From Clostridia bacterium (GTDB lineage: Bacteria > Bacillota > Clostridia > UMGS1883 > UMGS1540), in NCBI GenBank assembly GCA_045590195.1, contig JAZNQN010000044.1, positions 19,186-83,185 of the forward strand: a stretch of 64,000 nucleotides of DNA. Direction: 5' to 3'. The notes under the pieces were generated by a model, which was given only the letters and a program-made list of their open reading frames with translations, had not been told where the DNA came from and made no database searches. Shown in pieces: positions 1 to 64,000 of the stretch (position 1 is the first letter of the stretch; the number at the start of each line of letters is the position of its first letter). Both the position numbers and the translations under genes were made by a program.

Positions 1-495
1 GATGAAGAACAAAACAAGCTCTACATCAGAACAAACATATACAGAGATAACGGAGAATTAAAAGAAGGTAAACCTAAAACGGACGAGGGCGAAAGATGCA
101 TCATACTGCCAAAGGCAACTGCGGATATGTTAAAACAGCGAAGGCGGATATCAAAATGGATATTCCCGAACCTGACAACTCCTGGATTACCCATAGCACC
201 GGAGGCAGCCTACAGAAAAGCAAAACTGATTCTAAAAAGTCTGAATCTGCCGAACATATCCTTCCATGACCTACGACACACCTTCGCAACACATGCCATA
301 GCAAGCGGTGTAGATGCAAAAACACTATCAACGATACTTGGACATACAAACCCAAGCTTCACCCTCGACACATACACACATGTAACAACAGATATGCAAC
401 AAAAAGCATCAAATATAATAGAAATCTTTATGGAAGATATACTCGGAAAGGAGATGAAACCATGGCAAGACGAAAAAGCGGACAAGGAACAGTAA
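1..495 (+). CDS. Tyrosine recombinase / phage-type integrase, 5'-partial (ORF continues upstream of window start); C-terminal catalytic domain
   Basis: Frame 1 is open from nt 1. Contains the box II catalytic motif 'HDLRHTFATHAIASGVDAKTLSTILGHTNPSFTLDTYTHV' (R..H..R..Y tyrosine recombinase signature). Overlaps the next integrase gene by 34 nt in a different frame. Confidence 0.8.
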   Translation, partial: DEEQNKLYIRTNIYRDNGELKEGKPKTDEGERCIILPKATADMLKQRRRISKWIFPNLTTPGLPIAPEAAYRKAKLILKSLNLPNISFHDLRHTFATHAIASGVDAKTLSTILGHTNPSFTLDTYTHVTTDMQQKASNIIEIFMEDILGKEMKPWQDEKADKEQ

Positions 496-1889
496 GACTC
501 AGAAAAGATGGTCGATGGGAAGGCAGAATTGTAATCGGTTACGATGAAAATGGTCTTCCTAAGACAAAAAATGTAACAGCCAAGACAAAAACGGAATGTA
601 TTGAGAAGCTGGAAAAGCTCAAAGATGAAACAGGTTTTATCCGCAGAGAAAAAGTGCATAGCAGAATGACCTTCGGTGAATGGATGGACTTCTGGTATCA
701 GAATTACTGCAAAATGCGAATAAAGGAATCAACTCAAGAGGGCTATGAAACAAGAATATATAATCATATAATCCCCAAGATAGGAAAAATTCCCCTAAAT
801 GAATTGACTCAAAATGACCTGCAGAAATTCTACAACAGCCTTAAACAAGACGGCAGACTGAGATATCGGGATACGCTCGGCGAAGGACTGTCCGACAGGT
901 TCGTGCGAAGCTGCCATGCAAACTGCAGAACTGCACTTCAAAAGGCAACGGATGACAGACTTATAAAAAAGAATCCTGCAATAGGCTGCAAGATACCACC
1001 TAAAAAGTCAAGAGAGATGCAGGTGCTGACGCCGGATGAAATTAAAAGGTTTCTTATACAAGCAAAATATGACGGATTCTTCGAAATCTTCTTAGTAGCC
1101 TTATCTACAGGCTTACGGCGAGGAGAAGATATGGCACTAAAATGGGAAGACTTAAACCTCGATACAGGAGAACTAAAGGTGCGAAGACAAGTCAAACGGA
1201 CAAAAGGCAGATTGGTCATAACAGAGCCAAAGACAGAAGAATCGGTAAGAACGATAATACTACCCAAAAGCCTTGTAAACATCCTGAAGGAATATAAGGA
1301 AACAATAGACTCAGAGTGGATGTTCCCATCACCAAAAGTTGAAGGGATGCCAAGAGATCCCTCAGCAGTATATGGAATGATGCAGGTAATATTAGAAAGA
1401 GCAGAATGTAAAAAGCTTCGATTCCACGATCTCCGCCACACCTTCGCAACCACATCGGTAGCAAACGGAATGGACATCAAAACCTTATCCACCATCCTCG
1501 GACATGTATCAAGCAAAACAACACTTGATATATACCTGCACAGCACCGAGGAAATGAAGAAAGAAGCGGCTGAAAAGATTAACGCCCGATTCAACAAGGA
1601 TACAAACGGTAGCGAAGAAACAATCACAGAAGAACAAGAGAAGCCTCCGCAAGCCAAATTTGAGCCTAAAAAGGGCAAGATGAGAAAGCCCGGCACAGGA
1701 TGCATCAGTAAGATAAACGACCACCTATACGAAGGAAGATACTCGCCAAAGGATGACTACGGCAAACGAATGGCAAGAAACATATATGCACCGACAAGAG
1801 AAGAATGTGAAGAAAAGCTCGGCATACTGATAAAGGAAATGAAAGCCGAAATCGCAGAACAAAAAGCAAAGCTCAAAAATGCAAAATAA
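462..1889 (+). CDS. Tyrosine recombinase / integrase with N-terminal AP2-like arm-binding domain and a C-terminal repeat of that domain
   Basis: N-terminus 'RKDGRWEGRIVIGYDENGLPKTK..ECIEKLEKLK' is the Tn916/phage Int AP2-like DNA-binding type. Catalytic motif 'RFHDLRHTFATTSVANGMDIKTLSTILGHVSSKTTLDIYLHS'. The ~100-aa C-terminal tail 'LYEGRYSPKDDYGKRMARNIYAPTREECEEKLGILIKEM' is homologous to its own N-terminal domain. Confidence 0.85.
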   Translation: MARRKSGQGTVRLRKDGRWEGRIVIGYDENGLPKTKNVTAKTKTECIEKLEKLKDETGFIRREKVHSRMTFGEWMDFWYQNYCKMRIKESTQEGYETRIYNHIIPKIGKIPLNELTQNDLQKFYNSLKQDGRLRYRDTLGEGLSDRFVRSCHANCRTALQKATDDRLIKKNPAIGCKIPPKKSREMQVLTPDEIKRFLIQAKYDGFFEIFLVALSTGLRRGEDMALKWEDLNLDTGELKVRRQVKRTKGRLVITEPKTEESVRTIILPKSLVNILKEYKETIDSEWMFPSPKVEGMPRDPSAVYGMMQVILERAECKKLRFHDLRHTFATTSVANGMDIKTLSTILGHVSSKTTLDIYLHSTEEMKKEAAEKINARFNKDTNGSEETITEEQEKPPQAKFEPKKGKMRKPGTGCISKINDHLYEGRYSPKDDYGKRMARNIYAPTREECEEKLGILIKEMKAEIAEQKAKLKNAK

Positions 1890-1894
1890 CACAA

Positions 1895-1932
1895 ATGGCA
1901 CGGACATAAAAAAATCCGTGCCATAGCTTTTG
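1895..1932 (+). terminator. Rho-independent terminator after the integrase gene
   Basis: 10-bp stem atggcacgga/tccgtgccat with an A-rich loop, followed by agcttttgg. Confidence 0.5.
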
Positions 1933-2035
1933 GTGTATTAAATTTTGATACGCCTTAAACAAAGAAAAAGACTTTGTCCCACAGTTGAAGATGAAAAAAT
2001 GTGGTCAAACTCGTTTTTTTGACATTTTTTTAGAC

Positions 2036-2073
2036 AAATCAAAAACCTCAGAAACCGCTTGGTTACTGAGGTT
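2036..2073 (-). terminator. Hairpin terminator downstream of tRNA-Pro
   Basis: Stem aacctcag/ctgaggtt followed on the minus strand by a T-run (tttgattt). Confidence 0.4.
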
Positions 2074-2078
2074 TAAGG

Positions 2079-2156
<78 letters not shown>

Positions 2157-2200
2157 TATAAAATATTTGGTTTTTTCTATATTCCCGTATCTGTGGGATA

Positions 2201-2231
2201 ACATGTGGTCAAAACTTATTTGACCACATGT
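2201..2231. repeat. Perfect 13-bp-arm palindrome acatgtggtcaaa-actta-tttgaccacatgt; a related imperfect copy lies at 1999-2026 on the other side of the tRNA
   Basis: Read directly from the sequence. Both copies share the atgtggtcaaa...tttgaca core and bracket the intact tRNA-Pro. Confidence 0.6.
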
Positions 2232-2317
2232 ATTTTGTTTTTTTAGTCACCGTAAAGTGGCATTGTTAAAAGGTTTGCGGGAGTTCGGCTGATTACTAAT
2301 GAATTGAATAGTACCGT

Positions 2318-2357
2318 GTCCCGAACGATGCGCGCTACCAAACTGCGCTACACCCCG
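2318..2357 (-). pseudogene. Partial tRNA-Pro copy: 5' half through the anticodon loop only
   Basis: Reverse complement CGGGGTGTAGCGCAGTTTGGTAGCGCGCATCGTTCGGGAC matches the D-arm and anticodon arm of tRNA-Pro. It diverges immediately after the anticodon loop, with no T-arm or acceptor 3' strand. Confidence 0.7.
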
Positions 2358-2443
2358 TAACAACCTAAATTATTATAGCACAGAGAATACATAAAGTCAA
2401 ATATTTTTTTAAAGGTGCAACAATTTGTTGCACCTTTAATCAG

Positions 2444-4204
2444 TTATTCCGCAATCATATATTCGCCAATAAACAATATTTCTTCGTTTGTATTATCACG
2501 AATTACAAAAGTAAATGGTTTATCAAATTTTACTTCGATTGGCTCTGTTGGCGCAGAGGCAGCACCTGCCATCATTATTGCAGTTACAGCTGCAGCTTCA
2601 GTTCCTTTTTCGTCAACATTTATATACGTTTTATGAAGTATTTTATCTATGTACATATTAAACTCGTCTTTTTTATCAAACATCTTTTCAAATTCAGCCT
2701 CAAAGGCATCAAAGGCCTTAATTATACCGGCATTTTTCAAAATATCGTTAAGCTCTATTGATGTTTCGATTTTGAATTTCGGCACATAAAGATGAATTCT
2801 TTGACCTTTCATTCTGCCAAGACCAATAATATTTTCCAGTTCAGCTACCCTATTCTCATAATCTGTCATCATTATATACATACTTATATTTACATTATCA
2901 CGATGAAAATCGGCCACAGAGCCATCATCATTTAAAGTGTGAGTAGTACTCTCATAAGGTAACTCTATTACAGTTGTTTTATCATCAGCAAAATACATAA
3001 AATTAGCTGTGTTTTGCATAAATTCAGCTTTTGAAACTGTTCCGTCGAAATTATAAAAATTATCTTTAGAGGTTAATTCTTCTTCAAATTCATTATTCCA
3101 GTTTCCGCTGAAATATACCGCATTTATAAGTGCGGCCCAAAAATCAGCGCTATTTATAATTTCAGGAATTTTTTCGTTTGTTTTATCCGAAACCCAGTTA
3201 TTTATTGTTTTAACAGCATTTTTTCTGTCAACCTCTTTTGCCTCAGCACCATAATAGGAATACACTGTGTCTTTATATGTTCTTGAAAAATTTTTGGTGC
3301 TTTCATCCTTATTAAGCCAAATAGAATTTGCAATACTAAGCTTAACAGCTTTTGCCTCTAAATAGCTTTCAATTAAAGACTTTGCAGTTTCATTATACTG
3401 AGCTATATCATAAATTTCGGCAACTTCGCTTATTTCTTTATAAGTTTCGCCCTCTGCCCCGTTTGCTGCAAGCGCAAGAGCCATTTTAATTGAAAGCGGC
3501 GAAAACATATAGTTACTATTTTTCGGCATACCGCTATTTAAATCATCTGCAAAATAACTTTTGGCAGGTGTACCGCCAAATAGTATTCCTTCAAAATCAT
3601 TTTGTGTGTAAAGTCCCTTATCAATTAGCTTTTTATAAAGCATTTGTCCGTCAGCACATTTTGATGTAAGAGCGCTGCGGCAAAGCCTTGTTACATCACT
3701 TCTTAAAAGACTGTAATTTCCTTCAACAACGCTTTTGGTAAAATTATTGTTTATTACATCTGCAGCTTTTCCAATTTTAAGAGCGTTTTCAATTGTAACT
3801 TCAGAATATCCCATAACAGTCAATAAAATTTTTAAAAACTCTTTTCCCGTAACAGTTCTTTGCGGCTGAAAAGTAGTAGCTGATGTACCGTCAATATAGC
3901 CTGCTATGTAAAATTTTTCTATAACATCGGCCGCCCAGTGGCCTTTTACATCTTCAAACGGGAAATCGGCCATAGCTATGTCACTAAATGCTACTCCTGT
4001 TGTGCGCCAGATGAAAGTTAGCGCTTCTGCACGAGTTACCTCTCTCTCCAGTTCATAACCAATATCTGTACCCTTTAAAATGCCAAGTATTGCCATACCT
4101 TCTGCACCGGTATCAATAGGTATTTCTTCCCTTGGTAAGATTGCTGCCGAAGCAGATACGAAAAGCATTAAGGCAGCTAACAATAAAGCAAATATTTTTT
4201 TCAT
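2444..4204 (-). CDS. Secreted serpin (serine protease inhibitor) with N-terminal signal peptide and SLH-like cell-wall-anchoring repeats
   Basis: Signal peptide MKKIFALLLAALMLFVSASA. SLH-like repeats (..VTRAEALTF.., FEDVKGHWAADVIEKFYIAGYIDGTSATTFQP..VTGKEF). Serpin core from 'MFSPLSIKMALALAANGAEGETYKEI' to the C-terminal signature 'KPFTFVIRDNTNEEILFIGEYMIAE'. RBS GGAGG. Confidence 0.8.
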   Translation of the reverse strand: MKKIFALLLAALMLFVSASAAILPREEIPIDTGAEGMAILGILKGTDIGYELEREVTRAEALTFIWRTTGVAFSDIAMADFPFEDVKGHWAADVIEKFYIAGYIDGTSATTFQPQRTVTGKEFLKILLTVMGYSEVTIENALKIGKAADVINNNFTKSVVEGNYSLLRSDVTRLCRSALTSKCADGQMLYKKLIDKGLYTQNDFEGILFGGTPAKSYFADDLNSGMPKNSNYMFSPLSIKMALALAANGAEGETYKEISEVAEIYDIAQYNETAKSLIESYLEAKAVKLSIANSIWLNKDESTKNFSRTYKDTVYSYYGAEAKEVDRKNAVKTINNWVSDKTNEKIPEIINSADFWAALINAVYFSGNWNNEFEEELTSKDNFYNFDGTVSKAEFMQNTANFMYFADDKTTVIELPYESTTHTLNDDGSVADFHRDNVNISMYIMMTDYENRVAELENIIGLGRMKGQRIHLYVPKFKIETSIELNDILKNAGIIKAFDAFEAEFEKMFDKKDEFNMYIDKILHKTYINVDEKGTEAAAVTAIMMAGAASAPTEPIEVKFDKPFTFVIRDNTNEEILFIGEYMIAE

Positions 4205-4254
4205 ATTATACCTCCTTTTTCCTTTTTAGACGAGCAGTTTTAAAAAAAGTTCCA

Positions 4255-4295
4255 AAAAACCCAAAAAATCCGCCAAGGCGGATTTTTTGGGTTTA
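4255..4295 (-). terminator. Rho-independent terminator after htrA
   Basis: Stem aatccgcc-aa-ggcggatt flanked by A/T runs (cccaaaaaatccgccaaggcggattttttggg). Confidence 0.6.
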
Positions 4296-4318
4296 GGGAT
4301 ATATCTATGAAAACGTGG

Positions 4319-5638
4319 TTATTGCGCTTTTGTAGTATCTTCGCCAAGAACAACCGAAACATCCATTGCAGAGCCGTTTCTGTTGATTTTAAGAGTTATA
4401 GTGTCGCCTGCTTTGTGTGAATCGCGTATTTCATTAAGGCCTTCGGAGCTTGTAACTTCCTGTCCGTTACAGGAAATAATTATATCACCCTTCATAATTC
4501 CGGCTTTTGCAGCACCTGTTCCCTCTGTAACTTCTACAACAAAAAGTCCTTTTGCAGGGAGATTGTAATAATAAGCTTCCTGCTCGGAAACATATCTTAC
4601 TGAAAGCCCAATAAGCGGACGGCCTTTTACATAGCCAAAGTTAATAAGGTCTTCAATAATAGGTTTTGCATCACTTATTGGAATTGCAAACCCAAGGCCT
4701 TCAACCCCGCTTGAAGAAACCTTAACCGAGTTAATGCCGATAACTTCGCCAAATTCGTTAACAAGCGCTCCACCGCTGTTACCAGGATTAATTGCAGCAT
4801 CTGTCTGAATCATTTTATAGGTTCTTCTGTCAACAGTAACAGTTCTGTTAACGGCACTTATAATACCCTGAGTAAGCGAGCCTGCAAACTCAAGCCCTAG
4901 TGGATTACCGATTGCAACAACTTTTTCGCCTGCTTCAAGATTTGTGCTTTCACCAAAAACAGCCGCAGGAAGATTTGTTTCCTCTATTTTAATTACCGCA
5001 AGGTCGGTTTTTTCGTCGCCACCAATAAGTTTTGCCTCATATTCTTTTCCTGTATTTAAAACAACTTTAACCGAGGTTGCACCTGCGATTACATGGTAGT
5101 TTGTAACAATGTATCCGTTCTCTGTAAAAATAATACCTGAGCCACTACCTGATGAAACATCTGAGAAAAAGCCCTGATACTGAACTGTGCTGACAATTCC
5201 AACTACTGATGGGCCAACAAGTTTTCCAATATCAACTGTTGACAACACTTTTCTGTCGTCTTTATTATAAGTTACGGGCTGTGCATTTGTTTTGTTTTCT
5301 TCGATTTGTGAAGTTCCAAATGAAAACTGCTGCATATTTCCGTTTTGCATAAGGCCGCTGATTACAGGCGATACAAGCGAAAAAATGAGAGCTCCCATTA
5401 TTGCGCTGACCGTTGCAACAAGCCAGGTTTTGGGCTTTTTATGCTTTTTCTCTCTTTTTATATTCTGCTTATAAGAAGAAACAACCACAGGATAAACATC
5501 ACCTTTTTTAAATCTGTAAGAAGTATCTTCATCTATTGTAAAGAAAGATTGTTGATTTTCATTTTCCAATGTTTCTGCATCAAAAGCCATATTTGCTTCT
5601 TCTTCAGAAAAATTGTTGTTTTCAAAATTTTCTTGCAT
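4319..5638 (-). CDS. htrA: Membrane-anchored HtrA/DegP-family serine protease (S1C) with PDZ domain
   Basis: Trypsin-like motifs 'TNYHVI', 'DAAINPGNSGGALVN' and a C-terminal PDZ domain. N-terminal acidic cytoplasmic segment then a TM helix (WLVATVSAIMGALIFSLV). Start set at the ATG (MQENFEN) preceded by AGGAGAG rather than the upstream GTG of the ORF track. Confidence 0.85.
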   Translation of the reverse strand: MQENFENNNFSEEEANMAFDAETLENENQQSFFTIDEDTSYRFKKGDVYPVVVSSYKQNIKREKKHKKPKTWLVATVSAIMGALIFSLVSPVISGLMQNGNMQQFSFGTSQIEENKTNAQPVTYNKDDRKVLSTVDIGKLVGPSVVGIVSTVQYQGFFSDVSSGSGSGIIFTENGYIVTNYHVIAGATSVKVVLNTGKEYEAKLIGGDEKTDLAVIKIEETNLPAAVFGESTNLEAGEKVVAIGNPLGLEFAGSLTQGIISAVNRTVTVDRRTYKMIQTDAAINPGNSGGALVNEFGEVIGINSVKVSSSGVEGLGFAIPISDAKPIIEDLINFGYVKGRPLIGLSVRYVSEQEAYYYNLPAKGLFVVEVTEGTGAAKAGIMKGDIIISCNGQEVTSSEGLNEIRDSHKAGDTITLKINRNGSAMDVSVVLGEDTTKAQ

Positions 5639-5723
5639 AGTTTCTCTCCTTTGTTTTATTTGATTTAATTTTAACACTTAATTATTATCAATCTATGAAC
5701 AAACTTAAAAAAAAATTTAAAAC

Positions 5724-7139
5724 CTAGGCTTTTTTTAGTTTAAACTTAAATCTTGCCCACCTGTCTTTTTCGCTTTCAACTAAAATTTTTTCGCCGTGAT
5801 TTGCCAAAATGCTGTGAACCATAAAAAGCCCTAATCCCATACCATTTTTATCATAGCTACGAGATTTATCTGACTTATAAAATCTTTCAAACACATGGCT
5901 TATTTCCTCAGGGGTAATACCAATGCCAGAATTTTCAACAGAAATATCAACCTTTCCTCCCGAAGCTCGCAATACTTTAATTTTTATATATCCGCCTTCA
6001 AAATTAAATTTAATTGCGTTATCGATAAGGTTAGTCATAACCTGTGAAATTGCATCTTTATCGGCGAAAACAAATTCGTTTTCATTTTCAAATTCAATAT
6101 CAACATCAATTTTTTTCTCGTTAATCTGATTTTCAAATCTTAATATAGTTATTCTTACAAGCTCGTTAATATCAAAGCTTCTTGGCGAAAGCTTCATAGT
6201 GCCCGATTCAATTCTGGAAAGGTCTAAAAGTTTTCCAACAAGCCTTGCAAGACGTTTTGTTTCATCAAGAACAATTTTCAGGTATTTATCCTTATCTTCT
6301 TCTGAAATAGTTCCATCAAGAATCCCCTCAACAAAACCTGAAATTGTAGTCATAGGCGTTCTAAGTTCGTGAGAAACGTTTGAAATAAAATCAGAACGCA
6401 TATCTTCAAGGTTTTTTAAAGAATCGGTCATTTTATTAAAGTTTTCAGCAAGTTCCGCAATATCAGTATTCCCTTCTGCCCGAACTTTCAAATCAAAATT
6501 CCCTTTTGCTATTTCTTTGGAAATTTTATTCATTTCCATTATCGGCCTTGATATTCTTTTAGAGTAAAAATAAAGCATAACAACAACGCCGAAAAAAACG
6601 ATAGTTATTGTTGTAAGAAAGGTTTTAACAAAATAATACTTTTGCTGATTAACAACCGGAGATGGAACAGACAAAAAAGTTGCCCCTACAATAGAGTTAT
6701 TCCCTTTAAGAGGAATTCCAACCGTTAAATATGTCCCCTTAAAAAGGCCGTTCATATTACCAATCTGCAAAAAATCGTTACCATCTAAAACCTTTTTGGC
6801 AATTTTATCTTCAGGAACTCTGTCTCCAAAATGCTTCGATGCATTGTTGCTGGTTAACAGATTTCCATACCTGTCCATAATATACACAACGCCGTTTACT
6901 TTGCTTGCAGAATCGTTTAAGCTTTTTTTATAAAGCTTTTCAACAGTAGGCGTTCTGTTTGACAGATAAAATATCGTAAGGTCATTTATTCTTTCTGCTT
7001 CATCTCTTAAAATGTCGCCTTTTTCATTTATAAAAAAGTCGCCTAAAAAGCCAAATAAAACAGTTCCCGTAACAATTAAAAGAACAAGCGTTATAATTAC
7101 ACTTACAAATATAATTCTCGAGTAAATTGTTTTAAGCAT
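5724..7139 (-). CDS. Sensor histidine kinase (two TM helices, HAMP, HisKA, HATPase_c)
   Basis: H-box 'SHELRTPMTTI'; N, G1 and G2 boxes 'NLIDNAIKF', 'GMGLGL'; N-terminal TM helices flanking an extracytoplasmic loop. Confidence 0.85.
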   Translation of the reverse strand: MLKTIYSRIIFVSVIITLVLLIVTGTVLFGFLGDFFINEKGDILRDEAERINDLTIFYLSNRTPTVEKLYKKSLNDSASKVNGVVYIMDRYGNLLTSNNASKHFGDRVPEDKIAKKVLDGNDFLQIGNMNGLFKGTYLTVGIPLKGNNSIVGATFLSVPSPVVNQQKYYFVKTFLTTITIVFFGVVVMLYFYSKRISRPIMEMNKISKEIAKGNFDLKVRAEGNTDIAELAENFNKMTDSLKNLEDMRSDFISNVSHELRTPMTTISGFVEGILDGTISEEDKDKYLKIVLDETKRLARLVGKLLDLSRIESGTMKLSPRSFDINELVRITILRFENQINEKKIDVDIEFENENEFVFADKDAISQVMTNLIDNAIKFNFEGGYIKIKVLRASGGKVDISVENSGIGITPEEISHVFERFYKSDKSRSYDKNGMGLGLFMVHSILANHGEKILVESEKDRWARFKFKLKKA

Positions 7140-7838
7140 TTACTTCACCTCAAACTTATATCCTACTCCCCACACAGTTTTAAGCGACCAGCCTTCATCA
7201 ACGCCTTCAAGCTTTTCACGAAGCCTTTTTACATGAACATCAACCGTTCTTGAATCGCCAAAATAATCAAAATCCCAAACTTCACCCAGCAGCTGTTCTC
7301 TAGTAAAAACGCGGTTTGGATGAGATGCAAGAAAATATAAAAGCTCGAGTTCCTTTGGCGGAACATCAATTTCTTCTTCCTGAACGCGAAGCTCGTAATT
7401 GTTAAGGCTTATGTAAAGCCCGGGAAGGGAAACCTCGCCATTATCGGCTTTGTCAGCTTTATTTTCAAATCTTCTTAAAACTGCCTTTATTCTTGCAGAA
7501 AGCTCTTTTGCCTCAAAAGGCTTAACAATGTAGTCATCCGCTCCCATTTCGAGCCCTAAAACTTTGTCAAATGTTTCGCCTTTGGCAGTAAGCATAATTA
7601 TCGGAACATTACTCTCTGCCCTGATTTCTCTGCAAACTCTTATTCCATCGATTTTAGGAAGCATAATATCAAGCACTATAAGGTCAGGCGATGCTGATTT
7701 AAACTTTTCTATTGCCTCTTCGCCATCGTATGCAAACAAGGTTTCATAACCTTCTTTTTTAAGATACAAACCTATAAGGTCGCAAATATTTTTATCATCG
7801 TCAACAACCAAAATTTTCGTTTCGTTCATTAAATTCAC
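7140..7838 (-). CDS. OmpR-family response regulator (CssR/VicR-like)
   Basis: Receiver domain 'ILVVDDD...DLIVLDIMLP'; winged-helix C-terminus 'VWGVGYKF'. Confidence 0.85.
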   Translation of the reverse strand: MNLMNETKILVVDDDKNICDLIGLYLKKEGYETLFAYDGEEAIEKFKSASPDLIVLDIMLPKIDGIRVCREIRAESNVPIIMLTAKGETFDKVLGLEMGADDYIVKPFEAKELSARIKAVLRRFENKADKADNGEVSLPGLYISLNNYELRVQEEEIDVPPKELELLYFLASHPNRVFTREQLLGEVWDFDYFGDSRTVDVHVKRLREKLEGVDEGWSLKTVWGVGYKFEVK

Positions 7839-8017
7839 TCCTTTTATTTTATTCTAACATAATTTGTTAATAAAATGTAGGTGTATTTTTTAAGTAAAAG
7901 TAAATTTTTTGTAAACTACTCTATTATTATATATAAATATGCAATAAAAATCAACACATTGACAAAATTTATAAGATGTTGTAAAATTGTCGTATAATAA
8001 AAACAAAGGGGTTTTTT

Positions 8018-9112
8018 ATGAATACTATAACTTCTGAACCTAAAATAGAAAAAAAGCGTATGCTTTTTATTGATATTCTTAAAACTATCGCAATTTTCGG
8101 CGTTTTAATAATTCATTTCACACCGAGAGCTTATACTGAATATTCTCCTTATTCATTTCAGTATATATTTACTGTTTTTATAAACTGCCTGGTACGCTTT
8201 AGTGTACCTGTTTTTGTAATGTGCAGCGGTACACTTTTTCTTGATGATAACAAATCAGTTTCAGTAAGGAGTATTTATAAAAAATACATACCACGTATAG
8301 TTATAGCCCTTTTCATTTTTGCGGTAATTTACGAAGGGTTTTCAATTTGTTGTTCTTTTCTTAATACGGGCGTTTGGGATACTGCTTTTTTTGTCACTGC
8401 CTTGAAAAACCTTTTAACCTTTAACACCCATTTTCACTTGTATTATCTTTACATAATTATAATTCTTTATGCTCTTACGCCAACAATTAAATTGTTTTTA
8501 AAATCTGCCAGGAAAAGAGATATTGAATATATAATTTTGTTTATTTTTATAACAAGCATTTTTCTGCCGTTTCTCAGAAACTTTTATCCTCTCGACCGCT
8601 ATTTCGGAGGTATGACTTTTCAGTACTCTTTAAATCTTGTATACAGCCTGATTGTTTACTACATACTTGGATACTATTTAAACAAATTCCCTCCAGAAGG
8701 CAAGAAATTTATTCTTACAATTGCACTTGGTATACTTAGTGTTTTTATAACATTTTTCGGCACAACAAACCGCCTTATTGAAAGCGGCTCTCTTTCCGAA
8801 ATTTATCTGCAGGGAACTTCGCCAACTGTATTTTTTATGTCGACAGCGCTGTTCTCTTCAGCAAAAAAACTAAGCAAAAATATCAGTGAACATTCTTTTG
8901 CATCAAGAATTTTTAAATTTATTTCAAAAGTAAGCTTTACAATTTATCTTGTACACGAGTGTTTTAATATTTTGTTTGAAAAACTTGGATTTACTATTTT
9001 TTGTATGAATCCTCTTATTTCTCTCCCTCTTTTGCTCATTTCAAACACAATACTTTCATCACTTGCATATCTGATTTTAAGAAAAATTCCAGGCATTAAA
9101 AGTATTTTGTAA
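8018..9112 (+). CDS. Acyltransferase family 3 (OatA-like) integral membrane protein
   Basis: ~10 TM helices; N-terminal 'FIDILKTIAIFGVLIIHF' motif typical of Acyl_transf_3. Confidence 0.6.
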   Translation: MNTITSEPKIEKKRMLFIDILKTIAIFGVLIIHFTPRAYTEYSPYSFQYIFTVFINCLVRFSVPVFVMCSGTLFLDDNKSVSVRSIYKKYIPRIVIALFIFAVIYEGFSICCSFLNTGVWDTAFFVTALKNLLTFNTHFHLYYLYIIIILYALTPTIKLFLKSARKRDIEYIILFIFITSIFLPFLRNFYPLDRYFGGMTFQYSLNLVYSLIVYYILGYYLNKFPPEGKKFILTIALGILSVFITFFGTTNRLIESGSLSEIYLQGTSPTVFFMSTALFSSAKKLSKNISEHSFASRIFKFISKVSFTIYLVHECFNILFEKLGFTIFCMNPLISLPLLLISNTILSSLAYLILRKIPGIKSIL

Positions 9113-9293
9113 TAAAAGCAAATCTATTGACAAAATATGATATTTTTTATATAATTAAGTATATTTTTCGAAATGTGGTGATTTTATTTTTTTACCAAGA
9201 TTTAATGTAACGGTTTCTTCGTCTGTTCATAATAAGACGGCAACCGATTGCTTTTACATAAACGGTTCATGCCCGCCCGGCGGCTCAAAAATT

Positions 9294-10196
9294 ATGACAA
9301 AACCTGTTCTTCGCAGCGTTAACGGGAAAAATCTTGTTTTTGCAGTTTCTGATAGTCTTTGCGTTTCAGAAGATATTCCAACACCTTCTCATACGCTTTG
9401 TACTATGCTAAAAAAATATCACGATAAGCTTGCTGAAGCAAATGTTGAACAGCTTGATGCAGTAATGCGTGATTTTGCAACAGATTTAAACGGAGAAATA
9501 AGCGTTATTGCTTCTGCTTCATCTTATAAAGACTACGCTTCCTCTCTTTCTCTTCTCACTGTAAACGGCGGCGTTGCAACAGTTACAAATGTTGGTAATA
9601 CTTCAGCTTTTTTAATGCGTGATGGTCAGCTTACTGAGCTTGCCTCGCCAAATGTTGCAAAATTGCATAAGGCTATCGTTCCAGGAAACGGAAATATGAT
9701 TGGAAATTTCAGAAGTGGCGAAACTTTAACGCCCGACCTTTCCGATTCATACGAAATTGTAAAAAACGATGTTTTCCTTCTTTGCTCTGATGGGCTTACT
9801 TCAGCACTTAATCAGCAAAGAATTTCATACATACTTTCACTTGATTTATCTGATGAGCGCCTTGCTACAAGGCTTGTAAGCGAAGCCCTCGCCCGCGGTG
9901 CAAACGATGATATAACTGTAATGATTATAAGAAATGGAGCAACACCTTATTCTTCGCCCAAGAAGAGAAAAACTGCTGTATCGCTTTGTTTTGGGGTTAT
10001 TTTACTTGCAGTTTTTGTTGCATTTATAACTTCATCATTCAAATCCTGTTCCAAAAAACCTGAAATTTCAAATGAAGGAGCAACTATCACAGAAACTGCA
10101 TCGCCGAAGCCTGATGAGTTTATGACTTCAGAAAACGATGCTTCTCCCACCCCGGTACCAACAGACGATTTTATTCTGCGAACACCAAAACCATAA
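9294..10196 (+). CDS. Membrane-anchored PP2C-like protein with degenerate metal-binding motifs (likely pseudophosphatase) and Pro/Thr-rich extracytoplasmic tail
   Basis: Aligns to PrpC/Stp PPM phosphatases ('LLCSDGLTSAL', 'GANDDITVMII' retained). The RxxNED, DGMGG and GDSR positions read RSVNGK, SDSLC and GNTS. TM helix 'VSLCFGVILLAVFVAFI'. Sigma-A-like promoter TTGACA-17-TATAAT at ~9133-9161. Confidence 0.6.
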   Translation: MTKPVLRSVNGKNLVFAVSDSLCVSEDIPTPSHTLCTMLKKYHDKLAEANVEQLDAVMRDFATDLNGEISVIASASSYKDYASSLSLLTVNGGVATVTNVGNTSAFLMRDGQLTELASPNVAKLHKAIVPGNGNMIGNFRSGETLTPDLSDSYEIVKNDVFLLCSDGLTSALNQQRISYILSLDLSDERLATRLVSEALARGANDDITVMIIRNGATPYSSPKKRKTAVSLCFGVILLAVFVAFITSSFKSCSKKPEISNEGATITETASPKPDEFMTSENDASPTPVPTDDFILRTPKP

Positions 10197-10232
10197 ATTT
10201 AAAGCTGAGCAAAATTTGCTCAGCTTTTTTAA
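10197..10232. terminator. Bidirectional terminator between the PP2C-like gene and yunB
   Basis: aaagctgagcaaaatttgctcagctttttt palindrome with flanking A/T runs. Confidence 0.6.
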
Positions 10233-10918
10233 TCGCCATCCGGCAAAAGGTTTAAAACTGCGTCCTGAGGGTCGCTTTGCCCTGTAACATTAGTATATGT
10301 TCCCGGTACTCCTCCAACAATTATTGTTTCCGCAATCGGTATCTGGGTTTTAACAGAAGTACTTTTTGAGCTGATTGGAAGAAGCACTGAGATTGTCATA
10401 CTTATTTCAAGATAAATTTCGTGTTTCGTTTGGTTAATACCGGCAGAAGTAAACTCATTTTTAACATCAATTCCGGCGTAACCAACAGGTACCATTTTTA
10501 TTTTAATTTTAGGCCCAAGGCCTGAAAACATACTTTGATTTAAAAGATTTCCAAGCGGTATTTTCGTAGTCATAAGGTCAATATCGCTTACCTTTTTTTC
10601 AACTTCCATAGCAATAGTTGACTTGAGTCTGTTTATCTCAACAACATTCGAAGTAACCGCAGCAACATTGTTTTCTCCATTTTTCTGAAAAGATACAAGG
10701 TCGCTGTATTTAATATCCGAATTTGCCATTATATCGTTTACAACATTTGCAATAACTCTTACTGCAACGCTTTTTGCCCGAGAAGATGCAACTTCGTTTA
10801 TTATTGGCCTCATTCGTACTTCGAAAATTGTAAATGAAATTATTGTACAAATCAGAAAAATGCAGAAAAATATGTAAAGCCATTTTTTCCTACTGCTTCG
10901 CCGATATTTCTTAGCCAC
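10229..10918 (-). CDS. yunB: Sporulation protein YunB-like
   Basis: N-terminal basic segment plus single TM helix, ~230 aa, overall similarity to the YunB family (recalled rather than aligned). Confidence 0.5.
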   Translation of the reverse strand: MAKKYRRSSRKKWLYIFFCIFLICTIISFTIFEVRMRPIINEVASSRAKSVAVRVIANVVNDIMANSDIKYSDLVSFQKNGENNVAAVTSNVVEINRLKSTIAMEVEKKVSDIDLMTTKIPLGNLLNQSMFSGLGPKIKIKMVPVGYAGIDVKNEFTSAGINQTKHEIYLEISMTISVLLPISSKSTSVKTQIPIAETIIVGGVPGTYTNVTGQSDPQDAVLNLLPDGD

Positions 10919-11001
10919 AAAGCATCACCATTTTTATTCTATTCAGCAAATTTTCTTTTCGTTACAAAAAACCGCCTGCAGAACAAACTTTCCGCAAACG
11001 G

Positions 11002-11964
11002 TTATTCTTCGTAAAACTCAAGTTTTACTTTGTATTTATTTTCAATATAATCTGCATTGCATCGCTTTTGTCCCAAATACTGGGAAAGTTTACCCTTGGG
11101 AACCTTCATTGAAATTACTTTTTCGCTAGAATTTTTCACAAATTCTTCAATTTCATCGCGTAAAATTCTCGCCCTGACCATTTCGCCCATAGCGCTATGA
11201 TATCCGCCTGCCAGAATTTCATCGCCAAGAGTATCTGTTTCCTGAAGACCTACCCTTATAACGTTAACGCCGCCGCTTTCTAAAATTTTAACAGCCTTTG
11301 CAGAAATTTCAACTGCTTCAGTAATGCTAAGTGGCTTATATTCGCTATATTTATACATTTCGCCAAGCTTTGTGTGTTTCAATACACAAGTTGGATATAC
11401 CCTCGCCTCGTCAGCACCAAGCCTCACAATTTCATTTGCTGTGAAAATAGTTTTTTCTTCTGTATCTCCGGGAAGACCGGGCATCATCTGAAGACCAAGA
11501 ATAAAGCCGTGTTTTTTAATAAGCTTTGCCGCATTTTCGGCATCTTTTGCACTATGGCCTCTGTTTGATAATTTAAGTACATCATCACACATCGACTGGA
11601 CACCAAGTTCAATATTTGTAACACCGTAATTTTTCAGCATTATCAGTATGTCTTCAGTTATATAATCAGGCCTTGTAGAAAGCCTTATGCCATCAACAAT
11701 TCCTCTGTCAACATATTCTTTTGCAACAGAAAGATATTCTTTTTGTTTTTCGGTTTCTATTCCCGTAAAACTTCCACCGAAAAAAGCAATAAGTGCTTTT
11801 CTGTTTTTCAAAAAACTCAGAAATGTATCAATAGTCGATTTAACATTTTCGGCAGTAGGCTCGCTTTTTTCTCCTGTGATTGAGTGCTGATTGCAAAAAA
11901 CGCAGTCATTTTTACAACCAAAATGCGGAATAAAAACCGGAATATTCGAATACTTTTCACTCAT
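11002..11964 (-). CDS. Radical SAM protein (ELP3/MiaB-like superfamily)
   Basis: CxxxCxxC motif 'CKNDCVFC' near the N-terminus; ~320 aa; abuts the rnc stop codon. Confidence 0.6.
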   Translation of the reverse strand: MSEKYSNIPVFIPHFGCKNDCVFCNQHSITGEKSEPTAENVKSTIDTFLSFLKNRKALIAFFGGSFTGIETEKQKEYLSVAKEYVDRGIVDGIRLSTRPDYITEDILIMLKNYGVTNIELGVQSMCDDVLKLSNRGHSAKDAENAAKLIKKHGFILGLQMMPGLPGDTEEKTIFTANEIVRLGADEARVYPTCVLKHTKLGEMYKYSEYKPLSITEAVEISAKAVKILESGGVNVIRVGLQETDTLGDEILAGGYHSAMGEMVRARILRDEIEEFVKNSSEKVISMKVPKGKLSQYLGQKRCNADYIENKYKVKLEFYEE

Positions 11965-12653
11965 CAGTTTATAACCCCAAACTCGGAAAGTGCCTTTTTT
12001 GCGGCAAGCTGTTCAGAATCTTTTTTAGTTCTGCCAACTCCGCGCTTAAACTCCTTGTTGTCAATTAAAAGAGAAGTTGTAAAAACCTTATTGTGGTCAG
12101 GCCCTTCTTCCAAAATGAGCTTATATGTTATTTTGCCGCCGTTTCTGCCCTGAATATATTCCTGAAGCGCAGTTTTATAATCAGAAATGTGCTTTCCGCC
12201 AAGAGCCTCTGCAATCTGCGGCTTTAATCTTTCAAGAACAAACTCCTCGGCACACTCAAATCCGCCATCAAGATACAAAGCGGCAATCAAAGCCTCCAGA
12301 GCGTCGGCCAAAATTGAAGGACGTTCTCTTCCGCCTGTCATTTCTTCGCCTTTGCCAAGATATATATATTCGCCAAGGTTTATTTCCTGAGCACATTCAG
12401 CAAGTGAGCGCTCGCAAACAATATTTGCTCTTGTTTTCGACATTTCGCCCTCTGCCAGAGTATTCAGAGAAAAAAGATATTTACTTATAACAAGGCTTAA
12501 AACCGAGTCGCCAAGAAATTCCATTCTCTCGTTATAAGGCGATTTTCCATGCATTTCATTTGCATACGAAGAATGAGTGAGCGCAGTTTTAAGAAGCGAC
12601 ATATTTTTAAATTCGTGATTTGTAATTTGCAAAAATATTTTCTTTAAATCCAC
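11964..12653 (-). CDS. rnc: Ribonuclease III
   Basis: Signature 'ALTHSSYANE' ... 'ERMEFLGDSVL' and a C-terminal dsRBD. Confidence 0.9.
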   Translation of the reverse strand: MDLKKIFLQITNHEFKNMSLLKTALTHSSYANEMHGKSPYNERMEFLGDSVLSLVISKYLFSLNTLAEGEMSKTRANIVCERSLAECAQEINLGEYIYLGKGEEMTGGRERPSILADALEALIAALYLDGGFECAEEFVLERLKPQIAEALGGKHISDYKTALQEYIQGRNGGKITYKLILEEGPDHNKVFTTSLLIDNKEFKRGVGRTKKDSEQLAAKKALSEFGVIN

Positions 12654-12715
12654 ATTGCAAACCTTCCTTCTGAAAAATCAAAAATAAATCCACACCTTGC
12701 AGTGTGGATTTAAAA

Positions 12716-12955
12716 TTATTCGGCAATTGAACCGATATAGTCTACAACATCTGCTACTGTTGAAATTTTTTCAGCAGCGTCATCGGGAATTTCAATTGAG
12801 AATTCTTCTTCAAAAGCCATAACAAGCTCTACAATATCAAGTGAATCCGCACCGAGTGTATCTACGAATGAAGCATCCATAGTAACTTTGTCTTCGGAAA
12901 CTCCAAGCTGGTCAACGATAATTGCTTTAACTTTATCAAATACCACTATCTGCAC
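12716..12955 (-). CDS. acpP: Acyl carrier protein
   Basis: '[19 protein letters not shown]' phosphopantetheine-attachment motif; 79 aa. Confidence 0.9.
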
Positions 12956-13959
12956 CTCCTTCTTCTACAGCCGAGTATTTTGCCATTTCTTCCTGAAGCT
13001 TTAATATAAAGTCGCTTTTTGCAAAAGCATCTGCCTGCTTTATTGTATGCATTATAGTTTTTGCATCACTTGTTCCGTGAGCTTTAATAACGCATTTTGT
13101 AACTCCAAGGAAAGGCGCACCGCCATATTCTTTGTAATCCATTTTTTTCTTAAGTTTATAAATACCTTTTTTAAGCATCAAAGCTGCAAGTTTTGAAACA
13201 ATACCGCTTAAAAAAAGTTCTTTAACATTTTTGAAAAGCACAAGACCAGTGCCTTCAGTTGCCTTGAGAAGAATGTTTCCTGAAAAACCATCGCACACAA
13301 CTACATCGCACGCGCCCATCACAGGATCTCTTCCCTCAACATTGCCAACAAAATTAAGGCCGCTGTTTTGTAAAAGTTCATAAGCTTCTTTAACAAGCTC
13401 GTTACCCTTACCGGCTTCAGCACCAATATTTAAAAGGCCGATTTCAGGGTTTTCTTTTCCTAAAACCCTTTGTGCATAAATTGAGCCCATAATTGCAAAT
13501 TCAAGCAGGTTTTTGGGTTTACAGTTTGTGTTTGCACCTGTATCAACAATAATAAAATTATCTTTATCGCTTGGAAGAGTTGGCACAAGAGCAGGCCTTG
13601 AAACGCCCTCAATTCTTTTAAGAAAGTGAATAGCACCGGTTAAAAGAGCACCTGTGCTTCCGGCAGAAACTAAAGCATCTGCCTTCCCCTCTGCAAGCAG
13701 ATTAAAAGCACGAACCATGGAAGAATCTTTTTTAGTTCTGATGGCCGAGGTGGGTTTATCATCGTTTGTAATTACCTCGGTTGCATTTATAATTTCAATT
13801 TTTTCTTTGTCATATTTTTCGTTTGCAAGGATATCGGAAATAGTTTTTTCTTCGCCTACAACTAAAATTTTACCGTCAATAACCAAAGAAGCCATAGCAG
13901 CTCCACGAACTATTTCCTTTGGGGCATTGTCGCCGCCCATTGCGTCAATCGCAATAACC
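12936..13959 (-). CDS. plsX: Phosphate acyltransferase PlsX
   Basis: '[12 protein letters not shown]' N-terminal motif. Start placed at the ATG preceded by GTGAGGTG rather than the upstream GTG. Confidence 0.85.
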
Positions 13960-14138
13960 ATAACAATCACCTCACTACATACTATTTAGGTATTATACCT
14001 TAAATACGCCAATTTTGCAAGAGAATTTTACAAAAAAATTAAAATCCGGTAACAAAAAAAGTTTTTTACCTATTTATATAACGATTTTTGTTGATTAAAT
14101 TTTCTTTTTCTGTTATACTGTATTATGAGGTGTTTTTT

Positions 14139-17100
14139 GTGTATTTAAAAAAACTAGAAATGCAGGGGTTTAAATCTTTTGTTGATAAAATCTCGCTTGA
14201 TTTCGGTAACGGAATAACCGCCATTGTTGGCCCGAACGGCAGCGGAAAAAGTAATATTTCCGATGCTATACGCTGGGTTTTAGGCGAGCAGAGCATTAAA
14301 ACTTTGCGCGGAAGCAAAATGGAAGATGTTATTTTTGCCGGAACCGAAAAAAGAAAGCCTACCGGCTTTGCCGAGGTTTCGTTAACACTTGATAACTCTG
14401 AAAGAATTTTTGATATTGACTATAATGAAATAACTGTTACACGAAGAGTTTACAGAAGCGGTGAAAGCGAATACTTTATAAACCGTGCAATTTGTCGCCT
14501 TCGTGATATTGCCGAACTTTTTATGGATACAGGCCTTGGTAAAGACGGGTATTCCATAATAGGCCAGGGTAAAATTGATGCGATAGTATCAGGAAAGCCT
14601 GAAGAACGCCGCAAAATTTTTGAAGAAGCGGCAGGTGTTTCAAAATTTAAATACAAAAAAATTCAGGCTGAGCATAAACTCGCCCAGACAGAGGACAACC
14701 TTGAAAGAGTACTTGATATTGCAGGCGAGCTTGAAAGCAGGCTCTCCCCTCTTAAAAAACAATCAGAAAAAGCTACGCGGTATCTTGAACTTCGTGACAA
14801 ACTTACTCAGCTTGACATAAATCTTTATGTTGAAAAAATTACACACCTCACAAAATCACTTGAACAGCAGAGAGAAAAACTTTCTTTCCACATAAAAGAA
14901 CTTGAAACTGAAAATGCGCTTTATGAGCAGTTTCAGGAAAAAGAGGCACAGTTTTATTCAGAAACCGCTGAAGTTGAGCTTAACTTATCAAACCTTCGCG
15001 AAGCGTTACATAAAACCCAGATTTCTCAAACAGAGCTTGCAGGCGAAATATCTCTTATTAAAAATAATATTAGTGATTTTGGCCGCAGAATTTCTGAAAC
15101 TGAAACTGAAATCAATATGATACTTGGCGACTTTTCCGGCGAAGATGCCAAAAAGGCAGAAATTGCCGCAGATATTGAAAAATATACTGCCGAAAAAAAT
15201 CGTCTGTTATCGGAGATTGACGGCATAAGCGAAAAAATTTCTGACATTTCTGCTGAAGTTGACCAGGTTAATTCTTCTCTTCAGCTTAAAATGCAGGAGG
15301 AAAACAACAAACAGCGTGAAATCGACTTGCTTCAGGGCAAAATTGCAACAATTGATGCACTTGATCAGAATTTCGATGAAAGGCTTGAAAAACTTACTCA
15401 GGCTGCAAACGATGCAAAGGCAAGCCATAATAGCGCAAAAGAAAAATATGATGAGTACGAAAAAGAAATAAATGATAAAAAAGCTCATCAGGCTAAGCTT
15501 TTGGAAACATCGAAAAAACTTGAAAGCGATGCCGAAGCCAAAAAAACTGAAATTTCACAGCTTAAAAATGAGTATAACGACTTAAATGACGAATATAATA
15601 AAAAGATGTCACGCCTGAATATTCTTACAGATATGGAAAAAAATCTTGACGGATTTGCACACGGCGTAAAAGCACTTTTAAAAAGTGATGTTTCAAAGGA
15701 ATATAATATTCACGGCATCTATTCAAAGCTTATTAAAACCGACGAAAAATATTTTACCGCAGTTGAAGTTGCCCTTGGAAATGCAATGCAAAACATAGTT
15801 GTTTCAACTGACAGCGATGCAAAAGCGGCAATAAGATACTTAAAAGGCGGAAATCATGGCCGTGTAACATTTTTGCCGGTATCATCTGTTAAAGGCAAAC
15901 GCGGAACATTTGAAGGCGAAATAAAATCGTGCCCGGGTTACCTTGGCCTTGTTTGCGACAAAATTGAATGTAGCGAGCAGTATCGCGAAATTACAGAGAG
16001 CTTATTAGGCCAAACTGCGCTTTTTGACAATATAGACAACGCCTTAAAAGCCGCAAAGCAATTTAACTATAAAATAAAAATTGTTACACTTGGCGGCGAG
16101 GCACTTCATCCCGGCGGTTCAATTTCCGGCGGAAGTGCACCAAAAAATTCAGGGCTTTTGGGCAGAGAAAGCGAAATTGCAAAGCTTACTGAAGTTTGCC
16201 GCAACCTCGAAAAGAAAATGGATAAAGCAGATGACAAAATTGCCGATTTCACCGATGAAATCCGCTCACTTTTAAAAGAACACGAGGTTTGCAGCGAAAA
16301 TCTTCGCAAAACAGGCGAAGAGATATTAAAGCTTATTGGTACACGCGAAATTCAATCGCACATTTTATCAAGAGAAGAATCGGAAATGGAAAAACTTTCC
16401 TCCGAACTTTCCCTTATTAAAAGAGCTGGCGAAAACAGCGCATCTGAAAAGAAACAGCTTCAATTACAAATTGATGCTGAAAACTTAAACAGGGAAAGAA
16501 TTAAAGCCGACGCAGAGCTTTTGCGTCAGCAAATAAGCGACCTTATCAAAAAACGTGAGAGCCTTAACTCAAAAACAGTTGAAATTCGTGTTAAAATTTC
16601 AACTCAGAATTCGCAAATCGAAATGTGTAATATGAAATCCGAAAACATTTCTGCCGAGCATCAGCGCCAGGAACAGCGAATTAAGCTTTTAAAATTCAGC
16701 ATTGAAGAAATGGAAAAGCGAATTTCCCAGCTTCAGGCTGAAATTAAAGTTAAAGAGCAAAATGTTGAAGAAAACAAGGCTTTAGCCGATAAATACGAAG
16801 GCGAAATTACAAGCATTATTTCTTCCAAGGCTGACAGTGACAAGGAAATTTCTGCTTTAAAGGAAAACATTCGGGTTCAGAACGAGAAATTAAACAATCT
16901 TAAAATTGCTTATGCAAGAATGGAAGATGGCATTTCTCACTCTGAGCAAAGCCTTGATGATGCAATTGGAAAGCTTTGGAGCGAATACGACATCAGCTTT
17001 TCTGAAGCGCAAAACCGTGCTACTGAAATTGACAATATTGAAGAAGCCAGGAAAACTGCAGGCACATTAAAAGCACAAATCCGTGCACTTGGTAATATAA

Positions 17101-17699
17101 ATGTTGAGGCAATTGAAGAGTACAAAGAAGTTTCAGAAAGATACGAGTTTTTGTCGAAACAAATTGAAGATTTAACAACTTCAAAAAATGAGCTCACTTC
17201 TCTTATCAGTGATACCGTTAAGAGTATGAACACAAGATTTATTACTGAATTTGAAAACATAAATCAGCATTTTGCAAATATTTTCCGAGAGCTTTTTGGT
17301 GGCGGTACTGCTGCACTCAGCCTTACCGACCCTACTAATATTGCCGAAACAGGAATTGAAATCAGCGTAAGGCCTCCGGGCAAAAAGCTTCAACGCCTAA
17401 GCCTTTTATCAGGCGGAGAAATGGCGCTTACTGCCATAGCAATTTTATTTGCAATTTTGAAAGTGCGCCCTACCCCATTTTGTATTCTTGACGAAATCGA
17501 GGCAGCACTTGACGACAACAACATTCAAAGATTTTGTAACTACATTAAAAACTTTTCAAACACTACTCAGTTTATCGTTGTAACTCATCGACGCGGAACA
17601 ATGGAAGCGGCTGATATTTTATATGGTGTTACAATGCAGGAGAAAGGCATTTCAAAACTTCTTTCGATGCGTCCCGATGAAGTAGAGGTTGAAAACTAA
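14139..17699 (+). CDS. smc: Chromosome segregation protein SMC
   Basis: Walker A 'GPNGSGKSNISDAI', long coiled coils, hinge, C-terminal 'LSGGE' signature and Walker B 'ILDEIEAALD'. GTG start with GAGGTG RBS. Confidence 0.9.
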   Translation: MYLKKLEMQGFKSFVDKISLDFGNGITAIVGPNGSGKSNISDAIRWVLGEQSIKTLRGSKMEDVIFAGTEKRKPTGFAEVSLTLDNSERIFDIDYNEITVTRRVYRSGESEYFINRAICRLRDIAELFMDTGLGKDGYSIIGQGKIDAIVSGKPEERRKIFEEAAGVSKFKYKKIQAEHKLAQTEDNLERVLDIAGELESRLSPLKKQSEKATRYLELRDKLTQLDINLYVEKITHLTKSLEQQREKLSFHIKELETENALYEQFQEKEAQFYSETAEVELNLSNLREALHKTQISQTELAGEISLIKNNISDFGRRISETETEINMILGDFSGEDAKKAEIAADIEKYTAEKNRLLSEIDGISEKISDISAEVDQVNSSLQLKMQEENNKQREIDLLQGKIATIDALDQNFDERLEKLTQAANDAKASHNSAKEKYDEYEKEINDKKAHQAKLLETSKKLESDAEAKKTEISQLKNEYNDLNDEYNKKMSRLNILTDMEKNLDGFAHGVKALLKSDVSKEYNIHGIYSKLIKTDEKYFTAVEVALGNAMQNIVVSTDSDAKAAIRYLKGGNHGRVTFLPVSSVKGKRGTFEGEIKSCPGYLGLVCDKIECSEQYREITESLLGQTALFDNIDNALKAAKQFNYKIKIVTLGGEALHPGGSISGGSAPKNSGLLGRESEIAKLTEVCRNLEKKMDKADDKIADFTDEIRSLLKEHEVCSENLRKTGEEILKLIGTREIQSHILSREESEMEKLSSELSLIKRAGENSASEKKQLQLQIDAENLNRERIKADAELLRQQISDLIKKRESLNSKTVEIRVKISTQNSQIEMCNMKSENISAEHQRQEQRIKLLKFSIEEMEKRISQLQAEIKVKEQNVEENKALADKYEGEITSIISSKADSDKEISALKENIRVQNEKLNNLKIAYARMEDGISHSEQSLDDAIGKLWSEYDISFSEAQNRATEIDNIEEARKTAGTLKAQIRALGNINVEAIEEYKEVSERYEFLSKQIEDLTTSKNELTSLISDTVKSMNTRFITEFENINQHFANIFRELFGGGTAALSLTDPTNIAETGIEISVRPPGKKLQRLSLLSGGEMALTAIAILFAILKVRPTPFCILDEIEAALDDNNIQRFCNYIKNFSNTTQFIVVTHRRGTMEAADILYGVTMQEKGISKLLSMRPDEVEVEN

Positions 17700-17716
17700 G
17701 CCGAAAGGAAAAAATT

Positions 17717-18637
17717 ATGGAAGAAAAAAAGGGATTATTTCAACGCCTTAAAGCCGGGCTTACTAAAACCCGTGAAGCAATTTCAGAAAGCGTTGAAAAT
17801 GTATTTAAAGCTTTTGTAAAAGTTGATGAAGATTTATTTGAAGAGCTTTTGGAGGCACTTATAGAAGCCGACCTTGGCGCAACACTGGCTATGGACATTA
17901 CCGACGAACTTCGTGACAAAGTTAAATCCGAACGAATTACTGACGGCAATGAGGTGAGAAATGCGCTTTACGAAATTATTGCAGAAAAACTTGCAACCGA
18001 TACACCTTCGCTTGATTTATCGGGAAAGCCTGCAGTTATTTTTGTTATTGGCGTTAATGGCGTTGGTAAAACCACTACAATCGGTAAAATAGCATCAAAA
18101 CTTAAAGCTGAAGGCAAAACAGTTTTATTGGCTGCGGCCGATACATTTCGTGCAGCCGCTATAAATCAGCTTGATATTTGGGCACAACGTGCAGGTGTTG
18201 ATATTATTAAAGGTGCAGAAGGGGCCGACCCTTCCTCTGTTATATTTGATGCATGCACAGCTGCAAAAAAACGCGGTGCAGATGTTCTCATATGTGACAC
18301 TGCCGGAAGGCTTCACAACAAGAAAAACCTTATGGATGAGCTTTCAAAAATGTATCGTGTAATTGGCAGAGAACTTCCCGAAAGCTCAAAAGAAACTTTG
18401 CTTGTACTTGATGCCTCTACCGGACAAAATGCTTTGGTTCAGGCTCAGATGTTTGCAGAAACCTCTGAAATTACAGGAATTATTCTTACAAAACTTGATG
18501 GAACTGCCAAAGGCGGTATCGTGATTTCAATAGTTTCAAGCCTTGATATTCCCGTGAAATTCATTGGTGTTGGCGAAGAAGCTGACGACCTTCAACCGTT
18601 TAATCCAAGCGATTTTGCAAAGGCACTTTTCGAATAG
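17717..18637 (+). CDS. ftsY: Signal recognition particle receptor FtsY
   Basis: SRP GTPase motifs 'GVNGVGKTTTIGKIA', 'DTAGR', 'TKLDG'. Confidence 0.9.
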   Translation: MEEKKGLFQRLKAGLTKTREAISESVENVFKAFVKVDEDLFEELLEALIEADLGATLAMDITDELRDKVKSERITDGNEVRNALYEIIAEKLATDTPSLDLSGKPAVIFVIGVNGVGKTTTIGKIASKLKAEGKTVLLAAADTFRAAAINQLDIWAQRAGVDIIKGAEGADPSSVIFDACTAAKKRGADVLICDTAGRLHNKKNLMDELSKMYRVIGRELPESSKETLLVLDASTGQNALVQAQMFAETSEITGIILTKLDGTAKGGIVISIVSSLDIPVKFIGVGEEADDLQPFNPSDFAKALFE

Positions 18638-18640
18638 GAG

Positions 18641-21337
18641 TTGATTGAAATTTTAAAAGGAAAAACTGTAAACCGCTTATTCTATGCTGCCATTTGGCTT
18701 GCAGCTTTCATACTGCTTTCATTTGTTCTGATTAAATTTGCAGCAAATGTTTTAGAAATAAGCGAAATCGGATACGAAGATGTTTATTTTAAAAATCTGT
18801 CTACAATTGTAGTAACAGGTTTAATTTCCTTTGGTATTTTATTTGTTGTTTTTGCCGCAAATCTTTTAATCTTGCGCAAAAATCTTGTGCGTATTTGGGG
18901 AACACCCAGCATAATGAAATCTGTTACATCTTCTTTTGTGTTCTCGGCAGTTTTTTCTTTGATTATATCAATTTTTGTAACATTAAGACTTTACCCACTT
19001 TACCTTCAGTTTTTCAGCAGTATTCCCTTTGGAACGGTTGACCCTATAATTGGGCAGGACATTGGTTACTATGTATTTCAGCGACCATTTTTGCTTGAAG
19101 CCTCAAATATGATTCAGTTTGTGCTTTTCTTTCAGATTATTTATTCTTTTGCAATTTATTCAATAAGCTATCTTAAAACAGATTTTCTTATGTATAAAGA
19201 GCTTTTTAAAGAAAAAAGAATTATGAATCATCTGTTAACATCTGTTGTAATTTACTTTATAAGTATTGCAATTTCTTATAAGTTTACTGCTGAAAATATT
19301 CTTTTCGGCGAATTTGGCAATCATCTTTCAGGGGCAGGTTTTACCGATGTTTTTATCTGGCAGAACCACTATAAAATTGCACCATTTGTTTTAATAGCAG
19401 TAATTGTGTTAACATTTATTTTTCTTAAGAAGAGCAAAATTAAATTTGCCGCTATCACCTTACTTATCGTTCCTCTTTTCTGGGTTGGAACTTTTATAAC
19501 CTCGGCTGTTTCCGAACTTTGGTTTGTAAAACCTTACGAGGTTTCCATGCAAAGAGCATATATAAATCATAATCTCGATGCAACCAAAAAGGCTTTTGGC
19601 CTTGATAACATAACTTTTAAAGAATTTCCTGCTGATGACAGCATTACTCTGCAAGATGTTTACGAAAATAAGAATACTGTTGATAATATTCGAATTACCG
19701 ACATAAATCAAACTCTTGCAGCTACTAATTCGCTTCAAAGCCTAAGAAGTTTTTATTCTTTTAACGACAGCGACATTATTCCGTATAATTTAAATGGTGT
19801 TAAAACTCCGCTTATGGTTTCTGTTCGTGAAACCGATCAGGATAAACTTCAGAAATCGGCCCAAAGCTATATAAATAAAAAACTTCGTTACACACACGGA
19901 TATGGCATTGTTGCAAATCCAACAAATTCTGTTACAGAAGAAGGTCAGCCAAACTATATTATTAAAGATATTCCTTCTTCTTCGCTTTCGGGTGCACCCC
20001 AAATTACTCAGCCCCGCATTTACTACGGAGAAAAAACCGACGATTATGTAATCGTTGGTACAAGATACAACGAGCTTGACTATATGGAAGGCGATAAAAC
20101 TGTTGAGTATTCTTATACCGGAAACAGTGGAATTAAATTAAATTTTTTAAACAGAATTATTTTCTCTGTTGATAAGCTTGACCCAATGCTTCTTATGTCA
20201 AGCTATATTTCGGGCGAAAGCAGGCTTTTAACTAATCGTGATATTTTAGACAGGGTTAATATTGCGGCTCCATTTTTAACCTACGATAACGACCCGTATA
20301 TTGTTATAGACTCAGATGGTACTTTAAAATGGGTTGTTGACATTTATACTACAACTAACCTTTACCCCTACGCTCAAAACTACAATGGAATAAATTATAT
20401 AAGAAACAGCGCCAAAGCGGTTGTAGATGCATACAGCGGCGAAGTTACTTTTTATATTACTGATATGACAGATCCTATTATAAGGGTTTTCAGCCGAATG
20501 TATCCAACTCTGTTTTGCTTTGATCCTATTCCTGAATGTGTTATAAATCAGGCGCGTTATCCTGAGTATATATTCAAACTCCAGTCGGAAGTTTATAAAA
20601 TGTATCATGTTACCGAGCCCGAGGCACTTTACAGTAATTCAGATATATGGGTAACTGCAAAAGAAAAATACTCACAGGATGAAACTGTTGATGTTGCACC
20701 CTATTATAACTTAATGAACTTAGGAAACGGCGATGACCTCGTTTTAATGCAGCCATATACCCCTCAGGGAAAAGAAACACTGGTAGCATGGATTGCCGCA
20801 AGCAGCCTTTACGACAGCTACGGCAAATTAACTGTTTACACCTTCCCTAAGGGAAAAACTGTTTATGGTACACTTCACGTAGAAAACAAAATCGATAACG
20901 ACCCTAACATTTCAAAAGAAATTTCACTTTGGGATCAGGGCGGCTCGAAGGTAATCAAAGGAAATCTTCTGGTAATACCTATTAAAAATTCTCTGCTTTA
21001 CGTTGAGCCAATATATATCACTGCAAAAAATTCGGCAGCTCTGCCTGAAGTTAAAAGAGTTGTTGTATGCTTTGGCGACAAAGTTGCCATGGAACCCACC
21101 CTTTGGGGAGCAATAGATGTTTTATTCGGCGGAAAACAGCCCACTGTTCCTGCCGACAGCACTCAGCAGTTAACTGTTGATGACCTTATGAAGGACGCAG
21201 TTAAAAAATACGAAGAGGCAAAAGAAAACAGCGCTTCGGGAAATTTTGAAACATTTGGCAAAGCCCTTGACCAGCTTGGCGATATTTTAAATCAGATGAA
21301 TGAAAAAATATCTGAAAACAAAGCTGAAACGGATTAA
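18641..21337 (+). CDS. UPF0182-family large membrane protein
   Basis: ~900 aa, N-terminal multi-TM region followed by a large soluble domain; TTG start. Family assignment from recall of architecture. Confidence 0.5.
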   Translation: MIEILKGKTVNRLFYAAIWLAAFILLSFVLIKFAANVLEISEIGYEDVYFKNLSTIVVTGLISFGILFVVFAANLLILRKNLVRIWGTPSIMKSVTSSFVFSAVFSLIISIFVTLRLYPLYLQFFSSIPFGTVDPIIGQDIGYYVFQRPFLLEASNMIQFVLFFQIIYSFAIYSISYLKTDFLMYKELFKEKRIMNHLLTSVVIYFISIAISYKFTAENILFGEFGNHLSGAGFTDVFIWQNHYKIAPFVLIAVIVLTFIFLKKSKIKFAAITLLIVPLFWVGTFITSAVSELWFVKPYEVSMQRAYINHNLDATKKAFGLDNITFKEFPADDSITLQDVYENKNTVDNIRITDINQTLAATNSLQSLRSFYSFNDSDIIPYNLNGVKTPLMVSVRETDQDKLQKSAQSYINKKLRYTHGYGIVANPTNSVTEEGQPNYIIKDIPSSSLSGAPQITQPRIYYGEKTDDYVIVGTRYNELDYMEGDKTVEYSYTGNSGIKLNFLNRIIFSVDKLDPMLLMSSYISGESRLLTNRDILDRVNIAAPFLTYDNDPYIVIDSDGTLKWVVDIYTTTNLYPYAQNYNGINYIRNSAKAVVDAYSGEVTFYITDMTDPIIRVFSRMYPTLFCFDPIPECVINQARYPEYIFKLQSEVYKMYHVTEPEALYSNSDIWVTAKEKYSQDETVDVAPYYNLMNLGNGDDLVLMQPYTPQGKETLVAWIAASSLYDSYGKLTVYTFPKGKTVYGTLHVENKIDNDPNISKEISLWDQGGSKVIKGNLLVIPIKNSLLYVEPIYITAKNSAALPEVKRVVVCFGDKVAMEPTLWGAIDVLFGGKQPTVPADSTQQLTVDDLMKDAVKKYEEAKENSASGNFETFGKALDQLGDILNQMNEKISENKAETD

Positions 21338-21409
21338 TATTTAAAATAGTCTTGATTAGTTTAGAAATATACTGTATAATATAGTTATACTTAAATTAGG
21401 AGAATTTTT

Positions 21410-21817
21410 GTGCGAATTATAGGATTTGACTATGGTGACAGCAGAATAGGCGTTGCAGTTAGCGACCTTTTAGGGCTTACAGCCCAGAGCGTTGGCCTTA
21501 TAGCCGAAAAAAACTTTGAAAAACAAGTTATAAAGGTTTTAGAGTATTGCGATGAATACAAAGCAGAAAAAATTGTTTTAGGTATGCCTAAAAATATGAA
21601 CGGAACAATTGGCGAACGCGGCGAAAAAACTCAGCTTTTTGCCGATGCACTCAGGGAAAAAACCTCTGTTCCCATAATTTTTTGGGATGAACGCCTTACA
21701 ACTTCTGCCGCACACAGAACACTTTCCGAAAGTAACGTAAGTGGAAAAAAACGAAAAGGTATTCTTGATAAAATAGCTGCAGTTTTTATTTTGCAGGGTT
21801 ATCTTGACAGCCTTTAA
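21410..21817 (+). CDS. ruvX: Putative pre-16S rRNA nuclease / Holliday junction resolvase-like YqgF (RuvX)
   Basis: 'MRIIGFDYGDSRIGVAVSD' N-terminus is typical of YqgF. Confidence 0.85.
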   Translation: MRIIGFDYGDSRIGVAVSDLLGLTAQSVGLIAEKNFEKQVIKVLEYCDEYKAEKIVLGMPKNMNGTIGERGEKTQLFADALREKTSVPIIFWDERLTTSAAHRTLSESNVSGKKRKGILDKIAAVFILQGYLDSL

Positions 21818-21842
21818 TATATTTTAAGAGAGGTAGTATAAA

Positions 21843-22130
21843 ATGAGCGAAGAAAGAGATAATATTGTTGTACTTGTTGATGATGAAGGCCAGGAGCTTA
21901 AGTTTGAAGTTCTTGATATAATCGAGTATGAAGGAAGCGAATATGCCGCAGGCCTTGATGCTGACAAGGCTGATTCTGATGATGAAGAAGATACTGTTAT
22001 TATTATGAAAATTGTTCACGCAAACGAAGAAGAAGATATTTTAGAGCCTGTTGCAGACGAGGCTACTCTTCAGGCAGTTTTCGAAATTTTCAAAGAACAT
22101 ATGGCAGACGAATTCGAATTTGAAGAATAA
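21843..22130 (+). CDS. DUF1292-family small acidic protein (YrzB-like)
   Basis: 'IVVLVDDEGQELKFEVLDIIEYEGSEYAA' pattern. Position after ruvX matches the B. subtilis yrrK-yrzB arrangement. Confidence 0.6.
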   Translation: MSEERDNIVVLVDDEGQELKFEVLDIIEYEGSEYAAGLDADKADSDDEEDTVIIMKIVHANEEEDILEPVADEATLQAVFEIFKEHMADEFEFEE

Positions 22131-22199
22131 TAAGTTCCCTGCTGTGTGTCGGGAGACGGAGCAATAATTTTTTCCGATGCTATTTTAAACGGGAGATTA

Positions 22200-22328
22200 A
22201 ATAAATACAATTGGTGTGTAAGGCCCCCCGCTTTGCGGTTTGAGGGTAACCCGTAGATTGTAATGATAATCACCCACCTGACTTTTCAGGTTAAAATTTA
22301 TCCGTTTATCGCCACTTGCGGGGCTAAA
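22200..22328 (+). ncRNA. Candidate structured RNA of unknown family in the 3' region of the DUF1292 gene
   Basis: GC-rich complementary segments (ggccccccgc ... gcggggc) enclose internal hairpins such as acctga-cttt-tcaggt. No protein-coding potential; lies in an otherwise AT-rich genome. Not assignable to a family by eye. Confidence 0.2.
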
Positions 22329-22329
22329 T

Positions 22330-22370
22330 AAAAAATAAGAGCTATGACAGCGTCATAGCTCTTTTAGTTT
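22330..22370. terminator. Bidirectional terminator shared by the ruvX-DUF1292 unit (+) and tyrS (-)
   Basis: agagctatgac-agc-gtcatagctct palindrome flanked by A-run and T-run. Confidence 0.7.
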
Positions 22371-22372
22371 TC

Positions 22373-23599
22373 TTATTTTAATGTAATTTTAAGGTATGCT
22401 TTCTTACCTCTTTTTGCAACAAGGCCATCATCGCCAAAATCTTCAACTGTAACCTTCTCATCAAAAGCAGCTACTTTTTTATCGTTAATTGTAAGGCCAC
22501 CCTGTTGAACAAGACGTTTAGCTTCAGATTTTGAAGGAAGGAAACCTGCGGCTACAACTAAATCTATTGCTGTCATACCTGCTTCAACATCAGCTTTTGA
22601 AACCTCTGCAGTAGGCATATCAGCCGAAACACCGCCACCTGCAAAAATTGCTCTTGCAGCATCCTGTGCTTTTTTAGCTTCTTCTTCGCCATGAACAAGT
22701 TTTGTAACCTCAAAAGCAAGGCGTTCTTTAACTTCATTAAGCTGCTGTCCTTCAAGTTTTTCATATTCTCTTATTTCTTCCATAGGTACAAATGTAACAA
22801 GCTTCATAAAGCGGCAAACATCGGCATCCTGAACATTTCTCCAGTACTGATAAAATTCAAACGGAGAAACTTTTTCGGGGTCAAGCCAAAGAGCACCTTT
22901 AGCAGTTTTACCCATTTTCTGGCCTTCGCTGTTTGTAAGAAGGGTAAATGTCATACCATAAACCTGTTTGTTTTCTTTTCTTCTTACAAGGTCGATACCG
23001 CCCAAAATATTGCTCCACTGGTCATCGCCACCGAGCTCAATTTTACAATCGTACTCTTTTGAAAGACAAAGGAAATCGTAGCTCTGCATAAGCATATAGT
23101 TAAATTCAAGGAACGAAAGACCTTTTTCAAGTCTTGTCTGGAAGCATTTTGCACGAAGCATTTCATTAACTGAGAAGCACGAGCCGATATCTCTTAAAAA
23201 TTCAATGTAATTTAAGTTTCTGAGCCAATCGGCATTATTTACCATAATAGCCTTGTCATCAGAAAAATCAACTATACATGAAAGCTGTTTTTTAAATCTT
23301 TCACAGTTATAGTTAATTGTGTCAACAGTCATCATCTGGCGCATATCTGTTCTGCCCGATGGGTCGCCAACCATAGCGGTTCCACCACCAACAAGGGCAA
23401 TTGGGCGATGGCCTGCGTTTTGCATATGGCGCATTACAACCATCTGCAAGAAGTGGCCGATATGGAGAGAATCTGCAGTTGGGTCAAAGCCAATATAAAA
23501 AGTTACTTTTTCTTTTCCTAAAAGTTCACGAATTTCTTCTTCGTGAGTTGTTTGCGCAATAAGACCGCGCTCTTTTAAAATATCAAAAACGTTAGTCAT
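22373..23599 (-). CDS. tyrS: Tyrosine--tRNA ligase
   Basis: 'HIGH' motif ([12 protein letters not shown]) and 'KMGKT' motif (QKMGKTAKG); C-terminal S4-like domain. Confidence 0.9.
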
Positions 23600-23629
23600 A
23601 AATTTATCCTCTCTTTAGCATAATATAGT

Positions 23630-23658
23630 ATTTTATCACATAAAAGTAAAACTTTCAA
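23630..23658 (-). promoter_or_regulatory. Sigma-A-type promoter for tyrS (TTGAAA-17-TAAAAT), short leader with no T-box
   Basis: Minus strand reads TTGAAAgttttacttttatgtgaTAAAAT about 30 nt upstream of the tyrS RBS. Confidence 0.5.
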
Positions 23659-23663
23659 GTGTT

Positions 23664-24590
23664 TTATACATATAATCCCAAAATTCCAAACATAATTGGT
23701 ATAGTAATTATACTTAAAATGTTCGACATAAATGTAGCTTTCGCCCCTGTAAGCGAATCGCCGCCGTATGCCTCGGGAAAAACAACGCTATTAAGCCCAA
23801 GTGGCATTGCTAGTGTAACAATAGCAACAGTTACAAATATTGTATCAACTTTTAAAAGCATCATTACTGCAAAAAAAGCTATCGGAATTATAATACCACG
23901 TAAAAATGCAGTAACAAACAGCCTGATGTCTTTAAAAATTGGCTTAATTGGCGTTGCACCAAGAACAAACCCTGTAAGAATCATTGCTGAAGGCGACATA
24001 CAGCTTTCTGCCGAGGTAAGCGCTTTCATAAGAAAAGTAGGAAGTTTTATTTCTGCAATTCCAAAAATCATTCCTAAAATCAAAGCAATAATTATTGGAT
24101 TTAAAAGTTTTTTTGCGGTAAAGCTTCTGTTTGGGTTTAGTATGTACATTCCGTAAGTATAAATTGTAAACTGATACGGAATTGCAAACATCATCATAAA
24201 AAAAAGCATCTGCTCGCCAAAAACAGCCTCCATAAGCGGGTAACCCATATAACCAAGGTTAGGAATTAAAAGACTGTACATATAAACATCTTTCTGCAAA
24301 TTATTCTTCGCGAGAAGTTTTGAAAAAATTTTCGCAGGAACAAAGCTTATTGCCAAAACTAAAATACCAAAAAGAAGTAAATACATATTCTCCGAAAGAT
24401 TTTTCAAATTAAAATTTTCAAGAAAATTCAGAAAAAACATGGCCGGAAGAAAAAGATTTACAAGCAAGCTTGATAAAACTTTGCTAACATCATCCCCGCC
24501 TATTTTCTTTTTCCTCATAATAAAGCCTATTATCATAAAAAGGAACATATTCCCAAGCTGATTTAATGTTAAATTTAATGTTTCAAACAA
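23664..24590 (-). CDS. AEC-family (auxin efflux carrier / malate permease-like) transporter
   Basis: ~10 TM helices, 308 aa, N-terminal 'LGNMFLFMIIGFIMRK' region typical of AEC permeases. Confidence 0.6.
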   Translation of the reverse strand: MFETLNLTLNQLGNMFLFMIIGFIMRKKKIGGDDVSKVLSSLLVNLFLPAMFFLNFLENFNLKNLSENMYLLLFGILVLAISFVPAKIFSKLLAKNNLQKDVYMYSLLIPNLGYMGYPLMEAVFGEQMLFFMMMFAIPYQFTIYTYGMYILNPNRSFTAKKLLNPIIIALILGMIFGIAEIKLPTFLMKALTSAESCMSPSAMILTGFVLGATPIKPIFKDIRLFVTAFLRGIIIPIAFFAVMMLLKVDTIFVTVAIVTLAMPLGLNSVVFPEAYGGDSLTGAKATFMSNILSIITIPIMFGILGLYV

Positions 24591-24592
24591 TT

Positions 24593-25432
24593 TTATGCCT
24601 CCAAATTATAAAGCTTTTTCAAAAGTGCAATTTCTCTGGCATAACCTTCAATTTCGTTTGGAGTTTCGAGATAAAATGGCAAATTACAAACCCTTTTATT
24701 ATTTATAATTTTTACCATAGCATCAATGCCAATATTGCCGTCGCCTATTTTTTCGTGACGGTCTTTGTGAGCACCTTGTGGATTCATACTGTCATTTATA
24801 TGAATTGCACGAAGGCGTGAAAGACCAATAACACGGTCAAATTCGTCTAAAACGCCATCGAAATTTTCTACAACATCATATCCGCCATCGTGTACGTGAC
24901 ATGTGTCAAGACAAACTCCTAATTTTTCAGAAAGTTCAACTTTGTCTATAATTTCTTTTATTTCCTCAAAGTTTCTGCCAATTTCACTGCCTTTTCCAGC
25001 CATTGTTTCAAGTAAAACAGTTGTTGTTTGCTCAGGTTTTAAAATTTCGTTTAAGGCATCGCTTATAAACTTAATTCCAACCTCTACTCCCTGCCCCGTG
25101 TGACTGCCCGGATGAAAATTATACAAATTGTTTGGGGTATATTCCATTCTCATAAGGTCGTCGGCCATAGTATTTTTTGCAAATTCTCTTATACCTTTAT
25201 CAGCTGAGCAAAGATTTAATGTATAAGGAGCGTGGGCTAAAATAACGTCTATTCCGTTTTCTTTAGAGAACTCCAAAAAAGCGGCAACATCTTTTTCGTC
25301 AATATCCTTAGCTTTTCCGCCACGTGGATTTCTTGTAAAAAACTGAAAAGTATTAGCACCTATACTAATTGCTTCTTTTCCCATTGCAAGATAACCTTTT
25401 GAAGCGGAAAGGTGACATCCTATTTTAAACAT
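24593..25432 (-). CDS. nfo: Deoxyribonuclease IV (endonuclease IV, AP endonuclease)
   Basis: Xylose-isomerase-like TIM barrel with 'AHAPYTLNL', 'NFHPGSH', 'LLETMAG' and '[11 protein letters not shown]' motifs. ATG start (MFKIGCHLS) with AGAGAGGA RBS. Confidence 0.8.
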
Positions 25433-25433
25433 C

Positions 25434-25847
25434 TTAATTCCTCTCTTTGTCAAATTTATCAACGTTTTCAAGTAGTGAATTCACGCTTTTGAACCATTCA
25501 ATAATCATATGGCGCATCATTCCAACATCTTCCGATTTTGCCAATAGACCAAAAATCGGTTTTCCCATTCCGTACGCCATACCTATTTCTGCCCATGCAT
25601 CGCATCCTGATGGGCCAACATAAATTATAAGGTCGGCACTTTTAACGGAGGTTACGCAAAAATTGAATACACCCTGTCCAACTTCACTATATATAAACGC
25701 ATCAAGGTCTTTTTTAGAAAGAAAAGCCTCTTCAGGTCTACCCTCACGAAGCCACGACAAAATCGTGTGTCCTCTCTCTTCTAAAAGATTTGTAAGCATT
25801 TCAACCGCGTGCTGATGCTTCCAGGAAGCCGCTATATATATTTTCAT
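25434..25847 (-). CDS. Nucleoside 2-deoxyribosyltransferase / DNPH1 (Rcl)-like small protein
   Basis: 'MKIYIAASW' N-terminus and '[19 protein letters not shown]' match the NDT/DNPH1 fold motifs (I/L-Y-x-AG ... D.G...E.G.A...GKP). Confidence 0.5.
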
Positions 25848-25973
25848 AATTATCCCTCCAAATTCCAGTTTATTTTACCACATTTTTTTATTTATGTACA
25901 CCCTTTTATTTAAAAAATATTGAAAACTTTAAAGTATTGTGTTAAAATTTAAGAAAAAACTTTGGAGTATCTA

Positions 25974-27095
25974 ATGAGTGATTTTGAAGTGATTTCACAA
26001 AAAGCAATTAAATACTTAAAGTCTTCGGGATTTGAGGCTTATGTTGTTGGTGGATTTGTAAGAAACACTTTAATGGGACTTCCTGTTTCTGATATTGATA
26101 TATGTACAAACGCTCTGCCCGAAGAAATAGGCAGGGTTTTTACCGAATTTAATGTTTATGAAACAGGAATTAAACACGGAACCGTAACGGTTATAATTGA
26201 TAAAACCCCCGTAGAAATCACAACTTACAGAATTGATGGCGAATATAAAAATCACAGGAAACCTGATGAAGTTTTGTTTACAACTTCAATTTACGAAGAT
26301 TTAAGCAGGCGTGATTTTACCATAAACGCAATGGCTTTTGACGAAAATCAAAACATTTTGGATTTGTTTGACGGCAGAGAAGATTTGATAAACAATATTG
26401 TTCGCTGCGTTGGAAATGCAGAAAAACGATTTGAAGAAGATGCTCTGCGAATTTTAAGAGCCCTTCGTTTTTCTTCGGTTCTGGGTTTTGATGTTGAAGA
26501 TACAACAAAAAAAGCTATTTTTTCAAAATTTAAGCTTTTATCATTTGTTTCAAAAGAAAGAATTACCGAAGAGATATTAAAACTTTTAGGCGGAAAACAC
26601 GCCAAAATTATTTTAAAAGAGTTTTCTGAAATTTTTGAATACTTATCGGGAGGCAAAATATCTGAAAAACTTTATCTTGAAAAAAACGATCCTCTCATTT
26701 TGCTTTCCTTTTTTGAAAAAACTGATTTTTTAAGGCTCTCGGCAAGCGACAGCAAAATCATTAAATTCATAAAAGAAAACTGCCACAAAACTATTATTTC
26801 TGACTACGATATTTTAAGCCTTTTAAATTGCGGTGGAGTTGATGCTACTGAAAAGATTATGCTTCTTTCAAAAAACTGCCACCTTCTTAAAACTTTTTAT
26901 AAATTGGCAGAAAACGGATGCTACTTTGAAAAACATCTCGCTGTTTCCGGCAATGATATTATAAAGCTTGGCTACAATGGAAAAGATGTTGGGAAAATTT
27001 TGAATAGCATTTTAAACCTCGTAATGCAAGGCGAAATTTCAAACAAATATGAGGTTTTAATGGACTTTATTAAAAAAAATAAATTTTTTGCATAA
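25974..27095 (+). CDS. cca: CCA tRNA nucleotidyltransferase / poly(A) polymerase family
   Basis: Pol-beta-like head domain 'YVVGGFVRNTLMGLPVSDIDICT', 'RDFTINAMAF', 'EDALRILRALRF'. ATG (MSDFEV) with GGAG RBS. Confidence 0.8.
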   Translation: MSDFEVISQKAIKYLKSSGFEAYVVGGFVRNTLMGLPVSDIDICTNALPEEIGRVFTEFNVYETGIKHGTVTVIIDKTPVEITTYRIDGEYKNHRKPDEVLFTTSIYEDLSRRDFTINAMAFDENQNILDLFDGREDLINNIVRCVGNAEKRFEEDALRILRALRFSSVLGFDVEDTTKKAIFSKFKLLSFVSKERITEEILKLLGGKHAKIILKEFSEIFEYLSGGKISEKLYLEKNDPLILLSFFEKTDFLRLSASDSKIIKFIKENCHKTIISDYDILSLLNCGGVDATEKIMLLSKNCHLLKTFYKLAENGCYFEKHLAVSGNDIIKLGYNGKDVGKILNSILNLVMQGEISNKYEVLMDFIKKNKFFA

Positions 27096-27171
27096 ATTTG
27101 CTTGCATTATTAAAAATTATGTGTTATAATAACTGAGTTATTAGATGTATTCTATGAAAGAGGTGAAACAA

Positions 27172-27375
27172 ATGAGAGAAGGAATTCATCCCGAATACCA
27201 GCCCACAACAATTAAGTGCGCTTGTGGAAATGTTATAGAAACCGGTTCGACAAAGGAAAATCTTTCTGTTGAAATTTGCTCCGAGTGTCATCCTTTCTTT
27301 ACAGGTAAACAGAAATTGGTTGATACAGGCGGACGTGTTGAGAAATTCAAAAAGAGATTTAACTTGGAAAAATAA
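27172..27375 (+). CDS. rpmE: 50S ribosomal protein L31
   Basis: '[10 protein letters not shown]...CACGN...[13 protein letters not shown]' zinc-ribbon L31; AAGAGGTGA RBS. Followed by terminator agaagcgcaaaaatttgcgcttttt. Confidence 0.9.
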
Positions 27376-27443
27376 GACCACAATAGTAAGAAGCGCAAAA
27401 ATTTGCGCTTTTTATTTTTACACTTTATTCTTGAGGTGATTAC

Positions 27444-28523
27444 TTGGTTAAAATAATTCACAGCGGCGACTTTCACTTCGATTCGCCATATATTGGCTTT
27501 CCTGATGAGGTTGCAAAAATCAGAAGTGAAGAACAGCTTGCCACACTTAAAAAAATAATTGAATATACCAAAAATGAAAAGGCGGATATTCTTCTTCTGG
27601 CAGGAGATATTTTTGAAAACGAATATGTTTCATATAAAACAGTTGAGTTTTTAAAGCATTGTTTTGCCGAAATTCCTGATACTTATGTTTTTATTTCTCC
27701 CGGAAATCACGATTGTATTTCAGGAAACGAAATATATTCTAACATAGATTTAGGCGAAAATGTTGTTGTTTTTTCTCCTGAAATAGATTTTGTAGAAATT
27801 TCTGCCCTTAACACCCGTGTTTACGGATACGGCCTTTTTACAAGAACAGATCAGGTAAACCTTCAGGAAAATATGCCAACACTTGACAAAAGCTTTATAA
27901 ATATTTTTCTTGTTCACGCCGCTCTTCCGCCATATACAGATACTTCTCCTATCACTAAAGAAGAAATAGCTGAAAGCGGGTTCGACTTTATAGCTTCCGG
28001 ACACATACATATTTTTGAAGGAATTAAAAAGTACGGCGACACCTATGCAGTTTTTCCCGGAATGCCTGAAGGCAGACATTTTAAAGTTGCCGAATGTGGC
28101 GAGAAAGGTTTTTTAAAAATTCTAATTGACAAAAATAAATTCGAAACAGAATTTATTAAAAGCAGCACAAGAACTTTATCAAAATACGAAATCGATGTTA
28201 CCGGTTGCCTTTTAAATTCTGACATTCTGGCAAAGCTTGGAGAATTAGATAAAAAGAATTTATATAACTTTGTTCTCACAGGCACTGTTTCAGAAAATGT
28301 TTACTTTAACATACCTTCACTTGAAAAGCTGCTCTGTGAAAACTTTTTCTACGCCAAGGTAACTGACAACACAGAAAAAAGCAAAAAAACATCACTCTCT
28401 CCTATTGAGCAGATGTTTTACGATACCCTTAAAAAAAGCGGCAAAAGCGACGAGATTATTGAAAGAGCTTTTAATATAGGCCTTTCAGCCATCAGAGGGG
28501 AGGAAATCAAAAGTGAAAATTAA
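27444..28523 (+). CDS. SbcD/Mre11-like metallophosphoesterase (YhaO-like)
   Basis: Calcineurin-like motifs 'IIHSGDFHFD', 'LAGDIFEN', 'GNHD', 'GHIH'. TTG start with GAGGTGA RBS. Confidence 0.7.
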   Translation: MVKIIHSGDFHFDSPYIGFPDEVAKIRSEEQLATLKKIIEYTKNEKADILLLAGDIFENEYVSYKTVEFLKHCFAEIPDTYVFISPGNHDCISGNEIYSNIDLGENVVVFSPEIDFVEISALNTRVYGYGLFTRTDQVNLQENMPTLDKSFINIFLVHAALPPYTDTSPITKEEIAESGFDFIASGHIHIFEGIKKYGDTYAVFPGMPEGRHFKVAECGEKGFLKILIDKNKFETEFIKSSTRTLSKYEIDVTGCLLNSDILAKLGELDKKNLYNFVLTGTVSENVYFNIPSLEKLLCENFFYAKVTDNTEKSKKTSLSPIEQMFYDTLKKSGKSDEIIERAFNIGLSAIRGEEIKSEN

Positions 28524-30492
28524 AAATTTAAACCTGATTTCCTACGGCAAGTTTGAAAACCGCGAAATTACTCTTTCTAATGGTTTTAATATTATTAAAG
28601 GCTCAAACGAGGCCGGAAAATCAACCGTTTTATCTTTCATTAAAGCAATGCTTTATGGTTTCAGCGGAAGAGGAAACATTTTAGCAAACGACAGAAAGCA
28701 TTATCTCCCCTGGGGTAAACAAACCCTTTCCGGCACAATGGAGCTTTCTCTTGACAGCGGAAAAACAGTTAAAATTTCGCGCACGTCGGGCAAAAGTCAG
28801 GGATACGATAAACTTGAATGTTTCGACGTTGCAAATGGCGATGATTTTAACTTTATACCTGAAAATGAGGTTACATGCAACGAAGATGCTTTTTTGAAAA
28901 CTCTGTGTATAAAGCAGCTTCAAACTGCTATAAGCGGTGAGGATGATGAAATTTCCAGAAAGCTTATTAACCTTATCGGTAGCGGAAACGAAGATATAAG
29001 CGCACAAAAAAGCGAAGCAATTATAACCGATTACATTAAAAAATTTAAAGCTTTGCGCGGCGAAAAAGGTTTGATTTTTGACCTGCAAAACCAGATTGCA
29101 GATATAAATTTAAAAATTTCAGAATCTGAACAACAAAGGCTTTTATCCTTTGAAAAAATTAAAGAAAAGAAAAGCCTTGCTGACAAGATTAAACAATGCA
29201 AGGATAAACTTTTAGTTATTAAAAAATATCAGCAAAGCGCAAAAAACCAGGAAATTTTTGAAAGACTTGATAACCTTATGAATAGCAAAAAAGGTTTGGA
29301 GGGCGAAATATCTTCTCTTAAAACTGAAATTTCACAACTTGAAGATGTTGCAACTTCTCTGACAGCCTACAAAAACGAGCCTCCTGAAGCTATTTTTACT
29401 CCACTTTGTGAAACTGCTTCACTTGAAGGCGAAATTTTAAATTGCAAAAGCAAAATTAAATCTGCAAATATGTTTTCTTTGCTTTCTTTGGTTCTGGCAG
29501 CGATTTTTGGCGTTTTATCAGTTTTTTACCTGCCATTGGTTTTTACTGAAATATTGTTTGTTACTGCCTTAGTTTTATTTTTGGTAAAAAGCAGTTCACA
29601 GCGCAAAAAACTTGTAAAAGCTGAAAACGATTTACACGAAACCGAAACACAAAACAATAATATTAAATCTGCACTTAATATTTATGGTGCGGCTGATATT
29701 AAAGAATTTGCCGAGAAAAAGGCTAAATACACCTCACTTATAAGCGAACTTGAAATTCTTGTTTCTACTCTCGAAACAGCCGAGAAAAAACTTAATGATA
29801 TTAACTCGGAAATTGATTTATATGAAAAGAAAACTGAAGGTATAGAGAGAGTTTCATCGCCATATACTGCCGATGAACTTGCAGAAGAAGAAAGAGATCT
29901 GAACATTATTTTTGAAGATGCAATTTCACGCAGCAGTCATATTGATGGTTTTTTAAGTGCGGCAGAAAACGAAGAAGAAACTCCTGATGTTCTTGTTAAT
30001 AAACGAACTGTGTTAATTGAAAAGCTTGACAGAGCTACAGCTGAGCACGATGCGGCAACATTGGCACTTGATGCAATAAACGATGTTTTCTCGCAAATGA
30101 GAAGCGACTTTACTCCGCTTGTAAATGGAAAAGCATCGGAATATTTAAGCCTTTTAACAGGCGGTAGTATTGATAAAATTTATATCGACAAAAAGTTTTC
30201 TGTTACAGCAGAAAAAGATGGTGTTTATGACCTTTCTTATTTCTCACTTGGTACATCTGACCAGACATATCTTGCAATAAGGCTTGCGGTTATAGATTTG
30301 CTCTTTGGAAAAGACAAGCCAATTTTTATCGACGATGCATTTTTACAATATGATGAAGAAAGAGAAAAAACTGCATTTAAGCTCCTTTCAGAAAGAGCAA
30401 AGGAAGGACAGCAGATTATATTTTTCACCTGCCGCCCTATTCCCGAGTTTGAAGGAAATGCAAATATAATTGACCTTGACAATTTAAACTAA
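28513..30492 (+). CDS. SbcC/Rad50-like AAA ATPase with central hydrophobic segment (YhaN-like)
   Basis: N-terminal Walker A 'GSNEAGKSTVLSFI', coiled-coil middle, C-terminal Walker B 'IFIDDAF'. Predicted membrane hairpin 'LSLVLAAIFGVLSVFYLPLVFTEILFVTALVLFLV' in the middle of the coiled coil. Confidence 0.7.
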   Translation: MKIKNLNLISYGKFENREITLSNGFNIIKGSNEAGKSTVLSFIKAMLYGFSGRGNILANDRKHYLPWGKQTLSGTMELSLDSGKTVKISRTSGKSQGYDKLECFDVANGDDFNFIPENEVTCNEDAFLKTLCIKQLQTAISGEDDEISRKLINLIGSGNEDISAQKSEAIITDYIKKFKALRGEKGLIFDLQNQIADINLKISESEQQRLLSFEKIKEKKSLADKIKQCKDKLLVIKKYQQSAKNQEIFERLDNLMNSKKGLEGEISSLKTEISQLEDVATSLTAYKNEPPEAIFTPLCETASLEGEILNCKSKIKSANMFSLLSLVLAAIFGVLSVFYLPLVFTEILFVTALVLFLVKSSSQRKKLVKAENDLHETETQNNNIKSALNIYGAADIKEFAEKKAKYTSLISELEILVSTLETAEKKLNDINSEIDLYEKKTEGIERVSSPYTADELAEEERDLNIIFEDAISRSSHIDGFLSAAENEEETPDVLVNKRTVLIEKLDRATAEHDAATLALDAINDVFSQMRSDFTPLVNGKASEYLSLLTGGSIDKIYIDKKFSVTAEKDGVYDLSYFSLGTSDQTYLAIRLAVIDLLFGKDKPIFIDDAFLQYDEEREKTAFKLLSERAKEGQQIIFFTCRPIPEFEGNANIIDLDNLN

Positions 30493-30539
30493 AAAGTATA
30501 GACTATTATAAAAAGCACTTTGCAGAAAGAGGTATAAAA

Positions 30540-31376
30540 ATGAAACTTGATATTCGTTATCCATCTCATCAGGACGATGCAAAACTTTACACAACAGAAG
30601 AACTCAGAGAGAAATTTTTAATTGAAAAAGTTTTCTCTGCTGATGAAATTTTATTTACATACAGCCATTTTGACAGAATTGTTGCCGGTGGCGTTATGCC
30701 GGTTAAAAAAGTGTTAAAGCTTGAAAGCGGCAAAGAATTCGGCACAGATTATTTTCTTGAAAGACGCGAAATGGGCGTTATTAACGTTGGTGGAAAAGGT
30801 AGAATTACACTCGACGGTAAAGAATACATTTTAAACCCACGCGATGGTATTTATATTGGTATGGGCACAAAAGATGTTATCTTTGAAAGCGAAGATGCAT
30901 CTGCACCTGCAAAATTTTATGTAAACTCCTGCCCTGCTCACGCGAAATATGACACAGTTCATATTGACATTACCAAAGCTAAAAAAGTACCTTGTGGAAG
31001 CGAAGCTGAGGCTAACAAAAGGGTTATAAATCAGTACATTCATCCTGAAGTAATAAAGTCATGTCAGCTTTCAATGGGCCTTACCGAACTTCAGGAGGGA
31101 AGCGTTTGGAACACAATGCCATGCCACACTCACGAGAGAAGAATGGAAGTTTACTTCTATTTTGATATGGAAGAAGATCAGGCTGTTTTCCATATGATGG
31201 GCGAACCTCAGGAAACCAGACATATTGTTATGACAAACGAACAGGCTGTAATTTCTCCTTCCTGGTCAATTCACAGCGGTTGCGGAACTAAAAATTATAC
31301 ATTTATCTGGGGTATGTGCGGCGAAAATCTTACATTTACCGATATGGACCACGTAAAAACAAACGAGCTTAAATAA
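30540..31376 (+). CDS. kduI: 5-dehydro-4-deoxy-D-glucuronate isomerase
   Basis: Near end-to-end similarity to E. coli KduI ('NEFLVEKVF', 'YFLERRELGVINIGG', 'WNTMPCHTHERRMEVYFYF', 'ETRHIVM.NEQAVISPSWSIHSG.GTK.YTFIWGM'). Confidence 0.85.
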   Translation: MKLDIRYPSHQDDAKLYTTEELREKFLIEKVFSADEILFTYSHFDRIVAGGVMPVKKVLKLESGKEFGTDYFLERREMGVINVGGKGRITLDGKEYILNPRDGIYIGMGTKDVIFESEDASAPAKFYVNSCPAHAKYDTVHIDITKAKKVPCGSEAEANKRVINQYIHPEVIKSCQLSMGLTELQEGSVWNTMPCHTHERRMEVYFYFDMEEDQAVFHMMGEPQETRHIVMTNEQAVISPSWSIHSGCGTKNYTFIWGMCGENLTFTDMDHVKTNELK

Positions 31377-31387
31377 AGGAGAGCATT

Positions 31388-32179
31388 ATGATATACTTAA
31401 AAATTGTTGACAAAGACGGTAACATTAAATTCAAAGAAGCAGGAAACAATATTAAAGCTACATACAACGCAAAATACGAAGAAGGCGACAAAATTTTAGT
31501 TGAACTTGCTGATATTGACAAAGTTGCAATTCAGCTTGACAGCACAATGAAAGAAAGCTTTGTATATTTAAGTGAAAAGAAATACGAGTTCCCTATTCCT
31601 TTTGGCGTTGCGGCAAAAAGCTATCATCCGGATGCCTGGAACAAAGATGTAAACGTTATTTCTGTTCGTACTGTTTCCGATGAAGAATATTATGCTTACA
31701 GAAATGTTGCTCTTAATACTGCGTGTGTAAGACATTATGAAAACTGCTTCCCATATGCTAAAGCAAATGTTGTAACACGTGATGAGCCATGGTTTGAAGA
31801 GAGAAACTCAATCGACGGTGTACTTGACAACTGCTCACATGGTGCATATCCTTATCAGTCATATGCAGGCGGCGCAAGAGAAGATATTGACTATACCCTC
31901 TATTTTGGCGGCGAAGTTGAGTTTGACAAAATCACAATTTACCTTCGTGCAGATTTTGCTGATGACCACGATACTTACTGGAAATCTATGACTGCAGAGC
32001 TTTCCGACGGAACTCGCCTCCCTCTTACTTTTGTAAAAACAGGCGAAGGCCAGTCGTTCACATTTGGAAAAAGCTTTAAAACTGACAGAATTCATCTTAC
32101 AGATTTTAAACAGGCAGCATATCCCCTTTCATGGGCAGCTCTTACACAAATTGAAGTTTATGGAAAATACGTAAAGTAG
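31388..32179 (+). CDS. Hypothetical protein, no recognisable family
   Basis: 263 aa, no signal peptide or TM helix; co-directional and adjacent to kduI. Confidence 0.4.
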   Translation: MIYLKIVDKDGNIKFKEAGNNIKATYNAKYEEGDKILVELADIDKVAIQLDSTMKESFVYLSEKKYEFPIPFGVAAKSYHPDAWNKDVNVISVRTVSDEEYYAYRNVALNTACVRHYENCFPYAKANVVTRDEPWFEERNSIDGVLDNCSHGAYPYQSYAGGAREDIDYTLYFGGEVEFDKITIYLRADFADDHDTYWKSMTAELSDGTRLPLTFVKTGEGQSFTFGKSFKTDRIHLTDFKQAAYPLSWAALTQIEVYGKYVK

Positions 32180-32187
32180 GTGCTGAT

Positions 32188-32634
32188 ATGATTAAATTTG
32201 ATATTAACATTAAAAAGCTTGATGCGCGAGCACAAATTCCTACATATGGTTCGCCTTTCGCAGCCGGAGCTGATCTTTATGCCCTTTGCGACAGTGAGGT
32301 TGAAATTGCTCCCCACACAACTATTTTAATTCACACAGGCATTTCAATGGAAATTCCTGAAGGTTATGGCGGATTTATTTTTGCAAGAAGCGGCCTTGCT
32401 TCAAAAAGAAATCTTGCGCCGGCAAATAAAGTTGGTGTTGTAGATTCAGATTACAGAGGCGAAGTAATGGTTGCACTTCATAACCACGGCGAAATTCCAC
32501 AAGTGATTTCAAACGGCGAGAGAATTGCACAGCTTTGCATTATGCCTTATGCGGCTGCAAACTTTGTAGAATGCGAAACACTTTCTGATACAGTTCGTGG
32601 CGCAGGTGGCTTTGGCACAACAGGAACAAAATAA
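32188..32634 (+). CDS. dut: dUTP diphosphatase
   Basis: dUTPase motifs 'AAGADL', 'ARSGLA', 'VVDSDYRGEV', 'GERIAQL', C-terminal 'RGAGGFGTTG'. Confidence 0.85.
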   Translation: MIKFDINIKKLDARAQIPTYGSPFAAGADLYALCDSEVEIAPHTTILIHTGISMEIPEGYGGFIFARSGLASKRNLAPANKVGVVDSDYRGEVMVALHNHGEIPQVISNGERIAQLCIMPYAAANFVECETLSDTVRGAGGFGTTGTK

Positions 32635-32662
32635 AAAAGATGGCTAAGCCATCTTTTTTATT
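32631..32662. terminator. Bidirectional terminator between dut (+) and eno (-)
   Basis: agatggct-aa-gccatct hairpin flanked by A-run and T-run. Confidence 0.7.
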
Positions 32663-33899
32663 TTTCGTGAAAATTACTTTCTATTTCCAGAAGTTTGTTA
32701 TATTTTGAATTTCTCTCACTTCGGCAAGGAGCCCCTGTTTTAATCTGTCCTGCATTTGTGCCAACTGCAAGGTCGGCAATAAAACTGTCTTCCGTTTCCC
32801 CGCTTCTGTGTGAAATAACTGTACCATAACCATTTTCCTTTGCAAGATGTATTGCCTGCAAGGTTTCGGTAACTGTTCCTATCTGATTTGGCTTTATAAG
32901 AATTGAATTTGCAATTTTTTTATCAATTCCCTTTTGAAGTCTTTTTGTGTTAGTAACAAACAAATCATCGCCAACAAGTTGTATTTTCTTCGAAAGTTTT
33001 TTTGTTAAATGGTCCCACGTTTCCATATCATCTTCTGCCGCTCCATCTTCAATTGACAAAATCGGGTAACATTCAATAAGATGCTCGTAATATGTGCAAA
33101 GCTCTTCCCCTGTCATGACAGTTCCTTTTTTCGGCATTTTGTACATTCCGTTTTCATACCACTCACTACTTGCAACGTCAAGGGCAATTTTTATATCATC
33201 ATAAAGCTTATATCCTGCTTTTTCGGTTGCTCGCATTATAAGTTCAATTGCCTCTTCCTCGCTATCTAAATCAGGTGCAAATCCGCCTTCATCTCCAACG
33301 CCCGTAGAATACCCCTGAGAGGATAAAAGCTTTTTAAGAGTATGATAAATCTCGCTACACATTTTAATTCCTACAGCAAAGGATTTGGCACTTACAGGCA
33401 TAATCATAAACTCCTGAATGTCTATATTATTATCTGCGTGTGCTCCGCCATTTAAAATATTCATCATAGGCAGCGGCATCATATAAGCATTTATTCCACC
33501 AATGTATTTGTGAAAAGGCACGCCAACGCACTTTGCCGCAAGGCGTGCATTGGCAATTGATACTGCCAAAATTGCATTAGCACCAAGATTTGATTTGTTT
33601 TCAGTTCCGTCTGCTTCAAGCATTATCCTGTCGATTTTTTCCTGTTCAAGGCAGCACTTTCCTAAGAGTGCATCTTTTATTGTGTTTTCAACATTACAAA
33701 CCGCCTTTAAAACGCCTTTACCATTAAAGCGACTGCTATCATCGTCACGAAGTTCAACCGCTTCGTGCACTCCTGTTGATGCACCTGATGGCACAGAAGC
33801 TTTTGCACTTTTGCCGCAAGAAGAAAAAATTTCTGCTTCAATTGTTGGGTTTCCTCTTGAGTCGAGTATTTCATAAGCTTTTATGTTTTTAATAATCAT
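32658..33899 (-). CDS. eno: Enolase (phosphopyruvate hydratase)
   Basis: '[13 protein letters not shown]' N-terminus and '[17 protein letters not shown]' active-site motif. Confidence 0.9.
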
Positions 33900-33960
33900 A
33901 AAGTTCTCCTTTTTGCAAATTTTTTCTTTATTGTTTGCCTAAAAGGAAAATTTATGCATA

Positions 33961-33985
33961 AAAAAACCGCTTTCGCGGTTTTTTT
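33961..33985. terminator. Rho-independent terminator after the transporter gene (possibly bidirectional)
   Basis: aaaaaaccgc-tttc-gcggttttttt. Confidence 0.7.
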
Positions 33986-33987
33986 GA

Positions 33988-35214
33988 TTAGAACAATATT
34001 ATCAAAAACTGTGACACAAGCACAACTGCAATAAGTGCAATAGGATAAGTTGCCGCATAAGCTGATGCAACATCTTCAGTTCCTGAAACATTTATAAGTG
34101 TTCCAAGGGCCGGAGTTGATGTCATACCACCGCAAATTGAGCCAAGAGCATTGAGAAGATTAAGCTTTAGTACATATCTTGCAAAAAGATATCCAAGTAT
34201 CATTGGCAAAATTGTCATAACAGCGCCATATACAAAGTAAACCGGCTGGAAATTCTCAACAAATTTTGCTCCGCCTGCAACACCTGCACCGATTAAGAAA
34301 AGCATAAGGCCAAGCTCGCGGAAAACTTTAAGAGTTGGCTGTGGAGGCATAATGCTTACCATACCAACCTTTCCGAAGTGACCAAAAACAAGTGCCGCAA
34401 GAAGGCATCCGCCCGTTGTTGTAAGCGAAAAAGTTGTTCCCGAAAGGCCACTTGAAGAAAGCGGAATTTTAACCATTCCAATAATAATACCAATAACTGC
34501 CGCAATTGCGAAAGCGCATATACCAAATGAATCAAGCTCTAAAAGATTTTTGGAAACCTCTTTTTTCTCAGCTTTTTCAGCGGCAACAAGCTTTTCTCTT
34601 TCCTTTGCCATATCAGCGTTAACAATCTTTGGAACAAGCTGAACAAAAAGCACAACGCCGATTACACCAAAAATATATGCAATACCATTACCAACAGCAA
34701 CTATATCTTCATACATTTCTCCAACAGTTGCTTTTGCGGCTGAAAATGCCGGTGTTGAAGTAAGTGCGCCTGAGAGAAGCCCTGCAACCATAGCAGTAAA
34801 CTTTTCTGTGTTGGTTTCTCCAAGTGCTCTGCCAATGAGAATACAAATTACAGCCGAAATTCCCCCTGCAATTATAATTATAAGGCCAAGCATAACATAA
34901 GATTTAAAATTCTTTTTCATATTGCTGAAAAATTTTGGTCCGGCAATAAATCCAACGGATGTTACAAAAAGAATAAGGCCTATATTTTCAACAATTTTAA
35001 GTGCATCTTTTGTAAAATCGCCAAGCTGTGCCTGCAGAGTTTTATAAAAAAGGCAACCAAAAACCAATGCAGCAATAAATACGCCTGCAGTACCCAGCGA
35101 TACACCTTTTATTGTTATACGGCCGAGAAGGTAGCCTGCTGCTGAAATAATAAGTACTGAAAAAACTAGAAATGTAATTCCTGTTATGGGGATAACTCCA
35201 CCAAATAAACTCAT
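33988..35214 (-). CDS. Asp-Al_Ex (YidE/YbjL/AspT-like) duplicated-repeat transporter without TrkA-C domains; putative C4-dicarboxylate/succinate transporter
   Basis: Two homologous halves each with the 'G..LG....G.F.AL.FG' (Asp-Al_Ex) motif. ATG (MSLFGG) with AAGAGGT RBS chosen over the upstream ORF-track start. Confidence 0.55.
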   Translation of the reverse strand: MSLFGGVIPITGITFLVFSVLIISAAGYLLGRITIKGVSLGTAGVFIAALVFGCLFYKTLQAQLGDFTKDALKIVENIGLILFVTSVGFIAGPKFFSNMKKNFKSYVMLGLIIIIAGGISAVICILIGRALGETNTEKFTAMVAGLLSGALTSTPAFSAAKATVGEMYEDIVAVGNGIAYIFGVIGVVLFVQLVPKIVNADMAKEREKLVAAEKAEKKEVSKNLLELDSFGICAFAIAAVIGIIIGMVKIPLSSSGLSGTTFSLTTTGGCLLAALVFGHFGKVGMVSIMPPQPTLKVFRELGLMLFLIGAGVAGGAKFVENFQPVYFVYGAVMTILPMILGYLFARYVLKLNLLNALGSICGGMTSTPALGTLINVSGTEDVASAYAATYPIALIAVVLVSQFLIILF

Positions 35215-35254
35215 TTTTAAAGACCTCTTTTCAAGTAAAATACACACAAATGCT

Positions 35255-35304
35255 ATAATGAATCTGTACCGATTCATTATAGCATAACTTCAATTATTTT
35301 ACAA
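35255..35304 (-). promoter_or_regulatory. Internal promoter (TTGTAA-17-TATAAT) for the transporter gene, overlapped by a perfect 10-bp-arm palindrome ATAATGAATC-tgtacc-GATTCATTAT (candidate operator)
   Basis: Read directly. The -10 hexamer overlaps one palindrome arm; the element sits between the frdA stop (35308) and the transporter RBS. Confidence 0.45.
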
Positions 35305-35307
35305 GTA

Positions 35308-36915
35308 TCAAATACCACTTTTCTGACCTGTGTAGTTTGGAAGAAGTTTAGGAGAAACCATATCGCCTGCAATGCCCGCCGCTTCTCTTTCAGCTTCAAA
35401 CGCAGCAATATGCTGGAGTGTAAGCTTGCCAACTTTAACATTTTTGCATTTAGCCGCCGCATTTTGACCTGCGTTTCTGCCAAATACAATAATATCTAAA
35501 AGTGAGTTACCCATAAGGCGGTTTCTGCCGTGAATTCCGCCAACAGCTTCGCCTGCAACATAAAGGTTTTCTACATTTGTTGTAGAACCATCAACATTTA
35601 TGTCAAGACCACCATTCTGATAGTGAAGTGTTGGGTAAACCAAAATTGGCTCCTTGCGGATATCAATTCCGTACTGACCAAACATTCTCATCATAGCAGG
35701 AATTCTTTTTTCAATTGTTCCCTCTCCACCTATTTTTTCAATCATAGGAGTATCAAGCCAAACACCAAGGCCGTTTCCTGTTTCAACGCCGTTGCCTCTG
35801 TCATTACATTCTCTGATAATAGAAGCCGCCGCAACGTCACGTGTTTCGAGAGGATGCATAAACACTTCGCCTTTTGAGTTTATAAGTTTGGCACCAAGTG
35901 AACGAACTTTTTCAGTAACAAGTGCACCGAAAATCTGCTGAGGATATGCAGCACCGGTTGGGTGATACTGCAAAGTTTCAGCATAAAGAAGCTTAGCCCC
36001 TACTCTGTAACCTAAAACAAGACCATCGGCAGTTGCGCCATAGTGATTCGATGTTGGGAAACCCTGATAATGCATTCTTCCTGCACCACCTGTTGCAATT
36101 ATGACAGTTTTAGCACGTGCAACCATAAGTTTTTCAGTTTCCATATTAAGGAGCACCGCACCTGCCGCGTTTCCGTTTTCATCAAGAATAATTTCGATTG
36201 CAGCTGTAAAATCAACAACAGGAATCTGTCTGTTTAAAACTTCATCTCGGAGTGTACGCATAATTTCAGCACCTGAATAGTCACGTGCAGCATGCATTCT
36301 CTTTCTTGATGTACCACCACCGTGAGTTGTAATCATTGTGCCATCTTCAGCTTTATCAAACTCAACGCCAAGGTTTGAAAGCCACCAAATAGCCTCAGGT
36401 GCATCGCAAACAAGTTTTGATAAAAGCTCGCGTTTAGCTGCAAAATGTCCGCCGCCAAAAGCATCAACAAAGTGAATTGCAGGGGAATCGTTTGGTTTGT
36501 CAGCCGCCTGAATACCACCTTCTGCCATCATTGTGTTGGCATCGCCAATACGAAGCTTTGTTACAATCATAACATCAGCCCCTGCCTCGTGAGCTTCGAT
36601 TGCGGCAGAAGAACCCGCTCCACCACCGCCAATTACAAGAACATCTACATCGTAGTCGGGTGCATCAAGGTTTACGTCTTCTGCTTTAATACGGCTTTTT
36701 GCCTCTAAAATTTCACAAAGCTCTTTTGGAACACACTGGCCTTTGTTAGGACCTATTTTAAGCTCAGAAAATTCGTCTTTTTTATAATCGGGATGATATG
36801 CCGCAAGCAAATCTTCTTTCTGTTTTGCAGTCATTCTGTCGGGCTCGTATGCAATATTTTTATCTCTCGCCGCCTCAACAGCTTTTATTGATTTTGTTAA
36901 TTCTTCTGAATACAT
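35308..36915 (-). CDS. Soluble fumarate reductase / succinate dehydrogenase flavoprotein subunit (TfrA/FrdA-like, non-covalent FAD)
   Basis: Rossmann 'VLVIGGGGAGSSAAIEA' with FAD-binding and fumarate-reductase catalytic-domain organisation. The position of the covalent-FAD histidine reads 'GDANTMMAEGG', with no His. 'HPTGA' motif present. Confidence 0.7.
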   Translation of the reverse strand: MYSEELTKSIKAVEAARDKNIAYEPDRMTAKQKEDLLAAYHPDYKKDEFSELKIGPNKGQCVPKELCEILEAKSRIKAEDVNLDAPDYDVDVLVIGGGGAGSSAAIEAHEAGADVMIVTKLRIGDANTMMAEGGIQAADKPNDSPAIHFVDAFGGGHFAAKRELLSKLVCDAPEAIWWLSNLGVEFDKAEDGTMITTHGGGTSRKRMHAARDYSGAEIMRTLRDEVLNRQIPVVDFTAAIEIILDENGNAAGAVLLNMETEKLMVARAKTVIIATGGAGRMHYQGFPTSNHYGATADGLVLGYRVGAKLLYAETLQYHPTGAAYPQQIFGALVTEKVRSLGAKLINSKGEVFMHPLETRDVAAASIIRECNDRGNGVETGNGLGVWLDTPMIEKIGGEGTIEKRIPAMMRMFGQYGIDIRKEPILVYPTLHYQNGGLDINVDGSTTNVENLYVAGEAVGGIHGRNRLMGNSLLDIIVFGRNAGQNAAAKCKNVKVGKLTLQHIAAFEAEREAAGIAGDMVSPKLLPNYTGQKSGI

Positions 36916-36927
36916 ATTGCGCCCTCC

Positions 36928-37602
36928 TTACTTTTCAATATCACGGTTATTATAAAGTTCTTTAATCTCATCAATTGGCTTTTGCATTAGAGCTTCAATA
37001 AGGTCATTGAAAGTACCATCTTTAATTTCTTTAACCCTTTCATCAAGATGGCCACAACCAGGAGCTAAATATTTACCGTTAAGTCTTCTTGCAAGCATTG
37101 CAACCTGTGGATGAGAAATACCTGCAGGACATCTTGAAGAACAAACGCCGCACATTACGCAGTCAAAAGATTCTTCAGCACATTTTTCATACTCAGCACG
37201 CTGTGCATAAGCAATATACTGCATTACATTAAGCTTCTGAGTACAAGCTTTTGTACAAGCATTACAGCCGATGCAGGAATAAATTTCAGGATAAAGCTGC
37301 ATCATAATCTGCTCAGTAGGTTTTACTTTTTCAATATCATAAATTTCTTTAACAAGCGGGAAGAATGGCAATGTAGCAATGTACATCTTATCTTCAACCT
37401 TTGTCTGACATGCAAGACAAGCTTTAAGTTCTCTGTCGCCCTCTATTCTGTAAATTGTGGCACATGCACCGCAAAAACCATTTCGGCATCCGCAACCACG
37501 TTTAAGCTGATAGCCTGCATATTCCATAGCACGCATAATTGTCATGCTGGCAGGTACTTCATATTTTTTACCGAACAAAAATATATTTACCATTTTTTCC
37601 AT
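36928..37602 (-). CDS. Fumarate reductase / succinate dehydrogenase iron-sulfur subunit (2Fe-2S + two cubane-cluster Cys motifs)
   Basis: N-terminal 2Fe-2S 'CGCRNGFCGACA' then 'CIGCNACTKAC' and 'CVMCGVCSSRCP'. ATG (MEKMVNIF) with GGAGA RBS. Confidence 0.7.
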   Translation of the reverse strand: MEKMVNIFLFGKKYEVPASMTIMRAMEYAGYQLKRGCGCRNGFCGACATIYRIEGDRELKACLACQTKVEDKMYIATLPFFPLVKEIYDIEKVKPTEQIMMQLYPEIYSCIGCNACTKACTQKLNVMQYIAYAQRAEYEKCAEESFDCVMCGVCSSRCPAGISHPQVAMLARRLNGKYLAPGCGHLDERVKEIKDGTFNDLIEALMQKPIDEIKELYNNRDIEK

Positions 37603-37621
37603 CAGTAGTATCTCCTTTTTC

Positions 37622-38452
37622 TTAGTATTCGTCAGGCAGCTCGTCAAGCTGGTCACACCTGAAAACCGGGCCGTCTTTACATACATATTTAGAACCAATG
37701 TTGCATCTGCCGCATTTACCAACGCCGCACTTCATTTTAAGTTCCATAGTAGTATAAATCTGAGTTTTTTCAAAGCCAAGTTCCTGAAGGCCCTGAAGGG
37801 TAAATTTAATCATAATAGGCGGACCACAGATTATTGCTGTTTTATTCGTGTCAAACCCGAGTTCCTTTACATAGTTTGGAACAAAGCCAACATGGCCATC
37901 CCATCCATCCTGAGGGTTATCAATTGTAAGATGAACATTTATTCCTTCATCCTTACACCATTCGTCGATAATTTCTTTATAATCAACAAGGTCGTCCATA
38001 CTTCTTGAGCCGTAAACTATATCAATTTTACCATAGCGGTCACGATAGTGACGGCAGTAGTTGATAACTGAACGAAGCGGTGCAAGGCCGATACCGCCGG
38101 CAATAAAGAGCATATCTTTGCCTGCAAATTCGGTGTCAACAGGGAAAGGATTTCCGTAAGGGCCACGAATTGTAATTTGCTGGCCTACTTCTGCCTGATG
38201 AAGCCACTCGGTAACGCAGCCGCACTTTTTAATGGAAAACTCCATATATTCAGTATTTGTTGGAGAAGAAGTAATTGAAAACATAGCCTCTCCCACTCCG
38301 GGAATTGAAAGCATTGCGCATTGACCCGGTTTATGGTCGAATGCTTTTTTGCCGTCGGGTGTTAAAACGCGGAAGGTTTTAACATCGGGGGTATCAATTC
38401 TTACATCACAAATTGTACCAATTTTTGGAATCAATGGATCTTGATTATTCAT
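37622..38452 (-). CDS. FAD/NAD(P)H-binding oxidoreductase with C-terminal Cys cluster (PyrK/NfnA/AsrB/sulfhydrogenase-gamma/FlxA-like)
   Basis: FNR-like fold 'FRVLTPDGKK..HKPGQCAML', 'LFIAGGIGLAPLRS' and C-terminal 'CGVGKCGRCN'. ATG (MNNQDP) with GGAGGTG RBS. Confidence 0.7.
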   Translation of the reverse strand: MNNQDPLIPKIGTICDVRIDTPDVKTFRVLTPDGKKAFDHKPGQCAMLSIPGVGEAMFSITSSPTNTEYMEFSIKKCGCVTEWLHQAEVGQQITIRGPYGNPFPVDTEFAGKDMLFIAGGIGLAPLRSVINYCRHYRDRYGKIDIVYGSRSMDDLVDYKEIIDEWCKDEGINVHLTIDNPQDGWDGHVGFVPNYVKELGFDTNKTAIICGPPIMIKFTLQGLQELGFEKTQIYTTMELKMKCGVGKCGRCNIGSKYVCKDGPVFRCDQLDELPDEY

Positions 38453-39461
38453 TGTCTGCACCTCCAAGTTCTTTCATAACCTTTACAATATTCATTGAAA
38501 TAGGACACTTTGAAAGGCATCTGCCACAACCAACACATCCGAATATTCCATCGTTATTTTCAGGGAAGTATACAAGTTTGTGCATAAATCTCTGACGGAA
38601 ACGTTCTTTCTGAGAATTACGGGAGTTGCCGTGAGCCATTTTAGTAAAATCGGAATACATACACGAATCCCAGCAACGAAAACGTTGAACACCATTTCCT
38701 GTGTTAAAATCTTTAATGTCATAGCACTGACAGGTTGGGCATACAAAAGTACAGGTTCCACAGCCAAGGCAGCTTTCAGAAAGTTCTTCCCATTTTGGGC
38801 TTTCAAAATACTTTTCTGTTTTACCTCCACCAAAAGCATCAGTTTTTAAATTTTTAAGTGGAAGTTTTTCAATGTAAGTGCGAATTTTTGCTTTTTCTTC
38901 ATCTGCGGCTACAGTATCGCACTCCTGGCCAATCCCTTCAAGAAGAGCAGTTCCTTTTTCAGTTTTTGCGTCGATATAAACCACATCATCAACAATTGTG
39001 CATTCAACATCTCCACCGGGTGCAGAAGCATCAATACCAAAAGCAGCACAAAAACAAGTTTCTTCAGGGCGCGAGCAAGCAACAGTTATTATAGTTGCTC
39101 CCTCTCTTCTTTTCTGATAGAATGTGTCAACAGGTTCTGAGAGAAAAACTCTGTCAAGAATTTCAAAGCTTTTAAGATCGCAGGCGCGAACACCAAAAAT
39201 CGCAAAATTACCAATATCTTCACGAATATCGATAACTTCTATATTTTTGCCTTCTGTTTTAAAGTGCATCATATTTTCAACCTGAGGAAAGAAAAAGTCT
39301 TTCGCGCTCCTGGTTGTGTTAAGTTTTTTGGAATATTCTATTCCTTCTTCCCATTTTTTAAATGAAGCACCTTCTTTTCCGTCAGCCGGGAGATAAAGTG
39401 GCATTTTATCGGCAACGGCCTTGAAAAAATCGCAAATGTTAATTTTACGCATTTTCGCCAT
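38445..39461 (-). CDS. 4Fe-4S cluster protein (AsrA / sulfhydrogenase-beta / FlxB/C-like)
   Basis: 'CLGCGTCTFVCPTCQCYD' and 'CVGCGRCLSKCP' ferredoxin motifs; ~338 aa as in AsrA. Confidence 0.65.
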   Translation of the reverse strand: MAKMRKINICDFFKAVADKMPLYLPADGKEGASFKKWEEGIEYSKKLNTTRSAKDFFFPQVENMMHFKTEGKNIEVIDIREDIGNFAIFGVRACDLKSFEILDRVFLSEPVDTFYQKRREGATIITVACSRPEETCFCAAFGIDASAPGGDVECTIVDDVVYIDAKTEKGTALLEGIGQECDTVAADEEKAKIRTYIEKLPLKNLKTDAFGGGKTEKYFESPKWEELSESCLGCGTCTFVCPTCQCYDIKDFNTGNGVQRFRCWDSCMYSDFTKMAHGNSRNSQKERFRQRFMHKLVYFPENNDGIFGCVGCGRCLSKCPISMNIVKVMKELGGADNE

Positions 39462-40437
39462 CTCCTTTCTCCACAGCCTCGGAAGGCTCTAAATCTTCTG
39501 TAGTGTAGTTTACAAGCGGAGCACGAAGGCCTACTTCTTCCCCTGCCTGATACTCACCATAGAAAGAGTTTATATCTTTTATAAACTTACGGTTTAAAAG
39601 ATGAAGTGGAATGTTTTGCGGACAAACTCTTGAACATTCGCCGCAATCTGTACATCTTCCGGCAACGTGAAAAGCTCTTATAATGTGAAACATTTTTTCT
39701 TCAAAGCTATCTGCTGCGGCTTTGTTTTCCACGCCTGATTTAGGATTGCCAAATACGCACTGTTCACAAGTACAAGCGGGACAGACATCGCGGCAGGCAT
39801 TACATCTTATACATCTTGAAAGCTCGCCCTGCCAGAAAGCAAATCTTTCATCGGCAGACATTTTTTCAAGGCGCTTAACTTCATCAAAGCGGTTAGAATC
39901 AATAATTTCGCCTTCGTCGCCAATAAGTTCATCGTATGCAACATGCTTGCGGCTTTTGCAAGAGATGCATCTTTCAGCTAAAACATCAGCTTTATTAAAT
40001 ACTTTTTCATCGCCATAAATTGATTTTACCAAAATTTCATCGCCGTTTTCCAAAATTTCAGAAACAGCAGAAATTTCAGCTTTAATTTTTGAAACATCAG
40101 TCATTCCATCGCAGGGAATTCCAACGGCATAAACTTTTTCGCGGTCTATGCGGTGTTCAGTTAAAAGCTGATTAAAACTGTATGTGTCACATGGTTTCAA
40201 GAAAACCAGCACTTTTCCATCTTTCTGGCATTCTTTTACTAGATATTTTGAAAAGTTTGCACCACAAAAAGCATTGTAAACAAAATCTTTTTTAAGAGAT
40301 TCGGCATCTTTAAACACACCGGGGGTTACATCGTATGAAAACTCGCCCTCTTTCCAGCCTAAAACTCTGTCAACCTTTCCGCTTTCAAGGAGGTTTAATG
40401 CTTTATCTATAAGAATATCACGATTTATTGTTTGCAT
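39445..40437 (-). CDS. FrhB/FdhB-like flavoprotein (coenzyme F420 hydrogenase/dehydrogenase beta-subunit family) with 4Fe-4S motifs
   Basis: N-terminal FrhB_FdhB_N-like region and C-terminal 'CIRCNACRDVCPACTCEQC' / 'CTDCGECSRVCP' clusters. Confidence 0.55.
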   Translation of the reverse strand: MQTINRDILIDKALNLLESGKVDRVLGWKEGEFSYDVTPGVFKDAESLKKDFVYNAFCGANFSKYLVKECQKDGKVLVFLKPCDTYSFNQLLTEHRIDREKVYAVGIPCDGMTDVSKIKAEISAVSEILENGDEILVKSIYGDEKVFNKADVLAERCISCKSRKHVAYDELIGDEGEIIDSNRFDEVKRLEKMSADERFAFWQGELSRCIRCNACRDVCPACTCEQCVFGNPKSGVENKAAADSFEEKMFHIIRAFHVAGRCTDCGECSRVCPQNIPLHLLNRKFIKDINSFYGEYQAGEEVGLRAPLVNYTTEDLEPSEAVEKGDGENA

Positions 40438-40859
40438 CTTAAATCCTCCAATCTTTTGTTTTCGCCAAGAGCAGCAACTGCTTCGGCAAATTCATTCATT
40501 GTTTGCGCAAATTTTGCGCCTTCAGCCGCAGAAACCCATTCAACACGGGTTCTTTCTTTTTCAATACCGAGAAAATCGAGCATTGAGAAAAGAAGCGACA
40601 TTCTTCTTCTTGTATAGTAGTTACCAGAAGTATAATGGCAGTCGCCAGGGTGGCAACCACAGATTATAACCCCGTCTGCTCCACGCTGAAATGCTCTTAA
40701 AATAAACATTGGGTTTACCCTACAAGAGCATGGAACACGAATTATTTTAACTTCGGCAGGGTAACTGAGTCGGTTATTACCTGCAAGGTCGGCACCGGCA
40801 TAAGAACACCAGTTACAGCAAAATGCCACTATTAAAGGTTTTTTCTCTTCTATTTGCAT
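40425..40859 (-). CDS. mvhD: MvhD/FlpD-family hydrogenase iron-sulfur subunit (FlxD-like)
   Basis: 'IVAFCCNWCSYAGADLAG...IIRVPCSCRVNP...GADGVIICGCHPGDCHYTSGN' matches the MvhD Cys pattern. Confidence 0.8.
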   Translation of the reverse strand: MQIEEKKPLIVAFCCNWCSYAGADLAGNNRLSYPAEVKIIRVPCSCRVNPMFILRAFQRGADGVIICGCHPGDCHYTSGNYYTRRRMSLLFSMLDFLGIEKERTRVEWVSAAEGAKFAQTMNEFAEAVAALGENKRLEDLRCKQ

Positions 40860-42844
40860 ATTGCATCCACCTCCGCTAAAATTTGTGCATTTTTAAAGCC
40901 TTTTAAATCCATTGCACCTGATGGACAGGCAACTGTACAAGCACCGCAGCCCTGACAAACAGCTTCATTAACCTGAGCTACGCGGCGCATTTTTGTTGTT
41001 CTGTTTGGCATACGGAACTCTTTAACTACATAAGTTATTGCACCATATGGGCAAACTCTTTCGCAACTACTGCATCCGTTACACATCATTTCGTCTGATG
41101 CGGCAATACAAGGATTACCAAGAAGTTTATCTTTGCATAAAAGGCCGATAACCTTTGAAGCCGCCGCTCCCGCCTGGGAAACAGTTTCAGGAATATCTTT
41201 CGGGCCTTGACAAGCACCTGACAAAAATACGCCTGCGGTTGGGCTTTCAACCGGACGAAGCTTTGGATGAGCCTCGGTAAAGAAATCGTTTGTATCCATA
41301 CTTGCAGTGAGCATTGTTGCAAGAGGACGAGCTGATTTATCAGGCTCGATTGCGGCTGCTAAAACAACCAAATCTGCATCAATGTTAATCTGTTTATTTG
41401 AAATTAAATCGCTTGCACGCACTTTAAGCTTATCGCCTTCAGGCATAATTTTGCCAACCATACCTTTAATGTAGTGAACACCAAATTCCTCGGTTGCTCT
41501 TCTGTAAAATTCGTCAAAGTTTTTACCGGGAGTTCTGACATCGATGTAGAATACTGTTACGTCAGTATCCGGATATTTATCACGAGTGAGCATTGCGTGT
41601 TTCGCTGTGTACATACAACAAATTTTAGAACAGTATTCCTTACCTTTTTCATTGCATGCATCGCATCTTGAACCTACGCACTGAACGAAAACGATTTTTT
41701 CAGGATGTTTTCCGTCTGAAGGGCGTAAGAGTTTACCTGCTGTTGGGCCTGCCGCATTGGTAAGACGCTCAAATTCGAGAGAAGTTATAACATCTTTCGA
41801 CTGGTTATAAGCATACTCATCAAATTTTTCCATACTGATAGGATTAAAGCCTGTTGCAACAACAATTGCACCATATTTTTCTTCTATAATTTCATCCTGT
41901 TGCTTATAATTGATAGCTCCTGCTGCACAAACCTTTTCACAAAGGCCGCACTTGCCATTTTTAAGCATATTACAGTAATCAGCATCAATTGTTGCAACCT
42001 TTGGAACTGCCTGAGCAAAAGGAATATAAACCGCTCTTCTCATATCCATTCCAAGGTTAAATTCATTAGGAACTTTCTTTTGAGGACATTTTTCTGTACA
42101 AAGGCCGCAACCTGTACATTTAGTTTCGTCAACAAATCTTGCTTTTTTCTTAATTTTTACATCAAAATTTCCTACAAAACCGGAAACTGCTTCAACTTCG
42201 CTATAGGAAAAAATTCTTATTTTATCGTTCTGTGCAACATCAACCATTTTTGGAGTTAAAATACAAGCCGCACAGTCAAGTGTTGGGAAGGTTTTATCAA
42301 TCTGCGCCATCTTGCCGCCGATTGTAGGATTTTTTTCAACTATATCTACCGGGAAACCTGCATCGGCAATATCAAGAGCTGTTTGAATACCTGCAATACC
42401 GCCACCGATAACCAAAGCACGCTTTGTAACAGGGCTTTCGCCAGGTGTAAGCGGAGCGTTAAGGTTAACCTTTGCAACAGCCGCTTTGCCCAAAATAATT
42501 GCTTTTTCAGTTCCTGTAGGGATATCTTTATGAACCCATGAGCACTGCTCACGAATGTTTGCAATTTCAACCATATAAGGGTTAATCCCTGCACTTTCAG
42601 CGGTTTTTCTGAAAGTATTCTCGTGCATACGGGGTGAACAGGAACAAATAACTATACCGGTAAGATTATGCTCTTTAATAGCATCTTTAATCATTTCCTG
42701 TCCCGCTTGGGAACACATATACTGATAGTTAGTGGAGAAAACAACACCAGGCTCTTTTTTCAAGGCTTCGCTAACTGCTTCAACATCAACAGTTGCCGCA
42801 ATATTGCTTCCGCACCAACATACGAATACACCAATTCTTTGCAT
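40850..42844 (-). CDS. hdrA: Heterodisulfide reductase subunit A (HdrA-like FAD/Fe-S flavoprotein)
   Basis: N-terminal 'CWCGSN' cluster, Rossmann 'ALVIGGGIAGIQTALDIA', inserted ferredoxin domain, 'CVGSRCDACNEKGKEYCSKICC' motif, C-terminal 4Fe-4S motifs. Confidence 0.85.
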   Translation of the reverse strand: MQRIGVFVCWCGSNIAATVDVEAVSEALKKEPGVVFSTNYQYMCSQAGQEMIKDAIKEHNLTGIVICSCSPRMHENTFRKTAESAGINPYMVEIANIREQCSWVHKDIPTGTEKAIILGKAAVAKVNLNAPLTPGESPVTKRALVIGGGIAGIQTALDIADAGFPVDIVEKNPTIGGKMAQIDKTFPTLDCAACILTPKMVDVAQNDKIRIFSYSEVEAVSGFVGNFDVKIKKKARFVDETKCTGCGLCTEKCPQKKVPNEFNLGMDMRRAVYIPFAQAVPKVATIDADYCNMLKNGKCGLCEKVCAAGAINYKQQDEIIEEKYGAIVVATGFNPISMEKFDEYAYNQSKDVITSLEFERLTNAAGPTAGKLLRPSDGKHPEKIVFVQCVGSRCDACNEKGKEYCSKICCMYTAKHAMLTRDKYPDTDVTVFYIDVRTPGKNFDEFYRRATEEFGVHYIKGMVGKIMPEGDKLKVRASDLISNKQINIDADLVVLAAAIEPDKSARPLATMLTASMDTNDFFTEAHPKLRPVESPTAGVFLSGACQGPKDIPETVSQAGAAASKVIGLLCKDKLLGNPCIAASDEMMCNGCSSCERVCPYGAITYVVKEFRMPNRTTKMRRVAQVNEAVCQGCGACTVACPSGAMDLKGFKNAQILAEVDAICK

Positions 42845-42858
42845 TTGCTTTCTCCTTT

Positions 42859-43251
42859 CTATTTACTATATTTTCTCATTGCACTTACAATTGCCTGTTG
42901 TGGCAACTGTTCATCTAAAAGTGAAGGTATTGCATCAGCTTTAAGATGATTTTCGCCCTGCTGACGTACTTTTAAAAGCCTTACTGCTTCAATAAGTTTT
43001 GCCGGCTCTACGCCTCTGGGACAACGCTCAACACAGGCAAAACAAGAAAGACATTTGAAAATTGAAGGCGACTCCATAAGTTTATCAACATCACCGTTTT
43101 CAACCATATAAACAAACTGATGAGGATGATATTCCATTTCATCATAAGAAGGACATGTACCTGTGCATTTGCCGCATTTCATACATTTTTTAGGATTAAC
43201 ACCGCTGATGCGCAAAATTTCGTTTGAAAGCTCTGTTTTATTCATTTGCAC
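42859..43251 (-). CDS. hdrC: Heterodisulfide reductase subunit C (HdrC, 2x[4Fe-4S])
   Basis: 'CMKCGKCTGTCP' and 'CLSCFACVERCP'. Confidence 0.8.
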   Translation of the reverse strand: MQMNKTELSNEILRISGVNPKKCMKCGKCTGTCPSYDEMEYHPHQFVYMVENGDVDKLMESPSIFKCLSCFACVERCPRGVEPAKLIEAVRLLKVRQQGENHLKADAIPSLLDEQLPQQAIVSAMRKYSK

Positions 43252-44032
43252 AGCCCTCCTTTACGCCAAGCGCCTGTGCTAAAAGCTCGGTAAAATATTT
43301 AATTTCTATACCGTCGGCGTGTTTTTCAAGATTATATTTGCAAAGTGGGCAAGCTGTTACTATCATATCTGCACCCATTTTTTTGGCACTTTCCAAAATA
43401 GCAATACTCTTCTTCTTTGCACTTTCACTATCTTCAAGAGCTATATATCCGCCGCAGCATTCGTTTCTGTATGGCGAAACTATTGCTTCCGCACCCATAG
43501 CTTTTACAAGATTTTCAAGAATCTGCGGATTTTCGCTGTCGTCCATCTGCATAACTTTACCAGGACGAAGCAAAAGACAACCATAATATGGAGCAATTTT
43601 TTTACCCTCAAGAGGATTTGTAACTTTTTTGGCAATTTCTTCAAAGCCAATTTCATCTCTCAAAAGCTCAAGATAATGAATAACCTCTGCATCTCCCTCA
43701 TAAGGCGTATCAAGATTCATATAGTTATTTGCTTTAAAAGCAAAATCGCTATCGTTATTAAACTGATAATTTGTTTGTTTTATTACATTATGGCAGGCAG
43801 CACAAACTGTTACAAGCTTCTGACCTTTTTCTTTTGCCTCTACAAGGGCACGAATTGAGGAAAGCTTTGTTGCAATTTCATCCTTCGAAGTTGTAAAAAC
43901 TCCGCCGCAGCACTGCCAGTTATTTATTTCTTCCAGATTAACCCCTAATGCCGCCGCACTTTCTCTTGCGTATTTATCAAGTTCTTTTGCTTTGGTTTTA
44001 AGAGTACAACCGGGATAATATGAAAAATTCAT
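43238..44032 (-). CDS. hdrB: Heterodisulfide reductase subunit B (HdrB, two CCG domains)
   Basis: 'YYPGCTL', 'CCGG' and 'CAACHN' in repeat 1; 'YYGCLL', 'CCGG' and 'CPLCKYN' in repeat 2. ATG (MNFSYY) with AGGGAG RBS. Confidence 0.8.
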   Translation of the reverse strand: MNFSYYPGCTLKTKAKELDKYARESAAALGVNLEEINNWQCCGGVFTTSKDEIATKLSSIRALVEAKEKGQKLVTVCAACHNVIKQTNYQFNNDSDFAFKANNYMNLDTPYEGDAEVIHYLELLRDEIGFEEIAKKVTNPLEGKKIAPYYGCLLLRPGKVMQMDDSENPQILENLVKAMGAEAIVSPYRNECCGGYIALEDSESAKKKSIAILESAKKMGADMIVTACPLCKYNLEKHADGIEIKYFTELLAQALGVKEGCANE

Positions 44033-44054
44033 ACCTAAACTCCCTTCTGCAAAA

Positions 44055-45431
44055 TTATACCATCTGTTCAGGATGGAACACTTCGTCAAATTTTTCTTCG
44101 GTTAAAAAGCCAAGCTCGATACAAGCCTCTTTAAGAGAAATATTGTCTTTATAAGCTTTTTTAGCTGTTTTAGCCGCATTTTCATAACCGATATAAGGGT
44201 TAAGCGCAGTAACAAGCATAAGTGAATTATGAAGATTATGATGCATTTTTTCGCGGTTTGCCTTAATGCCTACTGCACAGTTTTTGTTAAATGAAACAAT
44301 GGCTTCTGCCATAAGACGTGCCGACTGCAAAAAGTTATATATGCATACAGGCATAAATACATTAAGTTCAAAGTTACCCTGTGAAGCTGCCATAGAAACA
44401 GCAACATCATTACCCATTACCTGAACGGCAACCATTGTTACCGCTTCACACTGAGTTGGGTTAACTTTACCCGGCATAATTGATGAGCCCGGTTCATTTT
44501 CAGGGATGAAAATTTCTCCAAGGCCATCACGAGGACCGCTTGCAAGCCAACGGATATCGTTTGCTATTTTCATCATATCGCAGGCAAGGGCTTTAATTGC
44601 ACCATGTGCAAAAACAAGCTCGTCTTTTGAAGTTAATGCGTGAAATTTATTCTCAGCAGTTACAAATGGTTTTCCTGTTATTTTCGAAACCTCTGCCGCA
44701 ACGCCTTCTGAAAAACCTTTTGGAGCATTAAGTCCTGTTCCAACTGCAGTTCCGCCAAGTGCAAGTTCACAAAGCGGCTTTACGCTTTGCTTCAAAAGCT
44801 CTACATCTTTCTGGAGGCTTGATCTCCAGCCGCTGATTTCCTGGCTGAATTTTATTGGAGTTGCATCCTGAAGATGTGTTCTTCCGCTTTTTACTATATC
44901 TTCGTTTTCTTTTTCAAGGCGTGAAAAAGTATCGATAAGAGTTTGGACAGCAGGAATAAGTTTATCTTCTATCATCAAAACTGCGGAAATATGCATAGCT
45001 GTAGGGAAAGTATCGTTTGACGACTGGCTCATATTAACATCATCATTAGGATGAAGAATACTTTTGCCCGCAATCTGATTTCCACGGTTTGCAATTACTT
45101 CGTTTGCATTCATATTCGACTGAGTGCCGGAGCCCGTTTGCCATACAACAAGAGGAAAATGGCTATTAAGCTTGCCGCTTATAACCTCATCGCAAGCACT
45201 GGAAATTGCCGAAAGTTTTTCTTCAGTCATTTTTTCGGGTTTCAAAGCGTGATTTGCGATTGCTGCAGCTTTTTTCAAAATGCCGAATGCATGTGTAATT
45301 TCACGTGGCATTGTTTCAATATTTACACCGATTTCAAAATTTTCGTGACTTCTCTGGGTTTGAGCCGCCCACAACCTGTCGGCAGGAACTTTAACCTCTC
45401 CCATCGAGTCGTGTTCAATACGATAATCCAT
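44055..45431 (-). CDS. fumC: Fumarate hydratase class II
   Basis: '[15 protein letters not shown]', '[12 protein letters not shown]', '[16 protein letters not shown]' fumarase/aspartase signature. The AQTQRS and SSNDTFPT variants favour FumC over AspA. Confidence 0.8.
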
Positions 45432-45449
45432 AACTACTCCTCTTTTCTT

Positions 45450-46406
45450 TTATATATCCATTTGTTTTATAAGTGATTTCAAAGTATCTGCGCTATGGTG
45501 AAGTGCGCGAACCTCTTCATCATTAAGAGGCAAAAGCATTTTTCCACAAGCGCCCTTGTTGTCAACAACATTGAGAAGGCTCAAAGAAACATCATCTATT
45601 CCATATTCGCCGTGAAGCATTGTTGAAACAGTCATAGTAGTATTTATACCGCCGAGAATACATTTACAAATGTGGCAAACAGATACTGAAACAGCGTAGA
45701 ATGTTGCACCTTTTCTTTCAATAACTCTTCCGCCTGATTTGCGAACATAATCCTCAACTTCATCAAAGTCTATACTTGGCAGCTTAAAGCCTTTCTGAGA
45801 AAAATCGCCTACTACCGAAGACTGACCTTCCTGAATAGGAATGTTAGATACATTTGCAATTGACCACGGAACAAAAGAAGAATCACCATGTTCACCAAGA
45901 ACATAGGCGTGAACATTTTTCTGGTTGATTGAGTAATACTCCGAAAGCCTTGCACGAAGGCGGGCGGTATCAAGAATAGTTCCCGAACCTATAATCTGAT
46001 TTTCAGGAAGCCCTGAACATTTAAAGAATGTGTAAGTTAAAATGTCAACAGGATTGCTCACTATAAGGTAAACTGCATTTGGTGCATAGCGAACAATTTC
46101 AGGAATAATCTGTTTAGTAATATTAACATTTGTCTGAGCAAGGTCAAGCCTTGACTGACCTGGCTTTCTTGCAATACCTGAAGTTACTATTACTATATTT
46201 GAGCCTACTGCATCCTGATATGAACCTGCGTAAACTGTTGCTGATGAGCAAAACGGTGTTCCCTGGCGAATGTCAAGTGCTTCGCCAAGTGCTTTTTCCT
46301 GATTAATATCAATAAGCACAATTTCAGATGCCAGCCCCATAACAGTTAAAGTATACGCAATTGTTGAGCCAACACTACCTGTTCCTATTATTGTAATTTT
46401 GTTCAT
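45450..46406 (-). CDS. mdh: Malate dehydrogenase (LDH-like MDH family)
   Basis: 'ITIIGTGSVGS' Rossmann and 'GSGTILDTARLR'. Specificity motif 'GIARKPGQSRLDL' has Arg at the Gln/Arg discriminator, as in MDH. Confidence 0.65.
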   Translation of the reverse strand: MNKITIIGTGSVGSTIAYTLTVMGLASEIVLIDINQEKALGEALDIRQGTPFCSSATVYAGSYQDAVGSNIVIVTSGIARKPGQSRLDLAQTNVNITKQIIPEIVRYAPNAVYLIVSNPVDILTYTFFKCSGLPENQIIGSGTILDTARLRARLSEYYSINQKNVHAYVLGEHGDSSFVPWSIANVSNIPIQEGQSSVVGDFSQKGFKLPSIDFDEVEDYVRKSGGRVIERKGATFYAVSVSVCHICKCILGGINTTMTVSTMLHGEYGIDDVSLSLLNVVDNKGACGKMLLPLNDEEVRALHHSADTLKSLIKQMDI

Positions 46407-46447
46407 GGTATTCTTCCTTTCGTGTATGAAATATCGTTACAACCTCA

Positions 46448-46476
46448 ATTGTAGCACACATTTAAATTAAAATCAA
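46448..46476 (-). promoter_or_regulatory. Sigma-A-type promoter (TTGATT-17-TACAAT) for the mdh-fumC-hdr-flx-frd operon
   Basis: Minus strand reads TTGATTttaatttaaatgtgtgcTACAAT about 40 nt upstream of the mdh RBS (GGAAGA). Confidence 0.45.
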
Positions 46477-46482
46477 TAGAAA

Positions 46483-46500
46483 TTGATAATTTTTTAACAA
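46483..46500. promoter_or_regulatory. Rex-like operator (TTGTTAA-aaaa-TTATCAA on minus strand; 13/14 match to the Clostridial consensus TTGTTAAnnnnTTAACAA)
   Basis: Read directly; lies immediately upstream of the -35 of the mdh operon promoter. Confidence 0.45.
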
Positions 46501-46508
46501 TCTTTTTT

Positions 46509-46545
46509 AAAAAGCTAACTCTATATTTAAATATAGAGTTTTAGC
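46509..46545 (-). terminator. AT-rich perfect palindrome AACTCTATATTT/AAATATAGAGTT followed by a T-run: terminator of the upstream hydrogenase operon
   Basis: 24-bp perfect inverted repeat at 46517-46540 followed by agcttttt on the minus strand. Confidence 0.5.
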
Positions 46546-46546
46546 A

Positions 46547-47980
46547 TTATATTATACTGTTTGCATCACTCACGGCGTTATATATAGTTTTGTCTGCGGC
46601 CTTTTTTCCGAAGTTATCTATCATATTTTTATCGCGCGATGTGTGAGTAAGGCACCCTGCCCCACCAATACAACCACCAACACAAGCCATACCTTCTATA
46701 AAGTTTGCATCGAGCATCCCTTTGCTTTTCTTCAGAAGGTTTATTTTACACTCTTCAATTCCGTCGCACGAAATTGCATTAAGTGTAAAGTCGGTTACTC
46801 CTTTTTCTTTAAGCCCCTGTGCAACTGCATCGGCAAGGCCACCACAACGGGCAAAAATTCTTCCGAAATACGATGCGCCGTCAAGTTCGCTTTCTTCAAG
46901 AGAAGTAATATCTATATCGCGGCTGTCAAAAAGCGCCTGAAGCTCTTCAAAAGTTAAAACAGTATCAACATATTTTGAAACTTCTGCTTTCTGTGCCTCA
47001 GCTTTTTTTGCAGTACATGGACCGATAAAAATAACTTTTGCACTTTCATCGTGTTCTTTAATGTATTTTGCAATAGTTGCCATTGGCGAAAGATTATGTG
47101 AAATATTTTCAGAAAGGTTATCAAAATTTTGCTCAATATATTTTACAAACGCAGGGCAACAAGAGCTTGTTAAAAATCTTTTTTCTGCAAGCTCCTCTGC
47201 TTCGGATGCTGCAACCATATCAGCGCCAAGTGCAGCCTCAACAACATTGAAAAATCCGAGTTCTTTAATACCTGTCACAACCTGACCAAGCCTTGCATAG
47301 TTAAACTGACTTGAAATTGTAGGTGCAACAACGGCATAAATATTATACTTTGTATTATTTTCGCTACCTTTTAAAAGGTCGATTGCATCGAGAATAAATG
47401 ATTTATCTGTAATTGCGCCAAATGGGCACTGATATACACAGGCTCCACACGCAATACATTTATCATCAAGAATTTTTGCCGACATATCTACATTCGTTTC
47501 AATTGCATCCACCTTGCAAGCGCTTTGGCACGGACGACGGTAGTTTGCAATTGCGTTGAACGGACAAACTTTTGCGCAGGCACCACAGTTTTTACACTTG
47601 GTTTTATCAATGTGCGCTTTTGGGTTTTCATCAAAAGTTATGGCACCAAATTTGCAAACATCTTCACATCTGTGTGCCAGGCATCCGCGGCATGAATGAG
47701 TTACCTCGTATCCGCCCATAGGACATTCATCGCAGGCAATACTGATAACTTCAATTACATTTTTATTCCTTTTGTTACCACCCATCGCCATTTTAACTCT
47801 TTTTGCAAGAATGGCTCTTTCTTTATAAACGCAGCAACGCATAGTTGCCTCTTTCCCGGGCACAAGTATTTCCGGGATGTCGGATATATTTTCCATAAGA
47901 GTACCTGCCCAGTACAGACGGGCAACTTCTCTTAATACTTTATATTTCAGGTGTTGAACTTTAGTATCAAACTTTCTCAT
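46547..47980 (-). CDS. hydA: [FeFe] hydrogenase, monomeric type, with N-terminal multi-cluster ferredoxin domain
   Basis: H-cluster motifs 'TSSCCPAFV', 'FIGPCTAKKAE', 'EGMACVGGCIGGAG', plus four N-terminal CxxCxxCxxxC-type motifs. ATG (MRKFDT) with GGTGA RBS. Confidence 0.85.
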   Translation of the reverse strand: MRKFDTKVQHLKYKVLREVARLYWAGTLMENISDIPEILVPGKEATMRCCVYKERAILAKRVKMAMGGNKRNKNVIEVISIACDECPMGGYEVTHSCRGCLAHRCEDVCKFGAITFDENPKAHIDKTKCKNCGACAKVCPFNAIANYRRPCQSACKVDAIETNVDMSAKILDDKCIACGACVYQCPFGAITDKSFILDAIDLLKGSENNTKYNIYAVVAPTISSQFNYARLGQVVTGIKELGFFNVVEAALGADMVAASEAEELAEKRFLTSSCCPAFVKYIEQNFDNLSENISHNLSPMATIAKYIKEHDESAKVIFIGPCTAKKAEAQKAEVSKYVDTVLTFEELQALFDSRDIDITSLEESELDGASYFGRIFARCGGLADAVAQGLKEKGVTDFTLNAISCDGIEECKINLLKKSKGMLDANFIEGMACVGGCIGGAGCLTHTSRDKNMIDNFGKKAADKTIYNAVSDANSII

Positions 47981-47990
47981 AATATTCACC

Positions 47991-49163
47991 TTAAAAATAA
48001 CTTACTTTAATTCTTTTACCCATTTTTTCAAGATGTTTGGATAACTCTTCTACCATATTCATTTTGATATTAAAATTTATGGGCAAATCAGGATTTTGAT
48101 GAGCAGGATTTACAGCTCTTCCAACATAAAAGTTAATATCGGTTGCTTCTTCAAACAAAAGTTGAGAAATTAACGACGCAGCATCTTTACCCATTTCCCA
48201 GTCATTATAAAGGCGGTTTTCATTAACAAAGTCCTCGGCATATTTAAGCACATGGCTCATTGTAATTACACCTTCAGTTACCAGGTCAACGCCATCAATT
48301 ATCGCTACTGGCGGAATTCCTTGTTTTTCAAACTTCAAAGTTGGTTTTACTTCCTTGCCAAGGTATTCGGCTGCAATTGAAGATGTTGTACCGCCGCAAA
48401 CAATGTGTTTACCCTCTTTTGCAAAGAAAAGTGCCATCATTTTTCTGCAATCATCTCTGTTTGATGGTGGACCAAAAACAAGGTTTATAGGCGCTCTTTT
48501 TCTTATTCTTACAACGCAGGCACTGGTATCATCGCCCGGTTCTCCGCCATAAAGTTTATTACATTCATCAGTTAAAATGGTTGCCAGGGTTTTTGCGTTA
48601 TATCCGGCACATTCAATAGTTTCCATAAACTCAGTTATCTGCTCAGTTTTCCAACCGAAATTATAAATATTTCCAATTCCTGCATGAGGACAACCATCGC
48701 TCATTGCAAGAAATAAATCGTTTTCGCAAAGCTTTATTCTCGAACGAAGCATCTTTTTATCGCCAATTGAAAATGTTTCCTGGTTATATTCAAAGTTCTT
48801 TCCGTCGCGAAGCAAAATTACAGGCGGATTATCATATTGAATAATTTCTGCAAACTCATTATTAACAATATGAATAATTGTAAATGTTGAATATGCCACT
48901 CCCCTTTGCGAACAAACGGGAAGTGTTGCTGCAATAGTTGAAACGCAGTCTTCAATTGACAGCCCTGCTGCCAGAAGAGTTGAAATTATTTTAGAAGTAA
49001 GTGTTGACAAAATGCCAGCTTTAACACCACTTCCAAGCCCATCGGCAAGAACAATTACAGATGAATTTTCGCCTGAGCTTACAACATCTATATGATCGCC
49101 GCAAAGCTCCTCACCGTGGTGGTTTAATGAGCGATATCCAATATCAGCACACAAATCATTCAT
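47991..49163 (-). CDS. SpoIIE/RsbU-family PP2C Ser/Thr phosphatase with C-terminal accessory domain (hydrogenase-associated regulator)
   Basis: 'LCGDHIDVV...VIVLADGLGSGVKA' PPM-type metal-binding motifs; overlaps hydS by 8 nt. Confidence 0.7.
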   Translation of the reverse strand: MNDLCADIGYRSLNHHGEELCGDHIDVVSSGENSSVIVLADGLGSGVKAGILSTLTSKIISTLLAAGLSIEDCVSTIAATLPVCSQRGVAYSTFTIIHIVNNEFAEIIQYDNPPVILLRDGKNFEYNQETFSIGDKKMLRSRIKLCENDLFLAMSDGCPHAGIGNIYNFGWKTEQITEFMETIECAGYNAKTLATILTDECNKLYGGEPGDDTSACVVRIRKRAPINLVFGPPSNRDDCRKMMALFFAKEGKHIVCGGTTSSIAAEYLGKEVKPTLKFEKQGIPPVAIIDGVDLVTEGVITMSHVLKYAEDFVNENRLYNDWEMGKDAASLISQLLFEEATDINFYVGRAVNPAHQNPDLPINFNIKMNMVEELSKHLEKMGKRIKVSYF

Positions 49164-50838
49164 CAGCTATTGTCTCCTTAAGTTTTGTAAGCGCAATTTT
49201 TGTTTCAGCAGCTGTTTCGCCAAGTAACGATGCAATTTCCTGAACAATGCGCATTTGCTTTTCAACAACTTTATCTGCTACTTCGATGGTTTCTGTCCCA
49301 ATTCTCTCTTTACGCTCTTTCTCTCTTTCCTCGGCAGTTACATCACGCAAAATGCAAATTATAATTCTATACTCTTTATCCGGAATAATTGTTTTTTCAA
49401 CATATTTGTCGTATTCTGCAAGATATTTTCTTCTGTTAGAAATCCTTCTTCCGCTTTCCATTGCATTTATAAACGGAGTAGGGTCTAAAATTCTTACAAC
49501 AGGCTCACCCATTACATCGGAAACAGATTTTACGTTCAAAATTTTTCTTGCGGAGTTGTTGATAAGCTGAACTTCAAGTTGTTCGTTTACAACAATAATT
49601 CCGTTAGGTGTGTTGTTAACTATTGTATCTGAGAAAACTTCAGCTTTATCTTTTAAAAACGGCAAACACATTGAAAGGTCGGCCTTTCCGTGGTATATTG
49701 CAATTGCTTTTTCACGGCAGGTATCATATCCACAGGAGCCACAGTTAAGCTCGTCTTCAGGACGAACTTTTCCCATTGTTTTCAGTACTTTGACTATTTC
49801 TTCATCGGCAGGTGGCTGAAGTCGTCTTTCAATAGGCTCAATGCCTTTTTGAAGTTCAGTAAAATCAGGCTGTGAAATTTCAAAGTCTTTTTCGCCTGCA
49901 TAATCAGAAACAGCTTTAAATTCACTCACAGGAGCTGAATTGAATTTTTCCATTATCGGACCGCAAATACAGCTTCCGCTGCAGGCCGACATTTCAATAA
50001 AGCATCCGTGTACTTTTCCGCTTTCAATATCACGAAGCGCTTCAATACAGTTATTAGTGCCATCAATGGCCATATATGTATATTCAGGAAGTCGCTCGTC
50101 CATTGTTTTTAATATACCTCCCGTTGTCGGGAAAAGCCTTGCACGGCTTTTTTCGGTAACATCTAGCTCTTTTTCAATCTCTATATTTTCTTCTTTGAAC
50201 CAGTTTGTAAGTTCATCGAAGGTTAAAACTGCGTCTACAATATCTCCGTAGTAATCACCCTCATCTTTTTTGGAAAGGCAGGGGCCGATAAATACTGTTT
50301 TCGCACCTGGATATTTCTTTTTAATTTCTATGGAATGAGCCTGCATAGGCGACATTGTGTTTGAAAGGTAAGGCAAAACAGAAGGAAAATACTTCTGAAC
50401 AAGCAAATTAACACTGTGGCAACAGGAAGAAATAAGAATATCAGGCTTTTCTTCACGAAGTTTGCGCTGGTATTCGTTTTTTACAATTGTTGCACCAATA
50501 GCAGTTTCTTCAGCATCGAAAAAGCCAAGTTTTAATAAAGCCTTTTTCATTGCCTCTATTCCGACACCATCATAATTTGCAATAAAAGACGGAGCAAGAG
50601 AAGCAACAACCTGTTCACCATTTGCAATCATTACTCTTACTTTTTCGCGCTGGTCTGTAATTTCTTTAGCATTTTGCGGACAAACAACAAAGCATTGACC
50701 GCATAAAATACACTCATTGCCAATAATATGTGCCTGATTACCTGAGAAACGAATGGCTTTTACGGGACAATGTCTAATACATTTATAACAGTTTTTACAG
50801 TTTGATTTTTTAAGTTTAAGCCATTCCACTATGCTCAC
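49156..50838 (-). CDS. hydS: Sensory [FeFe] hydrogenase HydS: ferredoxin + H-cluster-like domain with non-canonical motifs + C-terminal PAS domain
   Basis: H-cluster motif variants 'SSCCHSV' (for TSCCP), 'FIGPCLSKKDE', 'EMSACSGSCICGP' (for MACxGGCxxG). C-terminal PAS-like region 'NTPNGIIVVNEQLEVQLINNSARKIL'. Confidence 0.8.
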   Translation of the reverse strand: MSIVEWLKLKKSNCKNCYKCIRHCPVKAIRFSGNQAHIIGNECILCGQCFVVCPQNAKEITDQREKVRVMIANGEQVVASLAPSFIANYDGVGIEAMKKALLKLGFFDAEETAIGATIVKNEYQRKLREEKPDILISSCCHSVNLLVQKYFPSVLPYLSNTMSPMQAHSIEIKKKYPGAKTVFIGPCLSKKDEGDYYGDIVDAVLTFDELTNWFKEENIEIEKELDVTEKSRARLFPTTGGILKTMDERLPEYTYMAIDGTNNCIEALRDIESGKVHGCFIEMSACSGSCICGPIMEKFNSAPVSEFKAVSDYAGEKDFEISQPDFTELQKGIEPIERRLQPPADEEIVKVLKTMGKVRPEDELNCGSCGYDTCREKAIAIYHGKADLSMCLPFLKDKAEVFSDTIVNNTPNGIIVVNEQLEVQLINNSARKILNVKSVSDVMGEPVVRILDPTPFINAMESGRRISNRRKYLAEYDKYVEKTIIPDKEYRIIICILRDVTAEEREKERKERIGTETIEVADKVVEKQMRIVQEIASLLGETAAETKIALTKLKETIADE

Positions 50839-51095
50839 TCCCCTATATTTAATACTTTAAGTATATGTTCCTTAAAAAAGTCATCGAACTTATGTATTGT
50901 AAGTCCTACAAAAACTTCATCGTTTATCTGAACGGTTACGCCTTCGCGATTGCATTTTCCAATGCAAAAGCTTCCGGCAACAGAAACTTTGTCGCCAATA
51001 TTATAATCACTTACTGCTTTTTCAAAAGCATTTGCTATTTCATATGAACCTTTAATATGACAGGAACTGCCAATACAAACTAATACTTTAAGCAA
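50835..51095 (-). CDS. Small thioredoxin-like [2Fe-2S] ferredoxin (paralog 2)
   Basis: 'VCIGSSCHIKGS...GSFCIGKC' four-Cys pattern; TTG start. Paralog of the 51161-51409 gene. Confidence 0.6.
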   Translation of the reverse strand: MLKVLVCIGSSCHIKGSYEIANAFEKAVSDYNIGDKVSVAGSFCIGKCNREGVTVQINDEVFVGLTIHKFDDFFKEHILKVLNIGE

Positions 51096-51107
51096 AAATA
51101 AATCATT

Positions 51108-51152
51108 CCTTTTTGATTTTTTAAAAGGCCGCAGTGCGGTTGCACCGCGGCC
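51108..51152 (-). terminator. Intra-operon GC-rich hairpin terminator/attenuator between the two ferredoxin paralogs
   Basis: ggccgcagtgc-ggtt-gcaccgcggcc (one mismatch) followed on the minus strand by ttttaaaaaatc. Confidence 0.55.
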
Positions 51153-51160
51153 ATATGTTA

Positions 51161-51409
51161 TTATTTTACAAGAGGAAGTATATTATCTTTGAAAAACGCT
51201 CTTGCCTCTTTTTCGGTAATTCGGAATGTTTTGTCATCTACTTTTACAGAAACGCCAACATTTGTACAATTTTTCATACAAAATGACGCCGCAAGTTCAA
51301 TTTTATCATGAAGATTATTATCTTCAATCATATGCTGAAATGATGACACAACATTATGTGCTCCGTTTAAATGACACGCGCTTCCAATGCATACACTAAT
51401 TTTTATCAT
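51161..51409 (-). CDS. Small thioredoxin-like [2Fe-2S] ferredoxin (paralog 1)
   Basis: 'VCIGSACHLNGA...ASFCMKNC'. Confidence 0.6.
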   Translation of the reverse strand: MIKISVCIGSACHLNGAHNVVSSFQHMIEDNNLHDKIELAASFCMKNCTNVGVSVKVDDKTFRITEKEARAFFKDNILPLVK

Positions 51410-51411
51410 TA

Positions 51412-53109
51412 TTATTCCTCCGATTTTTTCGCATAGTTCACATGTAAAAGTTTATGAACTTTACCTTTAATAATATTGTTATAAAGTGACGAAACAATTG
51501 GGTTTTCTTCTGAACGACGTATGCTTAAGAGTCTGTCAGATTTATAAAGTCCGCTCTTTCTGGCAGCAATCTCGTGCTGCATTGCAAATGGCTGACCGCC
51601 ACCATTTATACATCCGCCAGGGCAAGCCATAACTTCAATAAAGTCAATCTGTTCGCCGTCTTTTACGCGCTGAAGAACTTTTTCAGCATTTGCAAGACCG
51701 CTTACAACTACAATATGAAGTTCTCTTTCTCCATACATAAGTTTAAATTCTTTAATGCCATCAAGGCCACGCTGACCGCAATCTGCAATAGAAAGAAGTC
51801 CGCTTCTTGATTTATTTGCAGCAACACGGCGAAGTACAGCTTCTGTAACACCACCTGTTACACCAAATATTACACCTGCACCTGAAATAGTACCAAATGG
51901 CATATCGACAGCTTCAGGCTCTAAGGTATCAAACATAATACCTGCTTCTTTAACCATTGAAACAAGTTCCTGAGTTGTAATAACTGCATCAACATTAGGC
52001 TGACCGTCCATTTTGAACTCATCTCTTGCAGCTTCAAACTTTTTAGCTGTACAAGGCATTACTGCAACATGGAACATTTTTCTTGAAGCTTCTTTTGCCT
52101 GGTCTTTCAAAATTGAAGCCATCATCTGCATTGGGCTGCGGCAAGTTGATACATTAGGAAGAAATTCAGGGAATTTCTTTTCGCAGAACTGAATCCAGCC
52201 AGGGCAGCATGAAGTAATAAGTGGAAGATTTTCGCCTTTTTCAAGTTTAGTAAGAAATTCTTCACTTTCTTCCAAAACAGTTAAATCTGCTCCGAGAGAA
52301 GTATCATAAATTTCATCAAATCCCATACGATGAAGAGCGGCAACAATTTTACCCATTACATCTTCCCCGTCGCGAACACCAAGTTCTTTACCAAGTGCAA
52401 CTCTTACCGCAGGAGCAACCTGAACAGTTGTTTTAACTTCAGGGTCGCTTATTGCTTTCCAAACGGGAGCAATATTATTTTTAACAACAAGAGCACCTGT
52501 TGGACATACTGCAACACACTGACCACAGCCAACACATGGGCTTTCTGAAAGTGGTTTATTAAACGCAGTGCTGATTGTCATATTAGAGCCACGGTATGCA
52601 AAGTCGATAGCGCCAACATTCTGAACCTCGTTACACATTCTCACACAGTCGCCGCAAAGAATACATTTGCCTGTATCTCTTGTAATGCATACGGAAGACG
52701 TATCTTCATCTTTTGTTGAAACTGCAGTATTAGGGAAACGAACGCCTTCAATATTAAAGCGCATTGCCAAATCCTGCAATTTACATTTTGCGTTGTTCTC
52801 ACAGGTTGTACAGTCGCGGCAATGGTTAGCAAGAAGAAGTTCGAGAATATTTTTTCTGTATCTTCTAAGGCGCTCTGTATTTGTTTTTATGTTCATACCT
52901 GCACGAGGAGGTGTTGAACAAGCGGCATCAAGTCCGCCTCTTTCGTTTTCTACCATACACATACGGCATGCACCGTAAACCGAAAGCTCGGAATGATAGC
53001 AGAATGTAGGCATTTTTACGCCTGTTTTATTTATAAGTTCAAGAAGATTTTTCTCTCCGTTAATTTCAACGGGGATACCGTCGATTGTCAAATACTGTTT
53101 CTCAGTCAT
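51412..53109 (-). CDS. hydA: [FeFe] hydrogenase catalytic subunit HydA of a trimeric (NuoG-like N-terminus) hydrogenase, copy 1
   Basis: N-terminal 2Fe-2S and NuoG-like clusters; H-cluster 'TSCCPGWIQF', 'MPCTAKKFEA', 'EVMACPGGCINGGGQP'. Confidence 0.9.
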   Translation of the reverse strand: MTEKQYLTIDGIPVEINGEKNLLELINKTGVKMPTFCYHSELSVYGACRMCMVENERGGLDAACSTPPRAGMNIKTNTERLRRYRKNILELLLANHCRDCTTCENNAKCKLQDLAMRFNIEGVRFPNTAVSTKDEDTSSVCITRDTGKCILCGDCVRMCNEVQNVGAIDFAYRGSNMTISTAFNKPLSESPCVGCGQCVAVCPTGALVVKNNIAPVWKAISDPEVKTTVQVAPAVRVALGKELGVRDGEDVMGKIVAALHRMGFDEIYDTSLGADLTVLEESEEFLTKLEKGENLPLITSCCPGWIQFCEKKFPEFLPNVSTCRSPMQMMASILKDQAKEASRKMFHVAVMPCTAKKFEAARDEFKMDGQPNVDAVITTQELVSMVKEAGIMFDTLEPEAVDMPFGTISGAGVIFGVTGGVTEAVLRRVAANKSRSGLLSIADCGQRGLDGIKEFKLMYGERELHIVVVSGLANAEKVLQRVKDGEQIDFIEVMACPGGCINGGGQPFAMQHEIAARKSGLYKSDRLLSIRRSEENPIVSSLYNNIIKGKVHKLLHVNYAKKSEE

Positions 53110-53113
53110 TTTC

Positions 53114-54988
53114 TCAAACCTCCTTTATAGCCTTGAATGCACAAGCATCAATACAGCTACCGCAACGAATACATTTTGAAAGGTTAATTGTAAATGGTTC
53201 CTTAATTTTTCCTTCGATAGCTTCAACAGGACACTGACGGGCACATTTTGAGCAACCTTTACAAAGCTCAGGGTCAATAACAATTGTTTTAAGTTTCTGA
53301 CATTCACCCGCTGGACAACGCTTGTCGTAAATATGAGCTTCATATTCATCACGGAAGTTTTTAATTGTACTTACTACCGGAGAAGGAGCACTTTTGCCAA
53401 GTCCGCAAAGAGCTGTAGCCGAAATTGTATCAGCAAGCTCGAGAAGGAGTTCAATATCTCCATCCTGACCTTCGCCTGCGACAATTCTTTCAAGAATCTG
53501 AAGCATTCTCTTTGTACCTTCACGGCAAGGAACGCATTTACCACAGCTTTCGTTCTGTGTAAAGTTCATAAAGAATCTTGCAACCTCTACCATACAGGTA
53601 TTTGAGTCCATAACAACAAGTCCGCCGGAGCCTATCATAGCTCCAACCTTTTTAAGTGTATCAAAGTCAAGAGGAAGGTCTAAATGTTCTTTTGTAAGAC
53701 AAGCACCTGAAGGGCCGCCTATCTGTACGGCTTTAAATTCGCCGTCGCCTTTCATACCGCCACCGATATCAAAAATAATCTCGCGGAGAGTTGTTCCCAT
53801 AGGAACTTCGATAAGGCCTGTATTTGCAATGTTACCTGTAAGAGCAAAAGCTTTTGTGCCTGCACTTCCCTCTGTTCCGATACCGAGATACCAGTCTGCG
53901 CCACGGTTTATAATTTCAGCAACGTTTGCATATGTTTCAACATTATTAAGTACTGTTGGTTTATCAAAAAGACCATGTTCAACAGTTCTTGGAGGTTTAA
54001 CTCTCGGGAAACCACGTTTACCTTCGATTGAAGCAGTAAGCGCACTACCTTCGCCACAAACAAACGCACCTGCACCACGGCTGATGTGCATTTTAAACGA
54101 AAAGCCTGTTCCGAGAATATTTTCGCCAAGAAGGCCTAGTTCTTCTGCCTGAGTTATTGCATTTTTAAGTCTGTCAACAGCGAGAGGATATTCAGCACGA
54201 ACATATATGTAACCTTCACATGCGCCACAGGCAACACCTGCAATCATCATACCCTCAAGCATTCTGTGAGGGTCACCTTCCATAATACTTCTGTCCATAA
54301 ATGCACCGGGGTCACCCTCGTCACCATTACAAACAACATATTTAATAGGCTCTTTCTGGCGTTTAACCTGTTCCCATTTTCTTCCGGCAGGAAATCCGCC
54401 GCCCCCACGTCCGCGAAGGTTTGATTTACTGATTTCAGATACAATGTCATCAGCAGTCATATCAAAAAGTGCTTTTTCAAAAGCGGAATAACCACCAATG
54501 GCAATATATTCACGAATTGATTCGGCATCAATTTTACCGCAGTGTTCCAAAACGATACGGGTTTGCTGTTTATAAAAAGGAATTTCATCCTGTTTTTTGT
54601 ATGAAACGCCATCTTTTTTGCAGGCAAGGCGGTCAATGGGTTCTCCTTTAAGAACTGTTTTTTCAATAATTTCTTCACAGTCTTCAACTTTTACTTTTGT
54701 GTAAAGCCAACCCTGTGGGTCGATTCTGAGAAGTGGGCCCATTTCACAAAAACCATGGCAACCGCTCTTTTTAAGGCCTATGCTTTCATCGTGGGGATCA
54801 ACTTCAAGCTCCACTGCAACTTTAATGCCTCTTTCATCACAAAGTTCTTTAAGTCTGTCATAAATTTTAAGTGAGCCACCGGCAACGCAACCTGTTCCGG
54901 CACAAACAATGATTTTTTCGGTTTGTAGTTCATAAGACTTTTTCACTTCTTCACGAAGCTTCATAAAATCTTCTCTGTTTTTAAGCAT
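53114..54988 (-). CDS. hydB: NADH-binding flavoprotein subunit HydB (NuoF-like, with N-terminal thioredoxin-like 2Fe-2S and C-terminal 2x[4Fe-4S]), copy 1
   Basis: NuoF-like 'GGGGFPAGRKWE' and 'CNGDEGDPGAFMDR', 'ESCGKCVPCREG', C-terminal ferredoxin motifs. Confidence 0.9.
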   Translation of the reverse strand: MLKNREDFMKLREEVKKSYELQTEKIIVCAGTGCVAGGSLKIYDRLKELCDERGIKVAVELEVDPHDESIGLKKSGCHGFCEMGPLLRIDPQGWLYTKVKVEDCEEIIEKTVLKGEPIDRLACKKDGVSYKKQDEIPFYKQQTRIVLEHCGKIDAESIREYIAIGGYSAFEKALFDMTADDIVSEISKSNLRGRGGGGFPAGRKWEQVKRQKEPIKYVVCNGDEGDPGAFMDRSIMEGDPHRMLEGMMIAGVACGACEGYIYVRAEYPLAVDRLKNAITQAEELGLLGENILGTGFSFKMHISRGAGAFVCGEGSALTASIEGKRGFPRVKPPRTVEHGLFDKPTVLNNVETYANVAEIINRGADWYLGIGTEGSAGTKAFALTGNIANTGLIEVPMGTTLREIIFDIGGGMKGDGEFKAVQIGGPSGACLTKEHLDLPLDFDTLKKVGAMIGSGGLVVMDSNTCMVEVARFFMNFTQNESCGKCVPCREGTKRMLQILERIVAGEGQDGDIELLLELADTISATALCGLGKSAPSPVVSTIKNFRDEYEAHIYDKRCPAGECQKLKTIVIDPELCKGCSKCARQCPVEAIEGKIKEPFTINLSKCIRCGSCIDACAFKAIKEV

Positions 54989-55466
54989 TGTTTATCTCCT
55001 CTCTGAGTTTTTTCAAAAGCTCTGATGCTTTATCCGGTGTCATTGCAGAATATACAACATCGTTTACTGTAAGTACCGGAGCAAGACCACAAGCGCCGAG
55101 ACATGATACTGTTTCAAGTGTAAAGTTTAAGTCGTCGGTAGTTTTTTTGCTTTCGCTAAGTCCAAGTTCACTGCGAAGACGCTCCAAAATCGGAATGGAA
55201 CGGCGAACATGACAAGCTGTTCCGTCGCATATTTTTATTACATATTTTCCCTTTGGTTCAAGAGAAAAGTTTTCGTAAAATGTTGCTACGCTGAAAATCC
55301 TAACTTCAGGAATGTTAAGCTGTTTTGCAAGATGTGGAAAAATATCTTTTGGCAAGTAATGATATTCTTCCTGAATTTCCTGCAAAATTGCGATAATTGC
55401 CTGTGGATTTTTGTCGTATTTATCGACTATTTTATCTACGATTGCAAAATCAAACTGTTCACTCAT
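54981..55466 (-). CDS. hydC: NuoE-like thioredoxin-like [2Fe-2S] subunit HydC, copy 1
   Basis: 'CDGTACHVRRS...CLGACGLAPV'. Confidence 0.85.
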   Translation of the reverse strand: MSEQFDFAIVDKIVDKYDKNPQAIIAILQEIQEEYHYLPKDIFPHLAKQLNIPEVRIFSVATFYENFSLEPKGKYVIKICDGTACHVRRSIPILERLRSELGLSESKKTTDDLNFTLETVSCLGACGLAPVLTVNDVVYSAMTPDKASELLKKLREEINNA

Positions 55467-55488
55467 AGTTTTACTCCTTTGTTTTTAA

Positions 55489-56898
55489 TTATTTATTCTT
55501 AAGGTATTCATCGATTGCCTTGGCAGCAGTTTTACCTGCGCCCATAGCAGATATAACCGTTGCAGCACCTGTTACTGCATCGCCGCCTGCATAAACTGCA
55601 TCGCGTGATGTAAGGCCATCTTCATTTACAATAATTCCGCCTCTGTTATTAACTTCAAGGCCCTTTGTAGTATCTTTTATAAGCGGGTTAGGCGAAGTAC
55701 CAATAGACATTACAACTGCATCAACCTCTAACTCATATTCTGAACCCGGAATTTCTACAGGACGTCTTCTTCCTTTTTCATCAGGTTCGCCAAGTTCCAT
55801 TTTCATAAGGCGAATACCTGTTACAAAACCGTTTTTAGGATCTCTTGGATCCTCAGGATTGTTATAACCCAGAATTTCAACCGGGTTTCTGAGAAGCTGA
55901 AAATCGATTCCCTCTTCTTCAGCATGTTCAACTTCTTCCCTTCTTGCAGGAAGTTCTTCCATTGAACGACGGTAAATAATATAAACCTTCTCAGCTCCAA
56001 GTCTTAAAGCAGTTCTTGCAGCATCCATAGCAACATTACCGCCGCCTACAACTGCAACACGGCCACCTTTCATAATAGGTGTGCTGCCATCTTCACGATA
56101 AGCTTTCATGAGATTGCTTCTTGTTAAGAATTCGTTTGCAGAATAAACGCCTTTAAGAGATTCGCCGGGAATTCCCATGAAATTTGGAAGGCCTGCACCG
56201 CTGCCTACAAAAACAGCTTCATAGCCCATATCAAAAAGCTCGTCGATTGTAAGGGTTTTACCGATTACAACATTAGGCTCAACATTTACGCCAAGTTCTT
56301 TTAAAGTTTCAACTTCTTTAGCAACTATTGCCTTTGGAAGACGAAATTCAGGAATACCATAAACAAGTACACCGCCTGCTGTGTGAAGTGCTTCATAAAC
56401 TGTTACGTCGTAACCTTTTTTAGCAAGGTCACCTGCACAGGTAAGGCCTGAAGGGCCGCTACCAACAACGGCAACTTTGTGGCCGTTAGACAATGGTTTT
56501 TCAGCCTTTTCCTTGGCGTTTTCATTATGCCAGTCAGCAACAAAACGCTCAAGTCGGCCAATGCCTACAGGCTCAAACTTAATTCCAAGAGTACATTTAC
56601 TCTCACACTGTGTTTCCTGTGGGCAAACTCTTCCGCAAACCGCAGGAAGTGAAGATGATTTTGAAATAGACTGATATGCACCTTCAAAATCGCCATTTTT
56701 AATATGAGTAATAAAATCAGGAATATCAATATTTACAGGACAGCCTGCAACGCAAGGCTGGTTTTTACAATTTAAGCATCTTTCAGCTTCTCCTACAGCC
56801 ATTTCCTGAGTATAACCAAGAGCAACTTCATTGAAGTTATGGCCCCTCACATCAGCAGGCTGTGTTGGCATTTCATGCTTTTTAGGATTTATTGCCAT
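55489..56898 (-). CDS. nfnB: NfnB/GltD/SudA-family subunit (2x[4Fe-4S] + FAD + NAD(P)H)
   Basis: N-terminal 'CLNCKNQPCVAGCPV' and 'CGRVCPQETQCESKC'; Rossmann 'VAVVGSGPSGLTCAGDLA' and 'VAVVGGGNVAMDAA'. Confidence 0.75.
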   Translation of the reverse strand: MAINPKKHEMPTQPADVRGHNFNEVALGYTQEMAVGEAERCLNCKNQPCVAGCPVNIDIPDFITHIKNGDFEGAYQSISKSSSLPAVCGRVCPQETQCESKCTLGIKFEPVGIGRLERFVADWHNENAKEKAEKPLSNGHKVAVVGSGPSGLTCAGDLAKKGYDVTVYEALHTAGGVLVYGIPEFRLPKAIVAKEVETLKELGVNVEPNVVIGKTLTIDELFDMGYEAVFVGSGAGLPNFMGIPGESLKGVYSANEFLTRSNLMKAYREDGSTPIMKGGRVAVVGGGNVAMDAARTALRLGAEKVYIIYRRSMEELPARREEVEHAEEEGIDFQLLRNPVEILGYNNPEDPRDPKNGFVTGIRLMKMELGEPDEKGRRRPVEIPGSEYELEVDAVVMSIGTSPNPLIKDTTKGLEVNNRGGIIVNEDGLTSRDAVYAGGDAVTGAATVISAMGAGKTAAKAIDEYLKNK

Positions 56899-56923
56899 TT
56901 TAAATTCCTCCTTCTAAATCAGT

Positions 56924-57772
56924 TCAGGCATTTTTGAAAAGATTGCAAGCTTCTTCATATGCGTGACGCTCAAAATCTGCATACATTCTGCCTCTTGACA
57001 TTGCCTCGTCAAAATCGATTTCGTAGGCATTAAATTCAGGCCCGTCAACACATGCAAACTTTGTAACCTTTTTGCCATCCTGGTTCAAAGTAAGTCGGCA
57101 ACCGCCGCACATACCAGTTCCGTCGATCATAATAGGATTCATTGAAGCTGTTACAGGAACACCAAAAGGTTTGGCAGTTAGAGTAACAAACTTCATCATA
57201 ATAAGCGGACCAATTGTGATGATAATGTCAAATTTTTCTCCGCCTTCAAGCATTTCTTTAAGCGGAACAGTTACGTTACCGTGACGACCATAAGAACCGT
57301 CATCAGTCATTAAAATAAGGTTGTCCGAGCATTCTCTGAACTCATCTTCCAAAATTACAAGATTTTTATCTCTGAAACCGATAATGCTTGTAACTTCAGC
57401 CCCAAGGCGATGAAATTCCTGCGCAACAGGCATAGCAATAGCACAGCCAACGCCTCCGCCTACGATACAAACTTTTTTAATACCTTCAGTATGAGTTGCT
57501 CTTCCAAGAGGACCAACAAAATCTTCAATGAACTCACCTTCGTTTTTCTGACCGAGTTTTGCAGTTGTTCCTCCAACTATTTGAAAAATTATTTTAACTG
57601 TGCCATCTTCCTTGTTGCAACCTGCAACTGTAAGCGGTATTCTTTCGCCTTCGCTGTCGACACGTAAAATAATAAACTGACCTGGTTTTGCCTTTGCTGC
57701 AACTAACGGAGCTTCAATTTCCATCTGGGTTACAGTTGGGTTTAACACTCTTTTACGCACAATTTTGTACAT
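56924..57772 (-). CDS. nfnA: NfnA/SudB/PyrK-family subunit (FAD/NAD-binding with 2Fe-2S)
   Basis: 'PGQFIILRV' FNR-like fold, 'VGGGVGCAIAMP', C-terminal 'GMCGGCRL'. Confidence 0.75.
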   Translation of the reverse strand: MYKIVRKRVLNPTVTQMEIEAPLVAAKAKPGQFIILRVDSEGERIPLTVAGCNKEDGTVKIIFQIVGGTTAKLGQKNEGEFIEDFVGPLGRATHTEGIKKVCIVGGGVGCAIAMPVAQEFHRLGAEVTSIIGFRDKNLVILEDEFRECSDNLILMTDDGSYGRHGNVTVPLKEMLEGGEKFDIIITIGPLIMMKFVTLTAKPFGVPVTASMNPIMIDGTGMCGGCRLTLNQDGKKVTKFACVDGPEFNAYEIDFDEAMSRGRMYADFERHAYEEACNLFKNA

Positions 57773-57914
57773 AAAAATTCACCTCTCTATATTTTAAATA
57801 ATTGTTATATTACATACATAACTTTACATAATATATAATAACACAATTACACTTTTTTGCATATTATAAAATTTGCATATCCGTTATATACTTATAGGCA
57901 TATGGTTATTTCGT

Positions 57915-57958
57915 TTTTACATAACAACAGCGCGATACATTTATTATGTACCGCGCTG
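57915..57958 (-). terminator. Hairpin after hydA copy 2 (weak T-run)
   Basis: cagcgcgatac ... gtaccgcgctg, one mismatch. Confidence 0.3.
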
Positions 57959-57974
57959 CTTAAAATTATTTAAA

Positions 57975-59711
57975 TCAGTATTTCTTTCTTTCTACATAGT
58001 GAGTATGTAAAAGGTCGTGAGCTTTGTGTGAACCGGGTTCGCCAAAGTACTCTTTATAGAGTTTGTCAACATCAGGATTCTTATGACTCTGTCTTACAGT
58101 AGATGCTTTGTCTTCAGCATAAAGGGCTTTTGCCCTTTCAGCCTTAACATCCATATCCATACGAAGCTTAGCCGGAACAATCGGCTGACCGCCACCTGTT
58201 ACGCAACCACCGGGACAAGCCATAATTTCGATAAAGTGATAATCTGCTTTGCCCTCTTTAATACTGTCGAGAAGTGCACGTGCATTTCCAAGGCCATGAG
58301 CAATAGCAACTTTAACTTCTTTACCCCCGAGAGTAAGAGCAGCTTCTTTAATGCCCTCAACACCTCTTACTGCCTCAAAATCAAGGCTTGCAGGCTCTTT
58401 ACCGTCAAGAATTTCGGCAACTGTACGAAGTGCTGCTTCCATAACACCACCTGTTGCACCAAAGATAACACCTGCGCCTGTATCCATACCAAATGGGTCA
58501 TCGAATTTTGCATCTTCAAGAGAAGCAAAATCTATACCCTGTTCTTTAATCATTTTAGCAAGTTCTCTTGTTGTAAGAACGATATCAACATCTTGAAATT
58601 CGTTGCCAAGTTCTTCTCTGCCAGCTTCGAACTTTTTAGCTACGCAAGGCATAACGGAAACTACAACCATTTTTTCAGGGTCGATATTATTCTTTTCTGC
58701 ATAGTAAGATTTAAGAACAGCACCAAACATTTCGTGAGGAGATTTACAGCTTGAAAGGTTTGGAATAAATTCAGGATAGTAATGTTCACAGAACTTAACC
58801 CAACCAGGGCTGCAAGAAGTTATAAGTGGCAACTTACCACCATCTTTAATTCTGTTTATAAGCTCTGTTCCTTCTTCCATAATTGTAAGGTCGGCAGCTG
58901 TATTTGTATCAAAAACTTTGTCAAATCCGAGCATCTTGAGTGCATTTGCCATTTTACCTGTAACAGGTGTGCCAATTTCAAATCCGAATTCTTCGCCAAG
59001 TGCCGCTCTTACAGCAGGAGCTGTCTGAACGATAACATATTTTTCAGGATCGGCAATTGCTTCCCAAGTCTGTGCAATACTGTCTTTTTCATAAAGTGCA
59101 CCAACAGGACAAGCAGCAATACACTGACCACAGTTAACACAGGCAACATCGCCAAGTGATTGTTCAAACGCACAAGCAATTGAAGTGTTGAAACCACGGT
59201 TAACAGCGTCAATAACAGATACAGTTTGAATATTTTTACAAGCACTTACACAGCGACGGCAGAGAATACATTTGTTGTTATCACGAACAATTGATGCTGA
59301 TGAATCATCAATTTCCTGGACATTTCTCTCGCCTTCAAAAGCAATATCACGAACACCGAGTTCTTCAGCCAAAGTCTGAAGTTCACAATTTCTGTTTCTT
59401 TCGCAAGTAAGACATCTTTTGTCATGAGCGGAAAGAATAAGCTCAAGTGTGATTTTTCTTGCTTTTCTGACTTTTTCGCTGTTTGTTACAACCTCAAGGC
59501 CTTCTGAAACAGGATAAACACAAGCCGCCTGAAGTGTTCTTGCAGTTGAAACTTCAACTACGCACATACGGCATGAACCTGTTTTGCTTACATCCTTTAA
59601 ATAACAAAGAGTAGGGATGTGAATATTTGCACTGCGTGCAGCTTCAAGAACGGTATAATTTGCAGGAACGCTAAGGCTCTTGCCGTTAATTTTAATATTT
59701 ACATTTTCCAT
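57975..59711 (-). CDS. hydA: [FeFe] hydrogenase catalytic subunit HydA of a trimeric hydrogenase, copy 2 (with C-terminal extension)
   Basis: 'TSCSPGWVKF', 'MPCVAKKFEA', 'EIMACPGGCVTGGGQP'; extra ~60-aa C-terminal tail. Confidence 0.9.
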   Translation of the reverse strand: MENVNIKINGKSLSVPANYTVLEAARSANIHIPTLCYLKDVSKTGSCRMCVVEVSTARTLQAACVYPVSEGLEVVTNSEKVRKARKITLELILSAHDKRCLTCERNRNCELQTLAEELGVRDIAFEGERNVQEIDDSSASIVRDNNKCILCRRCVSACKNIQTVSVIDAVNRGFNTSIACAFEQSLGDVACVNCGQCIAACPVGALYEKDSIAQTWEAIADPEKYVIVQTAPAVRAALGEEFGFEIGTPVTGKMANALKMLGFDKVFDTNTAADLTIMEEGTELINRIKDGGKLPLITSCSPGWVKFCEHYYPEFIPNLSSCKSPHEMFGAVLKSYYAEKNNIDPEKMVVVSVMPCVAKKFEAGREELGNEFQDVDIVLTTRELAKMIKEQGIDFASLEDAKFDDPFGMDTGAGVIFGATGGVMEAALRTVAEILDGKEPASLDFEAVRGVEGIKEAALTLGGKEVKVAIAHGLGNARALLDSIKEGKADYHFIEIMACPGGCVTGGGQPIVPAKLRMDMDVKAERAKALYAEDKASTVRQSHKNPDVDKLYKEYFGEPGSHKAHDLLHTHYVERKKY

Positions 59712-59730
59712 AATTATCTGCTCCCCTCTC

Positions 59731-61611
59731 TTAGTGTTTTTCTATTGCGCCAAATTTACAGCTATCCATACACACGCCACATTTGATACATTTGTCTGTA
59801 TCAATTGTAAATGGCGATTTGATTTCGCCTGAAATTGCGCCAACAGGACATTTTCTTGCACAGAGTGAACACCCTTTACATTTATCTGCAACAATCTCGT
59901 ATTTAAGAAGTTTTTTACATACGCCTGCAGGACATTTTTTATCACGAACGTGAGCAATGTATTCATCCCTGAAATAACGAAGTGTGCTGAGTACAGGGTT
60001 AGGAGCTGTCTGGCCAAGGCCACAAAGTGAAGAAGTTTTAATAGCTTCACAAAGCTCTTCAAGCTTATCAATATCTTCCATTGTTCCCTTACCTTCTGTA
60101 ATTTTTGTAAGAATTTCAAGAAGGCGTTTTGTACCGATACGGCATGGCGAACATTTACCACAGCTCTCATCAACTGTAAATTCAAGGAAGAATTTAGCAA
60201 TATCAACCATACAGTTATCTTCATCCATTACAATAAGACCACCGCTGCCCATCATAGAGCCAATGCTCATAAGCGAATCGTAATCAATAGCTGTATCAAT
60301 CAAAGATGCAGGAATACATCCTCCCGAAGGGCCACCTGTCTGAGCGGCTTTAAATTTCTTACCGTTTGGAATTCCGCCGCCAATTTCTTCGATGATTTCA
60401 CGAAGAGTTGTTCCCATAGGAACTTCAACAAGACCTGTGTTATTGATTTTACCACCAAGAGCAAATACTTTTGTACCTGCGCTCTTTTCGGTACCAATAC
60501 CTTTAAACCAAGCGGCACCATTATTTATAATCATAGGAATATTTGCATAAGTTTCAACATTATTCAGAAGAGTTGGTTTCTGCCACAAACCTTTAACAGC
60601 CGGGAACGGAGGACGTGGACGTGGTTCGCCACGGTGACCTTCAATAGAAGTCATAAGAGCTGTTTCCTCGCCGCAAACAAATGCACCGGCACCAAGACGA
60701 AGCTCAAGGTTAAATTCGAAATCAGTTCCAAAAATATTTTTACCAAGAATTCCATATTCCCTTGCCTGTTCAATAGCAATATTAAGGCGGTCAACCGCGA
60801 TAGGATATTCGGCACGAATATAGATATAACCCTGCTTAGCGCCTACTGCATAAGCTGCAATTGACATAGCCTCTATAATAGTGTGAGGATCACCCTCAAG
60901 AACACTACGGTCCATAAACGCACCAGGGTCGCCTTCATCGGCATTACATGCAACATATTTTTCTTCGCCGGGAGCATTTGCAGTAAACAACCATTTCATA
61001 CCTGTTGAGAAGCCGGCACCGCCACGGCCACGAAGACTTGAGTTTTTAACTTCATCAATTACTTCAGCAGGTGTCATACTTGTAAGAACTTTTTCAAGGG
61101 CTTTATAACCATCGAAAGCTATGTATTCATCAATATTTTCAGGATTAACAACACCACAGTTACGAAGAGCAAGACGCTGTTGTTTTCTGTAGAAATTAAC
61201 ATCGTTAAGACCTTTGATATTTTCACCATCAATTGTTTCCTGATAAACAAGGCGTTTTACAACGTTTCCACCCTTAAGGTGTTCACTGACAATTTCCTTA
61301 ACATCTTCAATTTTTACGCAGCTGTAAAAACATCCTTCAGGATATACTATCATAATCGGGCCAAGTGCACAAAGGCCAAAGCAACCGGTCTGAACAACCT
61401 GAATTTCGTCTGCAATACCAAAATCTGCAAGCTGTTTTTTAAGTTCTGTAATAATTTTGGGCGAACCCGATGAAGTACAACCTGTACCGCCACATACGAG
61501 CACATGGTGGCGAATTTTATCGGGAACCACATTTTTATCTTTACGAAGTGAAATTCTTTTAAAAGTTTCACTACGTATAGCATTTATTTCATTTAAGCTT
61601 TTCATAATCAA
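59731..61611 (-). CDS. hydB: NuoF-like flavoprotein subunit HydB, copy 2
   Basis: Same architecture as copy 1 ('GGAGFSTGMKW', 'CNADEGDPGAFMDR', 'ESCGKCSPCRIG'). Confidence 0.9.
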   Translation of the reverse strand: MIMKSLNEINAIRSETFKRISLRKDKNVVPDKIRHHVLVCGGTGCTSSGSPKIITELKKQLADFGIADEIQVVQTGCFGLCALGPIMIVYPEGCFYSCVKIEDVKEIVSEHLKGGNVVKRLVYQETIDGENIKGLNDVNFYRKQQRLALRNCGVVNPENIDEYIAFDGYKALEKVLTSMTPAEVIDEVKNSSLRGRGGAGFSTGMKWLFTANAPGEEKYVACNADEGDPGAFMDRSVLEGDPHTIIEAMSIAAYAVGAKQGYIYIRAEYPIAVDRLNIAIEQAREYGILGKNIFGTDFEFNLELRLGAGAFVCGEETALMTSIEGHRGEPRPRPPFPAVKGLWQKPTLLNNVETYANIPMIINNGAAWFKGIGTEKSAGTKVFALGGKINNTGLVEVPMGTTLREIIEEIGGGIPNGKKFKAAQTGGPSGGCIPASLIDTAIDYDSLMSIGSMMGSGGLIVMDEDNCMVDIAKFFLEFTVDESCGKCSPCRIGTKRLLEILTKITEGKGTMEDIDKLEELCEAIKTSSLCGLGQTAPNPVLSTLRYFRDEYIAHVRDKKCPAGVCKKLLKYEIVADKCKGCSLCARKCPVGAISGEIKSPFTIDTDKCIKCGVCMDSCKFGAIEKH

Positions 61612-61632
61612 ACCTCCAAGTTCAAATCTGGT

Positions 61633-62121
61633 TTATTCCATATACTTTTTCAAGATGCCTTCAACTTCGTCAACGGTAAGTTTTCCGTAAACGTCTTCGC
61701 CAACTGTCATAACAGGAGCAAGACCGCAGGCACCGATACATCTTGTAGCATCGATAGAGAAAAGACCGTCGGGAGTACATTCTCCAACTTCTATTCCCAA
61801 AATTTCCTTAACCTTCTCCAGAATAAGATTTGAACCTTTTACATAACATGCAGTACCAAGACAAACACCTATCTGATATTTGCCCTTTGGATTAAGTGAA
61901 AACTGAGCATAAAAAGTTACAACTCCATAAATTTCAGCCAAAGGAATATTAAGTCCTTCTGCAATCATTGTCTGCACTTCGATTGGCAGATATCCATAAA
62001 TTTTCTGCGCTTCGTGCAAAACAGGAATAACTGCGCCGGGCTGATCTTTGTGCATTTCAATAACTTCGTTAAGCTTTGCAGCCTGTTCACTTGTTCCTGC
62101 AAATGGTATTGTTTGTGCCAT
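61633..62121 (-). CDS. hydC: NuoE-like [2Fe-2S] subunit HydC, copy 2
   Basis: 'CLGTACYVKGS...CIGACGLAPV'; GGAGGA RBS. Promoter-like TTGTGT-17-TATAAT upstream. Confidence 0.85.
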   Translation of the reverse strand: MAQTIPFAGTSEQAAKLNEVIEMHKDQPGAVIPVLHEAQKIYGYLPIEVQTMIAEGLNIPLAEIYGVVTFYAQFSLNPKGKYQIGVCLGTACYVKGSNLILEKVKEILGIEVGECTPDGLFSIDATRCIGACGLAPVMTVGEDVYGKLTVDEVEGILKKYME

Positions 62122-62166
62122 TAAAAACTCCTCCTATGTTTTATATTAATGCATAATAACACATCA

Positions 62167-62184
62167 TTGTTAATATTATATCAA
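62167..62184. promoter_or_regulatory. Second Rex-like box (minus strand TTGATAT-aata-TTAACAA) between the -10 and RBS of hydC copy 2
   Basis: Read directly; 12/14 match to TTGTTAAnnnnTTAACAA. Confidence 0.3.
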
Positions 62185-62399
62185 TTATATCACTTTTACA
62201 CAAGTACCTAAATTATTTTTGGTTACATTGTACAAAACTTACCGCGTATTTTCCGTTTTTACCTATGCTTTTTTTGCATAATGACTATATAAAAAATGTT
62301 GGATAACAAAATTACACAAATATAGCTAAAAAAACTTTGACTTTTTTCCTATAATATGTTATCATTATTTAATAATGCATTTTACGAGGAGTGAATCAA

Positions 62400-63962
62400 G
62401 TGGCAGAAAACATTAAAAGTACCACAGAAGAACAGGTACAGGATTTAAACGAAATTTTACAGGTAAGAAGAGATAAGCTTGCCGAACTTCAGCAAAGCGG
62501 CAACGATCCTTTTCAGATAACAAAATTTGACCGTACACATTCTTCAAAAGATATTTGCGAAGGATACACAACCGAAGAACGCACAGTAACTGTTCGCGGA
62601 GAGGAAACACAGGTAACTGCTAAAATCTCCCCTCTCGACGGGAAAATTGTTACTGTTGCCGGCAGAATTATGTCAAAACGTGGTATGGGTAAAGTTGGCT
62701 TTGCTCACATTGCTGATATTGACGGTCAGCTTCAGCTTTTTGTTAAAAAAGATATTCTTGGCGAAGATGACTATAATACATTTAAAAAATATGATATTGG
62801 CGACATTGTTGGCGCTGAAGGCGAAGTTTTCACAACACAGACAGGCGAAATTTCAGTTCGTGTAAATAAACTTACACTTCTTTCAAAATCACTTCAGCCT
62901 CTCCCTGAGAAGTTCCATGGTATGACAAATACCGACCTTCGTTACAGACAGCGCTATGTCGACCTTATTATGAACGCCGATGTTAAAGATACATTTATCA
63001 AGCGTTCAAAGATTATCAGCGCAATCCGCACATATCTTGCAAAAGAAAACTTTCTCGAAGTTGAAACACCAATGCTTGTTTCAAACGCAGGCGGCGCTGC
63101 TGCCCGTCCTTTCGAAACACATTTTAATGCTCTTGATGAAGATTTCAAACTTCGTATTTCTCTTGAACTTTACTTAAAACGTCTTATCGTTGGTGGTCTT
63201 GAAAGAGTATATGAAATTGGAAGAGTTTTCAGAAACGAAGGCCTTGACACCCGTCATAATCCTGAGTTTACTCTTATGGAGCTTTATCAGGCATATACAG
63301 ATTACCACGGTATGATGGATTTAACTGAAAACCTCTACCGCTATGTTGCAAACGAAGTTTTAGGCACAACTAAAATTGTTTATAACGGTATTGAAATGGA
63401 TTTAGGCAAGCCTTTTGAAAGAATTACAATGCTTGATGCAGTTAAAAAGTATTCCGGTGTTGACTTTAATGAAATTAAAACTACCGAAGAAGCTCACGCA
63501 GTTGCAAAAGAACACAATATCGAATTTGAGAAACATCATAAAAAAGGCGATATCTTAAACCTTTTCTTTGAAGAATATGTTGAACATCACTTAATTCAGC
63601 CTACATTTGTTATGGATCATCCGGTTGAAATTTCTCCTCTTACCAAGAAGAAACCGGAAAATCCTGATTATGTTGAACGTTTTGAATTCTTTATGAACGG
63701 CTGGGAAATGGCAAATGCTTATTCAGAACTTAACGACCCAATTGACCAGAGAGAACGTTTTAAGGCTCAGGAAGAACTTCTTGCTATGGGCGATGAAGAA
63801 GCTAACACAACTGATGAAGACTTTATGCGTGCACTTGAAATTGGTATGCCTCCAACAGGCGGTATCGGATTTGGTATTGACAGAATGTGTATGCTCCTTA
63901 CCGACTCTGCTGCAATCCGCGATGTACTTCTCTTCCCGACAATGAAACCGCTTGATAAGTAA
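62400..63962 (+). CDS. lysS: Lysine--tRNA ligase (class II)
   Basis: N-terminal OB anticodon-binding domain; class II motifs 'FRNEG', '[11 protein letters not shown]', '[14 protein letters not shown]'. GTG start at 62400 (GGAGTG RBS) preferred over GTG at 62391, which lies inside the SD. Confidence 0.85.
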
Positions 63963-64000
63963 AAACAAAAAACTCTTGCAAACGGCGGTGCTTCTTAGGG

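Follow-up and report, generated by a model that had tools for sequence, protein, structure and literature searches.

Two overlapping tyrosine integrase genes open a 64,000-nt stretch of DNA from a Clostridia bacterium (the window), close to a complete tRNA-Pro gene, and the larger of their products continues well beyond its catalytic tyrosine. This arrangement raises the question of what two such enzymes do together and why one of them carries additional sequence. Taken as a whole, the locus is best explained by bases 1-2327 being the right end of a genomic island, with int1-int2 as its integration module, a reading that we consider probable.

The first gene, int1 (positions 1-495, plus strand), is cut off at its 5' end by the window start, and its frame-1 ORF runs from base 1 to a stop codon at 493-495. 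This 3' part comprises 164 of ~386 codons, matches PF00589 (E 9.5e-16) and includes the Lys, HxxR, His and Tyr catalytic residues; the full-length orthologue of a relative (L070, positions 8874-10034) has 386 aa, making Int1 the ordinary-sized integrase of the pair. The larger gene, int2 (462-1889, plus strand), preceded by a Shine-Dalgarno sequence (GGAGA, 450-454), extends from an ATG at 462 to a TAA at 1887-1889 and encodes 475 aa, with Pfam matches to Phage_int_SAM_3 (residues 70-127) and Phage_integrase (residues 188-364; PF00589, E 5.8e-26). The genes overlap out of frame by 34 nt (462-495), a hairpin terminator kept in relatives lies 3' of int2 (1897-1922), and their products are paralogous tyrosine integrases, ~36% identical. 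None of the six catalytic residues varies among 71 distinct Int1 orthologues, and R219, K257, H322, R325, H348 and Y358 of Int2 are retained in 86 distinct orthologues with the single exception of an R325H change; by sequence, both proteins are thus members of the tyrosine recombinase superfamily. Int2 homologues number at least in the thousands, with up to 11,520 member sequences in single 90% clusters, and are currently annotated only as 'site-specific integrase'.

int1 is located immediately 5' of int2 in nearly all of the ~110 loci with upstream sequence, with an overlap of either 34 or 4 nt and products of ~386 aa (Int1) and ~475-500 aa (Int2). The pair diverges in parallel (96, 82, 74, 57 and 51% identity for Int2 versus 97, 83, 65, 53 and 46% for Int1), i.e., as a single unit, reaching 51% for Int2 and about 45% for Int1. 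Comparison of these loci shows that int1-int2 is a co-inherited, translationally overlapping pair of integrases, both predicted to be catalytically complete. Int2 is nevertheless present without Int1 at some loci (L031-L034, L041 and L056), so it may act alone in some lineages.

The region around the tRNA-Pro gene was compared in ~20 loci. Sequence to the left of TCCCGAACG (2319-2327), which corresponds to the anticodon loop of tRNA-Pro, is element-type, and sequence to its right is host-specific, placing the crossover region and the right junction of the element at this motif. To its right lies the 5' half of a disrupted host tRNA-Pro gene (2328-2357, minus strand), locus-specific in sequence and followed by unrelated flanks, and homology to the window stops in all relatives at 2357-2377. 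A putative host promoter of the disrupted tRNA (TTGACT, 17 nt, TG-TATAAT; 2372-2400, minus strand), with an 11/12 consensus match, is now directed through the tRNA remnant towards the tRNA of the element, and TATAAT-like boxes occur at equal distance in the flanks of other loci. The host flank within the window also contains a gene for a 452-aa HtrA-like protease (Pfam). On the element side, a degenerate copy of a terminator plus tRNA 3' half (2232-2318, minus strand), conserved among loci, forms the core-proximal att arm. Its length equals that of the real terminator plus 3' half (~105 nt), and ARAGORN still calls a tRNA in its counterpart in L079. It called none in the right-junction chimera of the window.

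The complete tRNA-Pro(CGG) gene (2079-2155, minus strand; ARAGORN, Rfam 69 bits) belongs to the element: both of its halves are element-type, its acceptor stem co-varies between loci, and relatives have an identical hairpin, flanked by an A-run and a T-run, immediately 3' of it (2041-2074). This gene is a replacement for the broken host gene. The initial annotation had described a pair of overlapping genes for diverged integrase paralogues, at the boundary of an element by tRNA-Pro, and the ORFs, their identity and the junction bear it out; it was also right to expect a boundary at the tRNA, but the complete tRNA is owned by the element and the junction is situated 160 bp further to the right, in the broken host copy.

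Relatives provide both ends. In L094, a complete 13.2-kb element with Int1 and Int2, the junctions read host 3' half|TCCCGAACC and TCCCGAACC|host 5' half, and the two flanking halves, once joined, are called as tRNA-Pro(cgg) by ARAGORN; joining the halves that flank a decayed element in L113 likewise yielded a tRNA-Pro(tgg) call. The target halves at both ends, typical of insertion into a tRNA gene, are thus found in L094 and L113, and the window contains the right junction only. The core is identical at both ends for each isoacceptor (TCCCGAAC(G/C) or TCCCAAA; 7-9 bp). At the ends of the element, the tRNA core is repeated in direct and not in inverted orientation. Judging from these junctions, elements with the Int1-Int2 module recombine in the 7-nt anticodon loop of the host tRNA-Pro gene. 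ARAGORN called a tRNA in neither the attL nor the attR chimera, and the element tRNA of L094 is of a different isoacceptor (AGG for CGG). The comparison shows that insertion leaves two half-tRNA chimeras, predicted to be non-functional, with the whole tRNA-Pro of the element just inside its right end; at neither junction is the tRNA regenerated from an element copy of its 3' part. We also considered L113 as a working one-integrase mini-element, but discarded it because the N-terminus of its Int2 is destroyed, with a helicase fragment overlapping.

The distribution of these elements speaks of mobility. Int2 occurs at 96% identity or more in MAGs of many named taxa, and element DNA is 93-95% identical across loci with differing right flanks; the host flank within the window matched none of the other loci. 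Two other lineages are each inserted in 3 or 4 chromosomal contexts or more, and their homology always stops at the anticodon loop. Tandem islands are found at tRNA-Pro (L084, L085), as are stacks of 1-3 leftover 200-bp units. Cargo, including defence-like genes, is located between int2 and the element tRNA-Pro, and larger relatives also encode an HTH_17 protein resembling an excisionase, together with a relaxase (MobL in L084-L091; PF03432 and NikA-like in L172-L181), suggesting that they are mobilizable elements. Full copies of the window lineage (L070) have no relaxase gene from the left repeat to the tRNA, and the upstream part of the window's own element lies before base 1. In gut Clostridia, the Int1-Int2 pair serves islands and probable mobilizable elements as their integration module.

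On its left side, the conserved DNA of the window lineage adjoins unrelated sequence; a hairpin and T-run precede this boundary by 4-14 nt in most flanks and by 42 nt in L070 and L080. These hairpins were rejected as part of the element, since closely related elements carry unrelated ones. Neither blastn-short nor regular expressions recovered a displaced host tRNA 3' half within 8-10 kb; because the left end abuts unrelated DNA and this half was not found, a complete junction pair was not obtained for this lineage. An exact 26-mer from the host flank within the window, used as a probe for the empty site, had 0 matches in metagenome contigs, and exact-protein look-ups of the window Int2 and the HtrA-like flank gene returned no record. 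A right-end-to-left-end pattern expected of the circular form gave 0 matches, the CTGTGGGATAACATGTGGTCAAA motif gave 0 in viral contigs, and terminal repeats were present in 0 of 18 complete IMG/VR contigs. The integrase pair also occurs on three small virome scaffolds ('Bacteriophage sp.'), which are linear fragments.

Between int2 and the core, the window contains several repeated motifs. A ~45-bp direct repeat (..TGATACGCCTTAAACAAAGAAAAAG..; right copy at 1935-1976, plus strand), a candidate arm-type binding site, has its second copy at the left end of full elements (for example, L070 7925-7975), and variable cargo is inserted just 3' of the right copy in 19 loci. Further right are a ATGTGGTCAAAC half-site with a degenerate inverted partner, TTTGACAT (1999-2025, plus strand), and, conserved across loci, CTGTGGGATAAC followed by a perfect 13-5-13 palindrome, ACATGTGGTCAAA-ACTTA-TTTGACCACATGT (2191-2231, plus strand), which is a candidate recombinase-binding site and also scores as a plus-strand terminator. 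Exact 11-mers of the half-site occur in the 64 kb only at 1999, 2203 and 2219, and TGTGGTC motifs are recurrent on both arms in distant lineages.

These repeats allow for a division of labour, in which one integrase carries out integration and excision at the tRNA-Pro anticodon loop and the other catalyses a second reaction at the ~45-bp repeats flanking the integrase module, for example the exchange of cargo modules or resolution of tandem islands. The direct repeats do bracket the secreted-protein gene, int1 and int2; cargo begins right 3' of the right copy; and unrelated DNA stops just before the left copy, at the same position in at least five independent flanks. Likewise, CAAAGAAAAG motifs also appear at internal module boundaries in L094, and the tandem islands, the leftover units and the loci with Int2 alone also count in its favour. 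However, genes so tightly coupled in translation, and diverging so strictly together, are more readily explained as obligate partners, and the product of a second reaction was not seen. Additionally, in L094 the CAAAGAAAAG motifs lie on both arms at ~265 bp from the core, the place expected of arm-type sites, so the ~45-bp repeats need no second reaction. We therefore consider this division of labour unlikely, albeit a serious contender.

Far less probable is that the genes were brought together by accretion, from two elements that landed side by side at one tRNA. Tandem islands at tRNA-Pro, as in L084 and L085, would provide the opportunity for it, but int1-int2 order is constant, with frames overlapping or abutting, divergence is parallel from 98% down to 45% identity, there is no att site between the genes, and both lie between a single junction pair in the complete L094 element.

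Equally improbable is a transposon of the RIT, Tn554 or SE type, with several tyrosine recombinases and no classical att site, as hinted at by the RIT comparison in the initial annotation. The Int1-Int2 genes are in tandem and overlap, as those of RIT elements (RitABC), Tn554, SEs and GInts do, and Tn554 (TnpABC) and SEs (IntA-Tfp-IntB-Srap) likewise combine an ordinary with a large recombinase in an operon of overlapping genes (PMC10214605). Nevertheless, RIT, Tn554, SEs and GInts need a third or fourth protein, and Int1-Int2 loci contain just two recombinases, with no neighbouring gene of the TnpC, Srap or Tfp kind. Those other systems also have terminal inverted repeats or 6-bp footprints, neither of which was found for Int1-Int2 elements; the coreless 6-bp footprint typical of the Tn554 and SE group is replaced here by an identical 9-bp core at both ends, inside a tRNA gene, and joining the flanks rebuilds the host site. 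The simple, Xer-like class includes the RIT recombinases (RitA-C) and the TnpA subgroup of Tn554 (PMC8138268), whereas both Int1 and Int2 have an extra N-terminal domain and their nearest structure is the Tn1549 integrase. The third recombinase suspected upstream is absent from full copies in relatives, in which the rest of int1 is preceded in the window lineage by the gene for a 185-aa Flg_new protein, i.e., a small secreted protein. The two recombinase matches lie side by side at every locus and none has a third, and hence the Int1-Int2 element is not a RIT.

The pair was also compared with other systems. In Foldseek searches with the Int2 model, the top six matches were Tn1549 Int chains (E 7e-16 to 4e-13; best 6emz), although by sequence the Tn1549-type integrase ranks third, after XerA. 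Tn916 and Tn1549 integrases share with Int1-Int2 their Firmicute hosts and the order of small N-terminal, SAM-like core-binding and catalytic domains. Those elements have a single integrase plus Xis, use many AT-rich insertion sites and tolerate non-identical overlaps. In contrast, Int1-Int2 elements have two integrases, one with a C-terminal second small domain, and, instead of the low specificity of the IntTn916 subgroup, every junction falls within the anticodon loop of tRNA-Pro and the 7-9 bp core is identical at both ends. An anticodon-loop sublocation for tRNA-targeting integrases was reportedly described by Williams in 2002, and in using this loop, with the symmetrical anticodon stem as the core, Int1-Int2 resemble lambda-, P4- and HP1-type integrases. 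As in classical tRNA islands, the integrase genes are at the island end, facing the tRNA, and the att site is large with repeated arm motifs. Classical tRNA-targeting elements carry the tRNA 3' part, so that the gene is regenerated; Int1-Int2 elements differ in leaving no tRNA at either junction, in carrying their own whole tRNA-Pro, and in having two integrases instead of one. XerC and XerD are also two paralogous, catalytically complete recombinases, and Int1 and Int2 could each occupy one core half as they do. Xer proteins, though, are without arm-binding domains, are encoded by unlinked housekeeping genes and act at dif, whereas Int1 and Int2 have extra small domains and linked genes, and their heteromer is only inferred. 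Gordonia phages Bowser and Oregano are annotated with two tyrosine integrases, a likeness of annotation alone; for Actinobacteriophages with two such integrases we found genome announcements only, which do not describe mechanism, linkage pattern or a C-terminal domain.

The second peculiarity of the locus is the C-terminus of Int2. The initial annotation had given it ~110 aa past the catalytic tyrosine, holding a second copy of the N-terminal domain, and both peptides it quoted are found in Int2; the extension measures 117 aa after Tyr358, and comprises a linker of ~25 residues (373-397; 1578-1652, plus strand), variable, with pLDDT <50 and poorly conserved columns, plus a domain of ~78 residues (398-475; 1653-1886, plus strand). 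AlphaFold predicts for the N-terminal domain (462-632, plus strand), at the position of an arm-binding domain, strands at residues 9-13, 19-27 and 33-40 and a helix at 43-57, and for the tail strands at 414-419, 422-427 and 439-443 and a helix at 446-474, so that residues 9-57 and 414-474 have a common strand-strand-strand-helix order. The domains share 18 of 47 residues in BLASTP (E 2e-6), and their alignments matched by hhalign over 55 columns with a probability of 97.8% (E 8.5e-13). Profiles and structural models together confirm that the Int2 tail is a true duplicate of the beta-beta-beta-alpha N-terminal domain.

This domain probably binds DNA. The AP2-like arm-binding, core-binding and catalytic domains first proposed for Int2 are supported for the last two, by the Phage_int_SAM_3 and Phage_integrase matches, but arm-binding or AP2 models of Pfam and NCBIfam matched neither small domain, even at E ≤ 10. 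Profiles of both small domains found no match among PDB sequences, and Foldseek found no significant match for the tail domain in the PDB. A fold search of the tail domain against predicted viral structures gave weak matches to phage integrases, a GIY-YIG protein and an AP2/ERF protein (best E 0.016), and residues 2-56 a weak match to a PHROG endonuclease. Int1 likewise has an extra N-terminal domain, bringing the small domains to three (Int1-N, Int2-N and Int2-C).

The tail is conserved across the family. At least 97% of the 475-aa Int2 is covered by 108 of the 120 best homologues, with identity down to ~60%, and 13 tail residues are invariant in an alignment of 46 sequences, whereas the linker varies. 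The tail-domain profile matches 1342 cluster representatives at E ≤ 0.001 (697 at E ≤ 1e-10); among the best 150 of the 1342, which are mostly short fragments, the match usually reaches the C-terminus or stops close to it, and near-full-length proteins among them (468-543 aa) have it 3-27 residues from that end. That the tail is a pseudogene fusion, be it the start of a truncated third integrase or a recent local duplication or frameshift, could draw on its resemblance to an integrase N-terminus and on frameshifted or hybrid Int1-Int2 fusions in databases (P0013, P0016, P0018 and P0043), but is scarcely credible against this coverage, the invariant residues, the C-terminal location of the profile matches and the terminator 3' of the int2 stop codon. 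Homologues do not end after the catalytic tyrosine, and, of the two explanations originally offered, the fused remnant of a third integrase gives way to the architecture with two arm-binding domains, which family-wide conservation of the tail and its homology to the N-terminal domain favour. In a survey of tyrosine recombinases published in 2021 (Smyshlyaev et al.; PMC8138268), arm-binding domains are described at the N-terminus only, and no description of a C-terminal extra copy of an integrase N-terminal domain was found in the literature searched.

Returning to the pair as an integration module, we infer from the coupling, the co-divergence and the apparent catalytic completeness of both proteins that Int1 and Int2 may assemble on the core as a hetero-tetramer, much as XerC/XerD, in which each would catalyse one strand-exchange pair. 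Int1-N, Int2-N and Int2-C would bind two classes of repeated motifs on both arms, namely TTAAACAAAGAAAAG, ~265-350 bp from the core, and TGTGGTC(A) repeats, ~90-130 bp from it. Because the Int2 tail is placed behind the catalytic domain, it would contact DNA on the side of the complex that faces away from the N-terminal domains, possibly helping to build or lock a large (~600 bp) attachment-site complex. In its fullest form the proposal comprises an obligate Int1-Int2 hetero-tetramer with three small domains per heterodimer, constituting a new intasome, and an origin of the window lineage by a cassette exchange with two breakpoints; that all of this holds is doubtful, and we would give it only a small probability. 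If the new intasome were real, one domain would project from the face of the catalytic domain, two classes of arm motif would be read, and either no host bending factor would be needed or directionality would be self-set. Should the cassette exchange be real, it would be a natural reaction of two recombinases, its breakpoints would be the anticodon loop and the tRNA 3' end, and the 3' half of the host tRNA would be replaced instead of the element being simply inserted.

Tyrosine integrases are engines of gene flow among gut bacteria as well as genome-engineering tools, and the Int1-Int2 family is large and carries defence genes and other cargo between gut Clostridia. By the textbook rule, tRNA-targeting elements repair their target; an element that instead disrupts the host tRNA and supplies a substitute is an exception to it, and also leaves a simple signature for finding such islands: a complete tRNA-Pro, followed ~200 bp on by a 5' half. 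Its 7-9 bp core and long arms could serve for site-specific insertion in Clostridia. A co-evolving integrase pair with a third small domain, in an unprecedented position, constitutes a natural experiment on how recombination complexes are assembled and given directionality.

The window opens inside the first of two tyrosine integrase genes. The 3' part of int1 is a frame-1 ORF open from base 1 (1-495, plus strand; stop at 493-495), and int2 (462-1889, plus strand), running from an ATG at 462 to a TAA at 1887-1889 and preceded by GGAGA with a 7-nt spacer (455-461), encodes 475 aa; the two overlap out of frame by 34 nt. Pfam searches recovered the Phage_integrase catalytic domain in both products and, additionally, a SAM-like core-binding domain in Int2. 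A tRNA-Pro(CGG) gene follows at 2079-2155 on the minus strand. The ORFs, the Pfam matches and BLASTP-level self-similarity thus bear out the initial annotation of two frame-overlapping integrases, a tRNA-Pro and an extra domain after the catalytic Tyr. Within 1-2000, the coding strand of int1 and int2 has an AT skew of 0.30-0.48 (A far exceeding T) and G+C is 0.37-0.46, as compared with 0.31-0.36 over most of the neighbouring serpin gene (2444-4204), whose far end reaches 0.37-0.40.

The Int1-Int2 pair is one module, not a trio. We compared 79 genome loci, 77 IMG/VR loci and approximately 30 contigs with exact homologues, and an Int1 orthologue lay directly 5' of Int2 wherever upstream DNA was present, except for a few loci with Int2 only (L031-L034, L041 and L056); the genes overlap by 34 or 4 nt or lie a few bases apart. 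The two proteins share about 36% identity, and their identity to the reference drops in parallel (96, 82, 74, 57 and 51% for Int2; 97, 83, 65, 53 and 46% for Int1). None of the six catalytic residues varies among 71 distinct Int1 sequences, and 86 distinct Int2 sequences keep them with the sole exception of one R325H. No third recombinase adjoined the pair in any locus examined, so its earlier likening to RIT trios is not supported; in full copies of the window lineage (e.g. L070), the sole gene upstream of int1 encodes a 185-aa secreted Flg_new-type protein.

Several lineages (L070, 8047-8604; L003, 8179-8721) have such a small secreted protein conserved directly before int1; it has a signal peptide, a Listeria-Bacteroides repeat (Flg_new, E 3e-11) and a weak match to DUF6550. 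One lineage has an Int1 of 447 aa with an excisionase/AlpA-like HTH_17 domain fused at its N-terminus (L002, 2251-3594; E 1.1e-7), and others carry a separate 69-aa HTH_17 gene upstream. Int1-Int2 hybrid or frameshifted fusions are present in databases and in L080; single hybrids with an Int1 front and an Int2 back, retaining the C-terminal domain of Int2 (L080, 1523-2911; proteins P0018, P0043 and P0045), apparently arose when the paralogues recombined within their common HDLRHTFAT region.

Int2 extends 117 residues beyond its catalytic Tyr358. This segment has no match in Pfam, NCBIfam or PHROG, and resembles the N-terminus of Int2 itself (18/47 identities, E 2e-6). Its terminal part (residues 398-475, the tail) is a genuine domain, conserved in the family. 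Among 5.8 billion proteins searched, at least 7,999 matched Int2 significantly; the best 120, with identities down to about 60%, are 459-535 aa long (mostly 471-506), and 108 of them cover at least 97% of the query instead of stopping right after the catalytic Tyr. In an alignment of 46 homologues, the linker (373-397) is variable and 13 tail positions are invariant (F400, R408, T412, G413, G425, P429, G434, K435, Y442, C449, E450, L453 and I457). Alignments of the N- and C-terminal segments matched each other over 55 columns (hhalign probability 97.8%, E 8.5e-13), and AlphaFold2 (mean pLDDT 77.8; tail modelled alone, 80.9) predicted a strand-strand-strand-helix arrangement twice, at 9-57 and 414-474. 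The proposal that the tail is a truncated third integrase fails, because the tail is conserved across full-length homologues. A tail profile matched 1,342 representatives of 50% clusters at E<=0.001 (697 at E<=1e-10); in most of the best 150 of these, largely short fragments, the match ends at the C-terminus or a few residues short of it, and 3-27 residues from it in the near-full-length proteins (468-543 aa).

The initial annotation had also called the duplicated domain AP2-like. The duplication holds; the AP2-like fold stays putative. The small domain gave no significant fold match in the PDB. Comparison of the domain profiles with PDB sequences gave no link to solved arm-binding domains, and among predicted viral structures the best E was 0.016, the only matches being weak ones with phage integrases, a GIY-YIG protein and an AP2/ERF protein. 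For the full Int2 model, the nearest structure is that of the Tn1549 integrase (E 7e-16).

The right end has the same order in the window and about 20 relatives: int2, a terminator and a 45-bp repeat; an optional cargo slot; a terminator and a complete tRNA-Pro; about 35 nt, CTGTGGGATAAC and a 13-5-13 palindrome made of ATGTGGTCAAA; a degenerate copy of the terminator and tRNA 3' half; TCCCGAACG; and a tRNA 5' half of locus-specific sequence, followed by unrelated DNA. Both halves of the complete tRNA-Pro are element-type, and its acceptor stem co-varies between loci. Because a near-consensus promoter (TTGACT-17-TGnTATAAT, 2400-2372) follows the 5'-half remnant at the right distance, this remnant is identified as the host's own tRNA gene, broken in the anticodon loop. 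The promoter (minus strand) now faces the element tRNA-Pro (2079) across the broken 5' half and degenerate arm, and this tRNA may therefore be expressed from it as a long precursor. An identical design with tRNA-Pro(TGG) occurs in a Pseudoflavonifractor isolate genome (L035) and in a human-gut element.

Decisive evidence on the recombination site, at the sequence level, comes from L094, a locus that contains a 13.2-kb element in full, including Int1 and Int2. Its left end reads host terminator, host 3' half, TCCCGAACC and arm, and its right end its own tRNA-Pro(AGG), TGTGGTC motifs, degenerate 3' half, TCCCGAACC and host 5' half. Once the host halves are joined, the anticodon and acceptor stems pair perfectly and ARAGORN calls a tRNA-Pro(cgg); the flanks of a decayed element (L113), joined likewise, give tRNA-Pro(tgg). 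The junction chimeras were not called as tRNAs by ARAGORN. The spare tRNA of L094 is not a like-for-like replacement, because the element carries AGG and breaks CGG (reverse complement, 13340-13416 versus 300-346 and 13573-13612). In L084 and L085, a second island is inserted in the first element's own tRNA-Pro, in the same loop, which explains the stacks of one to three leftover 200-bp units right of some elements. Each unit of about 200 bp (tRNA 5' half, 35 nt, TGTGGTC motifs and degenerate 3' half; window 2156-2357) occurs in one to three tandem copies right of the element tRNA in the window, L010, L047, L080, L022, L174, L175 and L180, one unit in L175 being from a different element lineage; they look like leftovers of successive islands entering each other's tRNA-Pro.

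Exact ATGTGGTCAAA has three copies in the 64-kb window, all within a 230-bp stretch around the tRNA. In each lineage examined, both arms carry TGTGGTC-type repeats at a distance of 90-130 bp from the crossover core. The 45-bp direct repeat has another motif, (T)AAACAAAGAAAAG, at its heart; in L094 this motif stands some 265 bp out from the core on either arm, and in the window the distance is 350 bp. These are candidate binding sites: two motif classes and three small domains would fit arm-type binding.

Conserved DNA of the window lineage begins with the left 45-bp repeat, always at the same repeat position (L070, 7925; L009, 7984; L017, 1064; L022, 7965; L023, 1344; L029, 623). In at least five left flanks that are unrelated to one another, this point lies 4-14 nt past a strong, unrelated hairpin with a T-run; in L070/L080 the distance is 42 nt. 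L070 and L080, as well as L009 and L013, share a left flank and differ in their right flanks. Within the available 8-10 kb, no tRNA 3' half, core or core-proximal arm was found left of these elements. Either these elements belong to larger composite islands, with the left flanks as cargo and the true left junction further out (in L094, 10 kb separate the left junction from int1), or the left junction of the window lineage is non-canonical; the ribosomal protein L27 gene in the left flank of L002 sits poorly with the composite-island reading. An exact host-flank 26-mer found no empty site among metagenome contigs, and neither the right-end/left-end joining pattern nor complete IMG/VR contigs revealed a circular junction.

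Int2 proteins of at least 96% identity occur in MAGs labelled Congzhengia, Ructibacterium, Ornithomonoglobus, Ruminococcus, Acutalibacteraceae and others, many of the contigs breaking inside the integrase genes. Element DNA is 93-95% identical among these loci and the right flanks differ; the window flank (2359-14000) matched no other locus. In the host flank at 2444-7838 (minus strand) lies the gene of a serpin anchored through S-layer homology (Serpin E 1e-83, plus SLH), adjoined by genes for an HtrA-like protease (Trypsin_2 and PDZ) and for a histidine kinase with a response regulator; it is uncommon for a surface-anchored serpin of bacteria to be paired with a protease. In 19 loci, 0.3-2.3 kb of unrelated low-GC cargo lies between the int2 terminator and the tRNA (e.g. 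AIPR, TetR with a membrane protein, a CDF transporter or a metallophosphoesterase-like protein). Two lineages at greater distance consist of mobilizable elements, and each was found beside several different right flanks; they carry an HTH_17 excisionase-like gene, HTH_36, a relaxase (MobL, or PF03432 with NikA-like), an RdRP-like gene, Int1, Int2, cargo (AAA_15/RloB) and then tRNA-Pro. The RdRP-like protein (about 1,020 aa, weak PF05183 match) is recurrent cargo (L084-L091, ~1660-5610; L172-L178, ~1930-5870; L094 reverse complement, 4048-6948), paired in two lineages with a protein of about 290 aa of no known family, and possibly constitutes a defence system.

In the 2021 classification of tyrosine recombinases, arm-binding domains are placed at the N-terminus only, and extra features are noted only for RitA (two core-binding domains) and RitC (a C-terminal helix) (PMC8138268). 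Some actinobacteriophage genome announcements record two tyrosine integrases, without analysis, and full-text literature searches on tandem or paired integrases found nothing on the Int1-Int2 family. Because none of the recognised multi-recombinase elements (RIT, Tn554, SEs and GInts; PMC10214605) fits and these searches found nothing on the family, we class the Int1-Int2 element as a tRNA-targeting integrative element that departs from the classical type in three ways: its integrase is a co-evolving pair, one integrase has a duplicated small domain at its C-terminus, and the broken tRNA is replaced, not repaired.

Follow-up and report, generated by a model that had tools for sequence, protein, structure and literature searches.

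A serpin gene and an htrA gene that lie side by side in the 64-kb stretch of DNA analysed here (hereafter the window), from a Clostridia-type gut anaerobe, probably belong to two separate envelope-protection units, which are neighbours in one genus-level clade only. In order of transcription, the minus strand encodes an OmpR-family response regulator (RR; 7829-7140), a sensor histidine kinase (HK; 7139-5724), a membrane-anchored HtrA/DegP-type serine protease (5638-4319) and an SLH-anchored serpin (4204-2444), with a 114-nt intergenic region between htrA and the serpin gene. All genes named in the first-pass annotation are present at these coordinates on the minus strand. However, the protease and the two-component system (TCS), which had been described as downstream of the serpin gene, lie upstream of it in the direction of transcription. 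The start codons chosen for htrA and the RR gene (439 and 229 amino acids) both match called products in a public collection.

The two-component system and HtrA

The RR carries Response_reg (Pfam E=1e-32) and Trans_reg_C (E=3e-27) domains, and its best NCBIfam match, YycF, scores 262 bits, which is under the 340-bit cut-off. The HK (471 amino acids) comprises a first transmembrane segment (residues ~1-38), an extracytoplasmic loop of ~130 residues, a second transmembrane segment (168-196), and HAMP, HisKA and HATPase domains, with the H-box SHELRTP at H257; Pfam detected no PAS domain in this protein. Full-length HK orthologues with 40-58% identity are found in many Clostridia. HtrA, whose ATG at 5638 is preceded by the ribosome-binding site AAGGAGAG, consists of a cytoplasmic N-tail, one transmembrane segment (70-98), a protease domain (Trypsin_2, E=5.5e-35) with catalytic residues H182, D212 and S288, and one PDZ domain (PDZ_2, E=1.5e-14); against TIGR02037 it scores 299 bits, under the 416-bit cut-off. 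Residues 1-45 include 12 acidic and 3 basic residues, and the earlier description of an HtrA with an acidic cytoplasmic N-tail beside an OmpR-type RR/HK pair is borne out by the Pfam domains, transmembrane segments and residue counts.

A direct repeat, TGTTCA-N5-TGATAA (5685-5701, minus strand), overlaps the -35 region of a sigma-A-like promoter ahead of htrA and is a putative RR binding site. The box occupies the same place in L081, L083, L107/L108 and L109 (as TGTTCA-N5-TGTTAA), with a variable spacer, for five distinct loci; in the window, its sole match at no more than one mismatch is the one ahead of htrA. In L107, L108 and L109 (HK identity 42-57%), the genes for RR, HK and HtrA likewise occur together, without a serpin gene. 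Judging from these loci, RR-HK-htrA is a widely conserved triad that does not include the serpin.

CssRS is an activator of htrA-family genes in Bacillus and Streptomyces (PMC12802291), and the CssRS-like logic suggested by the first-pass annotation gains support from the triad in three distant orthologous loci and the conserved box before htrA. As in the CssRS-htrA/htrB systems of B. subtilis and Streptomyces (PMC12802291), an OmpR-type RR and a two-transmembrane HAMP kinase are linked to a single-PDZ membrane HtrA, and a conserved repeat is found at the htrA promoter. The likeness is one of logic rather than established orthology, since the best NCBIfam matches are YycF/WalK-like and under cut-offs, and the three genes here are co-directional with htrA last.

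The SLH-tethered serpin

The serpin (586 amino acids) has a signal peptide (residues 1-21, within a hydrophobic signal segment at 1-25), an SLH region (~30-213), a linker and a serpin core (222-583). Pfam detects the serpin domain with E=1.2e-83 over model positions 10-368 of 370 and SLH with E=5e-8. The SLH region (3566-4117, minus strand) contains three repeats carrying the motifs TRAE, TGKE and LRSD, respectively, and TRAE is found in 111 of 121 SLH-serpin family members. An AlphaFold model of residues 30-213 has a pLDDT of 90.4, and its top 15 Foldseek matches are only SpaA/Sap three-repeat SLH domains (probability 1.00, TM 0.6-0.7), in structures bound to pyruvylated cell-wall polymer fragments. 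The proposed combination of signal peptide, SLH repeats and complete serpin core is therefore confirmed, and the region is a genuine three-repeat SLH domain rather than some other repeat. Together, model and sequence support display of the serpin at the cell surface through this domain. Neither csaB nor another SLH protein turned up among the scanned genes, which include most open reading frames to ~45 kb and a few beyond.

The reactive-centre loop (2525-2605, minus strand; residues 534-560, GTEAAAVTAIMMAGA followed by ASAPTEPIEV) was aligned to conserpin and the loop of alpha1-antitrypsin, and counting from the hinge places the predicted P1 at Ala548. Across the family, the predicted P1 is Thr in 55 members, Ser in 33 and Ala in 17. 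Residues 538-551 are disordered in the model (pLDDT < 50). The first-pass annotation had allowed for a degenerate loop, but the hinge, GTEAAAVT, is of the canonical inhibitory type. It is highly improbable that this is a non-inhibitory surface protein, chaperone-like or binding, whose loop has no protease-trapping role. Such a function would fit a P1 of Thr, Ser or Ala, which is atypical of well-studied inhibitory serpins; ovalbumin, a non-inhibitory serpin, likewise has P1 Ala, and the primed side of the loop is four residues longer than that of alpha1-antitrypsin. Against this, the segment E-K-G-T-E-A-A-A-V-T corresponds to the consensus of inhibitory serpins and varies little or not at all among 34 aligned family members, and the best structural matches, tengpin (TM 0.80) and miropin (TM 0.79), each at 30% identity, are both native inhibitory serpins. 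Moreover, siropins of gut bacteria block elastases via Val sites off the nominal P1 (PMC5127057). The serpin is apparently inhibitory, as predicted from its sequence and modelled fold.

The htrA-serpin interval and its conservation

An intrinsic terminator follows htrA (4252-4291, minus strand), with the stem CCCAAAAAATCCGCC / GGCGGATTTTTTGGG and then TTTTTTGG. It was identified by reading the sequence; a consensus scanner missed it. The intergenic region has a minimum folding free energy of -32.3 kcal/mol. A GC-rich hairpin with a T tail is also located 3' of htrA in L081 and L083, and a hairpin is located there in L107/L108. Read-through from htrA into the serpin gene may occur.

A predicted ECF-sigma-type promoter, TGGAAC-N16-CGTCTAA (4226-4254, minus strand), is located ~20 nt before the ribosome-binding site of the serpin gene. 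GGAAC-N16-CGTCTAA matches once in the window, compared with 0.10 matches expected by chance, and among 23 distinct SLH-serpin loci the motif precedes the serpin gene in 15-16, versus 0.014 expected (maximum of 1 in 2000 shuffles). The strict form is missing from the other 7-8 loci, and L001 and L084 carry the variant TGCAAC-N18-GTATTA. The AAC-containing -35 element, 16-17-nt spacer and CGTC -10 element resemble experimentally defined ECF promoters, namely tGTTAC-N16-CGTC for T. tengcongensis RpoE1 and GGAACTT for E. coli sigma-E (PMC3397946), although, unlike these, the serpin motif is a prediction from sequence. The literature searched held no report of serpin genes as members of an ECF regulon. 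An ECF sigma/anti-sigma pair was seen neither among the scanned genes of the window (most open reading frames to ~45 kb and a few beyond) nor adjoining the serpin gene in other loci. The serpin gene apparently has a stress-type promoter of its own, common to many relatives.

The SLH-serpin family comprises at least 120 clusters with 41-98% identity and the same 566-646-residue architecture, and is widespread in Oscillospiraceae/Clostridia metagenome-assembled genomes. Adjacency to htrA is confined to the closest clade (serpin identity of at least 69%), where it was found in L081, L082, L083, a 4980-bp contig (P0002+P0124) and a 5819-bp contig (P0003+P0125). HtrA and TCS genes are absent from the fetched flanks of L001-L003, L006-L008, L084-L090, L093 and L097, and from those of L099, L101, L105, L106, L110 and L111. 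A conserved functional pairing is not supported by this distribution: the linkage is missing from ~15 other loci of the family, as well as from each of the three distant loci with HK orthologues. We consider it probable that the serpin gene is beside htrA only through a lineage-specific neighbourhood.

In different lineages, htrA (L107) and the serpin gene (L110) are each located directly upstream of dnaX-ybaB-recR. This shared context, together with adjacency retained at 69-76% serpin identity, means that an older or functional linkage may exist.

Two other explanations of the interval were weighed. The promoter motif might instead be an operator for another regulator or a conserved 5'-UTR element, in which case transcription of the serpin gene would start at an unrecognised sigma-A promoter or come from read-through. 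The ECF assignment is indeed a sequence prediction, and weak sigma-A-like hexamers, many of them listed by the scanner, can be found upstream of the serpin gene because the region is AT-rich. This explanation is unlikely, as conservation falls precisely on AAC and CGTC, the two ECF determinants; the spacer keeps a constant length (16-17 nt) with a freely varying sequence; the motif lies 38-222 nt before the start codon (38-90 nt in most loci); and the scanner called no sigma-70-type site in the 114-nt region. Serpin genes of unrelated architecture in other Firmicutes are preceded by the element as well, among them those for lipoprotein-type serpins in L057, L072 (two genes) and L080 and for an Agathobaculum serpin (L013). 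It is quite unlikely, too, that the TCS controls htrA and the serpin gene as one envelope-stress regulon, with the serpin modulating or curbing HtrA at the interface of membrane and wall, as the first-pass annotation had suggested. HtrA-family proteases (DegP/HtrA) prefer aliphatic P1 residues, a preference that the predicted P1 Ala/Thr/Ser and flanking Val/Ile/Met could fit. The two genes share a strand with close spacing, their adjacency persists in five or more relatives whose serpins are 69-76% identical, and both products act outside the membrane; in Bifidobacterium breve, a serpin is under TCS control (Alvarez-Martin 2012, as cited in PMC8201313). However, a terminator separates htrA from the serpin gene in all three sequenced versions (window, L081 and L083), the putative RR box is missing before the serpin gene, and the serpin promoter motif is kept whatever the neighbours, including in genomes without HtrA or TCS genes nearby. 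Furthermore, the distant HK-orthologue loci carry htrA without a serpin gene (3/3), and ~15 other family loci carry the serpin gene without htrA nearby.

The proximity of the serpin gene to a mobile-element boundary had been read as a sign of accessory origin. The integrase is real: a tyrosine recombinase gene (462-1889, plus strand; Phage_integrase E=6e-26, Phage_int_SAM_3) follows the 3' end of another such gene (127-495), and the element runs past the left window edge. However, an intact tRNA-Pro (CGG) gene (2155-2079, minus strand; ARAGORN) separates the integrase from the serpin gene. A 5' fragment of tRNA-Pro (2313-2355, minus strand), 38/40 identical to the intact copy and diverging after the anticodon loop, is likely a junction of foreign or rearranged DNA. 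A strong sigma-70-like promoter (2372-2400, minus strand; TTGACT-17-TATAAT with TG, 11/12 positions matched) is predicted to drive the tRNA-Pro region, and a hairpin directly 3' of the serpin stop codon (2411-2437, minus strand; AAAGGTGCAACA / TGTTGCACCTTT, read from the sequence) may be a terminator with a weak T tail. Accessory origin is not upheld: the serpin gene is on the chromosomal side of the tRNA-Pro/integrase junction in a core-gene window, and in relatives this cluster occurs with no integrase.

Proposed model and known systems

Several known inhibitors share parts of this architecture. The dockerin-bearing cellulosomal serpins of Clostridium thermocellum (PinA; Kang 2006, O Cuiv 2013) inhibit subtilisins, as reviewed in PMC12484212. 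Like PinA, the protein described here is a Clostridia inhibitory-type serpin fused to a surface-tethering module, with a proposed role in shielding surface proteins from serine proteases. PinA uses a dockerin in scaffoldin, whereas the N-terminal three-repeat SLH domain modelled here would bind polymer directly; no cellulosome genes were found near the SLH-serpin. The C. thermocellum protein Chte0880 (SLH plus IPI-like repeats) similarly has SLH place a protease-inhibitor domain on a Clostridium-group cell wall, but its inhibitor is a reversible Ig-like IPI/BsuPI fold and not a suicide-substrate serpin (PMC3901451). Siropins (E. siraeum), miropin (T. forsythia), the B. longum serpin and tengpin have the same fold and hinge, and lack the family-specific insertion at residues ~418-447. 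The loop is rich in small and aliphatic residues, as in elastase-directed siropins (PMC5127057), which are serpin-only proteins of 44-48 kDa, without the ~190 additional N-terminal residues that form the SLH domain. In a known gut Gram-positive system, too, TCS genes lie close to a serpin gene, but the conserved TCS partner here is htrA rather than the serpin gene, and a terminator and separate ECF-type promoter intervene.

The anatomy of genes and domains, the distribution of the family, the terminator and the conservation of the motifs are direct observations, to which the model adds predicted steps: RR binding, dependence on a sigma factor, attachment to the wall, protease inhibition and the target. 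We propose that, in the first unit, the membrane kinase, which has an extracytoplasmic loop, signals to the OmpR-type regulator, which probably binds TGTTCA-N5-TGATAA and would raise the output of the quality-control protease HtrA, in the manner of CssRS with htrA/htrB. The strong terminator after htrA would then stop transcription. In the second unit, a monocistronic serpin gene would be read from its own ECF-sigma-type promoter. Its product would be exported by Sec, fixed non-covalently to pyruvylated secondary cell-wall polymer by the SLH domain, and would present an inhibitory loop of canonical type whose P1 is small (Ala; Thr/Ser in relatives). On the cell surface it could capture serine proteases with cleavage sites after small or aliphatic residues by forming covalent complexes with them; candidate targets are elastase-like enzymes of host or competitors, and possibly HtrA-type enzymes. 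What is new about the serpin is its SLH tether, together with its predicted control by an ECF sigma factor.

Conservation of the regulator-kinase-htrA unit

Four long open reading frames (ORFs) identified by ORF calling fill positions 2444-7838 on the minus strand, and these are transcribed in the order response regulator (RR; 7829-7140), histidine kinase (HK; 7139-5724), htrA (5638-4319) and serpin (4204-2444). The ORFs and their Pfam domains bear out the serpin, HtrA, HK and RR genes described in the first-pass annotation, but htrA and the two-component system (TCS) genes, which had been placed downstream of the serpin gene, reside upstream of it in the direction of transcription. Corrected start sites for htrA (ATG at 5638, preceded by the ribosome-binding site AAGGAGAG) and RR (7829) yield products of 439 and 229 amino acids, respectively. 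All four products have letter-for-letter matches in the public protein collection.

HtrA carries Trypsin_2 and PDZ domains (Pfam), a single transmembrane segment (residues 70-98), and the catalytic triad H182, D212 and S288, the last of these within GNSGG. It therefore displays the His-Asp-Ser trypsin fold and C-terminal PDZ domain characteristic of HtrA/DegP (Do) proteases. Its score with TIGR02037 (299 bits) falls under the 416-bit cut-off because this model expects two PDZ domains and HtrA has one. The N-terminal tail is indeed acidic, with 12 acidic and 3 basic residues among the first 45.

RR is an OmpR-type regulator (Response_reg and Trans_reg_C), and the kinase has two transmembrane segments flanking a loop of ~130 residues, followed by HAMP, HisKA and HATPase domains but no PAS domain (Pfam). 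This layout, comprising an OmpR-type regulator and a PAS-less HAMP kinase with an extracytoplasmic loop, is that of CssRS, a secretion-stress TCS that activates htrA-type genes (PMC12802291). However, no CssR or CssS model is among the top NCBIfam matches. The best of these is YycF (262 bits versus a cut-off of 340), followed by WalK (275 bits versus 725; C-terminal half only). An assignment to WalRK (YycFG) was rejected since both scores are under their cut-offs and the kinase lacks PAS. Given these scores, we describe the TCS as one that works like CssRS and file it neither as CssRS nor as WalRK. The proposed resemblance to CssRS thus holds for the layout and for a conserved link to htrA, whereas CssRS membership is not established. 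The TCS-HtrA portion of this locus is of an already known kind.

The 85-nucleotide spacer between HK and htrA holds the direct repeat TGTTCA-N5-TGATAA (5701-5685), which overlaps a -35-like hexamer (TTGATA). Both hexamers of this box are kept at the comparison loci L081, L083 and L107/L108, and L109 carries TGTTCA-N5-TGTTAA; the intervening spacer varies. Such an arrangement would be expected of an OmpR/PhoB-type site and is similar to that of the WalR consensus (TGTWAH-N5-TGTWAH). Because one match at up to one mismatch (the sole match in the window) is within the 1.39 expected by chance, the evidence for this box rests on its conservation at orthologous positions. We infer from this conserved repeat that RR probably regulates htrA. 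No match was found before the serpin gene when the whole window was searched at this same tolerance.

Two other candidate signals were set aside. A WalR-like sequence (AGTAAA-N5-TGTAAA) on the opposite strand upstream of RR is present in the window and in L083, but its orientation and spacing are lost in L107-L109. The 9-mer TTCATAGAT occurs in the htrA box (5690-5698, minus strand) and again directly after the htrA stop codon (4305-4313, minus strand). This second copy precedes the terminator and is not conserved in either L081 or L083, and is therefore ascribed to chance.

The association of the serpin with HtrA and the TCS, which the first-pass annotation called an unusual pairing, proves to be confined to the closest clade. 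The loci L081/L082 (serpin 70% identical) and L083 (69%) carry HK-htrA-serpin or RR-HK-htrA-serpin, and serpin and kinase genes also occur together on a 4980-bp contig (serpin relative P0002 and kinase relative P0124) and on a 5819-bp contig (P0003 and P0125). At every other family locus examined (L001-L003, L006-L008, L084-L090, L093, L097, L099, L101, L105, L106, L110 and L111), the fetched flanks hold no HtrA, kinase or regulator homologue. These flanks extend up to 10 kb on each side, and less upstream for L111 and some short contigs. The serpins at these loci are 28-52% identical to that of the window and have quite different neighbours. Conversely, at the loci of full-length kinase orthologues L107 (55%), L108 (57%) and L109 (42%), the kinase gene is flanked by RR upstream and by htrA downstream, and a serpin gene is absent. 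The RR-HK-htrA order is kept in all six loci examined. Because serpins occur without this module and the module without a serpin, the conserved unit is RR-HK-htrA, and the serpin is its lineage-specific neighbour. The serpin-HtrA-TCS neighbourhood should not be taken as an operon or a common regulon.

In different lineages, the htrA module (L107/L108, 8492-13946) and an SLH-serpin (L110, 6001-11333) are each located just upstream of dnaX-ybaB-recR. This common neighbourhood may be left over from an earlier linkage of htrA and serpin, or it may be coincidental.

A terminator and a predicted ECF-type promoter ahead of the serpin gene

A perfect 15-bp stem (CCCAAAAAATCCGCC and GGCGGATTTTTTGGG) followed by TTTTTTGG can be read from the sequence 3' of the htrA stop codon (4291-4252), and the htrA-serpin intergenic region folds with a free energy of -32.3 kcal/mol. 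A consensus scan missed this terminator, probably due to its very short loop; it was recognized by inspection and folding of the sequence. Different yet equivalent GC-rich hairpins with T tails are present at the same position in L081 and L083, and a hairpin also follows htrA in L107/L108.

Directly after the terminator is the sequence TTGGAAC-N16-CGTCT(A/T)A, which is common to all three relatives compared. The 64-kb window contains a single match to the pattern GAAC-N15-18-CGTCTA, located here (4252-4227), with 0.10 matches expected by chance. Across 330 kb of family loci, the pattern xAAC-N15-18-CGTCTA (where x is A, C or G) yields 20 matches, 15 of which are on the coding strand just upstream of a serpin gene. 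[GT]G[ACG]AAC-N16-17-CGTC is present within 250 nucleotides of the start codon in 15 of 23 distinct loci. Over 2000 shuffled trials, this count averaged 0.014 and never exceeded 1. L007 (CGGAAC) is a sixteenth motif-bearing locus, and L110 has a terminator and then the motif, as in the window. The -35 portion exhibits the variants GGAAC, TGCAAC and TGAAAC. The spacer is 16 nucleotides in 12 loci (L110 included) and 17 nucleotides in four, and its sequence is free.

Experimentally defined determinants of extracytoplasmic function (ECF) sigma factors include tGTTAC-N16-CGTC (T. tengcongensis RpoE1) and GGAACTT (E. coli sigma-E), and CGTC has been described as a common ECF -10 element (PMC3397946). 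The serpin-proximal motif has a -35 AAC and a -10 CGTC separated by 16-17 nucleotides, is located upstream of the gene, and is conserved beyond chance. These characteristics suggest that an ECF-sigma promoter precedes the serpin gene. None of the known consensus sequences for sporulation sigma factors, sigma-B, sigma-D, sigma-54 or sigma-I fits GGAAC-N16-CGTC, and these readings were rejected. No ECF sigma factor gene was found among the window ORFs scanned with Pfam (most of those to ~45 kb and a few beyond) or beside serpin genes at other loci.

A motif of the form (G/T)G(G/C)AAC-N15-18-CGTC also resides directly upstream of serpins with other architectures. Some of these are lipoprotein-type serpins with an LxGC lipobox: L072 encodes two in tandem (7734-9030 and 9748-11041), each with its own copy of the motif, and others are found in L057 from Paenibacillus (~226-1558) and in L080 (~9750-11011). 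A serpin with a different N-terminal domain in the isolate Agathobaculum sp. Marseille-P7918 (L013, 9385-11128) and a secreted serpin of a planctomycete of the Phycisphaerae (L023, 9744-11053) carry it as well. Two further loci, L001 (~9900-10000) and L084 (~3630-3713), have no CGTC upstream of the serpin but have in common the variant TGCAAC-N18-GTATTATA, and this may be a promoter of the same type whose -10 element has diverged.

The proposal that a single regulator controls serpin and HtrA is therefore not supported, given the terminator located between the two genes, the predicted promoter that the serpin gene has for itself, and the presence of the putative RR box before htrA only.

A serpin family with an SLH domain and a predicted inhibitory reactive loop

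The serpin ORF encodes 586 amino acids with Serpin and SLH domains (Pfam). The PF00079 match (E=1.2e-83) covers model positions 10-368 of 370, and thus the serpin core is complete; 125 PDB serpins match the protein at E<1e-20. In a full-length AlphaFold model (pLDDT 84), residues 210-215 form a flexible linker and the reactive loop is disordered over 538-551; the best structural matches of the model are native miropin and tengpin (30% identity, TM 0.79-0.80). The N-terminus (MKKIFALLLAALMLFVSASA/A) reads as a Sec signal peptide that lacks a lipobox, and a hydrophobic segment spans residues 1-25. Relative to conserpin and alpha1-antitrypsin, the family carries a specific insertion at residues ~418-447 (nucleotides ~2864-2953), with the consensus PYKN..(5)..DENG..(8)..D.DVSMY, which is modelled as an extra beta-hairpin.

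The first-pass annotation raised the concern that the SLH-like region might be a different repeat, and Pfam detects only one SLH repeat (repeat 2, residues 82-123). However, an AlphaFold model of residues 30-213, built with 16 family sequences (pLDDT 90.4), returns three-repeat SLH domains of P. alvei SpaA or B. anthracis Sap as all of its top 15 structural matches (156-190 alignment columns, TM 0.6-0.7, probability 1.00). No other fold was matched at E<1, and the next structural match has E=1.8. Repeat 1 contains the polymer-binding motif TRAE, which 111 of 121 members possess and of which T57, R58 and A59 are conserved in 34 of 34 aligned sequences; TGKE and LRSD are the variants in repeats 2 and 3. 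Owing to the SpaA/Sap matches and the invariant TRAE, we regard this region as a genuine three-repeat SLH domain. Neither csaB nor another SLH protein gene was found among the Pfam-scanned window ORFs (most to ~45 kb plus a few beyond). The relative L107 encodes another large SLH protein.

A degenerate, non-inhibitory reactive loop was likewise a concern, and the loop sequence is not degenerate. Inhibitory serpins are recognized here by a hinge with Glu at P17, Gly at P15, Thr at P14 and small residues at P12-P9, with no proline or charge, and the sequence E-K-G-T-E-A-A-A-V-T conforms to this consensus. Among 34 aligned family members, G534, T535, E536, A537 and T541 are invariant, and A538, A539 and V540 are kept in at least 90%, making the hinge near-invariant. 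Counting 14 residues from the P15 glycine, in accordance with an alignment to the alpha1-antitrypsin loop, gives a predicted P1 of Ala548 and P1' of Ala in the loop A-I-M-M-A-G-A/A-S-A-P. Across 110 family members, P1 is Thr in 55, Ser in 33 and Ala in 17, and P1' is Ser or Ala. This analysis of the loop, which the first-pass annotation had called for, indicates small or aliphatic P1 acceptors and points to target proteases that tolerate such residues, although sequence alone does not fix the protease class. The Val sites through which siropins inhibit elastases are shifted away from the nominal P1 (PMC5127057), and therefore Met, Ile and Val at P4-P9 of the window loop could also serve. The Ala-X-Ala-like pattern at P3-P1 brought type I signal peptidase under consideration as a target, and this candidate was set aside for want of any evidence.

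A search of 5.8 billion proteins returned 756 matches. The best 120 of these are 41-98% identical and 555-646 amino acids in length, and nearly all have precomputed Serpin and SLH annotations. Those members that have names are recorded as 'hypothetical' or 'S-layer homology domain-containing protein' and derive from metagenome-assembled genomes of Clostridia, Oscillospiraceae and Ruminococcaceae. The SLH-serpins are thus a large uncharacterised family rather than a single odd fusion. When a genome collection was scanned with the full-length family alignment, the matches listed were mostly generic serpins of other phyla, and only L001-L003 and L006-L008 among them are family members. A metagenome scan with the single serpin protein as query gave zero matches, and one with the alignment of the N-terminal domain alone gave 18 loci. 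Record names place the relatives in samples from rumen, caecum, human gut and bioreactor.

Siropins are serpin-only proteins of 44-48 kDa, cellulosomal serpins are tethered by a dockerin (PMC12484212), and an SLH-tethered protease inhibitor has another fold (PMC3901451). In contrast to all three, the protein in the window combines a serpin core with an SLH tether.

Genomic setting and proposed roles

An accessory origin had been suggested for the serpin gene from its location next to a mobile-element boundary. Downstream of the gene, a hairpin at 2437-2411 is followed by a strong promoter at 2400-2372, then by a 5' fragment of tRNA-Pro (~2355-2313) and an intact tRNA-Pro (CGG; 2155-2079), all on the minus strand. 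This order places the likely junction with foreign or rearranged DNA ~130 nucleotides past the serpin stop codon, with the serpin outside. The fragment is identical to the intact copy at 38 of 40 positions, breaks after the anticodon loop, and is separated from the intact tRNA by ~155 nucleotides of unrelated sequence. It resembles a scar left at the anticodon loop by an integration or rearrangement, although integration into a tRNA gene usually leaves a 3' fragment behind rather than the 5' fragment found here. Beyond the intact tRNA are an integrase gene (462-1889, plus strand; Pfam) and, in tandem, the 3' end of a second tyrosine recombinase gene (127-495, plus strand) cut by the left edge of the window, beyond which the element holding both recombinases continues.

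An island gene would be located between the integrase and the att sites, whereas, seen from the integrase, the serpin gene is located beyond the intact tRNA, the tRNA fragment and the promoter. Moreover, the same cluster in L081 is followed by lysA with no integrase, and the window elsewhere holds core genes (plsX, rnc, smc, ftsY, UPF0182, ruvX, tyrS, eno and those for Hdr-like redox complexes). These findings do not support an accessory origin.

Other features of the window were also observed. A gene at 9294-10196 (plus strand) encodes a PP2C/SpoIIE-like phosphatase domain, then a transmembrane segment and a Pro/Ser/Thr-rich tail. Divergent from it is a YunB sporulation gene (10229-10918), and thus the organism is probably a spore former. 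An Hdr-like cluster by fumarase encodes a CCG-domain protein, 4Fe-4S proteins, MvhD/FlpD, a large Fer4/Pyr_redox_2 protein and an FAD/NAD-binding subunit. Hdr-like and NuoE-like redox regions span 37622-45431 and 54981-62121 (minus strand), and two separate genes for NuoE-like 2Fe-2S thioredoxin-like ferredoxins (54981-55466 and 61633-62121) suggest duplicated electron-bifurcating hydrogenase or dehydrogenase operons.

We propose that the locus comprises two units. The first, RR-HK-htrA, whose anatomy and conservation are observed, would function by CssRS logic: the kinase would sense an extracytoplasmic signal and phosphorylate RR, RR would act via the direct repeat to switch on the htrA promoter, and the HtrA produced would degrade or refold damaged exported proteins. 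In the second unit, an ECF sigma factor, presumably freed by envelope stress, would transcribe the serpin gene, and the secreted serpin would be held at the wall via its SLH domain, where it would trap serine proteases that attack the cell surface. Candidate targets include elastase-like enzymes produced by the host or by competitors. HtrA-type enzymes, which have a small/aliphatic P1 preference, are also possible targets, and no evidence singles out the neighbouring HtrA.

We put forward tentatively, at somewhat less than even confidence, that surface-tethered serpins of Gram-positive anaerobes (the SLH family of Oscillospiraceae and some Firmicutes lipoprotein serpins) form an unrecognised ECF-regulon class. 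They would act as an inducible shield against proteases: envelope damage would activate an ECF sigma factor, and the wall would then become coated with a suicide inhibitor directed against elastase- or HtrA-type proteases. In the genus of the window, where the serpin gene is now behind an HtrA stress operon, both stress pathways could meet at one locus, and the serpin would possibly limit the collateral damage of HtrA. Two elements appear to be new, as we could not find a description of either in the literature searched: an SLH tether on a bacterial serpin, and a predicted ECF-type promoter common to SLH-serpins and some lipoprotein serpins.

Bacterial serpins are few and poorly understood, and those such as the siropins and the B. 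longum serpin are of interest for gut proteolysis. The SLH-serpins would make up a large, uncharacterised family whose members are attached to the wall of the cell that produces them. The predicted ECF control is a testable hypothesis across many genomes, including the cultured Agathobaculum isolate. Although not a first-order surprise, the finding offers a useful lead for work on bacterial serpins and on envelope stress and, if confirmed, would tie protease inhibition to the Gram-positive envelope-stress response and provide wall-displayed inhibitors with small-residue P1 specificity.

Follow-up and report, generated by a model that had tools for sequence, protein, structure and literature searches.

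The locus analyzed here raises the question of whether fumarate can take the place of the heterodisulfide as the electron acceptor of an Hdr/Flx system, as an earlier note on this DNA had suggested. In the window (the whole 64-kb stretch analyzed), twelve minus-strand genes occupy positions 33988-46406 in the order mdh, fumC, hdrB, hdrC, hdrA, mvhD/flxD, flxC, flxB, flxA, frdB, frdA, and an AAE-family transporter gene. The host belongs to the gut-type Clostridia. Our ORF and domain calls were the same as those of the earlier reader, and the gene run from mdh to frdA stands as described. With the most plausible starts, gaps separate mdh from fumC (18 nt), fumC from hdrB (22 nt), hdrC from hdrA (14 nt), flxA from frdB (19 nt), and frdB from frdA (12 nt), and overlaps join hdrB to hdrC (8-14 nt), hdrA to mvhD (10 nt), mvhD to flxC (13 nt), flxC to flxB (17 nt), and flxB to flxA (8 nt).

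The predicted transcription signals were read on the same strand. A hairpin followed by a T-run (46517..46540; AACTCTATAT-TTAA-ATATAGAGTT, then AGCTTTTT) immediately follows the [FeFe]-hydrogenase gene that lies upstream and is likely a terminator shielding the operon from upstream transcription. Before mdh there is a promoter-like site (46448..46476; TTGATT, 17 nt, TG-extended TACAAT), which is a consensus match only, with the RBS GAAAGGAAG downstream of it. The 93-nt spacer between frdA and the transporter gene contains, as had been reported, its own promoter-like site (TTGTAA-17-TATAAT, 35276-35304) and an overlapping palindrome with a 15-bp stem (35250..35285); the latter, at which no Rfam family matched, may act on the transporter gene as its operator or attenuator. 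A GC-rich intrinsic terminator (33960..33985; AAAAAAACCGC-GAAA-GCGGTTTTTTT) 3' of the transporter gene is predicted to close the transcription unit. Two HydAB-type hydrogenase sets and NfnAB are encoded just upstream of the operon, within the window.

The mdh product (45450-46406) belongs to the Ldh/Mdh family and passes the NCBIfam L-LDH cutoffs. In its motif GIARKPGQSRLDL, specificity position Gln102 is occupied by Arg in 46/46 homologs, and Q102R is the known specificity switch. Judged by this switch, the protein appears to be a malate dehydrogenase of the LDH clade; the earlier name is retained, with its clade corrected. The fumC gene (44055-45431) encodes a class II fumarate hydratase (TIGR00979, 715 bits; cutoff 665). 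The last gene (33988-35214; PF06826, 202 bits; TIGR01625) encodes an Asp-Al_Ex or AAE-family (AspT/YidE/YbjL) transporter, a putative succinate exporter or C4-dicarboxylate exchanger; the AAE family contains a succinate exporter (PMC9527358). This gene is missing in approximately 26 relatives (about a third) despite contig room. It is an accessory gene, and the twelve-gene operon of the earlier note holds for this locus but not throughout its relatives.

In the Hdr-MvhD-Flx module, HdrA and HdrB retain every cluster cysteine. Every Hdr subunit scores below the NCBIfam equivalog cutoffs. HdrB (43238-44032) has two CCG domains (PF02754) and conserves all ten cluster cysteines in alignments to 8rvv_B and 5odc_B, and it scores about equally against SdhE/MFR anchor models and HdrB models. 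HdrC (42859-43251) is a 2x[4Fe-4S] protein with Fer4 family matches (TIGR03290, 70 bits, below cutoff). HdrA (40850-42844), the putative bifurcating FAD/Fe-S subunit, is full length: residues 3-661 align with PDB 5odc_A (696 bits) with every Cys motif matched, and neither of its ferredoxin domains is missing, nor any cluster ligand. MvhD/FlxD (40425-40859; PF02662, 188 bits) is a [2Fe-2S] connector. The FlxC-like Fe-S protein (39445-40437), a relative of FdhB/FrhB, matches 9t1s_M, 7bkb_E, and 8rvu_E (E ~1e-23, residues 16-114 and 200-285), and FrhB_FdhB_C only at E=0.054. It had been called an FrhB-like flavoprotein; the kinship holds at the N-terminus and Fe-S domain, but the flavin-binding part is approximately 60 residues shorter than in FdhB and flavin binding is uncertain. 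FlxB (38445-39461; PF17179, 107 bits) is an Fe-S protein of the AsrA or sulfhydrogenase beta type, which also matches the ShyB, HydB, and AsrA models. FlxA (37622-38452) is an NAD(P)H/FAD/[2Fe-2S] input subunit of the AsrB or sulfhydrogenase gamma type (NAD_binding_1, FAD_binding_6, and DHODB_Fe-S_bind; NF006220, 230 bits).

The claim of a soluble frdA-like flavoprotein with an Fe-S partner is supported. FrdB (36928-37602; Fer2 and Fer4 families) has one [2Fe-2S] and two [4Fe-4S] clusters, and domain and motif inspection found neither a 3Fe-4S motif nor a CCG domain. In its second motif, CVMCGVCSSRCP, a Cys replaces Val207 of E. coli FrdB, and this four-Cys motif resembles those of type-E/TfrB iron-sulfur proteins, which are partners of CCG proteins. 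The TfrB model was matched piecewise by FrdB (positions 18-98), HdrC (123-220), and HdrB (260-485); TfrB would thus be a natural Rosetta-stone fusion, which favors contact between FrdB and HdrB. FrdA (35308-36915; FAD_binding_2, PF00890, 224 bits) has every catalytic residue of a fumarate reductase; these correspond to H232, T234, E245, R248, R287, H355, and R390 of E. coli FrdA and are invariant in 81 sequences and throughout a 119-sequence family alignment. It lacks the C-terminal domain and has a conserved 88-residue N-terminal extension. Asn127 occupies the covalent-FAD His position; in E. coli H44 mutants, loss of this His reportedly permits fumarate reduction but not succinate oxidation. 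The AF2 model (pLDDT 94) has the FrdA/SdhA fold with 1kf6_A as the top Foldseek match. FrdA is predicted to be the flavoprotein of a distinct fumarate reductase subfamily with non-covalent FAD.

Synteny of the frdAB-like genes with hdrABC/mvhD, a check raised with the original claim, was examined in the best 80 related loci, each from a different species genome. The nine-gene core hdrBCA-mvhD-flxCBA-frdBA has the same order in 80/80 loci, with zero strand violations and zero internal gaps, and is complete in all 54 loci with sufficiently long contigs; the presence of mdh, fumC, and the transporter gene varies. Chance would not plausibly produce such an arrangement. In archaea, relatives of FrdBA (51-57% identity) immediately follow HdrC-HdrB, and the input modules differ: HdrA-MvhDGA-HycI-HdrCB-FrdBA, i.e., an Mvh hydrogenase input, in an Asgard archaeon (L083); HdrCBA, a flavoprotein of ~1000 aa, MvhD, an FrhB-like protein, and FrdBA in L085 and L086; and HdrA/MvhD plus HdrB-FrdBA in L084. 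The Hdr-FrdBA linkage recurs across domains of life. Members of the family without Hdr adjoin fumarase and malic enzyme, aconitase and IDH, or citrate synthase, MDH, and OFOR, which supports fumarate as the substrate. Elsewhere, FrdBA is paired with a NuoF-like protein (P0129 clade) or with an Etf-like protein and acyl-CoA dehydrogenase (WOR-3), and some pairs stand alone, so that Hdr is dispensable for FrdBA in principle.

The best explanation of the locus, and in our judgment a rather probable one, would be a soluble multi-subunit complex that bifurcates NADH electrons to fumarate and ferredoxin. We infer complex formation among the operon products from gene order alone. Counting against this reading are the FrdBA pairs that work with other partners or by themselves, the disulfide-reductase-type site of HdrB, the shortened FlxC, and the sub-cutoff scores of the Hdr subunits. 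The operon would represent the reductive C4 branch, from oxaloacetate via malate and fumarate to succinate, followed by export. FlxA would oxidize NAD(P)H, presumably NADH, and FlxB, FlxC, and MvhD/FlxD would carry the electrons on to the FAD of HdrA, where the pair would be split. On the downhill branch, one electron would go from HdrC to the non-cubane HdrB clusters, on to the three FrdB clusters, and by way of the non-covalent FrdA FAD to fumarate; the uphill electron would leave through the HdrA ferredoxin domains to ferredoxin. The proposed net reaction is 2 NADH + fumarate + Fd(ox) -> 2 NAD+ + succinate + Fd(red). Its thermodynamic plausibility, as previously claimed, is upheld because fumarate reduction by NADH yields ~ -58 kJ/mol (PMC13147460), enough to drive the second transfer from NADH to ferredoxin. 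The upstream HydAB-type hydrogenases and NfnAB would offer routes for ferredoxin re-oxidation. If this is true, energy is probably saved via reduced ferredoxin during succinate formation. Strict synteny, the intact residues, and archaeal HdrCB-FrdBA all support fumarate replacing the heterodisulfide as the high-potential acceptor, and the varied archaeal inputs, together with the FrdBA partners in other clades, make flavin-based bifurcation the most likely mechanism.

An unlikely alternative is a non-bifurcating soluble NADH:fumarate oxidoreductase, in which Flx/Hdr would do no more than conduct electrons between NAD(P)H and FrdAB, leaving ferredoxin unreduced. Hydrogenobacter thermophilus has a five-subunit soluble NADH-dependent fumarate reductase (Miura 2008, as cited in PMC13147460), and in a sister clade the partner of FrdBA is a simple NuoF-like NADH module, with no Hdr involved. 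However, where a single NuoF-like subunit is enough elsewhere, a seven-protein wire with full-length HdrA is hard to explain, and a fermenter would waste ~58 kJ/mol. A thiol-mediated route, in which Flx-HdrABC reduces the disulfide of a DsrC-like protein or a low-molecular-weight compound before Tfr-like thiol-dependent fumarate reduction takes the place of direct electron transfer, seems improbable. Desulfovibrio Flx-HdrABC has been proposed to act on a disulfide, the ten HdrB cysteines, those of disulfide-reducing non-cubane clusters, leave a disulfide-reductase-type active site intact, and TfrA and TfrB are the closest named models of FrdA and FrdB. The single CCG protein of the operon and the FrdB architecture, which has no CCG domain to oxidize thiols, argue against it, as does the finding that none of the genes conserved across the 80 loci encodes a thiol carrier; to our knowledge, CoM and CoB are absent from bacteria. 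The phrase "ferredoxin (and thiols)" used for Pseudoclostridium thermosuccinogenes (PMC7282089) is in keeping with this route. Similarly improbable are co-transcribed independent enzymes, with Flx-Hdr balancing NADH and ferredoxin through another acceptor and FrdAB fed by ferredoxin or another donor: several lineages carry FrdBA without Hdr, and Desulfovibrio Flx-Hdr is tied to ethanol metabolism, not fumarate (Ramos 2015, as cited in PMC7282089), but adjacency is strict in the 80 bacterial loci, the linkage recurs independently in archaea with other inputs, and no other electron-acceptor enzyme is conserved in the cluster across relatives. That the flavoprotein is an L-aspartate oxidase or a reductase of another unsaturated acid is very improbable, although NCBI labels its relatives only "FAD-dependent oxidoreductase", NCBIfam Frd, Sdh, and NadB models are all below cutoff, and the FAD_binding_2 superfamily also covers urocanate and other reductases, because neither carboxylate-binding His/Arg pair varies, nor does the proton-donor Arg, a His occupies the NadB Glu121 position, the Fe-S partner is obligate and even fused to FrdA in P0122, and, in bacteria and archaea alike, the gene lies beside those for fumarase, MDH, malic enzyme, and the TCA cycle.

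We found no biochemical proof of an Hdr/Flx-linked fumarate reductase in the literature. The novelty implied earlier for such a bacterial complex was nevertheless overstated (PMC7282089, PMC6315080). An equivalent proposal, a tfrAB/flx-hdr version for Riftia symbionts, dates from 2019 (Ca. Endoriftia/Thioflavicoccus; PMC6315080) and was still termed a suggestion in 2026 (PMC13147460), and the bifurcation hypothesis is already published for another Clostridium. The "succinate operon" of P. thermosuccinogenes, which appeared in a 2019 preprint (10.20944/preprints201912.0288.v1, as cited in PMC7282089) and then in transcriptomic work of 2020 with co-regulation data and the same proposal of bifurcation (PMC7282089), matches the present operon in published gene content and order, the level at which the two were compared. 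In that organism, added H2 abolishes succinate formation (PMC7282089), which fits ferredoxin coupling.

The operon consists of twelve genes on the minus strand. A dehydrogenase of the Ldh/Mdh family by Pfam and NCBIfam (mdh, 45450-46406) is followed by a class II fumarase (fumC, 44055-45431; TIGR00979 above cutoff), hdrB with two CCG domains (43238-44032), hdrC with two [4Fe-4S] clusters (42859-43251), hdrA (40850-42844; HdrA by Pfam and NCBIfam) and mvhD/flxD (40425-40859; PF02662, 188 bits). The next three genes encode a FlxC-like Fe-S protein (39445-40437), a FlxB-like Fe-S protein of the AsrA/sulfhydrogenase-beta-like type (38445-39461) and a FlxA-like FAD/NAD(P)H/[2Fe-2S] protein of the AsrB/sulfhydrogenase-gamma-like type (37622-38452). 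They are followed by frdB, encoding a protein with one [2Fe-2S] and two [4Fe-4S] clusters (36928-37602), frdA, encoding a FAD_binding_2 flavoprotein (35308-36915), and a transporter gene of the Asp-Al_Ex type (AAE family, 33988-35214). With the most plausible start codons, no gap among the first eleven genes exceeds 22 nt and no overlap exceeds 17 nt. A 93-nt spacer containing a promoter-like TTGTAA-17-TATAAT site separates frdA from the transporter gene. mdh is preceded by a hairpin with a T-run and then by a TG-extended promoter-like site, and a GC-rich terminator lies 3' of the transporter gene. These short junctions (22 nt or less) and the terminators on either side are the sequence signals for co-transcription. 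Judged by the gene assignments, junctions, spacer and flanking signals, the description in the earlier note was accurate, and its twelve-gene minus-strand order, spacing and 93-nt spacer with promoter-like site and palindrome were borne out by the open reading frames, Pfam and NCBIfam.

The palindrome in the spacer (35250-35285) is perfect and AT-rich, has a 15-bp stem and overlaps the promoter-like site; it may be an operator or attenuator of the transporter gene. No Rfam match to an RNA element was obtained in the operon or in the spacer, and the sole Rfam matches in the window are a 6S RNA gene (22133-22328, plus strand, 55.8 bits) and a tRNA gene (2082-2155, minus strand). Directly downstream of the operon terminator lies an enolase gene with its own ribosome-binding site (32658-33899, minus strand); the PEP made by this enzyme is the precursor of the oxaloacetate entering the C4 branch.

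The product of the first gene is an LDH-clade protein. Its whole-protein scores favour LDH models and it passes the NCBIfam cutoffs for L-lactate dehydrogenase, so automatic annotation would name it LDH. However, the specificity position Gln102 is occupied by Arg in 46 of 46 homologues, and by this residue (Arg in MDH, Gln in LDH) the protein would be classified as an MDH. Q102R is the classic LDH-to-MDH specificity switch, of which the operon mdh is a natural counterpart.

Directly upstream of the operon lies a dense hydrogen/ferredoxin "redox island" on the minus strand (46547-61611). Its genes encode a group B1 monomeric [FeFe] hydrogenase (46547-47989), which scores above the TIGR04105 cutoff, a phosphatase resembling PP2C/SpoIIE (47991-49163) and a HydS-like sensory hydrogenase whose sensor region is C-terminal (49156-50838). 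Two pairs of HydA and NuoF-like HydB genes of the [FeFe] hydrogenase type (51412-54988 and 57975-61611) and NfnAB-like genes (55489-57772) are also part of it. The hydrogenase and NfnAB genes are routes that use reduced ferredoxin.

TfrA was the top-ranked NCBIfam model for FrdA (339 bits against a cutoff of 718). FrdA is below the cutoff of all NCBIfam Frd, Sdh and NadB models, and NCBI names its relatives only "FAD-dependent oxidoreductase". The catalytic residues H232, T234, E245, R248, R287, H355 and R390 of E. coli FrdA correspond to H318, T320, E335, R338, R359, H431 and R466, respectively; none of the seven varies among 81 close sequences or in a family alignment of 119 sequences extending down to 38% identity. 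Asn127, also invariant in the family, takes the place of the covalent-FAD His44, and His occupies the position of NadB Glu121. The protein has an 88-residue N-terminal extension with an invariant His41-Pro42, ends about 40 residues past the FAD domain and lacks the C-terminal helical domain of FrdA, SdhA and NadB (no PF02910 match). In its AlphaFold2 model (pLDDT 94, pTM 0.93), about 450 residues match the structures of E. coli FrdA, mycobacterial Sdh1, flavocytochrome c3 and NadB. At the position of Val207 in E. coli FrdB, the second cluster motif of the window FrdB (CVMCGVCSSRCP) carries a Cys, and this fourth Cys predicts two [4Fe-4S] clusters and no [3Fe-4S] cluster. Four Cys in the second motif characterize type-E and TfrB iron-sulfur proteins. 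FrdA is always adjoined by an Fe-S partner gene; among 75 metagenomic sister-clade loci, all contigs that continue upstream of frdA have frdB in front of it. P0122, a 727-aa representative of a 50%-identity cluster, is a natural FrdB-FrdA fusion, 56% identical to the window FrdA, and is useful as a Rosetta-stone and single-chain expression target. No membrane-anchor gene adjoining frdBA was found among the operon ORFs. The catalytic residues, Asn127, the domain changes, the FrdB motif and the frdB-frdA pairing indicate that FrdBA is a soluble, unidirectional fumarate reductase of a distinct subfamily, whose signature is Asn for the covalent-FAD His, an N-terminal extension with His-Pro, no C-terminal domain and a [2Fe-2S] plus 2x[4Fe-4S] partner.

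Several other assignments were rejected. A classical QFR/SQR would have anchors and the covalent-FAD His, which are both absent. NadB was discarded on its score (TIGR00551, 265 against a cutoff of 453), the His at the Glu121 position and the Fe-S partner that is always adjacent. A bona fide TfrAB does not fit the TfrA score (339 against 718) or FrdB, which scores 40 against the TfrB cutoff of 385 and lacks a CCG domain. The non-covalent FAD and unfavourable thermodynamics argue against operation in reverse, as a succinate dehydrogenase.

The remaining seven core genes encode the Hdr/Flx module. HdrA can be aligned over its whole length with that of Methanothermococcus (5odc_A, 696 bits), and all Cys motifs are in register. 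HdrB keeps the ten cysteines of both CCG domains and scores equally against HdrB and SdhE (type-E anchor) models. FlxA has FAD, NAD(P)H and [2Fe-2S] domains and FlxD is MvhD-like, as in FlxABCD-HdrABC, and FlxB is sulfhydrogenase-beta-like (ShyB, 172 bits). FlxC appears closer to FdhB and has only the Fe-S motif in common with FlxB. It matches FdhB of the Fdh-Hdr supercomplexes at the N-terminus and in the Fe-S domain, while its middle is about 60 residues shorter, and its match to Pfam FrhB_FdhB_C is not significant. For this protein, called an "FrhB-like flavoprotein" in the earlier note, the partial FdhB match with the shorter middle makes "FrhB-like" a fair name and leaves "flavoprotein", which Pfam does not support, unproven. 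The TfrB model was matched piecewise by FrdB (positions 18-98), HdrC (123-220) and HdrB (260-485); thus, TfrB resembles a natural fusion of FrdB, HdrC and HdrB parts.

Scanning one genome per species for relatives of the flavoprotein yielded at least 588 stretches, placing the gene cluster in several hundred species-level genomes. The best 80 of these loci, 82-87% identical to the window flavoprotein, belong to Clostridia MAGs from gut, rumen and caecum or to isolates, including Yeguia hominis (L050), and were searched with the window proteins by tblastn. No violation of order or strand and no internal gap was found in them, and the nine-gene core from hdrB to frdA is complete in 54, all incomplete cases ending at a contig edge. 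The linkage of frdAB with hdrABC and mvhD is therefore kept in order across Clostridia genomes, among the best 80 of at least 588 loci. The flanking genes vary: the transporter gene is missing in approximately 26 of the 80 although the contig has room, mdh in three, and mdh and fumC together in two. The unit under selection is thus the core, with the C4-branch genes as common accessories.

The first homologue search was filled with relatives of at least 84% identity, and distant contexts were obtained by a representative search followed by re-query with the protein representatives P0121 and P0136. In the representative search, just a few 50%-identity clusters make up the subfamily with the N-terminal extension. 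The nearest non-clostridial cluster (about 54% identity) is archaeal, with members from Bathyarchaeia, Asgard and other lineages. One locus of an Asgard MAG (L083) has the order HdrA-MvhD-MvhG-MvhA-HycI-HdrC-HdrB-FrdB-FrdA; a second locus of this MAG (L085) and one of another archaeon (L086) combine HdrC-HdrB-HdrA, a flavoprotein of about 1000 aa, MvhD, an FrhB-like protein and FrdB-FrdA. A further archaeal locus (L084) has a divergent HdrA/MvhD fusion before HdrB-FrdB-FrdA, and a Bathyarchaeon (L082) has malic enzyme and fumarase alpha and beta next to FrdB-FrdA. The Asgard MAG (GCA_052584985.1) thus has two different Hdr-FrdBA loci, one with Mvh and the other with the FrhB-like protein. The hdrA of L083 (2563-4591) contains one in-frame stop, beyond which HdrA similarity continues in frame; the stop is not at a Cys position of methanogen HdrA and could reflect stop-codon recoding, a sequencing error or a pseudogene.

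More distant bacterial FrdBA members (L088, L089 and L090-L164) have no Hdr linkage. In a Thermodesulfobacteriota genome (L089) the neighbours are aconitase, IDH and OFOR, and in the sister clade represented by P0129 (L090-L164) they are citrate synthase, MDH, a NuoF-like NADH module and OFOR. The NuoF-like gene (FMN/NADH/4Fe-4S) comes after FrdB-FrdA, for example in L104 (9348-12871) and L093 (9320-12906), and this set is a candidate three-subunit soluble NADH:fumarate reductase of marine and sediment bacteria. In the WOR-3 genome GCA_037481955.1 (L088, 7889-12715), FrdB-FrdA has an EtfA-like gene, a small ferredoxin and an acyl-CoA dehydrogenase on its flanks, a setting that hints at a further mode of electron input or coupling, or at another substrate.

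These varied contexts point to FrdBA as an acceptor module fed by interchangeable donor modules; where HdrA is present, HdrCB recurs as the docking partner. That the module is old and interchangeable is suggested by the archaeal variants with Mvh-Hdr-FrdBA and with the FrhB-like protein. Whether FrdBA is a portable "fumarate acceptor module" docking onto HdrCB in Bacteria and Archaea, so that fumarate-accepting Hdr bifurcation forms a cross-domain class with interchangeable donors, is in our judgement evenly balanced. If it is, hundreds of gut and rumen Clostridia species would feed it with NADH through Flx, the Asgard archaeon with H2 through MvhAGD and other archaea through an FrhB-like or large-flavoprotein input, and succinate-forming anaerobes would possess a widespread, biochemically undescribed mode of energy conservation.

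Flavin-based electron bifurcation is the best-supported mechanism for the clostridial operon. Electrons would pass from NAD(P)H through FlxA, FlxB/FlxC and MvhD to the FAD of HdrA; from there, HdrC, HdrB and FrdB would hand one electron on to the FAD in FrdA and then fumarate, and the ferredoxin domains of HdrA would pass the other to ferredoxin. Electron transfer from NADH to fumarate releases approximately 58 kJ/mol (PMC13147460), which is sufficient to drive electrons from a second NADH to ferredoxin. The step from gene adjacency to a bifurcating protein complex is inferred. A non-bifurcating NADH:fumarate reductase with the same FlxA input is one rival; the window has the parts of a bifurcating HdrABC-MvhD core, namely a full-length HdrA with its FAD domain, HdrB, HdrC with 2x[4Fe-4S] and MvhD. 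By sequence its Hdr subunits are homologous to CoB-CoM heterodisulfide reductase and are not the methanogen enzyme, as they miss the NCBIfam equivalog cutoffs (HdrA2, 789 against 1100; HdrB, 135 against 345; HdrC, 70 against 160). Alternatively, Hdr/Flx could be coupled to fumarate reduction through thiols. Hdr/Flx and FrdAB might also be independent enzymes, as the FrdBA members lacking Hdr neighbours would allow; in Clostridia the two are retained within one selected core. The weakest rival, a flavoprotein with a substrate other than fumarate, is countered by the constant association of FrdBA with C4/TCA enzymes, which supports fumarate as the substrate.

If the complex bifurcates, these putatively quinone-independent fermenters would gain one extra reduced ferredoxin per fumarate, which could serve H2 production or ion pumping, and models that describe fermentation in gut and rumen would need different redox and ATP balances. 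Fumarate would also become one of the few high-potential acceptors proven for Hdr-type bifurcation, and, of use to biotechnology, the unusual H2 and CO2 responses of succinate production of the Pseudoclostridium thermosuccinogenes type (PMC7282089) would be explained. The hypothesis is directly testable because cultured carriers exist, among them Y. hominis, and CRISPRi is available for P. thermosuccinogenes (PMC9044749).

Among known systems, FrdABCD and type-E SdhABE have the catalytic residues and flavoprotein fold of the window FrdA, and in type E a CCG protein likewise accompanies an Fe-S subunit with 2x[4Fe-4S]; the window enzyme differs in lacking membrane anchors, the covalent-FAD His and the C-terminal flavoprotein domain, and in its extra N-terminal domain. 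Hydrogenobacter thermophilus has a soluble five-subunit, NADH-dependent, irreversible fumarate reductase (Miura et al. 2008, as summarized in PMC13147460). Compared by that description, its genes are dispersed and bifurcation is not reported. Methanothermobacter TfrAB, whose TfrA and TfrB are the best-scoring named models for the window proteins, is similarly soluble and quinone-independent and combines a Frd flavoprotein, SdhB-like clusters and CCG chemistry. However, TfrB is one polypeptide with C-terminal CCG domains, whereas the window splits the three parts over FrdB, HdrC and HdrB, and the electron source is CoM-SH/CoB-SH in TfrAB and, as proposed, HdrA in the window. The methanogen MvhAGD-HdrABC and Fdh-Hdr supercomplexes (5ODC, 7BKB, 8RVU) have the architecture and cluster ligands of HdrA, HdrB, HdrC and MvhD in common with the window, and their FdhB subunit, which docks to MvhD, is resembled by FlxC. 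Their donors are H2 or formate and their acceptor is CoM-S-S-CoB, in contrast to the NAD(P)H via FlxAB and fumarate via FrdBA proposed here; the Asgard locus L083 combines Mvh, Hdr and FrdBA.

FlxABCD-HdrABC of Desulfovibrio vulgaris, reportedly described by Ramos et al. in 2015 as an NADH dehydrogenase/heterodisulfide reductase, is built from the same seven kinds of subunit (one FAD/NAD(P)H protein, a pair of Fe-S proteins, an MvhD-like protein and HdrABC). Unlike its flxABCD-hdrABC order, the window has the inverted hdrBCA-flxDCBA, kept in the best 80 loci; the window genes are linked to frdBA and not to adh/DsrC, FlxC is FdhB-like, and the presumed acceptor is fumarate instead of a protein disulfide. 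The tfrAB-flxABCD-hdrABC-korABCD clusters of the Riftia symbiont Ca. Endoriftia persephone and of Thioflavicoccus mobilis, for which the same bifurcation hypothesis was raised (Rubin-Blum et al. 2019, PMC6315080), also interleave an AB-type soluble fumarate reductase with Flx-Hdr. These are Gammaproteobacterial reverse-TCA autotrophs whose cluster includes 2-oxoglutarate:ferredoxin oxidoreductase, whereas the window operon represents a putative fermentative succinate branch with mdh, fumC and an exporter. In a 2026 survey, the Flx-Hdr-linked fumarate reductase was still a suggestion supported by co-expression (PMC13147460). Our full-text literature search found no biochemical characterization of a bifurcating Flx-Hdr fumarate reductase and, within its incomplete coverage, no paper describing the archaeal Mvh-Hdr-FrdBA arrangement; papers on Asgard, Culexarchaeia and Cloacimonadota mention Frd and Hdr separately and draw no link.

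The closest counterpart is the "succinate operon" of Pseudoclostridium (Hungateiclostridium) thermosuccinogenes, said to be the subject of a 2019 preprint by Koendjbiharie and van Kranenburg. It contains a fumarate hydratase, seven Flx-Hdr genes, two fumarate-reductase genes and a putative succinate transporter, and, as PMC7282089 relays from the preprint, a novel NADH-driven, ferredoxin-coupled fumarate reductase tied to Flx-Hdr bifurcation was proposed. Its genes are co-induced approximately four-fold under CO2 limitation, and H2 abolishes succinate formation (BMC Microbiol 2020, PMC7282089). In the window, one cluster likewise holds a fumarase gene, the seven Flx-Hdr genes, the fumarate-reductase gene pair and a putative transporter gene, matching the published description of that operon (CDQ83_RS03315-RS03365) in composition and order. 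The differences are the LDH-clade mdh added in front and the mesophile-like, low-GC gut or rumen Clostridia genome. The reading of a bifurcating fumarate reductase advanced in the earlier note is plausible, and the comparative data strengthen it, but the idea is not a new one, and the window operon adds a case to an already hypothesized, unproven system. The wide occurrence of the cluster among Clostridia of gut and rumen, a sequence signature for the FrdA subfamily and the cross-domain modularity go beyond the published proposal.
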